From: a virus
Direction: 5' to 3' (one strand)
UHGV virus genome: UHGV-2095518
Length of the DNA stretch: 15,633 bases
This document shows, one piece after another, positions 1-15,633 of the stretch. The notes beneath the pieces were generated by a model, which did no database searches, had not been told where the DNA came from, and saw only the letters and a list, made by a program, of their open reading frames with translations. The translations under genes were made by a program, and so were the position numbers. Numbering within the stretch: the stretch's first letter is position 1; the number at the start of each line of letters is the position of its first letter.

Positions 1-211
1 CACCTCTCGCAGCCTTGCGCTTATCTTCTTTAATCTTGAAATAAAGGTTTGTCAGGTACGTCAGCAGGCCAAATACCAGACTACCCAGCACACCGATTGC
101 AGCCCACTGTGACGGAGTTACTCTATCGAGCAACTGTAAAAACCAGTAGCCAGCACTGCCTGCGGAGGTGCCGTAGGCAATGCCTGTTGAAATTTTGTCC
201 ATGGATTTCAT
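1..211 (-). CDS. S: Class II holin (pinholin), phage 21 S-type; partial, last codon(s) and stop lie beyond the window start
   Basis: Hand translation of the minus strand from ATG at 209-211 gives [70 protein letters not shown], which matches my recollection of the phage 21 S holin. It has the Met1-Lys-Ser-Met4 dual-start arrangement and a GGAGGTGAGG Shine-Dalgarno just upstream. It is not in the ORF track because no stop falls inside the window. Confidence 0.75.
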
Positions 212-462
212 AGCCTCACCTCCGCACGGAACGGATGGCATAGTTATTATGTGTAGGCTTTCAGACACATCAATCAGAGCCTTAATTGATATATATGCTG
301 GAGACGATGCAATATAAAAAGCTCGCCGTAGCGAGCTAATATAATGTATTTCTCTGATATTATGTTTATTTGTATTAGCTCAGACTTGACATCACAGGTT
401 TCGTATATAGAACATCATCAAATCTGTCAGTTTGCTATGAATGAGATATAGTAATTGAAGAG

Positions 463-858
463 CTAACCTCGCATGTCAAAGCCAGATTTCTGAAAATCTC
501 TGTAGACTTCCGGATTGTTGAAGGCCGGAAATTTGGCTTTATGAGCTGCGGACTTTATCGCTTCGCAATAGGCTTTATCACCGTTACTGGTAGATATTTT
601 TAACGCCGTGCCATCCTGAGAGAATTCCATATGCAACCTGCATTTTTTCCCTTTCCAGTTATGCGGCTCATCAAGTTTGGCATTAATTGCAGCTCTGATT
701 CCCCGCGCTTGCGCCCCCCATTCATCCTGATCATCCCAGCGTCCTGAACTGCAACTACCTGTAGCAGTAGTTTTGTGGCAATCTGAAGGGTGTAAAGGTG
801 TGCATCCCGCAACAAAACCGACCCAAAAAGTCAACATAACGATTTTCTTTAATCCCAC
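463..858 (-). CDS. Lipoprotein with a divergent TolA domain III-like mature domain
   Basis: 131-aa ORF with a GTG start preceded by GAGGA. Signal peptide with lipobox VAGC (MGLKKIVMLTFWVGFVAGC). The mature part (IRAAINAKL...GKKCRLHMEFSQDGTALKISTSNGDKAYCEAIKSAAHKAKFPAF..PEVYRDFQ) follows the pattern of the E. coli TolA C-terminal domain, including the conserved Cys pair. Paralogous to the 1009..1437 gene. Confidence 0.6.
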   Translation of the reverse strand: MGLKKIVMLTFWVGFVAGCTPLHPSDCHKTTATGSCSSGRWDDQDEWGAQARGIRAAINAKLDEPHNWKGKKCRLHMEFSQDGTALKISTSNGDKAYCEAIKSAAHKAKFPAFNNPEVYRDFQKSGFDMRG

Positions 859-1008
859 TTCTTGCTCCTCAATCCATTAAAATCTCAGCAATAGTAGTTG
901 TTACGTCCGCCACTGGCTCAGAGCTGACTATCCGCTAAATTTAGCTCAGTGCCGTAGCTGTGTCAGAACAAACCTAAGCCGAAACCGTTTATTACAAAAC
1001 AATAAATA

Positions 1009-1437
1009 TCAGGGTTTAAAATCCAGCACCCCATTTTGAAATACTTTATATACTTCCGGCGAAGGGGGGGCAGGTATATCAGCATTCTTTATCGCATTCA
1101 TCGCTTCACGACATAAATCGAGGTCTCCACTTTCTCTTTTAACCTCCAGTAGAAGGCCATTCGGGGCCATATGCATTCTCAGTGTACACTCTTTTCCTGA
1201 ATACTTACTCGCATCCCCGAACTGTTTTTCGATGGCGCTCTTGATTTGATGGGCATACAGACGGATATCCTCACTAACATCAGAAGTACGTTCAGATGAA
1301 CTCACATACTGTGTCTCTATTGCTTTATCGGAGTAATATGATGTACGGTCATGATAATTTGTCGATACAGCATCAGTGCACCCGATAATAATCCCACTAA
1401 TAATCAACGTAAGAATTGATGCGCTACGAAAACCCAT
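1009..1437 (-). CDS. Lipoprotein carrying a TolA domain III-like C-terminal domain
   Basis: 142-aa ORF with ATG start and GAGGAAAA Shine-Dalgarno. Signal peptide with lipobox-like IIGC. The C-terminal ~85 aa (HQIKSAIEKQFGDASKYSGKECTLRMHMAPNGLLLEVKRESGDLDLCREAMNAIKNADIPAPPSPEVYKVFQNGVLDFKP) closely parallel the TolA C-terminus as I remember it (..GQIKSAIESKFYDASSYAGKTCTLRIKLAPDGMLLDIKPEGGDPALCQAALAAAKLAKIPKPPSQAVYEVFKNAPLDFKP). Confidence 0.7.
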   Translation of the reverse strand: MGFRSASILTLIISGIIIGCTDAVSTNYHDRTSYYSDKAIETQYVSSSERTSDVSEDIRLYAHQIKSAIEKQFGDASKYSGKECTLRMHMAPNGLLLEVKRESGDLDLCREAMNAIKNADIPAPPSPEVYKVFQNGVLDFKP

Positions 1438-1466
1438 TTTTCCTCACATATGTCATATAGTAAAGG

Positions 1467-1496
1467 ATTATATATACCGTTGTTTTGGACGCTCAA
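1467..1496 (-). promoter_or_regulatory. Candidate sigma70 promoter for the 1009..1437 lipoprotein gene
   Basis: On the minus strand TTGAGC (-35) is followed after ~16-18 nt by TATATAAT (-10), about 30-40 nt upstream of the start codon in an AT-rich intergenic region. Confidence 0.3.
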
Positions 1497-2025
1497 ACAG
1501 CGAATCAGATCAAATAAAACGCACATTTGTTAACATTTACACAAAGTCTGCGTGGGATATTCTGAAAGAATATCCATAATGTGGAGAGAATCTATTGAAG
1601 TGCATGGTGCCGGGTGCCTCCCGGTGAACAAAATGTTCGTGATACCTGTCGGCGACAGAAAAGGTTAATGGTATCACCCCACCGCACAGGGGGATTCACC
1701 ATGCAGGAGTTTTCTTAGCAAACTCACTGCGCGCCCGGCAACTCCCAACCACATAAAATGCGGAGTTTGTGGTATTTATGCATATAACTCGCAGGAATTA
1801 TCTTAAAAAACTGATGTCGATCCGGATTAAAAAGAAGCAGGTCATCATCAGATGACTGGAAAAAAGGAAAACAAAAAATACTCATCATACAGTTTTGATT
1901 GCAGGGATGAGCCTGCTATGCACAATATGCAGAATATAAGCAAGATAAAAATATGCAGGCATATTATTTCGGGTTTTGTTATTAACACAACCTTTTTAAT
2001 AATCATTTGGCATACAATAAACCAG

Positions 2026-2055
2026 CCCAAAAAGAACCGCCTAAACAGGCGGTTG
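2026..2055 (-). terminator. Rho-independent terminator-like hairpin
   Basis: Stem AACCGCC / GGCGGTT with a 6-nt loop; on the minus strand it is followed by CTTTTTGGG. Confidence 0.35.
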
Positions 2056-2371
2056 GTCAATACAAAGGATGCTTCGTCTTTATTATAGTAATCTGAGGCG
2101 TCGGGTGTCTTGTATCAGACAACATATTGTCCCGCTAAACAGCGAATTACAAACCACCCTGCAATGATCTCTCATCTCATTTTATATGAGTTGACGACAT
2201 CAGGATAACGCATCATCAGCCCCTGCCAAGAAATATCAAAACTCCCGCCAGCAATGTGTTATCACAATATTGTAAAAAAAACACAGCACCGAAACTATAA
2301 CTGGTCTCTGTTATAATTTGGAGCAGAAAGACCAGTTGCCCAACTAGCAGCATTCTCCCCTGCTTTCCTGA

Positions 2372-2400
2372 CGTAAAAAAACCGCATTAAGCGGTTTTTT
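2372..2400. terminator. Bidirectional rho-independent terminator (tR'-like) just downstream of the Q-like gene
   Basis: AAAAAAACCGC-ATTAA-GCGGTTTTTTT: a GC stem flanked by an A-run on one side and a T-run on the other, about 90 bp past the stop of the 2482..3024 gene. Confidence 0.6.
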
Positions 2401-2481
2401 TACGATGTCCATGTCTGCAATCCGCCTCGCGATACAGCTTTGCGAAGCATAGCAAAATTGAAGCAGTTTATACGTAAGAAA

Positions 2482-3024
2482 TCAAGCCATTTTCTCAGCA
2501 AATGATTCACGCATGGGAATATATAGGGCATACTCAGCAACAGCTAACCAATTAGCAATCCGTTTTTCGCATGTGCTAAAACACCACTCTGGGTGTGCAT
2601 CATTTAGCAATTCAGCCATTTTGCGCTTAGTCATCCCCCGCCCTTCATAGCGTTGCCGGAGAATGCAAATCAATCCTGGATGCTCTGCCAGCACCTCACT
2701 TATGACTCGATCAATACATAACGCCTCTGCATCAGTACAATGCGCCAGCCAGCTCTTTTGCTTGCCGTTGATCATCTCTCGCAAAAACGCTTCCAGCTCA
2801 GCTTTCTCTATTCCCGCTTTTTTCATTCTGCGCAGGGCTTCATTAATGGCTGTTTTCGTCAGTTTTTTGGATGCCAACAACTGATTGAACATATTCCCTG
2901 ACCTGCCACCGCCAATATACGACCAGCGCCCCCACATACGTAGTTTTCCCTGAATCCAGACACTTTCCAGCGTGGTGAGGCGAAGGTGTTCTCCGCTTTT
3001 TCCTGTATTCGTTGGGTAAATCAT
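2482..3024 (-). CDS. Putative late-gene antiterminator (Q-like)
   Basis: 180-aa ORF whose start overlaps the upstream gene stop by 4 nt. The N-terminal LRMWGRWSY motif resembles the RWGAW motif of small Q antiterminators such as DLP12 QuuD. It sits directly upstream of a strong terminator and, further on, a holin. Confidence 0.5.
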   Translation of the reverse strand: MIYPTNTGKSGEHLRLTTLESVWIQGKLRMWGRWSYIGGGRSGNMFNQLLASKKLTKTAINEALRRMKKAGIEKAELEAFLREMINGKQKSWLAHCTDAEALCIDRVISEVLAEHPGLICILRQRYEGRGMTKRKMAELLNDAHPEWCFSTCEKRIANWLAVAEYALYIPMRESFAEKMA

Positions 3025-3311
3025 AAATGACCTTTCTTTCTCCAGATTTCTTGTGTGCGAAAAACCCCTTCAGCATGCATCAGGCGCAATTCTTCTTTGG
3101 TGTAATCGCTGGTTTTTACCCGCCCGTCGATTAGATCGTGGCATGAGCTACAGGCTATCGCCGCCTGCATATCGTGTGGTTTTGTCGCTGTTCCGCACGT
3201 CCCCGCCAGCCTGTAATGCGCCAGCACAGAGGTTTCGGGATTGTGATTGCAGTAGCCAGGGATTCTGATCTGGCACATCTGGCCTTTAGCCGCTTTACGT
3301 AAATTCACCAT
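3021..3311 (-). CDS. YbcO-like (DUF1364) Cys-rich putative nuclease
   Basis: 96-aa protein MVNLRKAAKGQMCQIRIPGYCNHNPETSVLAHYRLAGTCGTATKPHDMQAAIACSSCHD... matches my recollection of E. coli DLP12 YbcO in length, Cys spacing and several motifs (LRKAA, CQ.RIPG.CN.NPETSVLAH.RL.G.CGT.TKP, IACS.CHD). Translationally coupled to both neighbours. Confidence 0.6.
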   Translation of the reverse strand: MVNLRKAAKGQMCQIRIPGYCNHNPETSVLAHYRLAGTCGTATKPHDMQAAIACSSCHDLIDGRVKTSDYTKEELRLMHAEGVFRTQEIWRKKGHL

Positions 3312-3910
3312 TACGCAAACTCCAGTAGTTGTGCGGCCACATTTTCAACTTCCTCCTGAGAGGAGAATTTACGGAACAGAATCCAGTTCCACAGCACATT
3401 CAGTACAGATTTATAAACCTGCTGAAACTCGACTTCGTCCATATTCGCAAAAGCGATGGATTTTGCCCGACGCCCACGGCTACCGTCCGGATAAATATGC
3501 TCGGTGTAAAATCCGGCCTGAATGGTTACCCACTCGCGGAAAGCCTCAAACGACTTTAGCAACGCCGTATCCCGGGTTCTACGAGTCGCAACGGTGTTAA
3601 GGTATTGCTCTGCGGCATCACTCAGGGCTGGCGTGTGTTCCCGACCAACTGATTCGCACAGGTAATCAACGAAACCAGACAGCAGTTCTCGTTCGCGAGG
3701 CGTGATCGCCCCACCGACCGGAGTCCAGTAATCGAATCCCAGTTGCAGGAGTTTGAAAAAACGCTTGTGGAATGCGTAGTTACGCACACGCTTAAAGTCT
3801 GCGTGTATCCACTCACCTATTTTGATTTGATGCAGAAAATCGCAACTCTCCGGCGTCGCCGGGAGAAGTAAACCAGAAGAAGTTTGTTTGACCAGTTGTA
3901 TATGCGCCAT
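3311..3910 (-). CDS. Lambdoid nin-region protein (DUF1367-like), function unknown
   Basis: 199-aa ORF lying immediately upstream of the YbcO-like and Q-like genes, overlapping the YbcO-like start by 1 nt. The call rests on position and size; the family assignment is from memory. Confidence 0.45.
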   Translation of the reverse strand: MAHIQLVKQTSSGLLLPATPESCDFLHQIKIGEWIHADFKRVRNYAFHKRFFKLLQLGFDYWTPVGGAITPRERELLSGFVDYLCESVGREHTPALSDAAEQYLNTVATRRTRDTALLKSFEAFREWVTIQAGFYTEHIYPDGSRGRRAKSIAFANMDEVEFQQVYKSVLNVLWNWILFRKFSSQEEVENVAAQLLEFA

Positions 3911-4361
3911 TTCTCAATCTCTCGATGGCGCAGTGCAGCAGATGCCAGTTGTTCAGGCTGACGTATAAAGTATAAATAAACTGGTTCCAGTGTAAAGCCC
4001 CCACCTTAATGGAATAAAAACCAAACAACAGATTGCTGGGATACAAACAACGCTTATTATTAAAAGCGGTTAAACAAATTAAATTTTAATGTTATGCAAA
4101 TTTGTCAGATCACCATAATATCTCATTTGAAAACCGCTGAAATAACAGCCCTATCAGGGTTAATCATATTAAGGTGAGTAAATATGGAAAACAACAAATC
4201 TGTACATTACGTTCCTTTTTTATCTGTAATACTTTTTGTTTTATGCTGTGCGTGGGCATTATTTTTATAAAAATATTTACAGATGAAGTAAACCCGCCAA
4301 TCAGGTTAACTGTGGCTGCGTTGAGGATGCATAATACATCAGAGGTTGCGGGGATTTCTCC

Positions 4362-5701
4362 CATAAGCGCTAACTTAAGGGTTGTGGTATTACGCCTGAT
4401 ATGATTTAACGTGCCGATGAATTACTCTCACGATAACTGGTCAGCAATTCTGGCCCATATTGGTAAGCCCGAAGAACTGGATACTTCGGCACGTAATGCC
4501 GGGGCTCTAACCCGCCGCCGCGAAATTCGTGATGCTGCAACTCTGCTACGTCTGGGGCTGGCTTACGGCCCCGGGGGGATGTCATTACGTGAAGTCACTG
4601 CATGGGCTCAGCTCCATGACGTTGCAACATTATCTGACGTGGCTCTCCTGAAGCGGCTGCGGAATGCCGCCGACTGGTTTGGCATACTTGCCGCACAAAC
4701 ACTTGCTGTACGCGCCGCAGTTACGGGTTGTACAAGCGGAAAGAGATTGCGTCTTGTCGATGGAACAGCAATCAGTGCGCCCGGGGGCGGCAGCGCTGAA
4801 TGGCGACTACATATGGGATATGATCCTCATACCTGTCAGTTCACTGATTTTGAGCTAACCGACAGCAGAGACGCTGAACGGCTGGACCGATTTGCGCAAA
4901 CGGCAGACGAGATACGCATTGCTGACCGGGGATTCGGTTCGCGTCCCGAATGTATCCGCTCACTTGCTTTTGGAGAAGCTGATTATATCGTCCGGGTTCA
5001 CTGGCGAGGATTGCGCTGGTTAACTGCAGAAGGAATGCGCTTTGACATGATGGGTTTTCTGCGCGGGCTGGATTGCGGTAAGAACGGTGAAACCACTGTA
5101 ATGATAGGCAATTCAGGTAATAAAAAAGCCGGAGCTCCCTTTCCGGCACGTCTCATTGCCGTATCACTTCCTCCCGAAAAAGCATTAATCAGTAAAACCC
5201 GACTGCTCAGCGAGAATCGTCGAAAAGGACGAGTAGTTCAGGCGGAAACGCTGGAAGCAGCGGGCCATGTGCTATTGCTAACATCATTACCGGAAGATGA
5301 ATATTCAGCAGAGCAAGTGGCTGATTGTTACCGTCTGCGATGGCAAATTGAACTGGCTTTTAAGCGGCTCAAAAGTTTGCTGCACCTGGATGCTTTGCGT
5401 GCAAAGGAACCTGAACTCGCGAAAGCGTGGATATTTGCTAATCTACTCGCCGCATTTTTAATTGACGACATAATCCAGCCATCGCTGGATTTCCCCCCCA
5501 GAAGTGCCGGATCCGAAAAGAAGAACTAACTCGTTGTGGAGAATAACAAAAATGGTCATCTGGAGCTTACAGGTGGCCATTCGTGGGACAGTATCCCTGA
5601 CAGCCTACAAAACGCAATTGAAGAACGCGAGGCATCGTCTTAACGAGGCACCGAGGCGTCGCATTCTTCAGATGGTTCAACCCTTAAGTTAGCGCTTATG
5701 G
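4362..5701 (+). mobile_element. IS186-like insertion sequence (IS4 family)
   Basis: Terminal inverted repeats CATAAGCGCTAACTTAAGGGTTG at 4362-4384 and its reverse complement ending at 5701 enclose a single transposase gene. The flanking 12 bp are also inverted-symmetric (GGGGATTTCTCC on the left, GGAGAGATCCCC on the right), so the exact ends are uncertain by about 12 bp. Confidence 0.8.
4417..5529 (+). CDS. insL: IS186 transposase
   Basis: The ORF translates MNYSHDNWSAILAHIGKPEELDTSARNAGALTRRREIRDAATLLRLGLAY..., recognised as the IS186 transposase. The ORF track opens at a GTG at 4411; the ATG at 4417 is the more likely start. Confidence 0.85.
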   Translation: MNYSHDNWSAILAHIGKPEELDTSARNAGALTRRREIRDAATLLRLGLAYGPGGMSLREVTAWAQLHDVATLSDVALLKRLRNAADWFGILAAQTLAVRAAVTGCTSGKRLRLVDGTAISAPGGGSAEWRLHMGYDPHTCQFTDFELTDSRDAERLDRFAQTADEIRIADRGFGSRPECIRSLAFGEADYIVRVHWRGLRWLTAEGMRFDMMGFLRGLDCGKNGETTVMIGNSGNKKAGAPFPARLIAVSLPPEKALISKTRLLSENRRKGRVVQAETLEAAGHVLLLTSLPEDEYSAEQVADCYRLRWQIELAFKRLKSLLHLDALRAKEPELAKAWIFANLLAAFLIDDIIQPSLDFPPRSAGSEKKN

Positions 5702-5758
5702 GAGAGATCCCCGCCACTCTTCGTGTGTCAGGTATCCTCAATGCACCCTTTCCTCTCC

Positions 5759-5784
5759 AAATAAAAAAGCTCCCGAAGGAGCTT
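5759..5784 (-). terminator. Rho-independent terminator ending the virion-gene operon
   Basis: AGCTCC-CGAA-GGAGCT hairpin; on the minus strand it is followed by TTTTTTATTTGG, about 20 bp past the stop of the 5805..6314 gene. Confidence 0.55.
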
Positions 5785-5804
5785 TAAAATACAAGGGATG
5801 ACTC

Positions 5805-6314
5805 TTAATCCCAATCAATCCAGTTGTAGACGATACGAAGTGACGGGCGCACAGCAGCAGTCACATCTTCGGTACTAAAGTCGATTGCATCACTGTAGAT
5901 TTTGCAGTCCAACATTTCAATTGTTGTAGCAGCTTTTGTCACAGCGTTAACCCCGGAAGATTTGGATTCAGGGGTAGCAGCCATCGTGATATCAACATAG
6001 TCTTTCTCTGCAATGCGATCCTTAATGAACTGAAGAATATCGCCTTCGATAGTCTCCACGCACTGGACCTGGATTTCCCCAGAGTTTCGAATTGGACCGT
6101 GCTGGTTGAACTTCACACCATTCGGACCATAGTCCTCCACATCCTCGCGGGTCATTTCAGGAATTTGCGATGTGCGAACCGGTACGCTGATATCTTCATG
6201 GCCTGCAAAAGTGAGCTGGAATTCAGAAGATACCAGTCGTTCGCCTTTGGCCGCGTTGGCAGTATAGCGGCCCTTAATAAATTTACGGTTTCCCTTAGTG
6301 TTATTGTGCCCCAT
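5805..6314 (-). CDS. Hypothetical virion protein, last gene of the structural operon (possible tail tube or tail-associated)
   Basis: 169-aa ORF with an AAAAGGA Shine-Dalgarno, 11 bp after the upstream gene, in an operon with a sheath-like gene. No family recognised by eye. Confidence 0.4.
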   Translation of the reverse strand: MGHNNTKGNRKFIKGRYTANAAKGERLVSSEFQLTFAGHEDISVPVRTSQIPEMTREDVEDYGPNGVKFNQHGPIRNSGEIQVQCVETIEGDILQFIKDRIAEKDYVDITMAATPESKSSGVNAVTKAATTIEMLDCKIYSDAIDFSTEDVTAAVRPSLRIVYNWIDWD

Positions 6315-6325
6315 ATAAAATCCTT

Positions 6326-6907
6326 TTACTGGAACGCCCGAACAATATCGGAGCTGTTATATATCGAAGAACCGGTCAACTGGAGGTTGACGGTGTTTTT
6401 CAGGAAATGCCCATTACTATCCCTGGGGGCATCGAGATCGAAACTAAGGTCCTGGATAGCGACATCAATGATGTTGATCCGGCGACCAATGTTTAGCGTC
6501 ACACGCTCCGGGATTCGACCACCAATACTAGCGTCTTTAAGTTCCGGGCTAATCATTGCTGACAACGCGGCGATAGCACCTGAAACTTCCGTATATGGGT
6601 TAAACAAAGCAATGAAAGTTACTGGCAGCGTGAAAGTCGGCGGTGTCCCCCCTTCCCAAACCATTAAGCTGTTCCAACGGGCAACTGACGTTGTTTCAGT
6701 ACCAACCTGCGCAAAACCACTGAAGGCACCAGCAACAGAACCCATAGACATACCGGTAAACGGCGCTTCCCAATTCTGGGCCAGATTCATTGCCGCCCCC
6801 TGGCTGATATATCCGGTAACCTGGTACTGAGAGTTCGTTAAAGTAACTTTCAGAAATGGCGATACACCGTCAGCCTGGCTGTAAACCCCAAAAGGTATAG
6901 GTGCCAT
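6326..6907 (-). CDS. Hypothetical virion protein (size fits a tail tube protein)
   Basis: 193-aa ORF in the same operon, Gly/Ser/Thr-rich. The function is inferred only from context. Confidence 0.4.
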   Translation of the reverse strand: MAPIPFGVYSQADGVSPFLKVTLTNSQYQVTGYISQGAAMNLAQNWEAPFTGMSMGSVAGAFSGFAQVGTETTSVARWNSLMVWEGGTPPTFTLPVTFIALFNPYTEVSGAIAALSAMISPELKDASIGGRIPERVTLNIGRRINIIDVAIQDLSFDLDAPRDSNGHFLKNTVNLQLTGSSIYNSSDIVRAFQ

Positions 6908-6942
6908 TCAAGTTAAAGGCCGGAGTTCTCCGGCATCCTCCT

Positions 6943-7758
6943 TTAGCCGAGGCGCTTACGGCGCAGTTTCATTGACTTTTTGCGGGCCAGTTTTGCCGCG
7001 CCGGTCTGGGCTTTACGACGCGCTTTTTTCAGCGCCGATTTTTGAGCCGCAGTCAGACGTTTTTTACGCAGACGTTTACGGATGAGCTTGATCTCACCGT
7101 TACGAACAACCTTCTTAAATGCTTCAGTCAGCATTTCATCAGAAGTGCCAGCAACAACAAACGCCGCTTCCAGTTCGTCGCGGTCGTCGCTATCCAAACC
7201 AGCGATAGCGGAACCAACATCAGCAGCTGCGTCGTCGTCTTCATCGTCGGTCAATGCTTCGATCAGGTCATCATCTACACCGCATGCTGCGAGGAAGTCA
7301 GCAACATTTGCCCATGCTTCGTTATAGGCATCGTCCTGTTCTTCTGTAACTTCGGTATCGTCGTCGTCAGAGATACCAGCGATAGCCTGAACGAAACCAT
7401 CAAGGGAGTCGAAAGTCAGATCACCGCTATCAGCCCAGGCGAAAACGGCATCGGCCGCATTACTCAACGCATTCTGCATAGCACTTCGATTTGCAGCTTC
7501 CAGAATCATCTTGTGCGCCTGTTCGACGGTCCATTCTTTACCTTCTTTTCCTTCCAGGATTTGCTCAGGTGCCGGGTCAGATTGAACGTTCTCGTTAATC
7601 TGTGCCGCCGGTTCCGGATTATTATTAATCACCGGTTCGGTTGGCGGTTGGGCACTTACACGGGCAGATTCCATCAACTGCACCGGATCAGCGTTCAAAG
7701 CGAAACGGGACAGTCCATTCCCCAAAAATGCCCCGGATTGAAAAAAGTTTTTGCTCAT
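6943..7758 (-). CDS. Acidic protein with a poly-basic C-terminal tail, function unknown
   Basis: 271-aa ORF with an AAGGGA Shine-Dalgarno, starting 10 bp after the sheath-like gene. The centre is extremely D/E-rich (..SDDDDTEVTEEQDD.., ..TDDEDDDAAAD.., ..DSDDRDELE..) and the last ~50 aa are K/R-rich (KLIRKRLRKKRLTAAQKSALKKARRKAQTGAAKLARKKSMKLRRKRLG). Confidence 0.5.
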   Translation of the reverse strand: MSKNFFQSGAFLGNGLSRFALNADPVQLMESARVSAQPPTEPVINNNPEPAAQINENVQSDPAPEQILEGKEGKEWTVEQAHKMILEAANRSAMQNALSNAADAVFAWADSGDLTFDSLDGFVQAIAGISDDDDTEVTEEQDDAYNEAWANVADFLAACGVDDDLIEALTDDEDDDAAADVGSAIAGLDSDDRDELEAAFVVAGTSDEMLTEAFKKVVRNGEIKLIRKRLRKKRLTAAQKSALKKARRKAQTGAAKLARKKSMKLRRKRLG

Positions 7759-7767
7759 TGTATTCCC

Positions 7768-9357
7768 TTACTTAATAAGCAGCGGTACGCCATGGATACG
7801 ACGGGCTACGCCAGTCGGGCAGCAGGCCCAGACTACTTCCCATTTATCGAATTCCGCCTGCGTAACTTTCAGCACATACGGTTCTGTACCGTCAGCATCA
7901 GGATCACGAGGAGCCACCAGAGCGCCGGAGGCGACAAAGCGATCTAAAAGTTTGGTCATCCCTTTAGTCAGGCCAGCCGCAGTAATACCGTCCGGGCTAT
8001 GCTTCATCTGTCGGGCTAACTGGACAAAGAAACGGCTGATTGCATTCATCAGGGATGGGACGTGCTGGAAGTGCAGATAGTTATCCTGCGTGCAGCAAGT
8101 TAAAGCATCGTCGATGATCATCTGGCCAGAGGTGCCAACAGATACTTTATTGAGACGGCCCTTGACCATTGCTTCTTCGTCCGGGGTATCTTCCGGATAC
8201 AGCGGTTGAATTGACGCACGAGCAATGACGGCACGTTCTTCACCAGCCGGTGAGTAATGCCAACCGCCGACATCAGAGTTTTTCTTGACGCCACGAGCTT
8301 TCGCCGCATACGCCGCGCCAGACAGACCGAAGACCACACGGGATTGGGTCCATTTGTCTTTGCAGGAGAACGGGAAGTGATAGACAGCACAGCTTACATA
8401 ATCGGTACCAAGTAAACCGGTATCTTCAACAGCAGAGATCGCTTCCGTGTACGTCAATGTCGGTTTGACATCAAAGAAGCCATCAATCAGGCGATCTGCA
8501 CAGATTTTACCTAATGCGGTGATAGCCGCATTGTCATAGCAGCCCAAGCCAAGAACAGCGGTGTACATGTACGGCGCATTGTTCAGCACTTTCACCGCAC
8601 GCAGGTACGCAGCGGTTGAGATTTTCGACTGATCACCGTTGGTACCACCAGTGAACGCCAACGATTTTTTGTTTGTTACTTTCGCTGTAGAAATCAGATC
8701 TTCATTAACAACCGCGCGCAGATATTTAGAACGGGCTTCCAGAGCCGTAGGCAGATAACACAAGCGGCCCATGTCATCTTTCGCTTCTTCCACCAAAGAC
8801 ACAGTGTGTGTCTCCAGGGTCGTTACCACACCGAGCGAAGTCGTCTGGGTTAGTTTTAAGAGGAAGCGTTCATTACCCGCGCTGTCCGCTGTTGCCGTTT
8901 CGATGGTTAACTCACGGGTAGGTGAAATACACGGATCACCATCATCAACGTAGATAGCAAAGGCTTCGCCGCTATCAAGTTCAATTTCAGAACCATATGG
9001 CAACGCAGTGTAAGCCGGTTCGCCTGATTCATCGAACATAATAATCGGGAACTTCGCATCATCCGGAACAGCACGGACAACATAACCAGACGTTTGCTGA
9101 ATAGCTTCGTACACATGGCGAATTGGTTCGAACTGTGAGCCGGAAGACGGCTTCAGCGGTTCGCCGAGAACATCTTCGTAATTGGACTCAGTAACCGCAA
9201 GAACAGTAAACGGCTTGCCACGCGCAAATACGCCAATACCAGCCCACAAGCTGCTATTTAATGCAACACCGGTAGATAACGTCGCATCGGCATTGATCGG
9301 GCTAACCGCGACGCCGGATGCATTACCTAATGACTGTTGAATTGAATATTGAGACAT
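7768..9357 (-). CDS. Contractile-tail sheath protein (putative)
   Basis: 529-aa ORF with an AGGGAAAG Shine-Dalgarno. It contains a GGWHYSPAGEERA segment resembling the W.SPAG..RG motif I recall from T4 gp18 and P2 FI, and has a sheath-like C-terminal region; the size and operon context also fit. Confidence 0.55.
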   Translation of the reverse strand: MSQYSIQQSLGNASGVAVSPINADATLSTGVALNSSLWAGIGVFARGKPFTVLAVTESNYEDVLGEPLKPSSGSQFEPIRHVYEAIQQTSGYVVRAVPDDAKFPIIMFDESGEPAYTALPYGSEIELDSGEAFAIYVDDGDPCISPTRELTIETATADSAGNERFLLKLTQTTSLGVVTTLETHTVSLVEEAKDDMGRLCYLPTALEARSKYLRAVVNEDLISTAKVTNKKSLAFTGGTNGDQSKISTAAYLRAVKVLNNAPYMYTAVLGLGCYDNAAITALGKICADRLIDGFFDVKPTLTYTEAISAVEDTGLLGTDYVSCAVYHFPFSCKDKWTQSRVVFGLSGAAYAAKARGVKKNSDVGGWHYSPAGEERAVIARASIQPLYPEDTPDEEAMVKGRLNKVSVGTSGQMIIDDALTCCTQDNYLHFQHVPSLMNAISRFFVQLARQMKHSPDGITAAGLTKGMTKLLDRFVASGALVAPRDPDADGTEPYVLKVTQAEFDKWEVVWACCPTGVARRIHGVPLLIK

Positions 9358-9417
9358 AACTTTCCCTGTTATGCGCCCCGCACGGGGGCGCTATGTTAAA
9401 CGGAGAACTTCCCCTGA

Positions 9418-10125
9418 TTACTCAGAGTCACCGGCATCAATCGTGTCGCCGCTTATAAAGTTAAGCCCGCCTTTTTTGGCCATTGTCAGCGTTACACGAG
9501 TGAAGTAATCAGCGCCGTTGCGTGGGTGCATATCGTTGATAGCCGAACCCCACAGTGTGGTACGGTTGACCAGCGCCGGAGTGGTCGGATGCTGGAACGG
9601 GATAGCCGGGACAGCATCACCAGTCACGAAGCCTGCTTTACCCGGATTTTCATCACGGACGTAGCACAGCACATCCATCGAGCTGAACTGAATGTTCTCT
9701 GTCGTTAAGTTCTTACAAATACCAGCAGGTACTTCGTACACTTTTACGTTACCGAACAGGGTACCGATGTAGTGAACATACGGAGTCTGGATATAGTCTT
9801 CGGCTGGCTGGAAGAAATCCTTCGGCAACTGTTTGAAGAAAGATGCTGCATCAGCACCAGCAAACATCCCCATCGCACCAGAAGATTTAACGCGCTCAAT
9901 AATGTCGCGATATACAGTCTGGAATTTTCCACGAATGATGGTTGCCCATACATCAAAGGACTGGTTAACCGGCAGAGCGATGTCAAAGGTGTCGGTCGCA
10001 AGAGTGCGCCAGATCATGATGCGAAGACGCAGCATATCCTGTTCATGAGACAGGTATTCCTTCAGGGTGCGGAACTGTAGGGAACCCAGGTCCAGACCAA
10101 ATTCACGCTGTGCTTCATACGCCGC
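9418..10125 (-). CDS. C-terminal part of a capsid-like ORF, in frame with and immediately downstream of the TAG at 10126-10128
   Basis: The reading frame stays open from the TAG through AAYEAQREFGLDLGSLQFRTLKEYLSHEQDMLRLR... to the stop at 9418. The first ATG (10033-10035) has no convincing Shine-Dalgarno, so this looks like a continuation of the upstream frame rather than an independent gene. Confidence 0.45.
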   Translation of the reverse strand, partial: AAYEAQREFGLDLGSLQFRTLKEYLSHEQDMLRLRIMIWRTLATDTFDIALPVNQSFDVWATIIRGKFQTVYRDIIERVKSSGAMGMFAGADAASFFKQLPKDFFQPAEDYIQTPYVHYIGTLFGNVKVYEVPAGICKNLTTENIQFSSMDVLCYVRDENPGKAGFVTGDAVPAIPFQHPTTPALVNRTTLWGSAINDMHPRNGADYFTRVTLTMAKKGGLNFISGDTIDAGDSE

Positions 10126-11124
10126 CTATACCGTGTGCTCAGCCGCGATAACGAACTGACTTGGGAACAGGGTGTATTTCTTCATTTCGTGGTTGATCAG
10201 CGGGATCAGCTCAGGAGCGGCTTCAATATTGATTTCCGTCTCAATTGCGATCTCAGTGCCTTTATCCGGCGCTTTGGAGAACGACAGGGCAATCTGACCA
10301 ATGTTGTAGTTCAGAGAGCAGGTAACAGTGATTTGCTCACCAGCAGCATTAGTAAACGAGTGAAGTAGGCTGCCGGAACCGTTATCAACAACAGACTTAA
10401 TACGGTTAACGTAGATGTTAGTGCGACCTTTTCGGATTGGTACATTCTGGCCTTCGAAGTCTTCCATCTTGAAGGTTGCGGTTTTGCTGGTGCCATCGGA
10501 GCTTGCCACCAGCACATAGCGGCGGCGTAACTGGCTGTACACACCGACGGATTGCATGTCCAGAACATCACCAGCAGCATAAGAACCAAAAGAGGAACCT
10601 GCCACGTTAAAGACTTCATAGATGTCGGACTGGTCACGCGTAACCGGAATGAAGGTACACGCATCAGCGGTAGCTGCCCCCAACTGAACAGGCAGGATCA
10701 TCGCGAGGAATAAAGGCAGACGCATAACACCGTCAGAAACGCTCATCATCTCTGCTGCGACGGATTCCAGCATCGCTTTATTAGTGGCATCCATGCTATT
10801 GCGGGTGGACTCAATCAGGCAGTTTTCCAGCGTCTGGTGGCAGGAGGCCAGAATTTCCGGACGCGGCATAGATTTATGTGCTGCGGCGTAGTCAGCCAGT
10901 GCACTTGCCCACGCGGTAGCAATTTGAGCGGTGGCATTATCAGAGATACCCGCAAAAATTGGGTCTTTACGTGCAGCTTCAAGGATAGATGCGGCACGCG
11001 CGGCATCATCTTTGATGAATTGGTTATCAGTACCGAACTGTGCTGTACTTGCCCAGCCAAGAACGGCTTTAGAGCGTTTTGCGATATCTGCAATACGATT
11101 CTGGTATTCGCGTAAGTTACTCAA
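10126..11124 (-). CDS. N-terminal part of a putative major capsid protein precursor (about 568 aa if the TAG at 10126-10128 is read through)
   Basis: Probable TTG start at 11122-11124, 6 nt after AAGGAAG; the ORF track opens at an upstream TTG at 11145. The frame ends in TAG after ...AAEHTV. It is the first gene of the virion operon, immediately downstream of parB/parS, which is where I recall P1 placing its major head gene; the combined size of about 62 kDa also fits. Confidence 0.45.
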   Translation of the reverse strand: MSNLREYQNRIADIAKRSKAVLGWASTAQFGTDNQFIKDDAARAASILEAARKDPIFAGISDNATAQIATAWASALADYAAAHKSMPRPEILASCHQTLENCLIESTRNSMDATNKAMLESVAAEMMSVSDGVMRLPLFLAMILPVQLGAATADACTFIPVTRDQSDIYEVFNVAGSSFGSYAAGDVLDMQSVGVYSQLRRRYVLVASSDGTSKTATFKMEDFEGQNVPIRKGRTNIYVNRIKSVVDNGSGSLLHSFTNAAGEQITVTCSLNYNIGQIALSFSKAPDKGTEIAIETEINIEAAPELIPLINHEMKKYTLFPSQFVIAAEHTV

Positions 11125-11145
11125 GTTACTCTTCCTTAAACACAA

Positions 11146-11388
11146 GGCACTTGTGTGAATCCCTTTTCGGAAGAGATTTTATTGAAAGTCACTTGTTGAC
11201 TTTCTCGCGAAAAGTAATTTTTTAAATTTTTTGTGCGGGGAAGTGGACGGTGAATGCAGGCGTTAAATTGTGGGAATTTCAGTCTGAAACCCCCCTAAAA
11301 AACACATGCAAATCACAAGGTTAGCAATGAAATCGGTGCGGGACATTTTAGGAAGGGGAGGGGCTAACACCACCTCCCACCAGCGGGA
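11146..11388. promoter_or_regulatory. parS-like partition site region, probably also carrying the promoter of the virion operon
   Basis: Intergenic segment directly downstream of parB, the position of parS in P1-family plasmids. It contains an 8-5-8 palindrome GAAAGTCA-CTTGT-TGACTTTC (11184-11204), a TGAAATCGGTG motif (11327-11337) resembling the P1 box A/box B arrangement, TGAAT/ATTCA heptamer-like repeats and an AT-rich tract. Confidence 0.45.
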
Positions 11389-12354
11389 TTATTCCCCAGC
11401 AGACATTTTCCCAATGATTTTTTTTATTGCTTCGTCAATTTCAGTTTGCACTTCAGACGGGAGTCTGGAGAACTCGTAGGCGACAACCCGTTTTTTCGGA
11501 TCGGACTTCTTTCGAGCATATTGGCGACGGTCAGAGAAGTCTCGCAGCTTCTCAACCACCACAGATTTAACCGGCGCGGGCTTCAGGCTTTTGCTTTCCG
11601 CTTTGAAGATAGCCAGTATCTTCGCTTTATCCTCTTTCGCGCCCTCAGTCTCTGCAATTCGCTCGCGCACCGTATCAACCAGATCTCCAATCGGTACGTT
11701 TTTGGCGTTAGCATCTTCGGAGATCTGGAGCAGCAACTGGTAATCAGGCAGGGCGAGATCGCTGGCAACAGGGAAGACAGCAATCATCTCATCCGGCACC
11801 GCCGCAGCCTGGAAAGCTCGCGTCACTTTAGCCTTTGAGATGTTCTCAGCTCGGGCGATCTCTTCTTTGGTCATATTCTTGCCGTACATAACCTCGAAGC
11901 GTTTACCCAGCTCGCGCAGAGTGTGTTCGCGGGCTGTCTGGATATCAATGGCCAGCTGGCGGGCATCCGCCAGGCTGATCTCATCTTTCGTCACCAGAAT
12001 CTCAAATTTCGTTTCATTGAAGATACACGCAGCGCGGCGACGTGATCCGTCCAATACCTCAATGCGCTCCCCAACCATACGACCGATAGCCGGGAAGAAC
12101 TGTTGCAATTTAATGGTGCGGGAAATATCGCTTACCGACTCAGGGGTGAGCAGAGACTGATCGCGGCCGTTAACTGCCGGGTCAACGAACGTGCGCGACT
12201 CAATCTCACCACTCAGCACAACGGTAAGCAAAAATTTAGCCTGGCGACCAGATTTTAGGGTAAAGGTTTTGGTGCCTTCACTGCCTTCAAGCATGCGAGC
12301 AAACTCGGAGCTATTCTTGCCCAGCACTCGTCCACGGGAAACTATTTTTTTCAT
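11389..12354 (-). CDS. parB: ParB centromere-binding partition protein (type Ia)
   Basis: 321-aa ORF with the ParB GSRRRAA motif (LDGSRRRAACIF) and an HTH region, translationally coupled to parA (4-nt overlap). The overall pattern is P1/P7 ParB-like but clearly divergent from the P1 ParB I recall. Confidence 0.85.
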   Translation of the reverse strand: MKKIVSRGRVLGKNSSEFARMLEGSEGTKTFTLKSGRQAKFLLTVVLSGEIESRTFVDPAVNGRDQSLLTPESVSDISRTIKLQQFFPAIGRMVGERIEVLDGSRRRAACIFNETKFEILVTKDEISLADARQLAIDIQTAREHTLRELGKRFEVMYGKNMTKEEIARAENISKAKVTRAFQAAAVPDEMIAVFPVASDLALPDYQLLLQISEDANAKNVPIGDLVDTVRERIAETEGAKEDKAKILAIFKAESKSLKPAPVKSVVVEKLRDFSDRRQYARKKSDPKKRVVAYEFSRLPSEVQTEIDEAIKKIIGKMSAGE

Positions 12355-13562
12355 GCCGCCTCACCCCTAACAAACTCAATTCGATCAAACACAGCCTTAG
12401 TGAAACGCTCGGCCTCGGTTCGTGCCTTCTTCAGCGCCTCTGCACTGCCTGGATACGATTGCGGGTTGGCACTGATTACGGTGTCGAAAGACTCGCCGCA
12501 TCGCTCAAAGCCATCCAGACGAGGCAGAGAAGAGTCCAGAATGTTGCTGGCGTAAACCTCACGCGCAAGGCTGTGTGATGTCTCGTGATCGCGCTTGCCG
12601 GTCATCTTCGACATAAAACCAATGCTGGCGCTCAAACGCGGTTCTACGCCTTCCTCCTCCAGTTGCTCCAGCATTTCTGGCAGACGGGTGAGATATTTCA
12701 GTGTTGAGTGGAAGTCAACCTGGGCTGGTGGGGTAGGGGTAAGCAGCAAATCGCTGGCCGCCAGACCGTTGAGCAGGAACGGATCCAGGTGTGGACCGGT
12801 ATCAATAAAGATAAAGTCATAATCATCCGCAACACGATCAATGATATTGCGTCGAAGGATTTCGTACTGATTTTGTCCGGGAAGATGCTCTTCAACCAGC
12901 TCTTTCCATTGGCTGGCAACAAAGCCATCGTCGATAGAGGCTGGAATCACGTCTACGCCAGGAACGATGGTCGGACGAATCACCTCTTTGCGTAGCGTCT
13001 CCGCGTCCAGGTCGTTCAGCATCGCCTGCGCGGCGGTTTCCAGGATGGAACCAATACTGTGAGTATGGTCGAGGAACATTGTGCTGGATGCCTGAGGGTC
13101 AAGGTCAATTACCAGAATGCGCAGATCGTGACGCAGTAAATCCTGATGCACACGCAGAGCGTGCGCCAACGTTACTGTGGAAACCGTTTTGGATACGCCA
13201 CCCTTCAGGTTTACGACAAAAATAACGTAAGGCGATTTGTGAATGTCGCGATATTTGGGGATCTTACGGTGGGCATAGATATCAATGACGTTCTGGATGG
13301 TCAGCGCGTACTGTTCAACGTTACCGACCTGTTTCTTGTTGAACTGGTACCCATCATCTTCCATCTCTTTGATGGCCTGCTCCACAATGCGGCGGCTCAG
13401 CTTCGGCAACTTTGCCACAGCGTTACGAGTGAACGTCTGATAATACTCGGTCTGATTGAACTCTTTACGCTGATCTTCAATATCCTGACTCATGGCCTTA
13501 AGTAATGCGCTTGCACGAAGAGCTATGGTGCCGACACCGCCGTAATCGCGTTTCATCATCAT
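12351..13562 (-). CDS. parA: ParA partition ATPase (type Ia, with N-terminal DNA-binding extension)
   Basis: 403-aa ORF with the deviant Walker A motif NLKGGVSKTVSTV and a conserved C-terminal region (RLDGFERCGESFDTVISANP..AVFDRIEF) as in P1 ParA. The ~100-aa N-terminal extension is typical of autoregulatory type Ia ParA. Confidence 0.9.
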   Translation of the reverse strand: MMMKRDYGGVGTIALRASALLKAMSQDIEDQRKEFNQTEYYQTFTRNAVAKLPKLSRRIVEQAIKEMEDDGYQFNKKQVGNVEQYALTIQNVIDIYAHRKIPKYRDIHKSPYVIFVVNLKGGVSKTVSTVTLAHALRVHQDLLRHDLRILVIDLDPQASSTMFLDHTHSIGSILETAAQAMLNDLDAETLRKEVIRPTIVPGVDVIPASIDDGFVASQWKELVEEHLPGQNQYEILRRNIIDRVADDYDFIFIDTGPHLDPFLLNGLAASDLLLTPTPPAQVDFHSTLKYLTRLPEMLEQLEEEGVEPRLSASIGFMSKMTGKRDHETSHSLAREVYASNILDSSLPRLDGFERCGESFDTVISANPQSYPGSAEALKKARTEAERFTKAVFDRIEFVRGEAA

Positions 13563-13665
13563 CTCCTTATCATTTAGTATGAGTGAATTGTACGTTTGAT
13601 TCTGCTACGTGCAACTTTTTTTGATTCGTGCGCCAATTATTGCACGTAAAGAAATGGCGATGAGG
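13563..13665 (-). promoter_or_regulatory. parAB promoter/operator region
   Basis: Immediately upstream of parA: a large inverted repeat CTACGTGCAA (13604-13613) ... TTGCACGTAA (13639-13648) around an AT-rich centre, as expected for the ParA autoregulatory operator. Confidence 0.5.
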
Positions 13666-13950
13666 TTATTAGATGTGTGCTGGAGGGATGATGCAGGACC
13701 AGAATGTGCGATAGAGGGAAGTCGCATTGAATTATGTGCTGTGGAGGGATCGCTGGTATCAAATATGTGTGCTGGAGGGAAAGATAGAAGATTAGATGTG
13801 CGCTGGAGGGAAACTTGGATGGTTAGATGTGTGCTGGAGGGAATGTCTGGGCAAACTGCGTGGCGCAACCCTCCAGCGCACACCAAAAACAGGAAAATGG
13901 GCAGGCATTCCCGGCAGCGCACATTTTTCAAATGCAGCTGCCCTCCAGCA
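13666..13950. repeat. incA iteron array (about nine 19-bp RepA-binding repeats in both orientations)
   Basis: Repeats of GATGTGTGCTGGAGGGA and variants at about 13666, 13698, 13726, 13758, 13789 and 13820 in one orientation, and CCCTCCAGCGCACAC-type copies at about 13861, 13900 and 13935 in the other, directly downstream of repA. This is the P1 incA copy-control arrangement. Confidence 0.85.
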
Positions 13951-13955
13951 CACAC

Positions 13956-14816
13956 TTATTCGGGAAGTTTCAGCTTTGGATTGCGAGAATGGACGATTAC
14001 AAAACTTTCCCGGCCTTTCTTCTCAATTGAACAGTCGAGATAGCCGATTGTTTTAAGCTGTTCTATCGCTTTCTTAATGATACGGTTTTGCTCGCCAACA
14101 GCTGACTGCAAAGCCAGGCGCTCACGGATTCGCGCGAACGATAGCGGCAACGGGTTCTGCGGAAGGCTTTCGATGAAAGTGTAAATGGCTTGTGCAGCTT
14201 CTTTCTTCGGAAGGGCACGCAAGGCGTGGTGTTGCAACAGAACGCGATAATCAAGCTGGAACAGCTCCCACAGCTTCGAATCAGCCTCCAGTTCTATCAG
14301 ATCAAGGTCAGCATCAAAACGCCCGACCTTCAGCAGACCAGTCTGATAGCCGCCTTTAGCATCTTTTCCGCGCTTAAAAGCGATACCCTTGTTACGCAAG
14401 CGTCCAAGTGATTCATGAATGGTTAAACGCAGTTTCGCATCCAGACGTTTTGAGGGGAAACCACAGGCTTTAGCGAATTCCTGAAACGATAACTGGATGG
14501 TGTTTGAGGACAAGCCGTATTTGCTGAACGCGTAGATGACACCGATCCACGTTTTGAAATCAGTATCCATATCGAGTCGAGGACCGGTGATTTTAATATC
14601 ATCGTAACCCTCGGCTTTAGCTATCTCCAGCTGGGAAAACGCTTTGGTGGCATCAATCTCTTTACTTTCTCCTTTGCTCTTTGATGGCTTCGGCACGAAT
14701 ACCCCCAAACGCATCAACGCTACAGGCTGCACAGTGTTGTTTGAATTAACTGTTAGTTCTTTTGCCTTACTTTCAATGTCTGCGTAAAGAATATCGGATA
14801 TAAAAGATTGATTCAT
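13956..14816 (-). CDS. repA: Plasmid replication initiator RepA (P1 type)
   Basis: 286-aa ORF (MNQSFISDILYADIESKAKELTVNSNNTVQPVALMRLGVF...) flanked upstream by five and downstream by nine copies of the same 19-bp iteron, the defining organisation of the P1 R replicon. The protein matches my recollection of P1 RepA. Confidence 0.9.
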   Translation of the reverse strand: MNQSFISDILYADIESKAKELTVNSNNTVQPVALMRLGVFVPKPSKSKGESKEIDATKAFSQLEIAKAEGYDDIKITGPRLDMDTDFKTWIGVIYAFSKYGLSSNTIQLSFQEFAKACGFPSKRLDAKLRLTIHESLGRLRNKGIAFKRGKDAKGGYQTGLLKVGRFDADLDLIELEADSKLWELFQLDYRVLLQHHALRALPKKEAAQAIYTFIESLPQNPLPLSFARIRERLALQSAVGEQNRIIKKAIEQLKTIGYLDCSIEKKGRESFVIVHSRNPKLKLPE

Positions 14817-14871
14817 ATTGCTTTTTCCGAATTATGTGGATAGTTTTTATCAGTGATGATAACTACCCTGG

Positions 14872-14977
14872 CTTTCCCGTCAGCACACATCCTATATCCC
14901 GCCAGCACACATTAGCAACCCGTCAGCACACATTTTTTTCCCTCCAGCGCACATCGTTTTCCCTCCAGCACACATCG
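14872..14977. repeat. incC iterons (five 19-bp repeats) within oriR, overlapping the repA promoter
   Basis: Five direct copies of ..CC(C/G)(T/C)CAGC(A/G)CACAT.. at about 14872, 14897, 14918, 14938 and 14959, immediately upstream of the repA start. Confidence 0.85.
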
Positions 14978-14989
14978 CGAAAGGCTTCT

Positions 14990-15100
14990 AAGCCAGACGG
15001 GACGCGGCCTACGACGATCAGGGATCTATATGGATCTAATTGGGATCTGTATGGACCTGATTATTGGATCTATCCAGTGGATAATGTGGATAAGTGAAAA
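14990..15100. promoter_or_regulatory. oriR core: GATC-containing heptamer repeats and tandem DnaA boxes
   Basis: Five GATC sites (15016, 15023, 15033, 15044, 15067) within repeated GGATCT motifs, followed by DnaA boxes AGTGGATAA (15076-15084) and TGTGGATAA (15085-15093). A further DnaA-box-like TGTGGATAG lies at 14835-14843 on the repA side. Confidence 0.7.
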
Positions 15101-15121
15101 AACCGGCCAACGTAGCCGGTT
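15093..15121 (-). terminator. Rho-independent terminator shielding oriR from incoming minus-strand transcription
   Basis: AACCGGC-CAACGTA-GCCGGTT hairpin; on the minus strand it is followed by TTTTCAC. Confidence 0.4.
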
Positions 15122-15135
15122 GGAAGGGAGTCGTA

Positions 15136-15214
15136 TTATTCTACGCTTTCGATGAGAAGACCATGTTCATAGCATTTAAGCTCATCGCCCTCGTACAGGA
15201 ATTGGTATCCAATT
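15136..15214 (-). pseudogene. 3' remnant of a gene truncated by the IS3-family insertion
   Basis: The minus-strand frame reads ...[25 protein letters not shown] then TAA (15136-15138), followed by the terminator hairpin. The frame is cut off at 15214/15215 where the IS end begins. Confidence 0.3.
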
Positions 15215-15633
15215 GAAGTGGTTTACTGAATTTGGCCACCTGAACAGAGGTGATATGCTCACCTCAGAACAACACAGGAGTCATAATGAAAAAAGAAATT
15301 TCAGCGCAGAGTTTAAACGCGAATCCGCTCAACTGGTCGTTGACCAGAACTACACCGTGGCAGATGCAGCCAGCGCTATGGATGTCGGCCTTTCCACAAT
15401 GACGCGATGGGTGAAACAATTACGTGATGAACGGCAGGGCAAAACACCAAAAGCCTCCCCCATTACCCCGGAACAAATTGAAATCCGTGAGCTCAGGAAA
15501 AAGCTACAACGTATTGAAATGGAAAATGAAATATTAAAAAAGGCTACTGTAGATTCAATTGGTCAACGCAACAGTTATGTGAAAACATGGGGTTGCGGAG
15601 GTTTTTTGAATGAGACGAACATTTACAGCAGAG
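15215..15633 (+). mobile_element. IS3-family element (IS911-like), left end only; continues beyond the window
   Basis: A TG-initiated terminal sequence TGAAGTGGTTTACTGAATTTGGCCACC.. is followed about 70 bp later by an orfA with an IS911-type N-terminus. Confidence 0.6.
15285..15633 (+). CDS. IS3-family transposase OrfA (IS911-like), open to the window end
   Basis: Translation from ATG 15285 gives [88 protein letters not shown]..., recognised as IS911 OrfA-like. An A6G slippery heptamer A-AAA-AAG lies at 15536-15542. Confidence 0.7.

Follow-up and report, generated by a model that had tools for sequence, protein, structure and literature searches.

The interval between the late antiterminator gene Q and the holin gene is a textbook location for phage cargo; what is new in the region described here is the cargo itself, which includes a pair of TolA-like lipoprotein genes. 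In the Shiga toxin phages the stx1 and stx2 operons lie on the late strand between Q/pR'/tR' and the holin gene S and are transcribed by Q-modified polymerase upon induction, and stx1 also has a promoter of its own. A small RNA (sRNA) gene of the STnc100 family is found 75 nt after stx2B in Stx2 phages (PMC12370729). In the antQ-isrK-orf45-anrP region of Gifsy-1 (Salmonella), the promoter-proximal transcript IsrK is short and allows partial read-through, AntQ interferes with termination, and reporter fusions have established that the isrK promoter directs transcription into the downstream genes (PMC4825925).

The DNA analysed here, a stretch of 15,633 nucleotides from the UHGV virus genome UHGV-2095518 (the window), contains at positions 1-4400 the late-control/lysis junction of a Rac-family lambdoid prophage of E. 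coli. Rac-type prophages of E. coli chromosomes match these positions with 100% identity, and at least 80% of their length is present in 439 of 5426 genomes. The prophage in the window is broken by IS421 upstream of the cargo region. Along the minus strand, a Q-family antiterminator gene comes first and is followed by a conserved block with promoter and leader and by a strong terminator. Next come ~640 bp of poorly conserved DNA, which include a second and weaker terminator, and then an STnc100-family sRNA gene. A promoter-like site precedes the two lipoprotein genes, and a third terminator separates these from the gene for an S21-type holin. An earlier note on this DNA had proposed that the lipoprotein genes are morons inserted between Q and the holin gene, and all of the features that it named were found on the minus strand at, or within a few bases of, the places it had assigned to them. 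The distance from the first terminator to the holin gene, put at about 2.2 kb, measures ~2.16 kb, and the low GC content of the interval was confirmed (0.36-0.45, versus 0.46-0.51 across Q and its upstream genes); the STnc100 match within this AT-rich DNA, at 1734-1548, had been overlooked, and the third terminator, at 337-320, was also absent from that description.

Phages with the same Q align with the window down to position 2423 only, and phages with the same holin up to ~238-249 only. These end points of homology, which are also seen in alignments of relatives, mark the borders of a variable cargo block (250..2423, minus strand). Our overall reading, to which we assign a probability of about three in four, is that this block is accessory cargo between Q and the lysis cassette, with the mode of expression and the decoy role proposed below. 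The holin gene, of which the first 70 codons (1..211, minus strand) are present before it runs off the window, is of the S21-type class II, with the dual start MKSM; a match to Pfam Phage_holin_2_1 at 121 bits agrees with the earlier assignment of its start to position 211. In the identical prophages the annotation of this holin is EssD, and RrrD and a lysis protein come next.

The Q gene (3024-2482, minus strand) encodes a late antiterminator of 180 aa of the DUF1133 / AntQ type. Its identification as Q-like was borne out by matches to Pfam DUF1133 at 356 bits, to Phage_antitermQ at 26.1 bits (cut-off 26) and to PHROG 753, "anti-termination protein Q-like", at 267 bits. A Salmonella prophage Q that is 84% identical to it lies directly upstream of a true isrK. 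The block that follows the Q stop codon (2424..2485, minus strand) is near-invariant in all relatives whose Q has 87% identity or more, and homology stops at ~2423. It contains a putative late promoter (TTGATT at 2485-2480, a 17-nt spacer and TTCAAT at 2462-2457) and a predicted leader stem-loop at 2448-2424. The -35 hexamer overlaps the Q stop codon, as does a TTGACT-18-TATATT promoter-like pair that precedes the isrK match of another locus (L019). The missing A at position 2 makes the -10 hexamer weak, and the site at 2485-2457 went unreported by the promoter scan of the window. The tR'-like intrinsic terminator described by the earlier note is present on the minus strand at 2400-2372 as a 14-bp stem with a T-run (dG -19.7 kcal/mol, z -5.8; none of 200 shuffles folds as well), and the predicted leader RNA would extend from ~2450 to 2372, or ~78 nt. 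An intrinsic terminator ~35-115 nt past the Q stop occurs in nearly all of 21 relatives examined, and the terminators after the conserved block differ in sequence between lineages. All three terminators of the window are on the coding strand. We considered the leader as a possible member of the IsrK family and ruled this out, since its score of 21.6 bits, most of it contributed by the terminator hairpin, is below the gathering score of 50.

The ~640 bp between the first terminator and the STnc100 gene have no annotated gene in the genome records compared. A 45-aa hydrophobic ORF from the ORF list (2216..2353, minus strand) is probably not a gene; it had no matches in Pfam-independent libraries, no gene is annotated under this segment in any genome record compared, and a search for a diverged copy usable for a coding test found none. 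A promoter-like site reported by the scan (AAGACA-18-TATAAT, 2111-2082, minus strand) and a second terminator-like hairpin of 8 pairs on the same strand (2054-2035, T-run to ~2026) might form a short RNA unit of ~50 nt. This hairpin, which the earlier note had placed at 2026-2055, does exist with its T-run, but its fold is barely beyond chance (z -2.05; 10 of 200 shuffles equal it). The segment 2026-2111 is 91.8% identical to the diverged copy in strain M6, and the next 225 bp (2025-1800) are 60.8% identical. The segment most conserved in the M6 comparison (97.3%) is the STnc100-family prophage sRNA gene (1734-1548, minus strand), which matches Rfam RF02076 at 86.6 bits (gathering score 47, E 2.5e-18). 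Positions 1674-1715 match DNA directly 3' of stx1B, and in a Klebsiella relative STnc100 is the sole identified content of a 590-bp Q-holin interval.

The candidate promoter of the lipoprotein unit (TTGAGC-18-TATAAT, minus strand) sits at exactly 1496-1467, as previously claimed, 30 nt upstream of the ATG at 1437, and matches 10 of 12 consensus positions. In M6 its -35 is kept and its -10 is changed at one position. The scan, which reported another promoter-like site at 273-246, gave 14 such sites versus 9.4 +/- 2.5 in shuffles; since these sites are not enriched as a class, the hexamer pair at 1496-1467 is by itself weak evidence. The two lipoprotein genes that had been predicted are intact ORFs on the minus strand with good Shine-Dalgarno sites and lipoboxes. 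In the first, TolA1 (1437-1009, 142 aa), the lipobox is IIGC and a linker leads to a copy of TolA domain III (TolAIII); in the second, TolA2 (858-463, 131 aa from the GTG at 858), the lipobox is VAGC and the TolA domain III behind the linker is diverged. Plasmid homologues of TolA2 start with ATG where the window has this GTG. The unit is closed by the third intrinsic terminator (337-320, minus strand), whose 7-bp stem has 5 G-C pairs and is accompanied by a T-run (dG -13.6, z -4.75). Copies of the lipoprotein cassette with at least 99% identity occur in 774 of 5426 genomes, and the isolated phage mEp460_ev081 carries it. PGAP calls TolA1 a pseudogene ("missing N-terminus") in several genomes; the same 429-nt gene is annotated as intact in SE11 and ACN002, and the flag is a product of comparison with full-length TolA rather than a sign of a lesion in the gene. 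Our literature searches found no paper on these lipoproteins, and PADLOC has no model for them.

Both lipoproteins are copies of TolA domain III under purifying selection. TolA1 matches Pfam TolA at 82.6 bits, its sequence retrieved the TolAIII chains 1S62, 3QDP and 1TOL from the PDB (E about 1e-27), and its C-terminal 88 residues are ~60% identical to residues 334-421 of E. coli TolA, as counted from the alignment. TolA2 matches the same Pfam family at 54.6 bits and is ~30% identical to the E. coli domain; its AlphaFold model has block-mean pLDDT values between 81 and 96 from about residue 41 onwards, and the superposition of this model on TolAIII 3QDP gave 0.93 as the target-normalised TM-score and an rmsd of 1.0 A. 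The dN/dS values are 0.26 for TolA1 against the M6 copy and 0.12-0.13 for TolA2 against its plasmid homologues. In alignments TolA1 retains K379, K396, D418 and K420 of TolA together with the cysteine pair, positions that contact colicin A or are required for TolB, colicin N and g3p to bind (PMC3365938; PMC4339652). Most of the colicin A contact residues are lost from TolA2, and the disulphide cysteines and the fold are kept in both proteins. Genes of the TolA2 family also stand alone on Enterobacter and Serratia chromosomes, which shows that the function of the family is not specific to phages; close homologues adjoin a relaxase gene on IncI/K plasmids.

The most likely function of the lipoproteins is that of a decoy for the ligands of TolA domain III. 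The products would be outer-membrane lipoproteins in which a flexible linker places the TolAIII copy in the periplasm, where it might bind group A colicins by their translocation domains, the g3p protein of filamentous phages and possibly TolB by its N-terminus, so that the lysogen would be protected or its outer-membrane behaviour altered. Levengood-Freyermuth et al. are said to have found in 1993 that periplasmic TolAIII confers colicin tolerance.

The comparison with relatives that the earlier note had suggested covered 107 loci encoding the same Q family, and its outcome supports the moron reading of the cargo. The Q-holin distance in these loci ranges from 204 to 2275 bp (4.8 kb with IS insertions), and the shortest intervals, of 204, 590 and 643 bp, are found in distant relatives. 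Phages with a Q at least 94% identical have at least seven other fillings, including a 189-aa ORF, tRNA-Thr/Gly, a 247-aa ORF and a TciA-like ORF, and Rac-SA53, with a Q that is 76% identical, has the pertussis-like toxin genes eplBA in the interval. Conserved core lysis genes at this site in close relatives would have spoken for a different interpretation, and the opposite was observed: vB_EcoS-683R6, with 94% aa identity in Q and an S-type holin, has only two tRNA genes at the position of the lipoprotein genes. In mEp460_ev081, CRE444 and ACN002 the identical cassette follows a 273-aa Q that is unrelated. Because the interval can be short and its filling varies, close relatives are without the cargo and the cassette moves independently, the lipoprotein genes are neither core nor lysis-linked. 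The interval has a mosaic structure, with at least three modules that include a known sRNA gene, and its history looks like one of module exchange at conserved borders rather than of a single insertion.

We propose that a constitutive late promoter over the Q stop codon would produce the ~78-nt leader RNA ending at 2400-2372, and that upon induction Q would make RNA polymerase resistant to termination, allowing read-through of 2400-2372, 2054-2026 and 337-320. Transcription modified in this way would cross STnc100 and both lipoprotein genes and continue into the holin and late genes. The lipoprotein pair, with its promoter-like site, two genes and terminator, appears to be a self-contained unit that could be expressed from a repressed prophage. 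Expression in lysogens from its own promoter, boosted by Q-dependent read-through, as the earlier note had suggested, is consistent with this anatomy.

An alternative placement of the late promoter downstream of the conserved block, for example at ~1496 or 273-246, would make 2400-2372 merely the end of an early Q operon. Cargo upstream of such a promoter would fall outside the Q-dependent unit. The poor -10 of 2485-2457 and its absence from the scan, the promoter-like sites at 1496-1467 and 273-246, and the subthreshold, largely hairpin-derived isrK match would fit this arrangement. We consider it quite improbable, since the block after the Q stop is conserved along with Q while everything beyond it varies, as would be seen if the block were a Q-utilisation site co-evolving with its Q; the Salmonella relative has a true isrK at the equivalent position, the Gifsy-1 isrK promoter feeds downstream genes (PMC4825925), and the 204-643 bp between Q and holin in some relatives leave no space for another arrangement. 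That the interval might be decaying prophage debris without current function can hardly be credited. The pseudogene labels on TolA1, the ~640 bp without annotated genes, the 60.8% identity of 2025-1800 to M6 and the IS421 interruption might suggest decay, but the labels stem from the full-length TolA comparison, both ORFs are intact with dN/dS of 0.12-0.26, and the cassette is nearly invariant in 774 genomes and present in an isolated phage.

A further alternative retains late expression and assigns the lipoproteins to lysis: made together with the holin, they might compete for TolB, loosen the outer membrane and aid lysis or vesicle release. The genes are indeed part of the late transcription unit and immediately precede the holin gene, which is downstream of them in all loci inspected. 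Envelope targeting of TolAIII by a signal sequence promotes the release of periplasmic proteins (PMC6195910), and TolA point mutants that do not bind TolB show the full tol phenotype (PMC4339652). We nevertheless regard this role as unlikely, since the lipoprotein genes are absent from relatives that share the Q and have a closely related holin, and M6 has TolA1 only, with an esterase pseudogene and another gene before a holin of a different class. Close homologues beside a plasmid relaxase gene, or in chromosomes without nearby lysis genes, also argue against it, as do the promoter-like site and terminator of the unit itself.

Like the stx1 and stx2 operons, this cargo lies between Q and the holin gene on the late strand, shares the interval with an STnc100-family sRNA gene (PMC12370729) and would be transcribed by Q-modified polymerase upon induction. 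Unlike them, it is not a toxin, its lipoprotein genes are on the holin side of STnc100 whereas stx is on the Q side, and its Q is of the DUF1133/AntQ type; cassette copies with Stx-phage-like neighbours (tRNA-Ile/Arg, 273-aa Q) occur in other genomes. Rac-SA53, a type II ETEC prophage that shares phage family and Q family with the window prophage, has eplBA in the corresponding interval, but differs in cargo and holin type, and its LT-IIa lies after the endolysin gene and not before the holin. Gifsy-1, with an orthologous Q, has the same succession of a short terminator-ended promoter-proximal RNA right after Q, then cargo, then lysis genes (PMC4825925); the window differs in having a leader outside the IsrK family, no anti-repressor gene and no C4-like RNA, and its 45-aa ORF has only length in common with orf45.

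With the lambdoid morons (lambda bor and lom, HK97 gp15, DLP12 nmpC), a general concept reviewed in PMC3594210, the lipoprotein cassette has in common that it is small, brings a promoter-like site and a terminator of its own, has a GC content below that of its neighbours and is absent from close relatives; it differs in its genes and predicted activity, and its expression from the prophage is inferred. Its proteins have the same Pfam TolA domain as E. coli TolA, but carry a lipoprotein signal peptide in place of transmembrane domain I and helical domain II and so cannot couple to TolQR, which makes the RefSeq names "tolA" and "cell envelope integrity protein TolA" misleading. Llp of T5 (on Llp and FhuA: bioRxiv 10.64898/2026.03.26.714494) and Cor of phi80, N15 and the mEp phages are likewise small phage-encoded lipoproteins of the outer membrane and act on an uptake route from its periplasmic side. 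They have no sequence relationship to the window lipoproteins, for which exclusion is a prediction; as copies of the host TolAIII, the latter would be expected to act by titration of incoming ligands and not by plugging a receptor.

The interval between the antiterminator gene Q and the holin gene is a mosaic of segments, and a comparison with relatives, as the earlier note had proposed, reveals that both its length and its filling vary, which supports the reading of its contents as morons. Every gene relevant to this cargo lies on the minus strand. The genes that bound the interval are those expected from the initial reading of the sequence. The Q ORF (180 aa, 3024-2482) matches Pfam DUF1133 with 356 bits and PHROG 753 ("anti-termination protein Q-like") and barely reaches the cut-off of Phage_antitermQ (26.1 vs. 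26 bits). The gene that starts at 211 encodes an S21-type class II holin (Pfam Phage_holin_2_1, 121 bits) with the dual-start N-terminus MKSM, of which 70 codons lie within the window; its partner endolysin, RrrD, is present in identical prophages. A 5.2-kb contig (L018) in a Candidatus Nanosynbacter metagenome-assembled genome that encodes residues 1-149 of the window Q with 100% identity is almost certainly misbinned E. coli prophage DNA.

How far the first holin lies from the Q stop codon was measured at 107 loci encoding the same Q family; reference genomes supplied 27 of these and viral contigs the other 80. Because the viral loci are the best 80 of at least 597 matches to the query, the sizes of the clusters over-represent sequences near the window and are not population frequencies. 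Among the loci listed, this distance is 204, 590, 643, 914 or 1003 bp in distant relatives (Q 55-64% identical), and the window's own interval is of a 2272-bp type. At least seven other fillings occur among the listed phages whose Q is at least 94% identical, including a 189-aa ORF (1141 bp), a 247-aa ORF (~1150 bp), tRNA-Thr with tRNA-Gly (~1255-1298 bp), tRNAs with a TciA-like gene (~1750 bp), other ORFs (a 2235-bp type) and further types besides these five. TciA is also carried by a Klebsiella phage. Where the lipoprotein genes would sit, phage vB_EcoS-683R6 has just two tRNA genes and vB_EcoS-673R7 one hypothetical gene, and in Rac-SA53 (Q 76% identical) the interval contains the pertussis-like toxin genes eplBA. 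Conversely, phage mEp460_ev081 and strains CRE444 and ACN002 carry an identical cassette of the two lipoprotein genes behind an unrelated 273-aa Q, where it is preceded by tRNA-Ile, tRNA-Arg and a DUF3927 gene. Of 5426 complete E. coli genomes, 774 (~14%) have the cassette (window 250-1500) at 99% identity or more, a larger number than have this Q. The edges of the variable block are sharp: phages that share the Q lose homology at 2423, and those that share the holin gain it at ~238-249. ARAGORN detected no tRNA genes or remnants in the window, and relatives carry tRNA-Thr/Gly or tRNA-Ile/Arg in the interval.

Nucleotides 1-4400 of the window match the chromosome of E. coli CUVET20-1667 at 100% identity and those of SE11 and many other strains at 99.9%, and at least 80% of this stretch is found in 439 of the 5426 complete genomes, where it sits within a full-size lambdoid prophage of the Rac family. 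On one side of the stretch the prophage carries racC, kilR, sieB, regulators of the ydaS/T type and replication genes, and on the other the holin, endolysin, lysis protein, trkG, terminase and capsid genes. The identity of the window switches from ~4360, at an IS421 element (transposase ORF 4411-5529) that is common to both contexts. The DNA to the right of it (5800-15633) contains genes for a tail tube, a PmgG-like protein, a tail sheath, ParB, ParA and RepA, and positions 5800-15548 are 99.9% identical to a 123-kb P1-like phage-plasmid of strain ET665 that has IS421 in an identical position; in CUVET20-1667, hok and further prophage genes follow the same IS421 instead. Because IS421 has prophage DNA on its left and phage-plasmid DNA on its right, each known in its own context, the window is either an IS421-mediated cointegrate or the result of an assembly join at IS421. 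A 71-nt imperfect inverted repeat (82% complementary, 4314-4384 and 5678-5748) flanks the IS421 region and exceeds the length expected of the terminal repeats of the IS186 family. Within the phage-plasmid portion, two adjoining minus-strand ORFs, 10126-11145 and 9418-10035 (339 and 205 aa), correspond to the beginning and the end of one and the same family, phrog_1014 (567 positions); a frameshift, stop codon or sequencing error therefore appears to have split this gene.

The sequence that follows Q holds the putative elements of late control. About 60 bases right after the Q stop codon are near-invariant in all relatives whose Q is at least 87% identical, identity then dropping abruptly, and this conserved block (2485-2424) has been inherited along with Q. 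It contains a putative late promoter with a weak -10 element (TTGATT at 2485-2480, a 17-nt spacer and TTCAAT at 2462-2457). Between this site and the terminator, a stem-loop is predicted by folding at 2448-2424 (GCUUCGC...GCGAGGC), at the 5' end of the predicted leader; the comparison covers the equivalent positions in L020, L024 and L026-L034, and distant relatives have a different stem-loop (GCTCGG...CTGAGC) in a similar place. The stem-loop of the window could be part of a Q-loading or pause signal. The hairpin at 2400-2372, which the earlier note had called a tR'-like terminator, folds with a dG of -19.7 kcal/mol (z -5.8); its stem is 14 bp long, with an A-run on one side and a T-run on the other. 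An intrinsic terminator lies ~35-115 nt past the Q stop in nearly all of the 21 relatives examined, the distant ones included, its sequence varying between lineages.

A parallel for this arrangement is provided by the Gifsy-1 prophage of Salmonella, in which the short RNA IsrK has its promoter immediately after the Q-like gene antQ and terminates at an intrinsic terminator, with partial read-through into downstream genes and interference with termination by AntQ (PMC4825925). In a Salmonella prophage related to the window (L019), whose Q is 84% identical, a true isrK (67 bits) begins 33 nt past the Q stop; the promoter-like pair ahead of it (TTGACT-18-TATATT) overlaps the Q stop codon, and the TTGATT/TTCAAT pair of the window is in the same register. 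Since the conserved block after Q, the terminators of the relatives, the position of isrK and the register of the promoters all agree, a tR'-like terminator is the best reading of the hairpin at 2400-2372. An RNA that starts near 2450, the predicted start, would be ~78 nt long, would consist of the 5' stem-loop and the terminator, and would be IsrK-sized. By this analysis the predicted leader resembles IsrK in position and size only: as a member of the IsrK family (Rfam RF01394) it scores 21.6 bits vs. a gathering threshold of 50, most of the match is to the terminator hairpin, and unrelated families score alike. Directly after isrK, L019 matches the C4 antisense RNA family of phages P1 and P7 (7687-7768, 60.8 bits), a segment that is the counterpart of the orf45/STnc1160 region in the Gifsy-1 paper and is followed by a 187-aa ORF where anrP would be. 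We also considered a 45-aa ORF of the window (2353-2216) as a counterpart of orf45 and rejected it; this ORF has no family match, no annotation in the records listed and no diverged copy, and the Salmonella relative has the C4 antisense RNA match after isrK instead, such that the link is a chance likeness of length.

Downstream of the terminator, the interval is AT-rich as first described (GC 0.36-0.45, vs. 0.46-0.51 over Q and its upstream genes), but part of what had been passed over as AT-rich DNA is an sRNA gene. This gene (1734-1548) matches the STnc100 family (RF02076) over the full length of the model with 86.6 bits vs. a gathering threshold of 47, having the 3' hairpin and lacking the consensus U-tract. 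STnc100, a prophage sRNA family already described, is related to PasD (bioRxiv 10.64898/2026.05.13.724894), and Stx2 phages carry it 75 nt 3' of stx2B (PMC12370729). Window positions 1674-1715 match the DNA just past stx1B in H-19B and many other Stx1 phages, and a relative in Klebsiella spallanzanii has 590 bp in all between Q and the holin, with STnc100 as the sole identified content. Based on its adjacency to stx2B and stx1B and on the short Klebsiella spallanzanii interval, STnc100 appears to be a resident of the interval, to which cargo has been added on either side. It is also the piece most conserved (97.3%) in E. coli strain M6, which has a diverged copy of part of the interval. The minimal arrangement appears to consist of Q, a short leader with its terminator, an sRNA gene of the STnc100 type and the holin, and cargo has been swapped in on either side of the sRNA gene. 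In M6 (L122) the interval holds three STnc100-family copies (2143-2350, 2401-2605 and 3327-3500), one upstream and two downstream of a lone TolA1 gene, together with four tRNA genes and a sialate O-acetylesterase pseudogene.

Between the tR'-like terminator and STnc100, in the segment 2372-1735, there is no annotated gene in the records listed, and its small ORFs give at most one marginal PHROG match (E 0.006) as a sign of protein coding. Identity to M6 is uneven, 92% over 2110-2026 and 61% over the 225 bp of 2025-1800. For these two reasons most of the segment looks like spacer, perhaps with one short RNA unit. A hairpin had been proposed at 2026-2055, and one is indeed present (2054-2035, with a T-run to ~2026), but as a terminator it folds only marginally better than shuffled sequence (z -2.05). 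About 30 nt upstream of it is a promoter-like site (AAGACA-18-TATAAT, 2111-2082) that agrees with the consensus at 10 of 12 positions, and the two elements together (2026-2111) would make a candidate small RNA of ~50 nt that has no match among the Rfam families.

The two lipoprotein genes recognized initially are intact lipobox ORFs. The first (1437-1009, 142 aa; TolA1) and second (858-463, 131 aa; TolA2) match Pfam TolA with 82.6 and 54.6 bits, respectively, and their N-termini carry MGFRSASILTLIISGIIIG and MGLKKIVMLTFWVGFVAG, each followed by the invariant cysteine; the lipobox motif is conserved in M6 and in plasmid homologues, and processing as lipoproteins is predicted. As counted from the alignment, TolA1 shares ~60% identity over its last 88 residues with E. 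coli TolA (residues 334-421), and a PDB sequence search matches TolA1 to solved structures of TolA domain III (TolAIII) with E about 1e-27. TolA2 is about 28% identical to TolA, and its AlphaFold model, confident from ~residue 41 and of low confidence over the first 37 residues (signal peptide and linker), superimposes on the TolAIII structure 3QDP (target-normalised TM-score 0.93, rmsd 1.0 Å). Both proteins match full-length TolA models only within positions of about 265-387, over the last ~90 or so, and TolA1 scores 107.8 against NF007065, below the cut-off of 213. Both lack the N-terminal membrane anchor and the helical domain II, and they are therefore not TolA orthologues, despite their annotation. 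TolA1 retains the TolA residues K379, K396, D418 and K420 and the disulphide cysteines; TolA2 retains the cysteines and D418 and has lost most of the colicin A contacts. In TolA itself, K379 and K396 contact colicin A, and a proline at D418 or K420 abolishes the binding of TolB, colicin N and g3p (PMC3365938; PMC4339652). The two genes have evolved under purifying selection, with dN/dS values of 0.26 for TolA1 against its M6 copy and 0.12-0.13 for TolA2 against the plasmid homologues.

In several genomes RefSeq treats the first lipoprotein gene as a pseudogene ("tolA, missing N-terminus"; L003 13009-13269, and L010 and L011 5260-5520, among the loci compared). The same 429-nt gene is annotated as intact in SE11 and ACN002, and in the window the 429-nt ORF is open and 100% identical to that of CUVET20-1667 across the gene; the pseudogene flag seems to have arisen because the gene was compared with full-length TolA. 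For the second, RefSeq's internal ATG cuts off the charged N-terminus of the signal peptide. We consider GTG at 858 to be most likely the start, since it has a good Shine-Dalgarno site, provides a charged N-terminus and corresponds in position to an ATG in the plasmid homologues.

The candidate promoter of the lipoprotein genes is located exactly where its hexamers had been noted (TTGAGC-18-TATAAT, 1496-1467); it agrees with the consensus at 10 of 12 positions, is well placed and is largely conserved in M6. Promoter-like sites in the region number 14, vs. 9.4 ± 2.5 in shuffled sequences, i.e., without enrichment. A third terminator (337-320, a hairpin with a T-run, z -4.75), which like STnc100 had escaped the earlier note, is indicated at the sequence level downstream of TolA2. 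From promoter-like site through the TolA1 and TolA2 genes to terminator, the predicted unit has the form of a classical moron, and expression in the lysogen is therefore possible.

Since TolA1 is found in just 1 of 50,697 sequenced phage records, the distribution of the family was taken from bacterial genomes. On conjugative plasmids of the IncI1, IncK and IncB/O types, the relaxase gene is immediately followed by a TolA2 homologue with 88% nucleotide identity (5004-5435 in L008, IncI1/B/O; 5005-5400 in L009, IncK), which also occurs on plasmids of 92-97 kb in O157:H7 strains. In its wider sense the TolA2 family numbers 370 clusters, from Citrobacter, Enterobacter, Serratia, Klebsiella and Raoultella, and in Enterobacter and Serratia the gene stands alone in the chromosome. 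At two Serratia loci (L127 and L128 5001-7736) it adjoins GmrSD-like and HEPN genes, a setting typical of defence islands. PADLOC yielded neither a model nor a match for the lipoproteins among known defence systems. The phage members constitute PHROGs family 5772, where they are listed as of unknown function, and a literature search that included the protein accessions, with two key older papers outside its reach, found no publications on the lipoproteins.

How such a cassette might work can be outlined from these elements. A constitutive promoter at the Q stop codon would give rise to a short, terminated leader, and after induction Q would carry the polymerase past all three terminators, across the whole cargo and on into the lysis and structural genes. 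Should this be the sole late promoter, the cargo must be transcribed whenever the late genes are, and the lipoprotein unit may be expressed in the lysogen as well. The products would be periplasmic, lipid-anchored decoys of TolAIII. TolAIII targeted to the envelope confers colicin tolerance. Group A colicins and g3p bind TolA more tightly than TolB does, the values being about 1 µM for colicin N and about 40 µM for TolB (PMC4339652), and because of this gap in affinity a modest amount of decoy could trap segments of colicins or g3p while Tol-Pal is spared. A bolder reading, with a probability of roughly 0.3, is that the lipoproteins and their homologues on IncI/K plasmids and plasmids of about the size of pO157 would form an unrecognized class of TolA-mimicking immunity factors of mobile elements, whose copies of domain III would capture the TolA-binding segments of incoming group A colicins and g3p and so protect the carrier without a tol defect. 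The relaxase-adjoining plasmid copies in particular could guard cells with conjugative pili against pilus-specific filamentous phages. In the main rival to the decoy reading, the lipoproteins would be made late and would help lysis by weakening the outer membrane. Envelope-targeted TolAIII aids the release of periplasmic proteins (PMC6195910), an effect that supports this rival too; however, the lipoprotein genes are missing from relatives whose Q is the same and whose holin is closely related, and close homologues reside on plasmids or at chromosomal sites remote from lysis genes, for which reasons we rank a role in lysis below that of decoys.

If the lipoproteins do blunt colicins or filamentous phages, or tune the stability of the outer membrane, competition among E. 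coli in the gut would be affected by a cassette that is common in the species and has relatives of one of its proteins on widespread conjugative plasmids. A well-resolved Q-holin interval should also aid the reading of similar regions elsewhere, those of toxin phages included. Cargo between Q and S is long established, as for example stx, nmpC of DLP12 and lc of PA-2, Shiga toxin being the best known, and Rac-type phages were already known from Rac-SA53 to carry toxins there. As both such cargo and the moron concept are established, there is nothing new in principle in the architecture described here; the new part is the common pair of TolA-mimicking lipoproteins, which as far as we have found is apparently undescribed. 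The earlier note had assigned this pair to the slot used by stx genes, and the comparison with Stx phages upholds that assignment insofar as both kinds of cargo lie between Q and the holin, but not in the finer sense, since stx is on the Q side of STnc100 and the lipoprotein genes are on the holin side.

Follow-up and report, generated by a model that had tools for sequence, protein, structure and literature searches.

A Two-Gene Cassette Between the Antiterminator and Holin Genes of a Lambdoid Prophage

The window analyzed here, a stretch of 15,633 nucleotides from the virus genome UHGV-2095518, carries two small tandem genes on its minus strand, which we call orfA and orfB (Table 1). Their host prophage is a lambdoid, Rac-like prophage of E. 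coli, in which the two genes lie between the gene of a Q-like antiterminator (356 bits for DUF1133 and 26.1 bits for Phage_antitermQ in Pfam) and the holin gene, and not in a tol-pal operon. The GTG start codon of orfB at position 858 is ATG in plasmid homologues. The arrangement of orfA, 154 nt, orfB, 253 nt and holin is identical in 76-78 of 80 IMG/VR loci fetched, and the lysis cassette that follows already has its full set of functions (holin, lysozyme and lysis protein).

Table 1. Coordinates of the features discussed in the text (positions within the window).
Feature	Coordinates	Strand	Description	Basis
orfA	1437..1009	minus	142 aa predicted lipoprotein, TolA domain III module	ORF and Pfam
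orfB	858..463	minus	131 aa predicted lipoprotein, GTG start, divergent TolAIII	ORF and Pfam
Shine-Dalgarno, orfA	1441..1445	minus	GAGGA 5' of the ATG	read from sequence
Shine-Dalgarno, orfB	865..870	minus	GAGGAG, 6 nt 5' of the GTG	read from sequence
orfA signal peptide and lipobox	1378..1437	minus	MGFRSASILTLIISGIIIGC, Cys20, +2 Thr, +3 Asp	PS51257-type rule
orfB signal peptide and lipobox	802..858	minus	MGLKKIVMLTFWVGFVAGC, Cys19, +2 Thr	PS51257-type rule
orfA tether	1279..1377	minus	residues 21-53, Ser/Thr/Tyr/Asp-rich, predicted disordered	pLDDT
orfB tether	730..801	minus	residues 20-43, two extra cysteines	family alignments, pLDDT
orfA TolAIII domain	1012..1278	minus	residues 54-142; QIKSAIE helix, Cys pair and C-terminal LDFKP strand kept	
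orfB TolAIII domain	466..729	minus	residues 44-131; Cys pair, PEVY, C-terminal strand GFDMRG	
Intrinsic terminator	320..337	minus	between orfB stop and holin; AGCUCGC-UACG-GCGAGC, then U-run	terminator scan
Candidate sigma-70-like promoter	1467..1496	minus	TTGAGC-18-TATAAT, about 30 nt 5' of orfA	consensus scan
Promoter-like site with hairpin	2035..2111	minus	AAGACA-18-TATAAT, then hairpin and U-run	scan; fold -14 kcal/mol, z -2.0
EssD-type holin gene start	2..211	minus	downstream edge of the slot	translation; annotated essD at the matching position of locus L001
DUF1133 Q-like antiterminator gene	2482..3024	minus	upstream edge of the slot	Pfam

The contents of the slot between Q and holin vary from one prophage to another and can comprise orfA with orfB, orfA alone, or orfA together with nanS-p; all members of the orfA family that we examined occupy this slot of a lambdoid prophage. 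Non-lysis cargo, for instance nanS-p, is common there. The GC content of the cassette region is 0.38-0.46 (positions 200-1600), lower than the 0.48-0.52 of the neighboring genes (2600-4000). Variable insertion between core genes, a terminator of its own and a distinct base composition are among the traits by which phage morons are recognized, and orfA and orfB display all three. The best explanation of the locus is that both are functional genes, which were inserted as one unit between Q and holin. No tRNA gene was found that might explain the long gap between Q and orfA, and a search for another RNA gene filling this gap returned a single Rfam match, the known prophage sRNA STnc100.

The intrinsic terminator between orfB and the holin gene folds at -15.3 kcal/mol (z -4.6), a value that none of 200 shuffled sequences reached. 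The strength of this terminator and the lower GC content fit a unit whose transcription does not depend on that of the late lysis genes; the position of both genes within the late operon means that their expression could also be mainly late. The candidate promoter upstream of orfA agrees with the consensus at 10 of 12 positions, which is weak given that the scan yielded 11 such sites against 7.1 expected from shuffles. Its -10 element is altered in the 91% variant of orfA and the entire region differs in the 66% variant, so that comparison of the upstream regions did not confirm the candidate, which is not conserved in distant variants. The promoter-like sequence at 2035..2111 may represent a late promoter followed by an early terminator on which Q acts.

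Both Products Carry a Module Equivalent to TolA Domain III

Sequence comparison and predicted structure agree on the nature of the C-terminal domains. Against the Pfam model of the TolA C-terminal domain (PF06519, gathering cut-off 25 bits), orfA scores 82.6 bits (E 2.4e-23) and orfB 54.6 bits (E 1.3e-14). In phmmer searches of PDB sequences, residues 55-142 of orfA align with residues 334-421 of TolA (E 5e-28) and residues 51-129 of orfB with residues 341-419 (E 5e-9), in both cases gapless; the entries matched are the E. coli TolA domain III structures 1S62, 3QDP, 2X9A and 1TOL. Identity to TolA 334-421 amounts to 52/88 positions for orfA (59%) and 27/88 for orfB (31%). AlphaFold2 models both domains with a pLDDT of about 90, and the resulting folds superimpose on 2X9A_B in the case of orfA (TM 0.94, rmsd 0.6 A, 60% identity) and on 3QDP in the case of orfB (TM 0.92, rmsd 1.1 A, 31% identity). 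TolAIII structures rank top in the Foldseek comparison with the PDB, in which the C-terminal domains of TonB score far worse, and the top matches include 2X9A, titled as the complex of IF1 g3p with TolA.

The first-pass annotation, which was made from the letters alone, had described the two mature domains as copies of TolA domain III, one close to TolA and the other divergent, with a conserved pair of cysteines, and had suggested a comparison with known structures; the Pfam scores, PDB sequence matches, identities and TM values given above bear out this description. The equivalents of TolA Cys363 and Cys388 are present in both products and are invariant, or nearly so, across both families. 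As to the tail of the PEVY..F..DFKP type that had also been noted, orfA has LDFKP, identical to TolA, and orfB has PEVY and FDMRG. A C-terminal strand is predicted in both proteins, at residues 135-140 of orfA and 126-130 of orfB.

Neither product can be regarded as a bona fide TolA. At 142 and 131 aa they lack the N-terminal inner-membrane anchor (domain I) and the long helical domain II of that protein. For the model NF007065 they remain below the cut-off of 213 bits (107.8 for orfA and 53.7 for orfB) and match only model positions of about 265-387; for TIGR02794, orfA does exceed the required score (75.6 vs 59.45), but across the last 98 positions only. In Pfam, orfB gives TolA alone, and orfA additionally gives a marginal score for TonB_2 (23.6 bits, cut-off 22).

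Lipoprotein Signals and Tethers

Both genes begin with a lipoprotein signal peptide, as had been read from the letters in the first place. The junctions MGFRSASILTLIISGIIIGC followed by TD in orfA and MGLKKIVMLTFWVGFVAGC followed by TP in orfB both pass a rule of the PROSITE PS51257 type (positively charged n-region, hydrophobic h-region and cysteine at position 15-35). The same rule is passed by 24/29 full-length cluster representatives of the orfA family and by 114/119 of the orfB family, and the lipobox cysteine is nearly invariant in the family alignment. In E. coli, lipoproteins without aspartate at position +2 are sorted to the outer membrane; this residue is threonine, alanine or serine in both families and never aspartate. 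On these grounds both products are probably lipidated and sorted to the outer membrane.

Values of pLDDT below 50 extend over residues 1-53 of orfA and 1-39 of orfB in the AlphaFold2 models. The orfB tether carries a motif that is conserved in its family, C-x-PLHPS-x-C-HKTTA-x-GSC-SSGRWDDQDEWG. The extra Cys-loop of the orfB family and its SGRWDDQDEWG motif are likewise conserved, and both are absent from TolA. The element SSGRWDDQDEWG resembles the TolB boxes of colicins (DGSGW...W); we set this likeness aside as evidence, as it concerns a pattern of only four residues.

Distribution and Selection

The cassette is present at an identity of at least 99% in 771 of 5,426 complete E. coli genomes (about 14%). 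Relatives are found on about 900 plasmid records, pO157-like plasmids with orfB relatives included. On IncK2/Z plasmids, which are typed as conjugative with MPF_I, genes of the orfB type come immediately after nikB, the gene of the relaxase, and on I-complex plasmids such a gene adjoins the trb transfer genes. A third type of TolAIII lipoprotein occurs on about 310 plasmids, mostly of Klebsiella, of which the one inspected is an IncFII/FIB plasmid with MPF_F; on this plasmid the gene lies next to a gene for a periplasmic thioredoxin-fold protein. Three different types of TolAIII lipoprotein are carried by plasmids typed as conjugative, with MPF_I and MPF_F. Of 67 short cluster representatives that a search with orfB retrieved, 49 also have a lipobox, which indicates a broad family.

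Sequenced phage isolates lack the fold almost entirely, and it occurs mainly in prophages, since the viral structures of BFVD contained no match to it at E <= 1e-3 and a single one of 50,697 phage records matched. A scan of species-representative genomes found orfA in one genome only, that of a Shigella flexneri, and a word-indexed search with orfA returned close relatives only, without true TolA. The assignment of these lipoproteins to mobile elements holds in so far as they are carried by prophages and plasmids; it does not hold as an exclusive setting and needs widening, because Enterobacter and Serratia carry genes of the orfB type as ordinary genes of their chromosomes.

Both genes are under constraint. 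The dN/dS of orfA lies at 0.26-0.39 between variants, with a faster-evolving signal peptide and tether (0.39-0.77) than domain (0.10-0.35). The orfB family is separate from orfA, and purifying selection on it is strong (dN/dS about 0.1); comparison of orfB with plasmid and chromosomal homologues gives 0.08-0.15. It would represent an older family, which evolves separately and may differ in its ligand range.

Ligand-Contact Surfaces

The two domains differ markedly in the degree to which they preserve the binding surfaces of TolA. The beta3 strand of TolA is the site of strand addition for the TolB N-terminus, g3p-N1 and colicin N (PMC4339652), the binding of the TolB N-terminus to this strand being described in two sources (PMC4339652; PMC8928145), and residues 375-380 of TolA form the colicin A site (PMC4339652). 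Identity of orfA to TolA extends to 10/14 positions of the helix set that contacts g3p and to 5/7 positions of beta3 (GVLDFKP vs APLDFKP), while the changes in the colicin A box are conservative (LLEVKR vs LLDIKP). Judged from these residues, the TolA surfaces for g3p, colicin N and the TolB N-terminus are largely retained in orfA. For orfB, identity falls to 3/14 positions of the helix set and 1/7 of beta3; since it is unlike TolA at most ligand-contact side chains, its ligand may not be a TolA ligand at all.

A Possible Outer-Membrane-Tethered Decoy of TolA

Group A colicins and filamentous phages of the Ff, If1 and CTXphi type all depend on domain III of TolA, a classic route of entry into E. 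coli. We tentatively favor the reading, although we hold it with less than even confidence, that orfA and orfB encode a competitive TolA decoy tethered to the outer membrane, which acts against colicins and filamentous phages. After export, each product would receive its lipid at the lipobox cysteine and be routed to the outer membrane's inner face. There a disordered tether, some 25-35 residues long, would let the folded TolAIII module hang in the periplasm. In the absence of TolA domains I and II such a module cannot couple to the TolQR motor; it would bind what the tip of TolA binds, but would be unable to pull. Placed beside the outer membrane, the decoy would intercept those segments of group A colicins and of the g3p of filamentous phages that bind TolA, and perhaps also TolB N-termini activated by colicins, before the invader meets energized TolA. 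Import would then come to a halt, and the cell that carries the prophage or plasmid would become tolerant, with orfA serving as the close mimic of E. coli TolA.

A decoy or perturbing role is favored circumstantially by the ligand surfaces of orfA, by the terminator that the cassette possesses and by the carriage of related genes on conjugative plasmids. Soluble TolAIII exported to the periplasm reportedly confers tolerance to colicins E1, E2, E3 and A, and wild-type cells that contain it are said not to be tolerant to the TonB-dependent colicin D. Excess periplasmic TolAIII has been reported to make cells leaky and detergent-sensitive; the decoy would therefore carry a cost that selection must tolerate. 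The presence of orfB homologues as ordinary chromosomal genes in Enterobacter and Serratia implies that the role of orfB need not be one of defense.

The TolA-dependent filamentous phages If1 and Ff use pili of the I type and F type as their receptors. We speculate, with still more reserve, that TolAIII lipoproteins could constitute a widespread and hitherto unrecognized class of co-receptor decoys of prophages and conjugative plasmids, which would neutralize group A colicins and pilus-specific filamentous phages on the inner side of the outer membrane, and in which the plasmid copies would offset the vulnerability to phages that use the plasmid's own pilus and the tandem arrangement of orfA and orfB would widen the range of ligands.

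Alternative Readings of the Cassette

The position of both genes inside the late operon, directly upstream of the holin gene, invites an explanation in which the modules act on Tol-Pal rather than on an invader, and which we consider unlikely. Expressed late by readthrough from the Q-modified promoter, the modules would titrate the TolB N-terminus, so that energized TolA would be unable to strip TolB from Pal; the tethering of the outer membrane to the cell wall would weaken shortly before the action of holin, endolysin and spanin, and this would ease rupture of the outer membrane or increase the release of vesicles. Occupation of the slot between Q and holin by every orfA-family member examined is in line with this scheme, as is the leakage that reportedly follows overproduction of periplasmic TolAIII. 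It also agrees with the preservation of the TolB-binding beta3 strand in orfA (PMC4339652; PMC8928145). Against it stand the strong terminator that separates orfB from the holin gene and a lysis cassette that is complete without either gene. In addition, genes of the orfB type and of the third type reside on plasmids and chromosomes without lysis function, and the slot often carries cargo unrelated to lysis, such as nanS-p.

Somewhat less probable still, and applicable mainly to orfB, is the capture of a different ligand, in which the domain would act as a strand-addition clamp on a different protein of the envelope, such as an outer-membrane receptor with a segment resembling a TonB box. Such binding could result in a block of a phage or bacteriocin receptor, as with Cor or Llp, or could serve a housekeeping role in the envelope. 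The 31% identity of orfB to TolA, with most ligand-contact positions changed, speaks for this possibility, and so do the Cys-loop and SGRWDDQDEWG motif that TolA lacks, the existence of stable chromosomal orfB-type genes in Enterobacter and Serratia, the breadth of the family (lipobox in 49/67 short representatives) and the marginal TonB_2 score of orfA. Yet the structural neighbors are TolAIII domains, with E 1e-8 compared to 5e-3 or worse for the C-terminal domains of TonB; orfB matches Pfam TolA alone, and there is no candidate ligand that could be named.

We regard as improbable that the tethered domain is a positive helper of the envelope, which would retain TolB, or partners associated with Pal, close to the outer membrane and stabilize the envelope, for instance against the stress of pilus or T4SS assembly, and would thus represent a fitness factor and not a defense. 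The location of such genes directly after the relaxase gene and beside the trb transfer genes of I-complex plasmids, the thioredoxin-fold gene adjoining the Klebsiella plasmid copy and the existence of chromosomal copies would be compatible with this role. However, a TolA tip without motor coupling is not known to have a stabilizing activity, and free TolAIII reportedly did not restore function to a tolA null mutant and did harm to wild-type cells.

Finally, it is very improbable that the genes are functionless, decaying fragments of a captured host tolA, as the pseudogene flag of PGAP on orfA and the truncation of several database entries might suggest: both reading frames are intact and have Shine-Dalgarno sequences, they have gained a conserved lipoprotein signal that is absent from tolA, dN/dS is well under 1, and gene order and spacing are the same in nearly all loci fetched.

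Relation to Known Systems

The decoy reading can be placed beside several systems that share one of its elements. E. coli TolA domain III itself (residues about 325-421; 1S62, 1TOL, 2X9A, 3QDP/3QDR) has the fold, the cysteine pair and the C-terminal strand in common with both products. Unlike TolA, these begin with a lipoprotein signal, followed by a short tether predicted to be disordered, an arrangement that predicts an anchor in the opposite, outer membrane. They lack transmembrane domain I, helical domain II and a link to TolQR, and are encoded in a prophage and not in the tol-pal operon. Similar in design is the soluble TolA domain III that was exported to the periplasm by artificial means, which is likewise a tip uncoupled from the motor and whose reported phenotypes, tolerance to group A colicins and leakage of periplasmic proteins, are those predicted for orfA and orfB. 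This laboratory construct is overproduced and free-floating, whereas orfA and orfB are natural, diverged, widespread and under selection, and their products are predicted to be lipid-tethered.

In the exclusion mediated by Ff g3p, the g3p of the infected cell occupies TolA. The same interaction between g3p and TolAIII is targeted, which blocks filamentous phages and group A colicins; the proposed decoy would be the mirror image of this mechanism, in that g3p blocks the co-receptor of the host and a copy of the co-receptor would block the ligand of the invader. Cor (phi80, N15, HK022), Llp (T5) and TraT (F) are small outer-membrane lipoproteins of temperate phages or conjugative plasmids, as the products of orfA and orfB are predicted to be, and block entry, as is proposed for these products, but they inactivate an outer-membrane receptor (FhuA, OmpA), while orfA and orfB would mimic a periplasmic co-receptor. 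By sequence, neither protein belongs to Cor, Llp, TraT, Bor or a catalogued defense system, with Pfam giving TolA and TonB_2 only and PADLOC giving no match. With the lambdoid morons located between Q and holin (stx, nanS-p, and nmpC in DLP12) the cassette shares the slot, the lower GC content, the terminator of its own and the patchy presence; its cargo is different and has no toxin or enzyme domain.

If the decoy reading is true, it would describe a new way in which mobile elements protect their hosts, by mimicry of a co-receptor rather than by masking of a surface receptor. It would help to predict the sensitivity to colicins and filamentous phages from genome sequence, given that about 14% of complete E. 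coli genomes contain the cassette and about 900 plasmid records contain relatives, and would be relevant where colicins or phages are employed as antimicrobials. The proteins would also offer natural dominant-negative probes for research on Tol-Pal.

Annotation of the TolAIII Lipoproteins

The first-pass annotation had stated that no characterized phage system of this kind was known, and searches of the literature, PHROG and PADLOC are in agreement. A full-text literature search found no characterization of such prophage or plasmid TolAIII lipoproteins, the Tol-Pal reviews consulted do not mention prophage or plasmid copies, PHROG 5772 carries the label 'unknown function' and PADLOC contains no model for these proteins. 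Databases name the relatives automatically and only as "TolA". Regardless of function, the annotation should be corrected: RefSeq/PGAP flags orfA as a fragment of a tolA pseudogene ('tolA, incomplete, missing N-terminus'), a reading that is contradicted by its signal peptide, Shine-Dalgarno sequence and dN/dS, and orfA is an intact gene. The name 'cell envelope integrity protein TolA' is inappropriate for either product. RefSeq also places the start of orfB 7 codons later than given here.

Two predicted lipoproteins bearing the tip of TolA

The two tandem open reading frames (orfA and orfB) claimed by the first-pass annotation exist, each on the minus strand and each behind a Shine-Dalgarno sequence (see table). 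Both encode a stand-alone copy of TolA domain III (TolAIII), the C-terminal periplasmic tip of Escherichia coli TolA. Their Pfam TolA_C (PF06519) scores of 82.6 bits (orfA) and 54.6 bits (orfB) exceed the gathering cut-off of 25 bits, and a phmmer search of all PDB sequences returned E. coli TolAIII entries only, in gapless alignments (orfA 55-142 to TolA 334-421, E 5e-28; orfB 51-129 to TolA 341-419, E 5e-9). AlphaFold2 modeled the C-terminal domain of both proteins at a pLDDT of about 90 and the N-terminal third with low confidence. In Foldseek these models superimposed on TolAIII crystal structures with TM 0.94 and rmsd 0.6 Å (orfA) and TM 0.92 and rmsd 1.1 Å (orfB), while TonB C-terminal domains scored well below TolAIII for both. 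These results, the structural comparison suggested in the first-pass annotation included, agree with its proposal of one close and one divergent copy. Identity to TolA 334-421 amounts to 52 of 88 positions for orfA and 27 of 88 for orfB; the two share 25 of 79 positions, a divergence equal to that between orfB and TolA. Neither is a full TolA protein, as matches to the NCBIfam TolA models are confined to the last 80-100 or so positions and, compared with TolA, both are too short to accommodate domains I and II.

The lipoprotein signals, likewise claimed from the sequence, were also recovered. The N-termini of orfA (MGFRSASILTLIISGIIIGC followed by TD) and orfB (MGLKKIVMLTFWVGFVAGC followed by TP) fit a PROSITE-type lipoprotein rule, as do 24 of 29 orfA-family and 114 of 119 orfB-family full-length cluster representatives. 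Asp occupies the +2 position in none of these representatives, and the E. coli sorting rule therefore predicts outer-membrane anchoring. A tether of 33 (orfA) or 24 (orfB) residues, predicted to be disordered, joins the lipid cysteine to the domain. In the orfB family it holds a conserved C-x8-C loop and an SGRWDDQDEWG motif; the tether motif is kept down to homologues of about 50% identity, is absent from TolA and has low confidence in the model. Its likeness to colicin TolB boxes is loose.

Pairwise dN/dS values of 0.08-0.15 for orfB (prophage, plasmid and Enterobacter/Serratia chromosomal copies) and 0.26-0.39 for orfA (0.10-0.35 for its domain alone) indicate functional genes. In NZ_CP115361, where 18164-18970 is equivalent to window 463-1437 and so to both genes, RefSeq flags orfA as an incomplete tolA pseudogene of only 261 nt, an artefact of measuring a stand-alone domain against a full-length model. 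The RefSeq start of orfB, 7 codons downstream of the GTG, is probably also wrong, because plasmid homologues have ATG at exactly the GTG codon and the signal peptide would lose its charged n-region with the later start.

Both sequences are already catalogued, though without a proper name or study. Database names are all automatic ("cell envelope integrity protein TolA", "tolA family protein", "colicin import membrane protein"), PHROG 5772 contains both proteins under "unknown function", and PADLOC gave no match for either. The first-pass annotation knew of no characterized phage system of this kind, and our full-text literature search likewise found no study of these proteins; prophage or plasmid copies and paralogues are absent from a major Tol-Pal review and from a 2025 evolutionary survey of TolA and TonB.

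Features of the cassette and its surroundings, in transcription order, with IS421 last
Feature	Position	Strand	Remarks
DUF1367, YbcO and DUF1133 Q-like antiterminator genes		minus	first in transcription order
Strong A-run/U-run hairpin terminator	2375-2400	minus	after Q-like gene; -19.7 kcal/mol, z -5.8
Promoter-like site, then hairpin with U-run	2111..2035	minus	~270 nt past 2375-2400 hairpin
sRNA STnc100	1734..1548	minus	Rfam RF02076, 86.6 bits (gathering 47), full length
Shine-Dalgarno GAGGA	before orfA ATG	minus	sequence reading
orfA	1437..1009	minus	142 aa, ATG start
Shine-Dalgarno GAGGAG	6 nt before orfB GTG	minus	sequence reading
orfB	858..463	minus	131 aa, GTG start
orfB tether motif C-x-PLHPS-x-C-HKTTA-x-GSC-SSGRWDDQDEWG	730-801	minus	residues 20-43; family conservation, two extra cysteines
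Terminator	337..320	minus	between orfB and holin; -15.3 kcal/mol, z -4.6
EssD-type holin gene	from 211	minus	after orfA, orfB and terminator
IS421 transposase gene	4411..5529	plus	

A moron-like cassette ahead of the holin gene

A Rac-like lambdoid E. coli prophage contributes the leftmost 4.3 kb of the window, namely its Q-to-lysis region. Next after the holin gene, in a complete genome, come the genes for lysozyme (RrrD) and for a lysis protein. The arrangement of orfA and orfB has the anatomy of a moron, an autonomous cargo unit of a phage late operon. GC content is 0.38-0.46 across the cassette against 0.48-0.52 across the nin-region genes. Judged by sequence, the promoter-like site and hairpin at 2035-2111 could be a late promoter and early terminator pair, and a candidate orfA promoter (TTGAGC-18-TATAAT) is a weak consensus match and not conserved. 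The STnc100 match, about 110 nt upstream of orfA, corresponds to a prophage-encoded sRNA related to PasD (2026 preprint, 10.64898/2026.05.13.724894). Similarity to phage mEp460_ev081 (99.8%) ends within it at about 1628, which marks a mosaic recombination boundary in the sRNA region.

Each of the 80 IMG/VR loci retrieved with orfB carries orfA, orfB and the holin gene, 76-78 of them with the same spacing (orfA, 154 nt, orfB, 253 nt, holin), while the DUF1133 Q-like gene lies upstream in only 43. More distant orfA variants (91% and 66% identity) occupy that slot by themselves, following Q genes of other types, and in one case nanS-p accompanies the variant.

Distribution on prophages, plasmids and chromosomes

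Of 5,426 complete E. coli genomes, 771 carry the orfA-orfB cassette at an identity of at least 99%; among 50,697 deposited phage genomes a single one has it, that of mEp460_ev081. The BFVD viral structure library holds no TolAIII-like fold. Matches to orfA come from E. coli and Shigella only. An 88%-identical orfB homologue occurs in about 600 plasmid records; on the three plasmids inspected that are typed IncK2/Z, MOBP, MPF_I, it immediately follows nikA-nikB, in convergent orientation to trbABC, and on a pO157-like plasmid it lies near toxB. Enterobacter has homologues of 84-86% identity as single chromosomal genes, at a conserved locus amid housekeeping-type genes. On the Serratia marcescens chromosome the homologue sits between nrdG and a gene pair of GmrSD type (PF03235) and HEPN (L009/L010, 8001-10736), a neighborhood suggestive of a small defence locus.

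A third type of TolAIII lipoprotein (WP_001567367.1; 144 aa, lipobox ITAC followed by SN, 35% identity to the orfB domain) was found by tblastn in about 310 further plasmid records, mostly from Klebsiella and Enterobacter. On the Klebsiella pneumoniae plasmid inspected (NZ_CP024040, IncFII/FIB, MPF_F; locus L103, 4217-5246) its gene adjoins that of a secreted periplasmic thioredoxin-fold (CxxC) protein. HMMER, run exhaustively against 1.8 billion cluster representatives, gave 130 hits, and since 49 of the 67 with 110-170 aa have a lipobox, stand-alone TolAIII lipoproteins form a broad family.

Probable competitive capture of TolA ligands

The observation itself is solid, and the function of orfA and orfB is a well-founded hypothesis. 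Free periplasmic TolAIII, as Levengood-Freyermuth and colleagues reportedly found in 1993, causes tolerance to colicins E1, E2, E3 and A as well as leakiness. The C-terminal strand of TolAIII, beta3, binds the TolB N-terminus, g3p-N1 and colicin N via strand addition, and colicin A binds at beta2, residues 375-380 (PMC4339652); energized TolA pulls TolB, which frees Pal (PMC8928145). Without coupling to TolQR, a TolA tip anchored at the outer membrane could bind but not pull, so that we consider competitive capture of TolAIII ligands the fairly probable core activity. In orfA, 10 of 14 g3p-contact helix positions and the beta3 strand GVLDFKP are kept, with conservative changes in the colicin A box (LLEVKR); orfB keeps few ligand-contact side chains, although strand addition depends largely on the backbone.

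Protection from Tol-dependent invaders is possible as the selected benefit, and we propose it tentatively. Most suggestive among the new hints are the three independent TolAIII-lipoprotein types on I- and F-type conjugative plasmids, whose pili are receptors of TolA-dependent filamentous phages. Such a decoy, in which a periplasmic co-receptor is copied and tethered, would add a new variation to the known exclusion lipoproteins and morons. The main rival is that the cassette deliberately weakens Tol-Pal and thereby aids lysis or vesiculation, which would fit where the cassette lies in the late operon and the strict confinement of orfA to prophages; it is weakened by the occurrence of orfB outside phages and by the terminator right before the holin gene, which implies that cassette transcription must not enter the lysis genes. 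orfB may also have a ligand altogether different from those of TolA.

A possible prophage-plasmid junction

From IS421 rightwards (about 4359-15547), the window is 99.9% identical to the backbone of E. coli plasmid NZ_CP100935, with repA, an AAA-ATPase partition gene and parB, and to the left it is prophage. Another genome has the same IS421 insertion after the DUF1367 gene, but with prophage genes beyond; the window thus has the look of a prophage-plasmid junction made by IS421, though a join introduced during assembly is also possible.

Follow-up and report, generated by a model that had tools for sequence, protein, structure and literature searches.

Gene content of the window

The window, meaning the whole stretch of 15,633 nucleotides that was analyzed, consists of a fragment of a lambdoid prophage on the left and a P1-like plasmid module on the right, with one complete copy of IS186 between them (Table 1). 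The left part is collinear with the late region of a chromosomal Rac-type prophage. Positions 1 to 4362 aligned with the chromosome of Escherichia coli Combat11I9 (positions 5002 to 9363 of locus L004) at 99.95% identity with no gaps, and in the SE11 context the region is accompanied by trkG, ydaU, and ydaV. The first-pass annotation had described this flank as a lambdoid Q and lysis fragment without its upstream replication and nin genes. The assignment agrees with the presence of DUF1367, YbcO, a DUF1133/Q-like gene, two TolA-like genes, and the end of a holin gene. The account of what is missing needs correction, because DUF1367 and YbcO are themselves nin-region genes; it is hok and everything upstream of hok that are absent. 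On PLSDB plasmids the left flank had no genuine match, only mislabelled chromosomes and distant matches to TolA-like genes.

The right part combines the P1-type repA-parA-parB genes with virion genes in P1 order. Between positions 5763 and 15213, from bplB to repA, it shows 97% identity with phages P1 and P7, in keeping with the P1-type virion and plasmid backbone recognized earlier. A closer relative is the plasmid pWP8-S18-ESBL-06_2, which matched positions 4359 to 15633 at 99.98% identity, and PLSDB typing placed the relatives in IncY. Since gene 23 is split, the IncY module of the window is probably defective. Both ends of the window resemble the ends of short-read contigs: the left one lies at the boundary between holin and lysozyme, and the right one lies 86 bp into IS30, where the same structure runs on into IS30 in three other loci (L001, L003, and L047).

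The central element was aligned with IS186A and IS186B of E. coli K-12 MG1655 and was identical to them at 1339/1339 positions, with 0 mismatches. Perfect 23-bp terminal inverted repeats bound it at 4362 and 5700 (CATAAGCGCTAACTTAAGGGTTG at 4362 to 4384 and its complement at 5678 to 5700). The K-12 RefSeq annotation of IS186 spans 1345 bp, with three extra bases per end; because these bases belong to the target's G/C runs, the precise ends can be placed only to within a few bases. The single open reading frame of the element encodes the DDE_Tnp_1 transposase InsL, whose counterpart in locus L001 (WP_001300563.1) is annotated as an "IS4-like element IS421 family transposase." Scans for tRNAs and Rfam families returned nothing relevant to IS186. 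The earlier label "IS186-like" was right about the relationship but understated it: judged by its sequence, this is an ordinary IS186 and no new kind of element.

Table 1. Features of the window, with coordinates, strand, and remarks
Feature	Position	Strand	Remark
Rac-type lambdoid prophage late region	1..4361	-	99.95% to Combat11I9 chromosome
Holin 3' end	window left end, within 1..4361
TolA-like genes	463-858 and 1009-1437
STnc100 sRNA	1548-1734		Rfam
DUF1133/Q-like	2482-3024
YbcO	3021-3311
DUF1367	3311-3910
Prophage hok locus 3' tail (distal hairpin half and ~40 bp)	4314..4361	-	hok gene absent
Left target-site duplication half, GGATTTCTCC	4352..4361	.	belongs to prophage insertion event
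IS186 (IS421), complete, 1339 bp	4362..5700	+	K-12 identity and terminal inverted repeats
IS186 transposase InsL, 370 aa, DDE_Tnp_1	4417..5529	+	Pfam PF01609, E = 1.6e-26
Right target-site duplication half, GGAGAGATCC	5701..5710	.	belongs to P1-like plasmid insertion event
3' tail of P1-like plasmid hokD locus	5701..5748	+	hokD gene absent
P1-like IncY module	5749..15213	-	97% to P1/P7; 99.98% to pWP8-S18-ESBL-06_2
bplB	5805-6314
193-aa ORF, no individual name	6326-6907
tube	6943-7758
sheath	7768-9357
gene 23, split	9418-11145
parB	11389-12354
parA	12351-13562
repA	13956-14816
IS3-family element end, interrupted at 15548 by left end of IS30	15214..15633	+

Flanks of IS186 and the hok hairpin

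A simple insertion would leave identical direct duplications on the two sides of the element. Here, the left side reads GGATTTCTCC and the right side reads GGAGAGATCC. The 12-mers adjoining IS186 are GGGGATTTCTCC at 4350 to 4361 and GGAGAGATCCCC at 5701 to 5712. Direct comparison of the two gives 8/12 matching positions, and comparison after reverse-complementing one of them gives 11/12; their 6-bp cores, ATTTCT and AGAGAT, are different at 4/6 positions. A repeat search of the window found no direct repeat at the IS186 junctions. The first-pass annotation had quoted the same inverted 12-bp flanks, had reported no direct target duplication, and had suggested a search for a direct repeat of 10 to 13 bp, which proved absent at the junctions. 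The inversion reaches beyond the 12 bp noticed earlier: the inverted arms (4314 to 4384 and 5678 to 5748) are 71 nt long and 82% complementary, each consisting of the 23-bp IS186 repeat and 48 bp of flank, and the flanking portions match at 35/48 positions.

Comparison with lambdoid and P1-like genomes, as proposed earlier, revealed that each flank has an IS-free site of its own and that hok and hokD are absent from the window. The IS-free prophage site reads hok-GCGGGGATTTCTCCCCGC-DUF1367. The sequence at 4314 to 4361, which makes up the outer portion of the inverted repeat's left arm and aligns with the tail of P1-like hokD, continues in the IS-free Combat11I9 locus as ...GGGGATTTCTCCCCGC and then hok; read more fully, this site is ...GAGGTTGCGGGGATTTCTCCCCGCTGGTCC..., followed by the hok gene. 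Simple IS186 insertions with GGATTTCTCC at both ends were found in Ec1120 (L006), PK8568 (L050), and IMG/VR loci L030, L032, L033, and L038. Those in Ec1120, PK8568, and several IMG/VR contigs occupy the same position and have the same orientation as the element in the window. The left junction of the window was present in 43/5426 complete E. coli genomes.

The other parental site lies on P1-like plasmids. The IS-free plasmid CP063718 reads hokD-GGCGGGGAGAGATTCCCGCC-bplB, or hokD-GGCGGGGAGAGATTCCCGCCACTCTTCG...-bplB over a longer stretch, and the hokD tail at 5701 to 5748 of the window forms the outer part of the right arm of the inverted repeat. Plasmids pWP8, NCTC11129, ET665, and PK8568 carry a simple IS186 insertion with GGAGAGATCC on both sides, and this 10-mer borders both ends of IS186 in loci L001, L007, L049, and L051. 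The right junction of the window occurred in 32/5426 complete E. coli genomes.

The two flanks of the window were never contiguous in IS-free relatives, where the left one continues into the prophage hok gene and the right one is preceded by the plasmid hokD gene. Each of them runs unbroken into its own parent, at 99.95% identity for the prophage and 99.98% for the plasmid. Each half of the duplication thereby matches a different documented simple insertion. On the evidence of these flanks, the IS186 of the window is a hybrid, whose left duplication derives from the prophage insertion and whose right duplication derives from the plasmid insertion. The direct repeat is missing because the two halves come from two insertion events.

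The target of IS186, defined from 59 de novo insertions, is GGGG(N6/N7)CCCC, and some IS186 sites were hit repeatedly, in either orientation (PMC5009759). The IS-free prophage site, GGGGATTTCTCCCC, conforms to this target. The plasmid site as reconstructed from occupied copies, GGGGAGAGATCCCC, fits GGGG(N6)CCCC, and the sole IS-free plasmid examined (CP063718) reads GGGGAGAGATTCCC, a variant of the motif. GGGG(N6)CCCC is rare: the window contains 0 intact copies, and 0.11 are expected by chance per window. In hok-family loci, the sequence GCGGGG-N6-CCCCGC forms a conserved stem-loop about 10 to 20 bp past the stop codon, and in our alignment the hairpins of prophage hok, P1-like hokD, K-12 hokC, and K-12 hokE coincided. 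As RNA, the hairpin was predicted to form a stable fold of -21 to -23 kcal/mol (z = -3.3).

Prophage hok and plasmid hokD are close homologues, with homology extending ~45 bp beyond the hairpin. The prophage hok gene is on the minus strand, to the right of IS186, and the plasmid hokD gene is on the plus strand, to the left of IS186. The flanks of the window are inverted relative to each other because both are the distal tails of homologous hok loci that face IS186 from opposite sides. The first-pass annotation had offered a palindromic target made of a G-run and a C-run as a source of the inverted appearance. Such a target is indeed involved, but the actual cause is the pair of oppositely oriented hok 3' hairpins. 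Both orientations of IS186 were encountered at the plasmid site (L003, L012, L013, L016, L017, and L040 versus L001 and L007) and at the prophage site (L031 versus all others). Thus, each of the two sites has received IS186 independently more than once.

Origin of the hybrid joint

Of the two explanations put forward in the first-pass annotation, the second, a joint made by IS-mediated fusion of replicons or by assembly, is supported, and it can now be stated more sharply as the union of a left duplication from a prophage with a right duplication from a plasmid. We consider homologous recombination in vivo between two identical IS186 copies to be the most likely origin, with a probability of roughly 0.55. 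IS186 would have inserted separately into two hok hairpins, one between hok and DUF1367 of the prophage (GGATTTCTCC) and the other between hokD and bplB of the IncY plasmid (GGAGAGATCC), both of which insertions are documented in other genomes. The two identical 1.34-kb copies could then have acted as portable homology, and a RecA-type crossover within IS186 would have connected the prophage, on its DUF1367 side, with the part of the plasmid that runs from bplB to repA. The expected product, a single IS186 whose left duplication stems from one event and whose right duplication stems from the other, is the arrangement in the window. Both hok genes would have been left on the reciprocal junction, predicted to be hokD-IS186-hok; the window holds one junction only.

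The partners required for such an exchange occur together. In PK8568, the chromosome (NZ_CP080126.1) and plasmid pPK8568-122kb (NZ_CP080128.1) carry the two parental junctions in the required orientation. The parental IS186 copies are identical to the copy in the window; therefore, the position of a crossover cannot be mapped, and a join made in vivo would look the same in sequence as one made in silico. Some plasmid copies of IS186 have 1-bp homopolymer deletions, which may be sequencing errors and were left out of crossover mapping.

Comparable joints exist elsewhere. pCFR-9161, a finished plasmid of the Citrobacter freundii complex (CFNIH3), carries the IncY module with an IS186 bordered by the mismatched duplications GGCTGTACCC and GGAGAGATCC, and another mismatched pair of duplications occurs at the prophage site in IMG/VR contig L037. 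Together with contigs L014 and L015, these mismatched joins indicate that IS186-mediated re-joining of the IncY module happens in vivo. Recombination between homologous IS elements has also been measured in E. coli mutation-accumulation lines (PMC5009759).

We searched several sequence collections for the hybrid. With the whole window as the query, no place in PLSDB (72,556 plasmids) or in 50,697 phage records covered both flanks, and with positions 3400 to 6700, 0 places in 5426 complete E. coli genomes reached at least 80% coverage. An exact scan of the GTDB representative genomes for the left junction gave 0 matches. In IMG/VR, 10 loci had the left junction and 5 had the right one, with no contig common to both, and contigs encoding BplB or DUF1367 displayed the parental and other arrangements, none of them hybrid. 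The JGI metagenomes yielded two contigs with the left junction, both of which stop at the end of IS186. Several points stand against recombination in vivo: the hybrid junction was found nowhere else in the collections scanned, the identical parental copies leave a cellular and an assembly join indistinguishable by sequence, the reciprocal junction was not seen, and the contig-like ends of the window prompt one to ask by what path an assembler got through a 1.3-kb repeat.

These points lend weight to an assembly chimera, in which prophage::IS186 and P1-like plasmid::IS186 resided on separate molecules and the assembler crossed the identical 1339-bp IS from one to the other. We judge this to be a serious competitor, somewhat less probable than an even chance. 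Both parental IS186 copies are 100% identical to the copy in the window, which makes the repeat irresolvable from sequence alone. The two parents are frequent, and PK8568 shows that one cell can harbor both. None of the finished collections searched contains the hybrid, and the window ends fall in repeats, as those of a short-read contig would. The two metagenome contigs that have the same left junction and stop at the IS186 end count on both sides. They also illustrate that a multi-copy IS ordinarily ends a short-read contig instead of being bridged by the assembler, and a contig that does cross the IS is better explained by a resolved or single-copy path. In addition, the hybrid IS186 joint on the same IncY module in the finished plasmid pCFR-9161 argues that such joins occur in vivo.

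A transpositional cointegrate would have produced the same structure. Here, the prophage IS186 would have moved, by a replicative, dimer, or one-ended mechanism, into an empty hokD-bplB hairpin, fusing the replicons and creating the GGAGAGATCC duplication at that moment, with the old duplication next to the donor and the new one next to the target. The unoccupied site of the plasmid is a genuine target for IS186. Even so, we regard this route as improbable. IS10 and IS50 of the IS4 family transpose by non-replicative cut-and-paste, and by analogy with these studied members IS186 may be expected to do likewise. Moreover, plasmids in which IS186 already occupies this site, with matching orientation and 99.98 to 100% identity to the right arm of the window, are abundant, so a pre-existing second copy is the simpler source.

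The other explanation in the first-pass annotation, a simple insertion into one palindromic GGGG...CCCC target, followed by divergence of the duplication, draws on the outer GGGG/CCCC symmetry, the 11/12 reverse-complement match, and the variable length of IS186 duplications (Sengstag et al. 1986, as cited in PMC3562002), but the direct match of only 8/12, the dissimilar cores (4/6 positions), and the origin of the flanks in different replicons, never adjacent in IS-free relatives, contradict it, and the separate IS-free sites, each with its own perfect 10-bp duplication elsewhere, rule it out.

Under the preferred reading, recombination between two IS186 copies in vivo, the window would record an IncY replicon module that was integrated into, or captured by, a chromosomal prophage via IS186 and would add an example of IS elements serving as portable homology. 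An IS without a target duplication, whose flanking halves match different known insertions, clearly marks a joint as recombinant or chimeric. A joint of this kind needs to be checked against reads before the contig is called a prophage with P1 genes, a P1-like plasmid with lambdoid lysis genes, or a natural mosaic.

A broader and more tentative proposal, which we think is more apt to be wrong than right, is that the hok 3' hairpin constitutes a portable landing pad for IS186 in lambdoid prophages, P1-like phage-plasmids, and chromosomal hok loci. Parked IS186 copies would then serve as docking adaptors that repeatedly fuse phage-plasmid modules with prophages and other plasmids or swap modules among them, and the window would represent a real integration of an IncY replicon into a Rac-type prophage.

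Comparison with known IS186 insertions and joints

The element, its target motif, its association with the hok 3' hairpin, and the role of IS copies as portable homology are all established. The K-12 copies IS186A, IS186B, and IS186C (IS421, IS4 family) share their 1339 bp, 23-bp inverted repeats, and transposase with the element of the window. This element has no differences from K-12 IS186; only the two flanking duplication halves are mismatched. Each half-site by itself belongs to the target class of the K-12 copies, GGGG(N6)CCCC with a 10-bp GG-N6-CC duplication.

Two of the three K-12 copies, IS186A and IS186B, lie within the equivalent hairpin, 19 to 20 bp past hokC and hokE, at sites that read GGCGGGGATCACTCCCCGCC for hokC and GCGGGGAGTAATCCCCGC for hokE. 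The copy downstream of gef/hokC likely disrupts the fbi element (PMC3562002). As in the window, IS186 at hokC (gef) and hokE occupies the conserved hairpin that follows shortly after the stop codon of hok. The K-12 cases are simple insertions with matching duplications and an adjacent hok gene, whereas the window has no hok on either side, and its half-sites come from different loci. The link between IS186 and the hok hairpin follows from the published target specificity and the known arrangement of hok and IS186 in K-12. Sequence-specific targeting is illustrated by the hok loci at which IS186 was encountered, namely, hokC and hokE of K-12, hok of the Rac-type prophage, and hokD of the P1-like plasmids, with insertions in either direction at the last two.

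The joints closest to that of the window are those in pCFR-9161 and contigs L014 and L015. They share with it the IncY module, the same IS186, the right duplication GGAGAGATCC, a foreign left flank, and a mismatched duplication. Their left partner is a tyrosine-recombinase locus (GGCTGTACCC), whereas that of the window is a Rac-type prophage.

More generally, rearrangements and replicon fusions produced by recombination between IS copies have the same signature as the window, namely, one IS that separates unrelated contexts and whose two duplications do not match. The events scored in PMC5009759 were intrachromosomal deletions, whereas the partners in the window are a chromosomal prophage and a phage-plasmid, and their union in vivo is a proposal. 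The joint of a Rac-type prophage late region, IS186, and a P1-like IncY module is one more instance of a known process.

Mismatched IS186 duplications at other joints

IS186 and the IncY module were also found joined to a tyrosine-recombinase locus in the Citrobacter plasmid pCFR-9161 and in two contigs, L014 and L015. The module and the element are the same as those of the window, and the duplications flanking IS186 are mismatched in all three records (GGCTGTACCC versus GGAGAGATCC). This is a second hybrid joint, that is, a single IS186 bounded by target duplication halves from two separate insertions; it is independent of the one in the window, and one finished plasmid shows it. A further mismatched duplication pair at a hok hairpin is present in the IMG/VR contig L037, where the Rac-prophage flank GGAGAAATCC lies on one side of IS186 and a different hok-like tail, GGAGTGATCC, on the other.

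Features of the window and of related records
Feature	Record	Position	Strand	Remark
IS186 + IncY module joined to tyrosine-recombinase locus	pCFR-9161	7003-8341		
Same	L014 and L015	6615-7953		
IS186 with mismatched flanks	L037 (IMGVR_UViG_3300029508_000072)	2387-3725		
relB-relE-hokD left of IS186	pWP8-S18-ESBL-06_2	5228-6003		
P1-like segment with simple IS186 insertion	NCTC11129 (NZ_LR134222.1)	5000-18342		Record labelled 'chromosome'
STnc100 sRNA match	Window	1548-1734	-	Rfam, 86.6 bits; gathering score, 47
IS3-family element	Window	From 15214		Broken at 15548 by IS30
P1 gene 23, two ORFs	Window	9418-10035, 10126-11145	-	

Parental-type records and frameshifted IS186 copies

In the Klebsiella IncR/IncY plasmid pWP8-S18-ESBL-06_2, the left neighbor of IS186 is relB-relE-hokD rather than the P1-like repL-hokD, yet the duplication is identical on both sides. 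The hokD side of this plasmid may itself have been exchanged. The P1-like segment of NCTC11129 adjoins mobI/traI-type plasmid genes and IS1 copies, a setting that reflects either plasmid integration or merging during assembly.

The IS186 copies in pPK8568-122kb and the ET665 plasmid, each 1,338 bp long and annotated as frameshifted, carry 1-bp deletions in G-runs at IS positions of about 426 and about 217, respectively, which may be true inactivations or homopolymer sequencing errors.

Prophage flank, right end and virion module of the window

The prophage match to STnc100, a gammaproteobacterial sRNA, sits between the Q-like DUF1133 gene and TolA-like genes. At the opposite end, P1/P7 homology stops at 15213, and the window ends 86 bp inside IS30; the same IS3-family/IS30 nesting occurs in pWP8, pCFR-9161 and D9 plasmid B.

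The virion module of the window is probably defective, and the IncY replicon is probably the part of the P1-like module that is maintained. Gene 23, encoding the major head protein, is annotated with an 'internal stop' in the ET665 copy; it forms one 1,707-bp CDS in the P1-like plasmid CP063718, whereas in the window it is split.

What the first reader, a model, noticed from the sequence alone, without database searches (positions are those of the whole stretch)
6943..7758. Extremely acidic protein with a 50-residue poly-basic tail inside the virion operon
The product has D/E-rich repeats through its middle and a K/R-rich C-terminus, giving a strongly bipolar charge distribution. Sitting between the sheath-like gene and two small structural genes, it could be a scaffold or assembly chaperone, an injected nucleic-acid-binding protein, or a DNA mimic with a targeting tail (anti-restriction or anti-defence). 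None of these can be decided from sequence alone.
Basis: seen in the sequence. Interest (0 to 1): 0.45.

Follow-up and report, generated by a model that had tools for sequence, protein, structure and literature searches.

The report
P1 gene 21: likely head-core protein
The acidic protein with a basic tail is phage P1 gene 21, long labelled a tail part, but its sequence suggests a capsid-interior assembly protein cut up by the head-maturation protease, a component recent P1 papers say had not been identified.

Summary
ORF 6943-7758 (minus strand, 271 aa) has an acidic body (residues 111-213, net -33) and a basic tail (214-271, net +25). It is gene 21 of a P1-type phage-plasmid, 96% identical to P1 gp21, which is annotated 'baseplate or tail tube'. 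Published P1 virion proteomics and whole-virion cryo-EM do not report gp21. Its predicted structure is helical or disordered, with no tube fold. The basic tail is a discrete module, more conserved than any 55-residue stretch of the capsid, sheath or tube proteins. It aligns with the C-terminus of T4 gp68, a prohead-core protein (profile-profile probability 54-91%, above all permuted controls). gp21 also carries the short motif at which P1's maturation protease cuts the capsid protein (AMLE|S) and apparently DarA (LLE|A). Among 21 P1 proteins this motif is concentrated in known substrates, the protease itself and gp21. One site lies just before the basic module in 28 of 29 relatives. Best reading (about 0.5): a gp68-like prohead-core precursor, cleaved to release a 59-residue, +25 peptide that trypsin-based proteomics would miss. 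Main rival: a non-virion tail assembly chaperone, supported by constant adjacency to the sheath gene. No experiment yet decides.

The parts
6943..7758 (-). Gene 21 coding sequence (271 aa plus stop); P1 gp21 ortholog, 259/271 residues identical, C-terminal 60 residues identical
   Evidence: PHROG 1053 'unknown function', E=4e-98
7764..7769 (-). Shine-Dalgarno-like AAGGGA for gene 21. It overlaps the stop codon of sheath gene 22 (TAA at 7768-7770), so the two genes are tightly packed.
   Evidence: read directly from the sequence
7528..7758 (-). Residues 1-77: variable, Pro/Ala-rich, predicted disordered N-terminal region carrying protease-type motifs
   Evidence: AF2 pLDDT 38-45; variable in alignment A1; motif enrichment 163 observed against 12.5 +/- 3.2 in shuffles
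7666..7677 (-). Candidate protease site 1, L-M-E30|S31
   Evidence: site-like in 19/29 aligned relatives
7549..7560 (-). Candidate protease site 2, I-L-E69|G70 (lineage-specific)
   Evidence: site-like in 2/29
7495..7506 (-). Candidate protease site 3, I-L-E87|A88, at the start of the first long helix
   Evidence: site-like in 20/29
7144..7527 (-). Residues 78-205: acidic all-helical domain with no detectable structural relative
7255..7266 (-). Candidate protease site 4, L-I-E167|A168 (lineage-specific)
   Evidence: site-like in 6/29
7120..7131 (-). Candidate protease site 5, L-T-E212|A213, immediately before the basic module. The Glu is near-invariant in the family. T4 gp68 has L-N-E67|F at the equivalent position.
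   Evidence: E212 conserved in at least 90% of A1; site-like in 28/29; fixed distance to the QKxALKKA motif in 111/182 members; gp68 alignment
6946..7122 (-). Residues 213-271: basic module (predicted beta-hairpin VVRNGEIKL plus two helices). Predicted mature peptide of 59 aa, net +25, 6.84 kDa. It aligns with the C-terminus of T4 prohead-core protein gp68.
7768..9357 (-). Gene 22, tail sheath. It lies immediately upstream of gene 21 in every locus where the upstream gene was identified.
   Evidence: phrog_1036 E=3e-230; synteny
6326..6907 (-). pmgG, the tube-linking (T4 gp48-like) baseplate protein; downstream of gene 21 in the same transcription direction
   Evidence: literature read
5805..6314 (-). 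bplB, the actual tail tube protein of P1; downstream of gene 21
   Evidence: literature read
9418..11124 (-). Gene 23, major capsid protein, at the head of the same gene block. In P1 its maturation cut AMLE120|S defines the protease motif. In this window it is interrupted by an in-frame TAG at 10126-10128.
   Evidence: Gonzales 2022 (PMC9024508)

Best explanation
Gene 21 encodes a prohead-core (capsid-interior, scaffold-type) protein precursor related to T4 gp68. It is probably not a baseplate or tail-tube component. Proposed mechanism, all steps inferred: (1) gp21 is made late from the capsid-sheath operon and is built into the interior of the assembling procapsid. (2) The acidic helical domain provides bulk in the core and neutralises the strongly basic C-terminal module, so that module does not bind host nucleic acid. 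(3) The conserved basic hairpin-helix-helix module binds an acidic partner, either the inner capsid surface (as the basic C-terminal helix-turn-helix of P22 scaffolding protein is understood to, from my own knowledge) or later the packaged DNA. (4) After shell completion the P1 maturation protease Pro cuts gp21 after Glu in hydrophobic-hydrophobic-Glu|small-residue motifs: E30, E87 and E212, plus lineage-specific E69 and E167. This is the site type it uses on the capsid protein and apparently on DarA. (5) The acidic fragments leave to make room for DNA. The 59-residue, +25 peptide A213-G271 either leaves or stays bound to DNA. By analogy with T4 gp67 and gp68, the protein may influence head size (P1 makes both normal and small heads). 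What is shown: the sequence anatomy, the motif statistics, the similarity to gp68, and the gene contexts. What is inferred: incorporation into the procapsid, the cleavage itself, and the fate of the fragments.
For: 1) Similarity to T4 gp68. The profile of divergent family members against the gp68 family gives hhalign probability 90-91%, E about 1e-6, and covers the whole basic module to the C-terminal Gly-Leu/Met. The P1-proximal profile gives 37-54%. Both exceed all column-permuted controls (0/130 and 0/100), and reversed controls collapse. Composition-adjusted BLASTP aligns gp21 158-249 with gp68 22-104 at E=0.005, extending into the acidic part. gp68 has the same layout: an acidic N-terminal half, an invariant L-x-E, a hairpin, then a basic C-terminus. 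2) T4 gp68 is a prohead-core protein (~240 copies) degraded by the T4 protease, which cuts after L/I-X-E (PMC9958956 and PMC9026906). 3) P1 protease motif. The mapped capsid-protein cut E120|S121 reads AMLE|S and is conserved in relatives. DarA is modelled from residue 70, and LLE68|A69 lies at that boundary. 4) Motif distribution. Among 21 P1 proteins the motif occurs 4 times in gp21 (expected 0.32, p about 4e-4), 7 times in Pro, 3 times in the removed capsid propeptide, and never in mature capsid protein, sheath, tube, DarB (2,255 aa) or ten others. The other proteins pooled have 3 against 9.3 expected. 5) The site before the basic module is site-like in 28/29 relatives. Extra copies are enriched in the disordered N-termini, 163 against 12.5. 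6) The tail is the most conserved 55-residue stretch among the six structural proteins compared (59% against 37-51%). 7) A member with two basic modules lies in a T4-type head and neck gene block (protease, Gp23-type capsid protein, gp13-like), six genes from the sheath. In Psychrobacter-type genomes the next gene is Hdf-like, and Hdf is a head-internal protein in P1. 8) gp21 is not among the 27 proteins in P1 virion LC-MS/MS, nor in the whole-virion cryo-EM protein list. The predicted mature peptide gives tryptic pieces of 7 residues or fewer. 9) Recent P1 papers state that no separate scaffold has been identified.
Against: The legacy annotation 'baseplate or tail tube', which as I recall derives from classical amber-mutant phenotypes, points to the tail. 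I could not read the original papers. In every locus where the upstream gene was identified, the gene sits directly after the sheath gene, and usually before the tube-initiator and tube genes. That fits a tail role more naturally. The gp68 similarity is moderate. The region is K/R-rich, and one permuted control scored 42.9 against the observed 47.1. gp21 does not reach threshold against the gp68 PHROG families, and my local Pfam copy lacks the gp68 model PF26830. P1 Pro shows no BLAST similarity to the T4 protease, so shared specificity rests on one mapped and one inferred P1 site. The motif is short, and I defined it after seeing the data. P1's capsid protein already has an N-terminal propeptide thought to act as scaffold, so a separate core protein is not required. 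There is no direct evidence of cleavage or of presence in proheads.
Confidence: 0.5

Rival explanations
1. gp21 is a non-virion tail assembly factor (chaperone). It would act electrostatically on sheath, tube or tape-measure protein. For example, the acidic domain could hold the basic tape measure Sit or the basic inner face of the sheath, and the basic tail could hold the acidic tube subunits. It would be released before the tail is complete.
For: The gene directly follows a P1-type sheath gene in every locus where the upstream gene was identified. In 14 of 17 diverse genomes it precedes pmgG, the tube gene, pmgC, tub and pmgB, with a recognisable tape-measure gene beyond in five. The legacy annotation is 'baseplate or tail tube', and gene 21 scores essential in CRISPRi. 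It is not reported in the virion. Sit is the one clearly basic tail protein (pI 9.1; residues 61-420 about +27), and the other tail proteins computed are acidic. The RBS overlaps the sheath stop codon.
Against: There is no similarity to lambda G/GT, and both lambda G and the T extension are acidic, so the charge layout differs. There is no similarity to T4 gp51, gp26 or gp28 and no chaperone-like fold match. This reading does not explain why the protein is studded with maturation-protease motifs that the tail proteins lack. It does not explain the gp68 similarity. It does not explain the double-module member sitting in a head and neck block away from the sheath. The CRISPRi result is polar on pmgG and bplB, and an amber mutation in gene 21 could be polar too. 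PmgB already occupies the chaperone position before the tape-measure gene.
Confidence: 0.25
2. gp21 is a structural baseplate or tail-tube protein of the virion, as the database annotations say.
For: GenBank and RefSeq product names read 'baseplate or tail tube', 'tail tube protein Gp21' or 'tail protein'.
Against: It is not among the 27 proteins found by LC-MS/MS, although five of its tryptic peptides are 8-22 residues long and should be detectable. It is not in the whole-virion or tail-baseplate cryo-EM models, which assign the tube to BplB, the initiator to Tub and the linker to PmgG. No PDB chain matches it. The predicted structure is disordered and helical, not a tube beta-sandwich.
Confidence: 0.03
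3. gp21 is an injected DNA-binding or anti-defence protein. The acidic domain would act as a DNA mimic against restriction or other defence systems, and the basic tail would target it to DNA or to the capsid.
For: It has extreme acidity together with a basic, possibly nucleic-acid-binding module. P1 does package anti-restriction proteins. An Hdf-like gene follows it in some relatives.
Against: There is no fold or sequence match to known DNA mimics or to any solved structure. It was not detected in virions, whereas all six Dar proteins were. It occupies a fixed position in a morphogenesis block across distant hosts (Desulfobacteraceae to Phycisphaeraceae), unlike fast-turnover anti-defence cargo. 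The conserved part is the basic tail, not the acidic surface.
Confidence: 0.07
4. gp21 is the principal, essential capsid scaffolding protein of P1, of the P22 gp8 type. It would bind coat protein through its C-terminal basic helix-turn-helix and leave largely intact, with the protease motifs being incidental.
For: It has an elongated helical acidic body plus a basic helix-turn-helix at the extreme C-terminus. It is in the same operon as the capsid gene. It is absent from virions. No separate P1 scaffold is known.
Against: The P1 capsid protein carries its own cleaved 120-residue propeptide with predicted coiled coil. The closest relative, T4 gp68, is an accessory, non-essential core protein that is degraded. 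The protease motifs are positionally conserved and statistically enriched.
Confidence: 0.1

Closest known systems
Bacteriophage T4 gp68 (17K prohead core protein; PF26830 as tagged; phrog_1049 'head scaffolding protein')
   Same: Both have an acidic N-terminal part, then an invariant L/M-x-E, then a short hairpin (V-x-x-R-G-E-I/V), then a very basic helical C-terminus ending in Gly-Leu. They align collinearly: gp21 158-271 with gp68 22-141. Both are encoded in late morphogenesis operons. gp68 is a core component degraded by a protease that cuts after L/I-X-E.
   Different: gp21 is twice as long. It has a roughly 130-residue acidic helical domain of unknown fold and a disordered N-terminal region carrying extra motif copies. 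gp68 has a 14-residue insertion in the basic part. The T4 gene lies between the portal and protease genes, whereas the P1-type gene lies between the sheath and tube-initiator genes. Sequence similarity is below family-assignment thresholds.
T4 gp67 and gp22 (prohead core or scaffold proteins, precursors of internal peptides)
   Same: They are highly acidic helical core proteins with multiple hydrophobic-hydrophobic-Glu|Ser/Ala/Gly motifs (IFE|S, VFE|A, LFE|S, LIE|G). They are degraded by the maturation protease.
   Different: There is no detectable sequence similarity between the gp21 acidic domain and gp22. gp22 and gp67 lack the basic C-terminal module.
P22 gp8-type scaffolding proteins
   Same: The design is the same: an extended helical protein whose extreme C-terminal basic helix-turn-helix binds the coat protein electrostatically, and which is absent from the mature virion. 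The P22 details are from my own knowledge.
   Different: P22 scaffold exits intact and is recycled, with no protease involved. No sequence or fold match was found.
Lambda gpG/gpGT and P2 gpE/E+E' tail assembly chaperones
   Same: They are acidic, abundant, non-virion products of tail gene clusters.
   Different: The chaperones lie between the tube and tape-measure genes, are made with a programmed frameshift, and are acidic throughout (lambda G net -8, T extension net -16). gp21 lies after the sheath gene and has a +25 tail.

Membership tests
T4 gp68-type prohead core protein | Significant sequence similarity to the gp68 family | tested here: inconclusive
   hhalign probability is 90-91% (E about 1e-6) with the divergent-member profile and 37-54% with the P1-proximal profile. 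Scores exceed 130 and 100 permuted controls, but the null has a heavy tail. BLASTP E=0.005. No hit to phrog_1049, 14114 or 3503 at E<=0.01.
T4 gp68-type prohead core protein | Architecture: acidic N-terminal part, L/I-x-E site, hairpin, strongly basic C-terminus ending in Gly-Leu | tested here: met
T4 gp68-type prohead core protein | Physically present in the prohead core and degraded by the maturation protease | not testable with these tools
   Only indirect evidence: motif enrichment and absence from mature virions in the literature.
T4 gp68-type prohead core protein | Gene located among head-assembly genes | tested here: inconclusive
   In the P1 lineage it is two genes downstream of the capsid gene but flanked by sheath and tube-initiator genes. 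The T4-like contig L107 places a family member between a gp13-like neck gene and further neck genes, next to the protease and capsid genes. In L099 and L103 it is followed by an Hdf-like gene.
Substrates of the P1 maturation protease Pro | Contains the hydrophobic-hydrophobic-Glu|Ser/Ala/Gly motif used in gp23 (mapped) and DarA (inferred) | tested here: met
   Four strict sites plus L-T-E212|A; expected 0.32, p about 4e-4. The site before the basic module is conserved in 28/29.
Substrates of the P1 maturation protease Pro | Demonstrated cleavage in vivo or in vitro | not testable with these tools
   No data found in the searchable literature.
Tail assembly chaperone (lambda G/GT type) | Gene between the tube and tape-measure genes | tested here: not met
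   It lies between the sheath and tube-initiator genes. PmgB occupies the position before the tape-measure gene.
Tail assembly chaperone (lambda G/GT type) | Acidic throughout; related fold or sequence | tested here: not met
   Lambda G net -8 and T extension net -16, against gp21's +25 tail. No Pfam, PHROG or fold match.
Tail assembly chaperone (lambda G/GT type) | Programmed -1 frameshift producing two products | not tested
   No dedicated slippery-site or alternative-frame analysis was run.
Tail tube or baseplate structural protein (current annotation) | Tube-type beta-sandwich fold or a recognised baseplate domain | tested here: not met
   The AF2 model is disordered plus all-helical. No family hits.
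Tail tube or baseplate structural protein (current annotation) | Present in purified virions or tails | tested here: not met
   From the literature only: absent from the LC-MS/MS list and from the cryo-EM models. No PDB chain matches.
DNA-mimic anti-restriction proteins (Ocr/ArdA type) | Structural similarity to a known DNA mimic | tested here: not met

The most novel reading that the evidence does not exclude
Mature P1 heads, and those of hundreds of related phage-plasmids, may contain a so-far invisible protamine-like component. This would be the 59-residue, +25 peptide A213-G271, cut from gp21 by the maturation protease, which stays bound to the packaged DNA and may enter the cell with it. 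It would have escaped every study: trypsin reduces it to pieces of 7 residues or fewer, it would be hard to see on standard protein gels, and it would be disordered in symmetrised cryo-EM maps. The acidic body of the precursor would then be a built-in neutralising chaperone, much as adenovirus makes its DNA-condensing core peptides by protease processing of precursors (own knowledge).
Probability: 0.15. Interest if true: 0.75.

Novelty: new variant of a known kind. Interest (0 to 1): 0.55.

Why it matters
P1 is a paradigm phage and a workhorse of E. coli genetics. P1-type phage-plasmids are widespread carriers of resistance genes. Gene 21 has carried a tail annotation since at least the 2004 genome record, and that label has spread to many genome records as 'tail tube protein'. 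Two recent structural and proteomic studies state that no separate scaffolding protein has been identified in P1. If gene 21 encodes a gp68-like core protein processed by Pro, this would correct the annotation and give P1 a separate capsid-interior assembly protein. It would offer a candidate determinant of P1's two head sizes, which matters for transduction and for phagemid delivery capacity. It would define the recognition motif of the P1 maturation protease. It would also link the P1 and T4 head-assembly systems. The family is large (about 600 clusters at 50% identity) and has no curated functional description, so one experiment would annotate many genomes.

Full report
WHAT THE WINDOW IS. 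The right two-thirds of the window is a P1-type phage-plasmid, 96-97.5% identical in DNA to P1 and P7 over 5700-9500. All the following genes are on the minus strand: repA (13956-14816), parA (12351-13562), parB (11389-12354), gene 23 for the major capsid protein (9418-11124), gene 22 for the sheath (7768-9357), the ORF in question (6943-7758), pmgG (6326-6907) and bplB (5805-6314). The ORF is P1 gene 21. 259 of 271 residues are identical to P1 gp21, and the last 60 are all identical. GenBank annotates it 'baseplate or tail tube'.

The protein has 271 residues and pI 4.6. Residues 111-213 carry net charge -33 and residues 214-271 carry +25. None of 20,000 shuffles segregates charge as strongly. 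The acidic part is made of compositional D/E runs rather than repeats.

FAMILY AND ANATOMY. A word-index search found 79 relatives. An exhaustive profile search found 596 clusters (at 50% identity) with E<=1e-3, nearly all 200-260 residues long with the same layout. The bipolar charge is family-wide: median core -23, median tail +20, n=134. Alignment shows three parts.
- A variable, Pro/Ala-rich N-terminal region, predicted disordered.
- An acidic helical domain, residues ~78-205, AF2 pLDDT 77-91.
- A basic module: a short hairpin (VVRNGEIKL) plus two helices, which holds nearly all the invariant columns.

The tail is not generic poly-basic sequence. Across 12 distant genomes its 55-residue window averages 59% identity. 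The best 55-residue windows of the other proteins reach 51% (sheath), 46% (tube), 44% (capsid), 42% (PmgG) and 37% (Tub). A composition-matched null averages 20% with a maximum of 31%. Three long members carry two copies of the module, so it behaves as a discrete unit.

IT IS PROBABLY NOT A STRUCTURAL TAIL PART. The P1 virion LC-MS/MS study lists 27 proteins, including the products of the neighbouring genes, but not gp21 (PMC9024508). The tail, tail-baseplate and whole-virion cryo-EM studies assign the tube to BplB, the initiator to Tub and the linker to PmgG. They list almost all proteins from head to tail without gp21. No PDB chain matches gp21.

The genetic evidence is weaker than it looks. 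Gene 21 scores essential in DNA-level CRISPRi, but that method is polar, and pmgG and bplB lie downstream (PMC10695390). Gene 21 was not in the 2022 knockout set. P1 was absent from the non-polar screens I could find. I could not read the classical papers. A 'baseplate or tail tube' phenotype is what loss of bplB or pmgG would give. So an amber mutation in gene 21 that is polar on them, or an allele mis-assigned to this ORF, would explain the old label. That is my inference, not a result.

GENE CONTEXT. In 14 of 17 diverse genomes, from Desulfobacteraceae to a Phycisphaeraceae MAG, and in the Mailhella and Vibrio contigs, the order is capsid, (small ORF), sheath, gp21-like, PmgG, tube, PmgC, Tub, PmgB. 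A Sit-like tape measure was recognised beyond PmgB in five of the 17. In two of the three exceptions (L099 and L103; the third, L101, was not examined upstream) the gp21-like gene still follows a P1-type sheath gene directly, and the next gene is Hdf-like. Hdf is a head-internal protein in P1. This constant sheath adjacency is the best argument for a tail role.

THE TURN IN THE ANALYSIS. One double-module member, P0206, lies in a T4-type head and neck block. The order there is Peptidase_S77 protease, Gp23-type capsid protein, a small ORF, a gp13-like neck protein, P0206, further neck genes, and only six genes later the sheath. In P0206 and throughout the family, the basic module is preceded by a short motif (MILE|S, AMLE|A, PILE|S; in gp21 EMLTE|A). 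I had already found that motif enriched in the disordered N-termini: 163 occurrences against 12.5 +/- 3.2 in shuffles.

The same motif is where P1's capsid protein is matured. The mapped cut E120|S121 reads AMLE|SVAA and is conserved in relatives. DarA, the other known substrate of the P1 protease Pro, is modelled from residue 70, and LLE68|A69 sits at that boundary. The T4 protease cuts after L/I-X-E, and T4 scaffold gp22 contains IFE|S, VFE|A and LFE|S.

MOTIF STATISTICS. I counted hydrophobic-hydrophobic-Glu followed by Ser, Ala or Gly in 21 P1 proteins.
- gp21: 4 sites (expected 0.32 from its own composition; p about 4e-4), plus the L-T-E|A site.
- Pro itself: 7 sites (expected 0.57).
- Capsid protein: 3 sites, all in the removed propeptide or at its boundary, and none in the mature 448 residues.
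- DarA: 1 site, at the boundary.
- Portal, Sit and DdrB: 1 each.
- Sheath, tube, PmgG, Tub, PmgA, PmgB, BplA, gp16, S, R, Hdf, Ulx, DdrA and the 2,255-residue DarB: none.
- Pooled proteins other than gp21, Pro, DarA and the capsid propeptide: 3 observed against 9.3 expected (p about 0.02 for depletion).

The site just before the basic module is site-like in 28 of 29 aligned relatives. Sites 1 and 3 are site-like in about two-thirds. One caveat applies: I defined the motif after seeing these sequences.

SIMILARITY TO T4 gp68. T4 gp68 is 141 residues long. It is a prohead-core protein of about 240 copies, degraded by the T4 protease, non-essential and thought to affect head size. It has the same layout in miniature: an acidic half, an invariant L-N-E, a hairpin (VS-RGEIT) and a basic C-terminus ending in GL.

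Profile-profile comparison of divergent gp21-family members with a gp68-family alignment gives 90-91% probability and E about 1e-6, over the whole module. The P1-proximal profile gives 54%. Column-permuted controls never reached the observed scores: 47.1 against a null of 18.7 +/- 4.3 (0 of 130), and 31.6 against 15.9 +/- 3.2 (0 of 100). One control did reach 42.9, so the null is heavy-tailed. Composition-adjusted BLASTP aligns gp21 158-249 with gp68 22-104 at E=0.005, extending into the acidic part. I treat homology of the C-terminal ~115 residues as probable, not proven.

BEST EXPLANATION (about 0.5). gp21 is a gp68-like prohead-core precursor and a substrate of Pro. It would co-assemble inside the procapsid, then be cut at E30, E87 and E212 (and at E69 and E167 in this lineage). 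The acidic fragments would leave. The 59-residue peptide A213-G271 (+25, 6.84 kDa) would either leave or stay with the DNA. All tryptic pieces of that peptide are 7 residues or shorter, so the published proteomics could not easily have seen it. This reading accounts for the motif pattern, the gp68 similarity, the T4-type context, the absence of full-length protein from virions, and the unusual conservation of the tail. It also fits the statements that no separate P1 scaffold is known.

RIVALS.
- A non-virion tail chaperone (about 0.25). It is supported by gene position and the legacy phenotype, and by charge complementarity: the tape measure Sit is basic (pI 9.1) while the other tail proteins are acidic. 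It does not explain the protease motifs or the gp68 link. gp21 also does not resemble lambda G/GT, whose two parts are both acidic, or T4 gp51, gp26 and gp28.
- A principal P22-type scaffold (about 0.1).
- An injected DNA binder or DNA mimic (about 0.07).
- A structural tube or baseplate protein (about 0.03).

NOVELTY AND VERDICT. The gene itself is known. The proposed role is not in any paper I could search. It would be a new variant of a known kind, namely protease-processed prohead-core proteins. The variant has a new acidic domain, multiple propeptide-type sites and an unusual genomic position. The claim is computational and needs the experiments listed under next steps.

Noticed in passing
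window 10126-10128 (minus strand), inside gene 23: The major capsid gene has an in-frame TAG where P1 has CAG (Gln in AAEHTV-Q-AAYEAQ, about residue 338 of 568). The rest of the protein is nearly identical to P1 gp23. This copy therefore cannot make full-length capsid protein without an amber suppressor. It is either a laboratory-type amber allele or a recently inactivated prophage.
   Followed up: partly
window ~4360-5600 and 1-4360: An IS4-like element (annotated IS421 family in RefSeq; transposase ORF at 4411-5529, plus strand) abuts the end of bplB, where P1 has pmgF and rlfB. P1-type ~90-kb plasmids match at 99.9% from about 4360 rightward. No record in the phage, plasmid or E. coli collections spans into the DNA on the left. 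The junction may be an IS-mediated rearrangement or an assembly chimera.
   Followed up: partly
window 2482-3910 (minus strand): Three lambdoid nin-region genes that do not belong to P1: NinB/DUF1367 (3311-3910), a YbcO-type nuclease (3021-3311) and a Q-like antiterminator/DUF1133 (2482-3024).
   Followed up: no
window 463-858 and 1009-1437 (minus strand): Two paralogous ORFs whose N-termini look like lipoprotein signal peptides (by eye). Similar plasmid genes are annotated 'cell envelope integrity TolA C-terminal domain-containing protein'. They could be phage or plasmid exclusion factors acting on Tol-dependent entry.
   Followed up: no
P1 proteins Prt, Sit, DdrB and Pro (loci L109, L087): Outside gp21, the capsid propeptide and DarA, the protease-type motif occurs once in the portal, 12 residues from its C-terminus (ILE|SVF at 557). 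It occurs once near the N-terminus of tape measure Sit (IVE|A at 75) and once in DdrB (LFE|S at 439). It occurs seven times in the protease Pro itself. These may be further processing or self-degradation sites.
   Followed up: no
L107 5703-6941 (P0206); also P0183 and P0216: Some family members carry two copies of the basic module. P0206 also has an N-terminal Cys-x-Cys...Cys-x-x-Cys motif that looks like a zinc ribbon (by eye), and it sits in a T4-type head and neck gene block. In that phage the S77 protease is 589 residues long, suggesting a protease-scaffold fusion.
   Followed up: partly
L099 2218-2820 and L103 10645-11184: In the Psychrobacter-type genomes the gene after the gp21-like gene is Hdf-like (phrog_1620), and the gp21-like proteins have about 25 extra residues after the usual C-terminal Gly-Leu.
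   Followed up: no
PHROG and GenBank labels for P1 proteins: Several automatic labels conflict with the structural papers. P1 Pro falls in phrog_1801 'tail fiber protein'. PmgG, PmgC and PmgB are labelled 'head morphogenesis' although the structural papers place PmgG in the baseplate and PmgC at the connector, and the 2022 study links PmgB to tail assembly. gp21 is labelled 'tail tube protein' in several records.
   Followed up: no
P1 Sit (L087 12989-16411): Sit has 1,140 residues including a transglycosylase domain. The tube is about 2,100 A long (53 rings of ~40 A). That is about 1.85 A per residue, higher than the 1.5 A per residue of an alpha-helix used in the 2022 paper. How Sit spans the tube is unclear.
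   Followed up: no

Follow-up and report, generated by a model that had tools for sequence, protein, structure and literature searches.

An amber codon in the major capsid gene of a phage-plasmid that has decayed into a plasmid

Does a stop codon inside the major capsid gene of a P1-like element mark a phage that makes its head in an unusual way, or a gene left behind without a phage to serve? The question is raised by a stretch of viral DNA of 15,633 nucleotides (UHGV-2095518; hereafter the window), in which an in-frame TAG interrupts gene 23. A first-pass annotation made from the letters alone had proposed a nonsense mutation and named several possible causes: a defective or domesticated phage-plasmid, a laboratory allele, expression dependent on a suppressor, or a sequencing error. 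The gene, its break and its promoter lie in the window as follows.

9418..11124, minus strand: gene 23, the major head gene of P1 and P7, present as a pseudogene that starts at TTG, spans 568 codons and a stop, and is broken at codon 333
10126..10128, minus strand: amber codon TAG, codon 333; a C-to-T transition from CAG (Gln), the codon of P1, P7 and plasmid p2 of the soil strain T2 (T2 p2)
11176..11194, minus strand: predicted Lpa-dependent late promoter LP23, intact; the 19-mer AAGTGACTTTCAATAAAAT is the LP23 annotated in P1 and P7

A single minus-strand frame of 569 codons runs from the TTG at 11124 to the TAA at 9420..9418, and the TAG at 10128..10126 is its sole break. The list of open reading frames splits the gene in two (10126..11145 and 9418..10035). 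The first-pass annotation had taken these as one frame divided only by the TAG and encoding a putative major capsid protein of about 568 amino acids; re-reading the frame bears this out, as the 568 codons align end to end with P1 Gp23 and the gene is gene 23 of P1 and P7. The 30 codons 3′ of the TAG encode AAYEAQREFGLDLGSLQFRTLKEYLSHEQD, which agrees with the earlier reading of this segment as ordinary protein, and the next ATG comes only at 10035. The TTG start retains an intact, well-spaced Shine-Dalgarno sequence (AAGGAAG) just upstream. The earlier statement that no ribosome-binding site precedes the internal ATG is essentially right: an AGGA is present there, but it lies only 1 nt upstream and is therefore too near to serve as one. 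PGAP, the NCBI/RefSeq pipeline, calls the identical gene 23 sequence a pseudogene with an "internal stop".

At the nucleotide level the gene 23 region is 99.5% identical to P7 and 98.6% to P1. In both P7 (AF503408) and P1 (AF234172) gene 23 is a continuous coding sequence of 1707 nt between parB/parS and the sheath gene 22. Alignment to the P1-family head proteins of P1, P7 and RCS47 likewise gave continuous homologues with CAG at codon 333, in keeping with a nonsense mutation in a single capsid gene. Seven nucleotide differences separate the gene from that of P7, namely the TAG and six synonymous changes; from P1 it differs at 21 nucleotides, and among the 20 besides the TAG one alters an amino acid (I56V). 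Once glutamine is restored at codon 333, homology to gp23 is full-length: 567 of 568 residues (1-568) are identical to P1 Gp23 (PDB 9ukm chain A), with I56V as the sole substitution. The position and signals of the locus (parB-parS-LP23-23-22-21) are conserved, and an uninterrupted HK97-like reading frame is absent. Gene 23 here is a pseudogene of the gp23 family and not a functional member of it.

The gp23 protein has an HK97-like fold, loses its N-terminal 124 residues by cleavage during maturation, and stabilises capsomers through contacts of its N-terminal part and I-domain (PMC12810830). If gene 23 of the window is transcribed, translation would stop past residue 332. Since the first 124 residues are removed, such a product would consist of the cleaved scaffold-like segment and only 208 of the 444 mature residues, and it cannot form an HK97-type shell. 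The locus resembles that of P1 Gp23 (PDB 9ukm, 9vl4; gene 23 of P1, 'upf57.5' of P7) in being the same gene, of the same length, in the same position. It differs in the TAG at codon 333, which limits the product to residues 1-332, and in that the capsid partners Prt, Pro, DarA/Hdf and PacAB are missing from the plasmids that carry the TAG. In a single-sequence AlphaFold model the C-terminal 235 residues (334-568) have a mean pLDDT of 40, too low for the P-domain or A-domain to be placed in this lost part; the text of the structural study names the domains without residue limits. Pfam holds no family for gp23, gp22 or gp21.

The surroundings of gene 23 consist of a short run of P1-type late genes on one side and a P7-type maintenance module on the other:

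4359..5703, plus strand: IS421 copy at the end of the phage relic, with hybrid flanks (left TTTC, right GAGA)
5805..6314, minus strand: bplB, one of the last P1 genes before the backbone ends
6326..6907, minus strand: pmgG, likewise one of the last P1 genes before the backbone ends
6943..7758, minus strand: gene 21 (tail tube or baseplate), open reading frame intact, relic block
7768..9357, minus strand: gene 22 (tail sheath), open reading frame intact, relic block
11389..12354, minus strand: parB, P7-type IncY maintenance module
12351..13562, minus strand: parA, P7-type IncY maintenance module
13956..14816, minus strand: repA, P7-type IncY maintenance module
15213..15633, no strand: IS-remnant junction on the upstream side of repA, at which alignment with canonical P1-like genomes ends

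The IncY module (11389..14816, minus strand) is a replication and partition module of the P1/P7 type, with parS and the incA iterons in its intergenic regions, and the carriers are IncY by PLSDB typing. Alignment with ordinary P1-like plasmids ends at 15213, whereas that with AR_0114, pBK28009, T2 p2 and D9 continues through 15633; the junction is common to the plasmids with the TAG and to gutted sisters with the wild-type allele. The window holds 5 of 68 P1 core genes. The first-pass annotation had placed gene 23 in the head-gene position of an operon. The conserved order parB-parS-LP23-23-22-21 upholds the position, but the gene sits in a relic of about 6 kb, outside any working head operon. 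The rest of the phage is probably missing from the window's own source genome as well, since relatives are 100% identical over 4359-15633 and IS junctions flank the relic on both sides.

We examined five complete plasmids with the TAG and part of a sixth, scoring their gene content by gene-by-gene blastn coverage against the 68 P1 core genes, with RCS47 as the reference carrying P1 gene names.

pH271-1: 93 kb; chicken meat, Vietnam; 3 of 68 P1 core genes
SWHEFF_68 plasmid: 41 kb; wastewater effluent, Hong Kong; 3 of 68
pM159-1.1: 88 kb; pangolin, China; 3 of 68
ET300 plasmid: 93 kb; frog, China; only the bplB..23 block left
pWP8-S18-ESBL-06_2: 72 kb; Klebsiella, Tokyo; 5 of 68
AR_0114 plasmid: 18-kb part examined; 5 of 68

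Urine from the USA is a further source of carriers, and Tokyo wastewater is also among the sources. All five complete carriers are IncY with P7-type rep/par genes, and what they retain of the phage is 23-22-21 with or without pmgG and bplB. None of the carriers examined has a portal, prohead protease, terminase, tail fibre, baseplate (beyond the relic block), lysis, c1, lpa or lytic replication gene, and the Klebsiella plasmid has no phage genes outside the relic. A complete set of P1-like virion, packaging, lysis and immunity genes (prt, pro, pacAB, tail/baseplate, lyz/lyd, c1, lpa) was not found. An annotated 'terminase' of the ET300 plasmid was considered as a surviving packaging gene and rejected; it is an N-terminally truncated, divergent PacB-like fragment with 54% amino acid identity. 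The window and nine carrier loci contain no tRNA genes.

The rest of the carriers is made up of IS26, IS1, IS5 and IS110 copies, class 1 integrons and resistance genes (sul1/2/3, tet(A), mph(A), TEM-1, aac(3)-IId, floR, mer, ars), together with phsABC, toxin-antitoxin pairs and pieces of other replicons. Ten more independent contexts from the assembly collection follow one pattern: IS remnants, then repA-parA-parB-23N-23C-22-21-pmgG-bplB, then hokD, an IS or cargo; several of them are cut down further. Later damage is seen in the carriers, with an IS26 in gene 22 of AR_0114 and internal truncation of pmgG in others, and the contexts L025, L029 and L026 have lost either genes 22/21 or the larger part of the 3′ half of gene 23. 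With 3-5 of 68 P1 core genes in the carriers, the defective or domesticated phage-plasmid named among the possible causes is what the data support.

The TAG allele is widespread. A 61-mer centred on the TAG, matched exactly so that the counts are lower bounds, occurs in at least 22 of 731 E. coli complete genome records and at least 20 of 717 PLSDB plasmids. Among the matches listed, about 97% of some 720 homologues are exactly one base away from this 61-mer and are taken as CAG from the mismatch count. At least 12 PLSDB plasmids and at least 17 complete E. coli genomes match the 1951-nt stretch around gene 23 at 100% identity. The two open reading frames encode products of 332 aa and 205 aa, each of which is found unchanged on at least 1000 contigs among NCBI, ENA and Logan assemblies, and the 332-aa product is indexed in 1455 blocks of the assembly collection. 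An assembly from 2013 (GCA_000493035.1) has the TAG already. Exact matches come from E. coli, 'Shigella flexneri', Klebsiella sp., a Citrobacter freundii complex strain and Enterobacter hormaechei, from sources that include poultry, pigs, frogs, a pangolin, wastewater and patients. Because some database names read 'Typhi', the IncY plasmid of XDR Salmonella Typhi was a candidate carrier; no plasmid from Salmonella is found among the 20 PLSDB records that match exactly. None of the 23 phage matches carries the TAG allele; the best of them, P7, is 99.5% identical and has CAG. Over 4446 nt (the parB-23 spacer and genes 23, 22 and 21) six TAG carriers are 100% identical, and AR_0114 differs by one mismatch and the IS26 in gene 22. 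On this near-complete identity the TAG carriers are one clone. We found no paper on the amber allele or on the phage relic of the named carrier plasmids.

The order in which phage and reading frame were lost can be read from T2 p2, the closest relative with the CAG allele. It differs from the TAG clone at 10 sites over the 4446 nt, compared with 84-98 sites for P1, P7 and RCS47. T2 p2 has an intact gene 23 of 568 codons, yet it holds only 5 of 68 P1 core genes and has the same IS-remnant junction upstream of repA. As a plasmid with an unbroken gene 23 is equally gutted and shares this junction, we infer that loss of the phage genome preceded the TAG mutation.

The substitutions accumulated since the split from T2 p2 look neutral, as relaxed selection predicts. 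In the three relic genes the TAG clone differs from T2 p2 by 2 synonymous, 5 non-synonymous and 1 nonsense change (pN/pS 0.77), against a pN/pS of 0.11-0.12 in comparisons with P7, P1 and RCS47. The contrast gives a Fisher's exact p of about 0.01, with only 8 changes behind the relaxed-selection test. At codons 98 and 173 the window agrees with P1 and P7 and T2 p2 differs, so that the derived non-synonymous changes at these codons belong to T2 p2, which suggests that both branches have been drifting. The intact genes 22 and 21 and the intact late promoter are compatible with a recent origin and by themselves do not prove neutrality.

We consider it very probable that the change from CAG to TAG at codon 333 was a neutral, inactivating mutation in an orphaned major-capsid gene. 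Another reading is that the stub has been put to a new use: the Lpa of a superinfecting P1-like phage would fire LP23, and truncated gp23 (with its scaffold-like domain, N-arm and part of the shell protein), sheath and tube would poison assembly in a decoy-type exclusion. LP23 and the Shine-Dalgarno sequence with the TTG start are intact, the frames of genes 22 and 21 remain unbroken, the TAG clone has had great success (at least 1000 contigs), and a fragment with N-terminal and I-domain capsomer contacts (PMC12810830) could in principle disturb assembly. If true, such a trap would shield the plasmid's host to some extent and help account for the wide spread of the clone. The substitutions in the relic nevertheless have the neutral-looking pN/pS of 0.77, further destruction has been tolerated (IS26 in gene 22, truncation of pmgG, the losses in L025, L029 and L026), and resistance cargo with fusion to conjugative plasmids explains the success of the clone more simply; we regard this reading as very improbable. 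Slightly more improbable still is a functional amber allele, in which a viable phage would make its capsid by read-through or with a suppressor tRNA. The change from CAG to TAG is perfectly correctable by a glutamine-inserting suppressor, as a tRNA-Gln of the supE type would put back exactly the wild-type residue, and gene 23 carries no other damaging change. Against this, tRNA genes are absent from the window and the nine carrier loci, the allele is found in 0 of 23 phage records, and the carriers examined have no portal, protease, terminase, tail, lysis or regulatory genes, leaving a restored capsid protein nothing to assemble with. The first-pass suggestion of suppressor-dependent expression, which calls for both a tRNA and partner phage genes, thus finds no support in the carriers.

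The two remaining suggestions, a sequencing error and a laboratory allele, fail on the distribution of the TAG. A single-base difference is of the type that a sequencing or assembly error at 10126-10128 could make, and we found no evidence of one; many laboratories have recovered the same allele, from many hosts and countries, in 22 complete E. coli records and 20 PLSDB plasmids, so that it stands identically in more than 40 independent complete assemblies, and its exact products occur on at least 1000 contigs, which leaves an artefact a negligible chance. Classical P1 genetics made use of amber mutants in morphogenetic genes, and an amber allele of P1 gene 23 might have been carried on a vector or in an engineered strain. 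The carriers, however, come from the field and the clinic (chicken meat in Vietnam, a pangolin and frogs in China, wastewater in Hong Kong and Tokyo, urine in the USA), they have P7-type par genes on a P7-like backbone and a large natural resistance cargo, and their gene 23 is 21 nucleotides away from that of laboratory P1. We give an origin in the laboratory as vanishingly little credence as an artefact.

Under the preferred reading of a neutral loss in an orphaned gene, a P7-like phage-plasmid would first have lost most of its virion, lysis and regulatory genes through IS-mediated deletion and replacement. Left over would have been the IncY replication and partition module with the adjoining late-operon stub 23-22-21-pmgG-bplB, on which selection would have relaxed once there was no phage left to build. 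The amber mutation would then have arisen in one lineage, which would have expanded clonally and come to serve multidrug-resistance plasmids as their backbone. This lineage would have moved by vertical inheritance and with the help of conjugative plasmids (IncN, IncX3, IncR) that it fused with or that mobilised it, and not by packaging. This mode of spread is suggested by replicon and relaxase typing: pBK28009 is IncN+IncY and conjugative, with MOBF and MOBC relaxases, pCREC-TJ2-NDM is IncX3+IncY and conjugative, and the Klebsiella plasmid is IncR+IncY and typed as mobilisable. The ET300 plasmid has mobC, a coupling protein (T4CP) and virB9-11.

P1-like phage-plasmids are known to shed phage genes, acquire oriT/relaxase and resistance genes, and turn into plasmids (PMC10879196). 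The TAG carriers resemble these elements in having kept a P1-type IncY replicon, lost phage functions, and gained resistance and conjugation or mobilisation. They differ from the set analysed there, whose members had to have 75% or more of the conserved P1 gene families, in holding 3-5 of 68 core genes, and they fit the class of that study that 'only have a few homologs'. The study does not discuss the amber allele, and the string 'pseudogen' has 0 occurrences in it. The late-gene block is also found in RCS47 (FO818745) and JL22 (ON018986), at a nucleotide identity of about 98%, and resistance genes are present in them too; unlike the relic, they retain all of the virion, lysis and immunity genes, and their gene 23 is unbroken. 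The pseudogenes of defective prophages are similar in their nonsense mutations after loss of function, neutral-looking substitutions and pipeline flags, and differ in nothing of substance other than that the replicon here is a plasmid and not a chromosome.

Gene 23 is a pseudogene, very probably a neutral one, and the phage-plasmid around it has turned into an ordinary plasmid, an element of a kind already described; an existing pipeline already flags the gene. As a textbook pseudogene in a known class of decayed phage-plasmid it carries little biological weight. One IncY resistance backbone, very widespread and present in E. coli, Shigella, Klebsiella, Citrobacter and Enterobacter, can be recognised cleanly by a single nucleotide, the C-to-T change at codon 333; this backbone is often fused to IncN, IncX3 or IncR replicons with NDM and other resistance genes. 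Together with its gutted CAG sister the TAG clone offers a small, well-resolved order of decay, in which large IS-mediated deletions come before point pseudogenisation of the stranded genes. The relic can also be expected to give false positives in tools that call 'P1-like phage-plasmids' by IncY typing or by matches to capsid, sheath or tube genes.

The window as a whole has no record in public complete genomes or plasmids, and its left part has another origin. Positions 1-4358 are a chromosomal Qin-like lambdoid prophage segment that encodes two proteins with a TolA C-terminal domain, a DUF1133 Q-like protein, YbcO and DUF1367. At this prophage site in an E. coli chromosome IS421 has TTTC on both sides, and in the Klebsiella plasmid it has GAGA on both sides, each a target-site duplication. 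The copy in the window has TTTC on the left and GAGA on the right and is therefore a hybrid of the chromosomal and plasmid copies. It reflects either integration of the relic plasmid into the chromosome by homologous recombination at IS421, or a join made by the assembler across the repeat.

The copy of IS421 in the window has a different target-site duplication at each end, with TTTC to its left and GAGA to its right. The left sequence is the flank seen at the chromosomal Qin-like prophage site, whereas the right one is the flank found in the IncY plasmid. The window is therefore either the product of chromosome–plasmid recombination at IS421 or a chimera created during assembly; the whole window was not found in any one public complete record. 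The features concerned are as follows.

1-4358: late-region segment of a lambdoid (Qin-like) prophage, 100% identical to E. coli chromosomes
463-858 and 1009-1437: two small proteins of the Qin-like segment, each carrying a TolA C-terminal domain
4359-5703: IS421 copy, with flanks at 4355-4358 and 5704-5707
15213-15633: junction upstream of repA, where the canonical P1-like alignment ends and IS remnants start

The prophage segment also encodes a DUF1133 Q-like antiterminator, YbcO and DUF1367.

The bplB–hokD junction was compared in L003, the Klebsiella plasmid L004 and the ET300 plasmid L015. Where a carrier lacks IS421, the P1 backbone stops ∼116 nt past bplB, and its end is directly abutted by hokD or relBE-hokD of the Qin-prophage type. 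At the boundary between bplB and hokD lies a GC-rich palindrome, GGCGGGGA GAGA TCCCCGCC, which houses IS421. Some full-size P1-like plasmids (CX21 and its relatives) have IS421 at the identical site, with 97.7% identity, a hint that the hairpin may be a preferred target of this element.

At the other end of the relic, the IS remnants upstream of repA consist of a partial transposase and IS30. This junction is common to the TAG clone, the plasmids with an amber codon in the major head gene 23, and to T2 p2 and D9, gutted plasmids whose gene 23 allele is wild-type. The junction is therefore the mark of an ancestor that had already decayed.

The late operon appears to be a mosaic. Over window positions 6943-11124, gene 23 shows only 7 differences from P7 in its 1707 nt. 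Genes 22 and 21 differ from P7 at ∼38 and ∼21 sites and are no closer to P7 than to P1, a pattern suggestive of earlier recombination in the operon.

The TAG-bearing IncY relic is joined to an IncN replicon in pBK28009, to an IncX3 replicon in the NDM plasmid pCREC-TJ2-NDM and to an IncR replicon in the Klebsiella plasmid. These fusions would explain the occurrence of the relic in several genera despite the lack of a capsid. Database records of the exact truncation products of gene 23 (332 and 205 aa) include some labelled Salmonella enterica serovar Typhi, yet there are no Salmonella plasmids among the exact-match PLSDB records for the TAG allele. The labels may reflect true carriage in Typhi or mislabelled assemblies.

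The ET300 plasmid contains one further fragment, adjoined by a partial 3'-5' exonuclease gene.

L015 37830-38903: gene annotated 'terminase', an N-terminally truncated PacB-like fragment

The fragment is only 54% identical to PacB of RCS47, an intact P1-like phage. It is left over from another P1-like element, more distantly related, on the same plasmid. An even smaller piece of the relic was seen in a Logan contig (L025, SRR24401746): partial parB, the 332-codon fragment of gene 23 and 83 codons of the downstream half, followed by IS26. This piece looks to be located in E. coli chromosomal DNA; its neighbours are the ribosomal-protein paralogues ykgM/ykgO, an invasin-like gene and lutABC.

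Follow-up and report, generated by a model that had tools for sequence, protein, structure and literature searches.

A P7-type parS centromere and the predicted late promoter LP23 as neighbouring elements between parB and gene 23 of a P1/P7-related replicon

Centromeres and late promoters of P1 and P7

The P1 parS site (incB), the founding member of the P1par class, combines heptamer A boxes, hexamer B boxes and a spacer bent by IHF. It lies between parB and gene 23, with the late promoter LP23 following after 68 nt. The P7 parS (AF503408, features 61630-61712) comes directly after parB, and the site described below shares its location and architecture with both, and the order and spacing of the boxes with P7. 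ParB binding needs A2-A3-B2 only, and the B boxes act as discriminators, with B2 setting incompatibility (PMC10999674).

P1 has 11 late promoters, in every one of which a conserved inverted repeat of 9 bp constitutes the Lpa site (PMC10695390). In the P1/P7 promoters LPs, LPdar, LPlyz, LPpro, LPmat, LPsit, LPpac and LP23, the repeat AAGTGACTT is followed after 4 nt by TAnnnT; AC precedes the box, there is no -35 element, and a morphogenetic operon lies downstream, all of which also holds for the LP23 copy considered here. The P1 and P7 records both label this element "predicted late promoter LP23" and mark its -22 region and -10; gene 23, downstream of it, is treated as essential (PMC10695390).

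Here, these systems are compared with a 15,633-nt stretch of viral DNA (UHGV-2095518, hereafter the window), and in particular with the interval that separates parB from gene 23 (Table 1). An earlier note on this DNA had suggested that a parS-like region doubles as the promoter of the virion operon; all of the motifs that it named are present, displaced by 1-2 nt at most. The interval very probably holds two adjacent, independent cis elements of P1/P7, a P7-type parS and LP23. Both are already known, being annotated at homologous positions in the P1 and P7 reference genomes.

Table 1. Features in and around the parB-gene 23 interval (positions in the window)
Feature	Position	Strand	Basis or remark
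parB, 321 aa, P7-type centromere-binding protein	11389-12354	-	Pfam PF08775 ParB, E=1.2e-32
parS centromere, P7 class	11262-11344	-	Aligned to annotated P7 and P1 parS; layout B1-A1-IHF-A2-A3-B2-A4
Box B1, discriminator hexamer GTCCCG	11339-11344	-	Identical to P7; P1 has TCGCCA
Box A1, ATTTCAT	11327-11333	-	Alignment; identical to P7
IHF core AATCACAAGGTTA (predicted)	11311-11323	+	Position homologous to annotated P1/P7 IHF site
Box A2, GTTTCAG	11284-11290	-	P7 has ATTTCAG
Box A3, CTGAAAT, inverted relative to A2	11276-11282	-	Identical to P7
Box B2, TTCCCA	11271-11276	-	Identical to P7
Box A4, ATTTAAC	11262-11268	-	P7 has GTTTCAC, P1 ATTTCAC
parS-LP23 spacer, 67 nt	11195-11261	-	C/T-rich, then A-rich; poorly conserved
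8-5-8 palindrome, GAAAGTCA-N5-TGACTTTC	11184-11204	.	Perfect inverted repeat, arms 11184-11191 and 11197-11204
LP23, predicted Lpa-dependent late promoter	11176-11194	-	P1 and P7 GenBank annotation, homologous position
Lpa box AAGTGACTT, 9-bp palindrome (inverted repeat)	11186-11194	-	Annotated "LP23 -22 region" in P1 and P7
LP23 -10, TAAAAT	11176-11181	-	4-nt spacer TCAA from Lpa box
Gene 23 leader, LP23 -10 to start codon	11125-11175	-	Contains CTCTTCC, 7-3-7 hairpin and SD
CTCTTCC	11169-11175	-	Directly after LP23 -10
Second palindrome, 7-3-7, ACACAAG/CTTGTGT	11140-11146 and 11150-11156		In gene 23 leader
SD of gene 23, GGAAGAG	11129-11135	-	Upstream of TTG 11124
Gene 23, major head protein	9418-11124	-	TTG start at 11124, as annotated in P1/P7
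IS421	4360-5762		Cuts gene 23 operon 5.4 kb downstream

The parS site and the late promoter LP23

Alignment to the annotated P7 and P1 GenBank records places a canonical parS immediately downstream of parB in the parA-parB operon, with the parB stop codon 44 nt ahead of box B1, and so bears out the proposal of a parS-like region. All seven boxes align with their annotated P7 and P1 counterparts, in the order B-A ... A-A(inverted)-B-A. The plus-strand motif TGAAATCGGTG (11328-11338) corresponds to box A1 plus the 5-nt spacer that separates it from B1. The A1-A2 spacer is 36 nt long, as in P1 and P7; relative to P7 it is largely rewritten (~40% identity), but the IHF core within it is retained. 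This core agrees with WATCAANNNNTTR at 8/9 specified positions and is a predicted site: IHF-type matches number 16 across the window against 17 expected, a single match is without significance, and the assignment leans on position, not on match score. A single copy of the parS core TTTCANNNTGAAATNNCCA is present in the window, against 0.21 expected even with 2 mismatches allowed, and the A2-A3-B2 core TTTCAGACTGAAATTCCCA is unique there.

The variant boxes A2 and A4 both recur among natural plasmids. The G at position 1 of A2 is also found in plasmids CP091840 and CP050069, and ATTTAAC is typical of the allele group represented in the window; box A4 falls outside the minimal "parS small" (PMC10999674). 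The exact 84-nt allele is present in 18 natural plasmid records from four genera, 127 plasmid records match it at 90% identity or more, and a graded series of natural alleles connects it to P7, with every box kept. Judged by sequence, the window parS is an allele of P7 parS, and one that is common among IncY plasmids.

The partition proteins are those of P7 as well. ParA is identical to P7 ParA at 403/403 residues (100%) and ParB at 317/321 (99%), its C-terminal 81 residues (241-321) showing no difference, whereas identity to P1 ParB is 43%. Positions 5763-15213 of the window are 97.5% identical to P7; the replicon is assigned to the P7-like IncY type, and for typing purposes the window can be entered as an IncY replication and partition module of the P7 class. 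Plasmid pCFR-9161 (CP026237), considered as a source of the window, agrees with it at 99.8% identity from 4360 onward only, with a 21-nt indel, and does not match over the left 4.3 kb. Extrapolating from P1/P7 work, P7-type ParB dimers would engage the heptamer A boxes with a helix-turn-helix domain, and their C-terminal domain would contact the hexamer B boxes. Through the bend that IHF would introduce into the 36-nt spacer, the B1-A1 arm would be bound together with the A2-A3-B2-A4 arm, and the resulting ParB-parS complex would stimulate nucleoid-bound ParA, by which the plasmid copies would be positioned.

LP23 is correctly oriented and stands upstream of gene 23, with 51 nt between it and the TTG start; a homologue of the sheath gene is next in line. 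Its sequence is that of the P1 and P7 LP23, the promoter itself being without differences. TAAAAT, at which the earlier note had suspected an activator-dependent late promoter of the P1 kind, coincides with the -10 of this annotated, predicted promoter. The check that the same note had put forward, alignment to P1 and P7 parS and late promoters, yields P7-type boxes for the former and, for the latter, a perfect fit to the consensus derived from the nine annotated P7 late promoters, (a/g)AC-AAGTGACTT-N4-TAnnnT. The LP23 motif AAGTNACTTNNNNTANNNT has one exact match in the window, against 0.22 expected with 1 mismatch allowed; composite motifs such as this block and the parS core are beyond chance. 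The Lpa box and the -10 are present in 48/48 relatives from viral contigs, among them the isolated Cronobacter phage JK004, and the block GTCAACAAGTGACTT(T/G)(C/T)AATAA(A/T)AT is kept in all 48 while its flanks have diverged.

No -35 hexamer accompanies LP23, the -35 position reading GAAAGT, and a sigma-70 scan of 10900-11700 returned no promoter. The two sigma-70 promoters predicted for gene 23 in P1 (P1 23 and P2 23) were also considered; both are degraded in the window (-35, TTTTCG; P2 23 -10, GGGGGT). During lytic growth, Lpa would bind the 9-bp inverted repeat centred near -22 and allow the host RNA polymerase to initiate at the -10, TAAAAT, in the absence of a -35 element; transcription from LP23 would then cover gene 23 (head) and, after it, the downstream sheath and tail genes. 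As to sampling, a scan of species-representative genomes with gp23 recovered only three near-identical loci, and near-identical copies from P1 and P7 made up most of what a viral-contig scan with a 2-sequence profile found; diversity came only from a protein search and contig look-ups.

Specificity, shared DNA and palindromes

The earlier note had inferred a partition specificity distinct from P1, and this much stands. The P1 B boxes (TCGCCA) and ParB differ from those of the window, and a non-cross-reacting species, that of P7, is therefore expected. The specificity is not new, however, since the B boxes, ParA and ParB are those of P7, and it is best described as the known P7 type. Since the two B boxes and the C-terminus of ParB are those of P7, partition incompatibility with P7, not P1, is expected; the prediction for the par module is that P7-type plasmids are incompatible with it and that P1-type plasmids are compatible. 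That the allele confers a partition and incompatibility specificity apart from both P1 and P7 is extremely improbable: the rewritten central spacer, the B1-A1 spacer (CACCG, CGCCT in P7), the altered A2 and A4 and the abundance of the allele group (the 127 records) can be read in this way, but the boxes that discriminate (PMC10999674) are both those of P7, as are the ParB C-terminus and the whole of ParA, and the natural alleles grade into P7 without losing a box. Very unlikely, too, is the proposal that the same DNA serves as centromere and capsid promoter or, in a weaker form, that ParB spreading from parS controls LP23. The two elements are indeed adjacent at 48/49 P1par-type sites in viral contigs, the P1 record predicts the sigma-70 promoter P2 23 inside parS, and overexpression of ParB is said to silence genes flanking P1 parS (Rodionov 1999, as related in PMC5002424). 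Yet parS, with its end at 11262, and LP23, whose Lpa box ends at 11194, do not overlap; they form separately conserved islands, and conservation is poor over the 67 nt in between. Their distance in relatives varies from 66 to 69 nt through the length of an A-run, a homopolymer, by which a fixed phasing of parS and LP23 is ruled out. P2 23 is destroyed in the window, and the silencing is an overexpression effect that is dispensable for partition (PMC5002424). In gp23 homologues at 57-77% identity, a promoter made of box and -10 follows a terminator, with no parB or parS nearby; the presence of the promoter in distant relatives that have no parS leaves shared DNA unsupported. Conversely, one P1par-type parS (L090) lacks LP23. 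Two independent neighbours remain the preferred reading of the interval.

The two palindromes raise the further question of additional elements in this DNA. The 8-5-8 palindrome, centred at 11194, 13 nt upstream of TAAAAT, had been taken for the -22 element; this did not hold, since the annotated -22 region is the 9-bp AAGTGACTT, which the larger palindrome merely overlaps (by its promoter-proximal arm and part of its loop, the distal arm lying upstream of the box), and since relatives that keep the promoter do not conserve it. A separate role for the 8-5-8, as an extended or second Lpa site, as the operator of another protein or as a hairpin that stops or processes read-through parAB transcripts, is unlikely. 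Within the P1/P7 clade, 45/49 sequences have the palindrome in perfect form, the RNA hairpin has a folding energy of -9.1 kcal/mol (z = -3.27), half a copy of the Lpa box, AAGTCA, is found in the distal arm, and the parB-gene 23 interval has no intrinsic terminator, none having been found on either strand of 10900-11700. Set against this, the arms drop to 7/8 matches in two alleles through single one-arm substitutions, to 6/8 in one relative (L221) and to 5/8 in the class of JK004, a viable isolated phage, without compensating changes and with the box and the -10 intact. The other eight P7 late promoters that are annotated all lack an upstream arm of this kind, and perfect inverted repeats with arms of at least 8 nt arise in 119/2000 dinucleotide shuffles (6%) of the 264-nt intergenic region, the palindromes alone being only marginally unusual. 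As an intrinsic terminator the 8-5-8 was rejected: 3/8 pairs of its stem are G-C, and AATAAAATC follows, with no run of T that would supply a U-tract. The 8-5-8 thus appears to be a lineage-specific extension around the Lpa box and not an operative element, and the comparison singles out the 9-bp box as the part of the large palindrome that matters; the perfect repeat in the P1/P7 clade is compatible with some added role. The second palindrome that the earlier note had reported is likewise real, though it is a 7-3-7 repeat ending at 11156 and not at 11157. It does not abut the gene: the note had used the most upstream in-frame TTG (11145), whereas the annotated start is 11124, which puts the repeat in the 5' leader, 16 nt upstream of gene 23. 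Its interpretation as a regulatory or stabilising leader hairpin, or as a second Lpa box, is improbable as well. The 7-bp stem is perfect and, one G-U wobble allele excepted, invariant in the P1/P7 clade, and the palindrome includes AAGTGCCTT, which differs from the Lpa box by one mismatch and belongs to an 11-nt direct repeat, 42 nt away from the real box. However, the L208 and JK004 classes read GCTGCGG-TGC-CCTGTTT, which leaves 2-3 pairs, no TAnnnT hexamer stands 4 nt after the palindrome, RNAalifold on nine leaders gave no consensus structure and no pairs, and the fold of the leader has a z of -1.07.

The gene 23 leader and the state of the operon

In the fold-back inhibition of IS10/Tn10, the ribosome-binding site is complementary to a sequence located just upstream of where the element's own transcription begins, and only transcripts that enter from outside can sequester that site. 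A similar arrangement is conceivable for gene 23, and we put it forward tentatively, as a doubtful possibility: CTCTTCC, an anti-SD that, as in fold-back inhibition, lies just upstream of the predicted LP23 start, may mask the gene 23 SD in read-through RNA from parAB, while LP23 transcripts devoid of the anti-SD would be translated freely. The LP23 transcript should begin at or just past CTCTTCC and hence lack it. In the prophage state, by contrast, RNA that reads through from parAB, an operon without a terminator, would carry the anti-SD, its ribosome site would be sequestered, and capsid synthesis would be insulated from plasmid-maintenance transcription. If true, this would explain how a constitutive maintenance operon without a terminator can stand directly upstream of the major capsid gene.

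The pairing was assessed by duplex energy and a shuffle test, because the MAFFT register is one column off the register anchored on the start codon. The CTCTTCC/GGAAGAG duplex has an energy of -11.1 kcal/mol (p = 0.009 versus shuffled 8-mers). The JK004, L085 and L208 class retains the same pairing register with another sequence (TTGTCCT/AGGACAA), 4/7 pairs being changed on both sides, and in the clade at 57-63% gp23 identity CRAGCC/GGCTYG is found at these two sites as well (-7.3 to -12.2 kcal/mol, p = 0.007-0.044). As counter-evidence, RNAalifold gave no consensus structure and whole-leader z-scores are weak. Unlike the IS10/Tn10 pairing, that of gene 23 is missing from 4/13 leader types, 3 of which have an interior anti-SD hairpin instead. 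Rfam has no match in the region, the sole match in the window being STnc100 at 1548-1734.

The context of LP23 differs from that in P1 and P7. The first gene of its operon is interrupted by a TAG at codon 333 (10126-10128), in place of the CAG of P7 and of a Gln codon in P1; IS421 cuts the operon short, and there is no lpa gene within the window or in close plasmid relatives. Plasmid NZ_CP055093, which has an identical parS and the same TAG, has ~8.5 kb of P7 left, and neither lpa nor pacA was found in it. LP23 may be a relic in the window replicon, given the premature TAG, the IS421 cut and the lack of lpa from a plasmid with identical parS and TAG; that the replicon as a whole lacks lpa is surmised from this relative. 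The context would then illustrate the decay of a phage-plasmid to a plain resistance-plasmid backbone, with the centromere in use and the capsid promoter and gene as relics.

A P7-type centromere between parB and gene 23

Phage P7 matches the region at 93.5% identity over 801 aligned nt, and window positions 5763–15213 are 97.5% identical to P7 56130–65581. In the ORF map and Pfam assignments, parB is followed by a 264-nt intergenic region and then a long ORF. ParA is identical to P7 ParA at 403/403 residues and ParB at 317/321, with all four differences before residue 225 and the C-terminal 81 residues unchanged, vs. only 43% identity to P1 ParB. The ParA and ParB that an earlier note, made by a model from the sequence alone, had called divergent are thus the P7 proteins.

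In GenBank, the P7 (AF503408) and P1 (AF234172) records annotate ParB boxes A1–A4 and B1–B2 and an IHF site between parB and gene 23. When the window is aligned to the two records with a 1-nt deletion admitted on its side, the boxes fall as listed in the table, which bears out the proposed parS; the motif TGAAATCGGTG (11328–11338), which the note had compared to adjoining P1 boxes, comprises box A1 and the 5-nt spacer between A1 and B1. parS is built of a BA cluster and an AABA cluster of A and B boxes flanking an IHF site; ParB binding needs only A2-A3-B2, and the B boxes are the discriminators, with incompatibility set by B2 alone (PMC10999674, Lobocka laboratory). Both B boxes of the window are those of P7; by contrast, P1 has TCGCCA as both. 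Given these boxes, the published rules and the P7-type C-terminal 81 residues of ParB, the window parS is, by its sequence, a P7-species centromere. Its predicted specificity is therefore distinct from that of P1, as had been proposed, but not new.

Features of the window, with the basis of each assignment
Feature	Sequence or length	Position	Strand	Basis
repA		13956–14816	minus	ORF map, Pfam
parA		12351–13562	minus	ORF map, Pfam
parB		11389–12354	minus	ORF map, Pfam
box B1	GTCCCG	11339–11344	minus	alignment to P7/P1
box A1	ATTTCAT	11327–11333	minus	alignment to P7/P1
A1-A2 spacer	36 nt	11291–11326	minus	alignment to P7/P1
box A2	GTTTCAG	11284–11290	minus	alignment to P7/P1
box A3	CTGAAAT	11276–11282	minus	alignment to P7/P1
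box B2	TTCCCA	11271–11276	minus	alignment to P7/P1
box A4	ATTTAAC	11262–11268	minus	alignment to P7/P1
large palindrome	8-5-8	11184–11191, 11197–11204		repeat scan
LP23 "-22 region"		11186–11194		P1 and P7 records
LP23 -10	TAAAAT	11176–11181	minus	P1 and P7 records
segment directly after LP23 -10	CTCTTCC	11169–11175	minus
second palindrome	7-3-7	11140–11146, 11150–11156
gene 23 SD	GGAAGAG	11129–11135	minus
gene 23 start	TTG	11124		annotated
IS421 copy (IS4-family)		4360–5762
transposase ORF of IS421	372 aa	4411–5529

The spacer between A1 and A2 is only ~40% identical to that of P7, and exactly equal to it in length. The deviations from P7 parS (G at A2 position 1, ATTTAAC as A4, the rewritten spacer) recur in natural plasmids, and a graded series of natural alleles joins the window parS to P7, with all boxes kept throughout and the 36-nt spacer length and IHF core kept in every intermediate. 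Eighteen plasmid records, spanning Escherichia, Shigella, Enterobacter and Citrobacter, carry the exact 84-nt allele, and 127 carry one at least 90% identical to it; within the window, the A2-A3-B2 core occurs once. At the place homologous to the P7 IHF site, AATCACAAGGTTA matches 8/9 specified positions of the IHF consensus; since the window has numerous matches of this quality, the argument for an IHF site rests on position.

Divergence from P7 peaks locally in the spacer, the surroundings being otherwise at least 97% identical to P7. A P7-class parS-like sequence (75% identity over 80 nt, A2-A3-B2 intact) also lies in an unannotated stretch of pHum4b (NZ_OR724977), a 291-kb IncHI conjugative plasmid.

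The predicted late promoter of gene 23 and the large palindrome

The P1 and P7 records carry a "predicted late promoter LP23" for gene 23, which is treated as an essential gene (PMC10695390). In P1 the same paper counts 11 late promoters, in each of which a conserved 9-bp inverted repeat is the Lpa site. P7 has nine annotated late promoters, all sharing the pattern (a/g)AC-AAGTGACTT-N4-TAnnnT, of which AAC-AAGTGACTT-TCAA-TAAAAT in the window is a perfect instance; the exact 9-mer AAGTGACTT is found in only two late promoters, LP23 among them. The full pattern has a single exact match in the window; a search tolerating one mismatch would be expected to give 0.22. The LP23 annotation and the nine-promoter consensus uphold the late promoter of the earlier note but not its operator: the inverted repeat that would act as operator is the 9-mer with its centre at 11190 rather than the 21-nt palindrome, whose centre is 11194.

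Every motif listed in the note is present on reading 10900–11600 and in a repeat scan, including the perfect 8-5-8 repeat. Palindromes alone are only marginally unusual here: when the intergenic sequence was shuffled 2000 times with dinucleotides preserved, 119 of the shuffled versions had a perfect inverted repeat whose arms were at least 8 nt long. A TTTCANNNTGAAATNNCCAC search of viral contigs returned 49 loci with canonical parS (A1 at 36-nt spacing), of box-B classes P1 (32), P7 (14), JK004-type (TCCCCA; two) and TCACCA (one, without LP23). LP23 follows parS in 48/49, and GTCAAC-AAGTGACTT and the -10 are intact in all 48. The palindrome arms are perfect in the P1/P7 clade except for two alleles at 7/8, which lack a compensating change; a Salmonella houtenae relative retains 6/8 matching arm positions and the JK004 class 5/8, and this class keeps the LP23 box and -10 and includes JK004 itself, an isolated, plaque-forming Cronobacter phage. 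The upstream arm is absent from the other eight annotated P7 late promoters, and no terminator was found by scan, the 8-5-8 hairpin being without a U-tract. Comparing sequences, we conclude that the extension of the palindrome beyond the Lpa box, the site of the late activator, is lineage-specific and not required, although a minor auxiliary role may exist.

On an IMG/VR contig, L090, a parS-like site shows canonical P1par architecture with TCACCA as both B boxes, and LP23 is missing downstream. The box B dinucleotide of this P1par-family centromere differs from that in P1, in P7 and in the JK004 class.

Separation of parS from LP23, and the gene 23 leader

The note had suggested that the same DNA serves as centromere and late promoter. 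The facing ends of parS and the Lpa box are at 11262 and 11194. In a five-class alignment, conserved positions cluster in two islands, one made up of the parS boxes and the other a promoter block of 30 nt; the spacer between them is poorly conserved, with slippage in the A-run varying its length between 66 and 69 nt. Homologues of gp23 at 57–77% identity, traced to their contigs, have a box-plus-10 promoter after a terminator, e.g., ATGTAACTT-N4-TAnnAT or GATAAT, and ATATCACTT-TCCA-TAAAAT, and these contigs have no parB or parS nearby. Two predicted sigma-70 promoters for gene 23 in the P1 record, one of them inside parS, are both degraded in the window. Because the islands are separate, the distant promoters stand without parS and the sigma-70 promoters are degraded, dual use is not supported. 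The interpretation in the note is thus partly supported and its observation confirmed; all central elements were already known, since the reference genomes of P1 and P7 annotate them, and alignment with their parS and late promoters recovers P7-type parS and LP23.

Upstream of gp23 homologues at 57–63% identity on five contigs (L222, L224, L225, L227 and L231), a strong terminator is followed by ATGTAAC(T/A)T-TCCN-(TAnnAT or GATAAT), and parB is not adjacent to the capsid gene. ATGTAAC(T/A)T looks like a variant activator box, suggesting that phage-plasmids of Nissabacter, Pantoea, Enterobacter and Citrobacter have a diverged Lpa-type regulon.

The second palindrome lies in the gene 23 leader, 16 nt before the start codon, and is not conserved beyond the P1/P7 clade in the allele comparison and five-class alignment. 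RNAalifold yields no consensus leader structure, and whole-leader z-scores are weak. CTCTTCC is complementary to the gene 23 SD. In duplex tests of the post-(-10) segment against the RBS segment (p vs. shuffled 8-mers), this pairing scores -11.1 kcal/mol (p 0.009) in the P1, P7 and window leaders; the leaders of JK004 and two further loci, L085 and L208, reach -8.0 to -9.8 kcal/mol (p 0.008–0.039; TTGTCCT/AGGACAA in the L085 form), and those of the 57–63% clade -7.3 to -12.2 kcal/mol (p 0.007–0.044; CRAGCC/GGCTYG). The JK004/L085 class keeps the register of the window type with 4/7 pairs changed on both sides. The pairing is absent in 4/13 leader types, three of which carry an interior anti-SD hairpin in its place. 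Transcripts from LP23 would, given the predicted start, begin at or past CTCTTCC, so that the anti-SD would then be present only in read-through RNA from the unterminated parAB operon; we hypothesize that the pairing may act as fold-back insulation against this read-through.

Inside the second palindrome, AAGTGCCTT (11144–11152, minus) is a near-copy of the Lpa box with one mismatch; it forms part of a direct repeat of 11 nt at a distance of 42 nt from the real box, and lacks a -10 hexamer downstream. Tandem 9-mers, AAGTTACTC-AAGTTACTC, span the gene 23 start codon (11114–11132), where AAGTTACTC-AAGT-TACTCT on the plus strand forms a one-mismatch late-promoter-like site facing back to parS/parB; a similar sequence is present in P1 and absent from the JK004 class, and the site is unannotated in P1 or P7.

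Capsid gene decay and plasmid relatives

Codon 333 of gene 23 (10126–10128, minus) is a premature TAG, vs. CAG in P7 and a Gln codon in P1. The 61-nt allele bearing the TAG occurs in 20 of 717 matching plasmid records, none with an annotated CDS there, which suggests that capsid-defective IncY plasmids derived from P7 circulate as a lineage. The P7 homology ends at 5763, beside the IS421 copy, which truncates the late operon; positions 1–4359 are unrelated to P1/P7 and resemble E. coli chromosomal or lambdoid-prophage-like DNA, and this left 4.3 kb has no match in the plasmids compared. NZ_CP055093, a Shigella IncY multiresistance plasmid, has an identical parS and the same gene 23 TAG, and retains ~8.5 kb of P7, with lpa and pacA absent. 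In the lineage of the window and NZ_CP055093, the centromere is still used, and LP23 has probably become a fossil.

In the non-P1 part, Rfam matches the STnc100 sRNA family (RF02076) at 1548–1734 (minus, 86.6 bits, E = 9e-18). The oriR/incC iteron region has 21 extra bases (14929–14949), about one iteron period, relative to the otherwise 99.8% identical pCFR-9161.

Follow-up and report, generated by a model that had tools for sequence, protein, structure and literature searches.

IS30 sequence abuts the frameshift site of an IS911A/ISEc52-type element in an IncY/P1-type backbone

The window (the whole 15,633-nt stretch analysed here, UHGV virus genome UHGV-2095518) almost certainly ends in an IS30 element nested in an IS911A/ISEc52-type element of the IS3 family and inserted at an AC dinucleotide shortly after the slippery site of orfA (Table 1). 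BLAST matched the left 334 nt of the IS3-family element to nt 1-335 of K-12 IS911A (270206-270540) with 99.4% identity over 335 columns, and both BLAST and alignment placed a single substitution, at 15279, and a single gap between the two. The remaining bases were 100% identical to K-12 IS30A by BLAST, the match running off the end of the window. The DNA identity upheld the claim of an earlier sequence-only reading that the product is IS911-like up to ...EILKKAT. That reading had put the divergence from IS911 just after 15548; an IS30 end does lie there, but the position is one base off, as the last IS911 base is 15547 and 15548 is the first base of the left inverted repeat of IS30 (TGTAGATTCAATTGG...). 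The junction GGCTAC/TGTAGATTCAATTGG was collinear with K-12 across both elements in the alignment, and IS30 begins 5 nt 3' of the heptamer, leaving the spacer GCTAC (15543-15547). When 15200-15633 was searched against complete E. coli genomes, thousands of matches were returned, and the relatives carried the PGAP label 'IS30-like element IS30 family transposase' under the match.

Both outer boundaries were consistent with this assignment. From 15214 the sequence reads TGAAGTGG..., an inverted repeat with a 5'-TG, homology to a plasmid with an empty site ends at 15213, and the terminal segment matches, imperfectly and in inverted form, the right end of an intact ISEc52 copy on plasmid NZ_CP100935.1. 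On the other side, the IS30 terminal inverted repeat TGTAGATTCAAT... is present at 15548, and the left inverted repeat, the leader and the first 8 transposase codons are identical to the 1221-bp IS30 prototype over the 86 nt in the window. ATGAGACGAACATTTACAGCAGAG at 15610 is the IS30 transposase start (MRRTFTAE), of which the window holds these 8 codons only; the full-length transposase of the identical K-12 copy scored 277 bits on NF033563 (transpos_IS30). The window shows the left IS30 junction with the left AC, and the right copy of the dinucleotide lies outside it. The IS30 identity and the transposase start had gone unnoticed in the sequence-only reading, as had a 1-nt deletion at the start of orfA.

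Table 1. Features of the IncY/P1-type part of the window and of its right end
Feature	Position	Strand	Basis
P1/P7 tail sheath and tube genes	5700-9357		
parB	11389-12354	-	
parA	12351-13562	-	
repA	13956-14816	-	
Iteron and DnaA-box sequence	up to about 15100		
3' remnant of small P1/IncY backbone gene, cut short by the IS911-type element	15141-15213	-	empty-site comparison
IS911A/ISEc52-type left part (left inverted repeat, orfA to ...EILKKAT, slippery site)	15214-15547	+	99.4% to K-12 IS911A
Left terminal inverted repeat of IS911-type element (TGAAGTGGTTTACTGAATTTGGCCACC...)	15214-15249	+	inner boundary approximate
orfA ATG (15286-15288) and A6 run	15286-15294	+	gap in alignments
A AAA AAG -1 frameshift heptamer, uncoupled from orfB	15536-15542	+	sequence and phase
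'AC' target dinucleotide, left copy of the IS30 2-bp duplication	15546-15547	+	AC...AC around IS30 elsewhere
IS30 left end (inverted repeat, untranslated leader, first 8 transposase codons)	15548-15633	+	100% to IS30A nt 1-86

The same arrangement has been named in publications and is already known and curated in E. coli K-12 (NC_000913.3 270206-272190), where IS911A (270206-270540) is followed by IS30A (270541-271761) and IS911A-1 (271762-272190) in the CP4-6 prophage, insN being a split pseudogene and insI1 the IS30 transposase. IS30A of K-12 is complete (1221 bp) and has AC on both flanks. The window copy shares with insN/insI1 the two elements, their orientation and the insertion point to the base (GGCTAC/TGTAGATTC), and its 122-codon read-through product is identical from KRNF onward. 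However, it adjoins repA and the putative oriR of an IncY P1-like plasmid backbone instead of CP4-6, it has lost one A from the A7 run behind the orfA ATG (now A6) and has A in place of T at 15279, and in its nearest relatives IS30 is cut by IS5-family elements and the right part of IS911 is missing. Its identity to the K-12 IS911B allele is about 90%, which assigns it to the IS911A/ISEc52 sub-type and not to the IS911B type. The left repeat TGAAGTGG... and A AAA AAG are shared with intact ISEc52/IS911 elements of the IS3 group, but the 100-aa HTH OrfA and the -1 orfB are features of the intact copies; unlike them, the window copy breaks off after nt 334, with no OrfAB coding capacity. The feature is thus an ordinary dead transposon remnant, and as a textbook nested-IS relic with the structure of K-12 insN/insI1 it has little importance alone.

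Transposition of IS911-type elements needs an OrfAB fusion protein produced by -1 frameshifting on A AAA AAG. Because orfB is severed by IS30, no OrfAB transposase would be made from the window copy, and orfB was absent from all close relatives examined, so that the sequence identifies this copy as a non-autonomous relic. The fragment retains a left inverted repeat but, judging by its relatives, no right end, and would therefore not be expected to be mobilisable in trans. In those closest relatives the IS30 copy is itself truncated and presumably inactive, and its transposase gene is annotated as truncated. The proposed order of events has two steps: an IS911A/ISEc52-type element would have entered a small gene by a P1-type (IncY) replication origin, placing its left end at 15214, and IS30 would later have entered that element at AC, 5 nt past the heptamer. 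The route of the second step is taken from established IS30 biology (PMC9333248) and would be the copy-out-paste-in pathway, with an IR-IR junction as the intermediate that attacks a preferred 'hot spot' target and a stagger of 2 bp; the preference for hot-spot sequences is a published property of IS30.

The junction is widespread, occurring in 1315 of the 5426 complete E. coli genomes, about a quarter, when a 100-nt query centred on it was required to match with a coverage of at least 80%. We found a complete IS30 at the same AC in the opposite orientation, with an AC/AC duplication, in two chromosomes, and AC...AC around a complete IS30 at the IS911 site in K-12, a Salmonella plasmid, a Klebsiella plasmid, Kluyvera and the inverted copies. 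The direct orientation of IS30 was also seen in more diverged IS911 alleles, of only about 91% identity, on a Salmonella plasmid for instance, with further cases from Kluyvera and Klebsiella, and across IS911 alleles of 91-99% identity the same dinucleotide is occupied in both orientations. The occurrence of both orientations and of diverged alleles argues for more than the inheritance of one event, namely for recurrent hot-spot insertion, and the reading of the AC in the IS911 heptamer region as an IS30 hot spot appears well supported.

Within the IS3 family, frameshift windows occupied by IS30 comprised those of IS911A/ISEc52, IS911B, IS600 and one or two further elements. The K-12 cluster of IS911B, IS30D and IS600 (KpLE2, 4507125-4509801) resembles the window in that IS30 abuts the left IS911 fragment at the homologous position (...AAAAAGGCTAC/), but differs in that IS30D lies in the opposite orientation and that its other flank is an inverted IS600 fragment cut at its own ILKKA codons (...DILKKA, GATATATTAAAAAAAGCAAC/). 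The dinucleotides flanking IS30D do not match, so the cluster would be a rearranged product and not a simple insertion; it looks like an IS30-mediated rearrangement between two separate hot-spot insertions. A further IS3-family orfA (...DILKKAAAYFAKLSD) carries IS30 in Citrobacter and Serratia, where a GC/GC duplication flanks the element, and both orientations were seen wherever they could be assessed, that is, in the IS911-type elements and in this further element.

With the duplicated bases bracketed, the left half-sites read ATATTAAAAAAGGCT[AC] in IS911A, ATATTAAAAAAAGCA[AC] in IS600, ATATTAAAAAAAGCC[GC] in the further IS3-family orfA and TTGTTAATAAAGGTA[CT] for K-12 IS30C in ydbA. Similar sequence, CCAATAAAAGTGGCGAT, stands at the centre of LHS, a lambda hot spot that was defined by experiment; the left half-site of the window and that of LHS look similar (AATAAAAGTGGCGAT vs TTAAAAAAGGCTAC) when the LHS cut is placed in an approximate register. 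A 24-bp hot-spot consensus for IS30 was reportedly given in a 1998 target-specificity paper by Olasz et al. Our own scan for IS30 left ends, with one genome per species, yielded 13 loci, several of them related by descent, too few for a target logo. Tentatively, and with rather more doubt than confidence, we suggest that the hot-spot preference of IS30 coincides with the DNA that encodes '(D/E)ILKKA' and the slippery heptamer (ATATTAAAAAARGCN) of IS3-family orfA, which would amount to a recurrent site-specific knock-out at the frameshift window and a systematic interaction of one transposon with another. It appears that the A-rich slippery window of IS3-family orfA simply happens to suit IS30 as a target. 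A general targeting of IS3-family frameshift windows is plausible on this small sample, and is possibly already implicit in the 1998 work. As a by-product of the present analysis, the repeated presence of IS30 at these windows is mildly interesting, as a small case of sequence-driven competition between mobile elements.

The part of the window from 4359 to 15213 is an IncY/P1-type phage-plasmid backbone, and its insertion site was represented at three stages among related plasmids: empty, with the IS911-type element only, and with that element plus IS30, the last stage including the window and many plasmids. In the empty site of NZ_CP081721.1 (GGTATCCAAT/ACCACCATTTTC), which lies within a 112-aa minus-strand CDS, the homology with the window stops at 15213 and the sequence past the junction starts with ACCACC (GGTATCCAAT/ACCACC...). 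At the same IncY site NZ_CP100935.1 carries an intact copy annotated as 'IS3-like element ISEc52 family transposase, programmed frameshift', with a 100-aa OrfA and a -1 frame that stays open for 305 codons from the heptamer; across the 334 nt that it has in common with the window it is 98.2% identical. The left junction does not vary among the interrupted plasmids, but IS30 is cut at differing points by other ISs, namely at nt 189 in pYLMB46b, at nt 617 in pEC129_3 and pOXA10_020023, at nt 786 in pWP8-S18-ESBL-06_2, a Klebsiella plasmid with 100.0% identity to window 4359-15633, and at nt 1209 in the D9 and ET915 plasmids. Among the relatives with 100% identity, it is IS5-family elements that truncate IS30 (at nt 617 or nt 786).

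Within about 5 kb of flanking sequence, the closest plasmid relatives showed neither the right half of IS911 nor a second AC. Likewise, no junction between an IS911 right end and the right half of the empty IncY site was found, not even in NZ_CP100935.1, whose right flank has been replaced; in the relatives examined, this flank was replaced by other ISs. Such a junction would have shown unit insertion and the 3-4 bp target duplication expected around a whole IS3-family element. With no IS911 right half in the relatives and IS30 cut by further ISs, the window copy would be the relic of a multiply nested IS pile-up, and the simple-insertion history that we infer for the window lineage is drawn from other copies. 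Since the closest relatives keep 617 or 786 of 1221 nt, the IS30 of the source DNA was probably truncated too. Beyond 15633 we would expect either a complete IS30 (1221 bp) followed by AC and CGCGCTCTTGATG..., or an IS5-family truncation as in pWP8-S18-ESBL-06_2 and pEC129_3. The nested structure also places the end of the window in a multi-copy repeat, where assemblies tend to break.

Comparison of the 334-nt left fragment revealed three alleles at the same IncY site. The window allele is almost identical to the chromosomal K-12 IS911A, D9 and ET915 have an allele of their own together with IS30, and the intact ET665 copy has another, with 5 differences from that of the window and about as distant as the D9/ET915 allele. 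These alleles bear on whether the junction was imported ready-made, through homologous recombination or gene conversion with an IS911A::IS30A composite that already existed, for example a chromosomal K-12-like one, or through transposition of that composite, an explanation that concerns the history and not the structure and that we rate at slightly under an even chance. The import is favoured by the left fragment of the window, separated from K-12 IS911A by just 1 substitution and 1 deletion, by the different allele (5 differences) that other IncY plasmids carry at the same site with or without IS30, and by the IS30 orientation, which is the same as in K-12. However, the site is a demonstrable IS30 hot spot, filled in both orientations and in diverged alleles, which makes an independent insertion equally plausible, and the window lineage offers no IS911 right half or target duplication against which transposition as a unit could be checked.

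The nested insertion also accounts for the reading frames that had drawn attention to this end of the window. Frame 0 is open from 15285 through ...EILKKAT to the window end and, as had been described, contains no stop in the sequence; the heptamer A AAA AAG is present and in the correct phase; and the -1 frame closes early, 25 codons being read from 15536 before TGA at 15611-15613, inside IS30. Frame 0 stays open because it is read through into the terminal repeat and leader of IS30, and the -1 frame closes because it reads the same leader, its TGA overlapping the ATG of the IS30 transposase. Within the window, frame 0 has 28 codons after ...EILKKAT; its stop in the relatives of 100% identity falls 6 codons (18 nt) beyond, at the equivalent of position 15651, so that the read-through adds 34 unrelated codons and the whole product comes to 122 codons. 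Statistically, 28 codons without a stop are unremarkable, and a family profile search gave no protein family match for the 28-aa tail. The OrfA part matched HTH_Tnp_1 (PF01527) with 51.4 bits against a cut-off of 24.1 and aligned to positions 1-81 of 369 of NF033516 (transpos_IS3), as a fragment below the whole-protein cut-off. A -1 orfB with the catalytic domain (rve, DDE) was absent from the window and its close relatives, the -1 frame of the window closing within IS30. The heptamer alone is weak evidence, with 11 copies observed in the window against 4.5 expected, and its meaning rests on the 99.4% identity to IS911A. An Rfam scan gave no match to a frameshift-stimulating RNA element in the window or in the intact control copy.

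To account for the break, the sequence-only reading had offered a rearranged or interrupted IS, a nested insertion or an unusual IS3-family member. The interrupted IS and the nested insertion stood, the divergence falling at the IS30 left repeat at 15548, but the unusual member did not survive. A genuine variant organisation with a naturally longer OrfA and no -1 orfB would agree with a frame 0 that is open to the window end and a -1 frame that closes early, but it has a negligible probability, as the divergent 86 nt are 100% IS30, including the inverted repeat and the transposase start, the 28-aa tail belongs to no matched family and is followed by a frame 0 stop 18 nt past the window in the relatives, and where this element is intact its OrfA has the standard 100 aa and its -1 frame runs for 305 codons. 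Deletion of IS30 and one AC from K-12 in silico restored a 100-aa OrfA ending in KKATALLMSDSLNSSR and a stop (also read as ...EILKKATALLMSDSLNSSR and a stop) together with an open -1 orfB frame. Because this excision gives the standard orfA/orfB organisation, and because the IS30 match is base-perfect, an unusual IS3-family member was rejected. An assembly artefact, with two repeats falsely joined into a chimera where a contig ends, would suit a window that ends in a multi-copy repeat (IS30), a typical short-read break point, but was likewise rejected as vanishingly improbable, since more than 1300 closed, complete E. coli genomes have the identical junction, the K-12 reference among them, as do plasmids of Klebsiella, Citrobacter, Salmonella and Kluyvera. 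The apparent frame anomaly is thus explained by IS30 nested in the IS911A/ISEc52-type element, and annotators should not call a 122-aa "OrfA variant" here.

The 5' end of orfA carries a separate lesion. The position from which OrfA had been read, 15285, is not a start codon; the orfA ATG follows at 15286-15288, out of phase by one base. The A-run after this ATG consists of A6 (15289-15294) against A7 in K-12 IS911A and other copies, a 1-nt deletion that puts the canonical orfA start out of frame, and translation from 15286 gives a 38-aa out-of-frame peptide. In the alignments the A7-to-A6 gap is confined to the window and its 100% relatives, being common to pEC129_3, pOXA10_020023 and Klebsiella pWP8-S18-ESBL-06_2, and its presence in several independent assemblies argues for a real lineage marker and against a homopolymer sequencing error. 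An in-frame ATG lies further upstream, at 15255, from which an N-terminally altered OrfA could be made. The T-to-A change at 15279 creates AGGAG directly upstream of the orfA ATG.

Several further observations concern the elements and the backbone. Some ISEc52/IS911 copies (NZ_CP100935.1 4405-5654; K-12 4507125-4509801 around locus position 3802) have a right tip that reads ...GACCACAACA and not ...GACCACTTCA, the variant lying in the terminal repeat (TGTTGTGG vs TGAAGTGG), and such a variant right end might affect transposase recognition. The interval between repA and the IS (14834-15100) contains repeated CAGCACACAT / CCAGC(G)CACAT motifs, GATC-rich heptamers and a TGTGGATAA DnaA-box-like sequence, as would fit an iteron-containing oriR of the P1 type; only about 115 bp separate this oriR-like region from the IS911-type element. 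A 568-aa gene of the P1 backbone that is intact in NZ_CP081721.1 is split at 9418-11145 (minus strand) into ORFs 9418-10035 and 10126-11145, and is likely a disrupted gene or pseudogene. Contiguity of positions 1-4358 with the IncY/P1 part was found in no plasmid or complete E. coli genome searched, and the break at 4359 falls at the left edge of an IS421 (IS4-like, ORF 4411-5529), a coincidence suggesting that an IS mediated the joining of phage to phage-plasmid DNA at this point. Positions 1-4358 are lambdoid-prophage-like, with DUF1367, DUF1133 and DUF1364 genes and a TolA-C-like gene, and in this segment Rfam detected the sRNA STnc100 (RF02076) at full length at 1548-1734 (minus strand), scoring 86.6 bits where the gathering score is 47.
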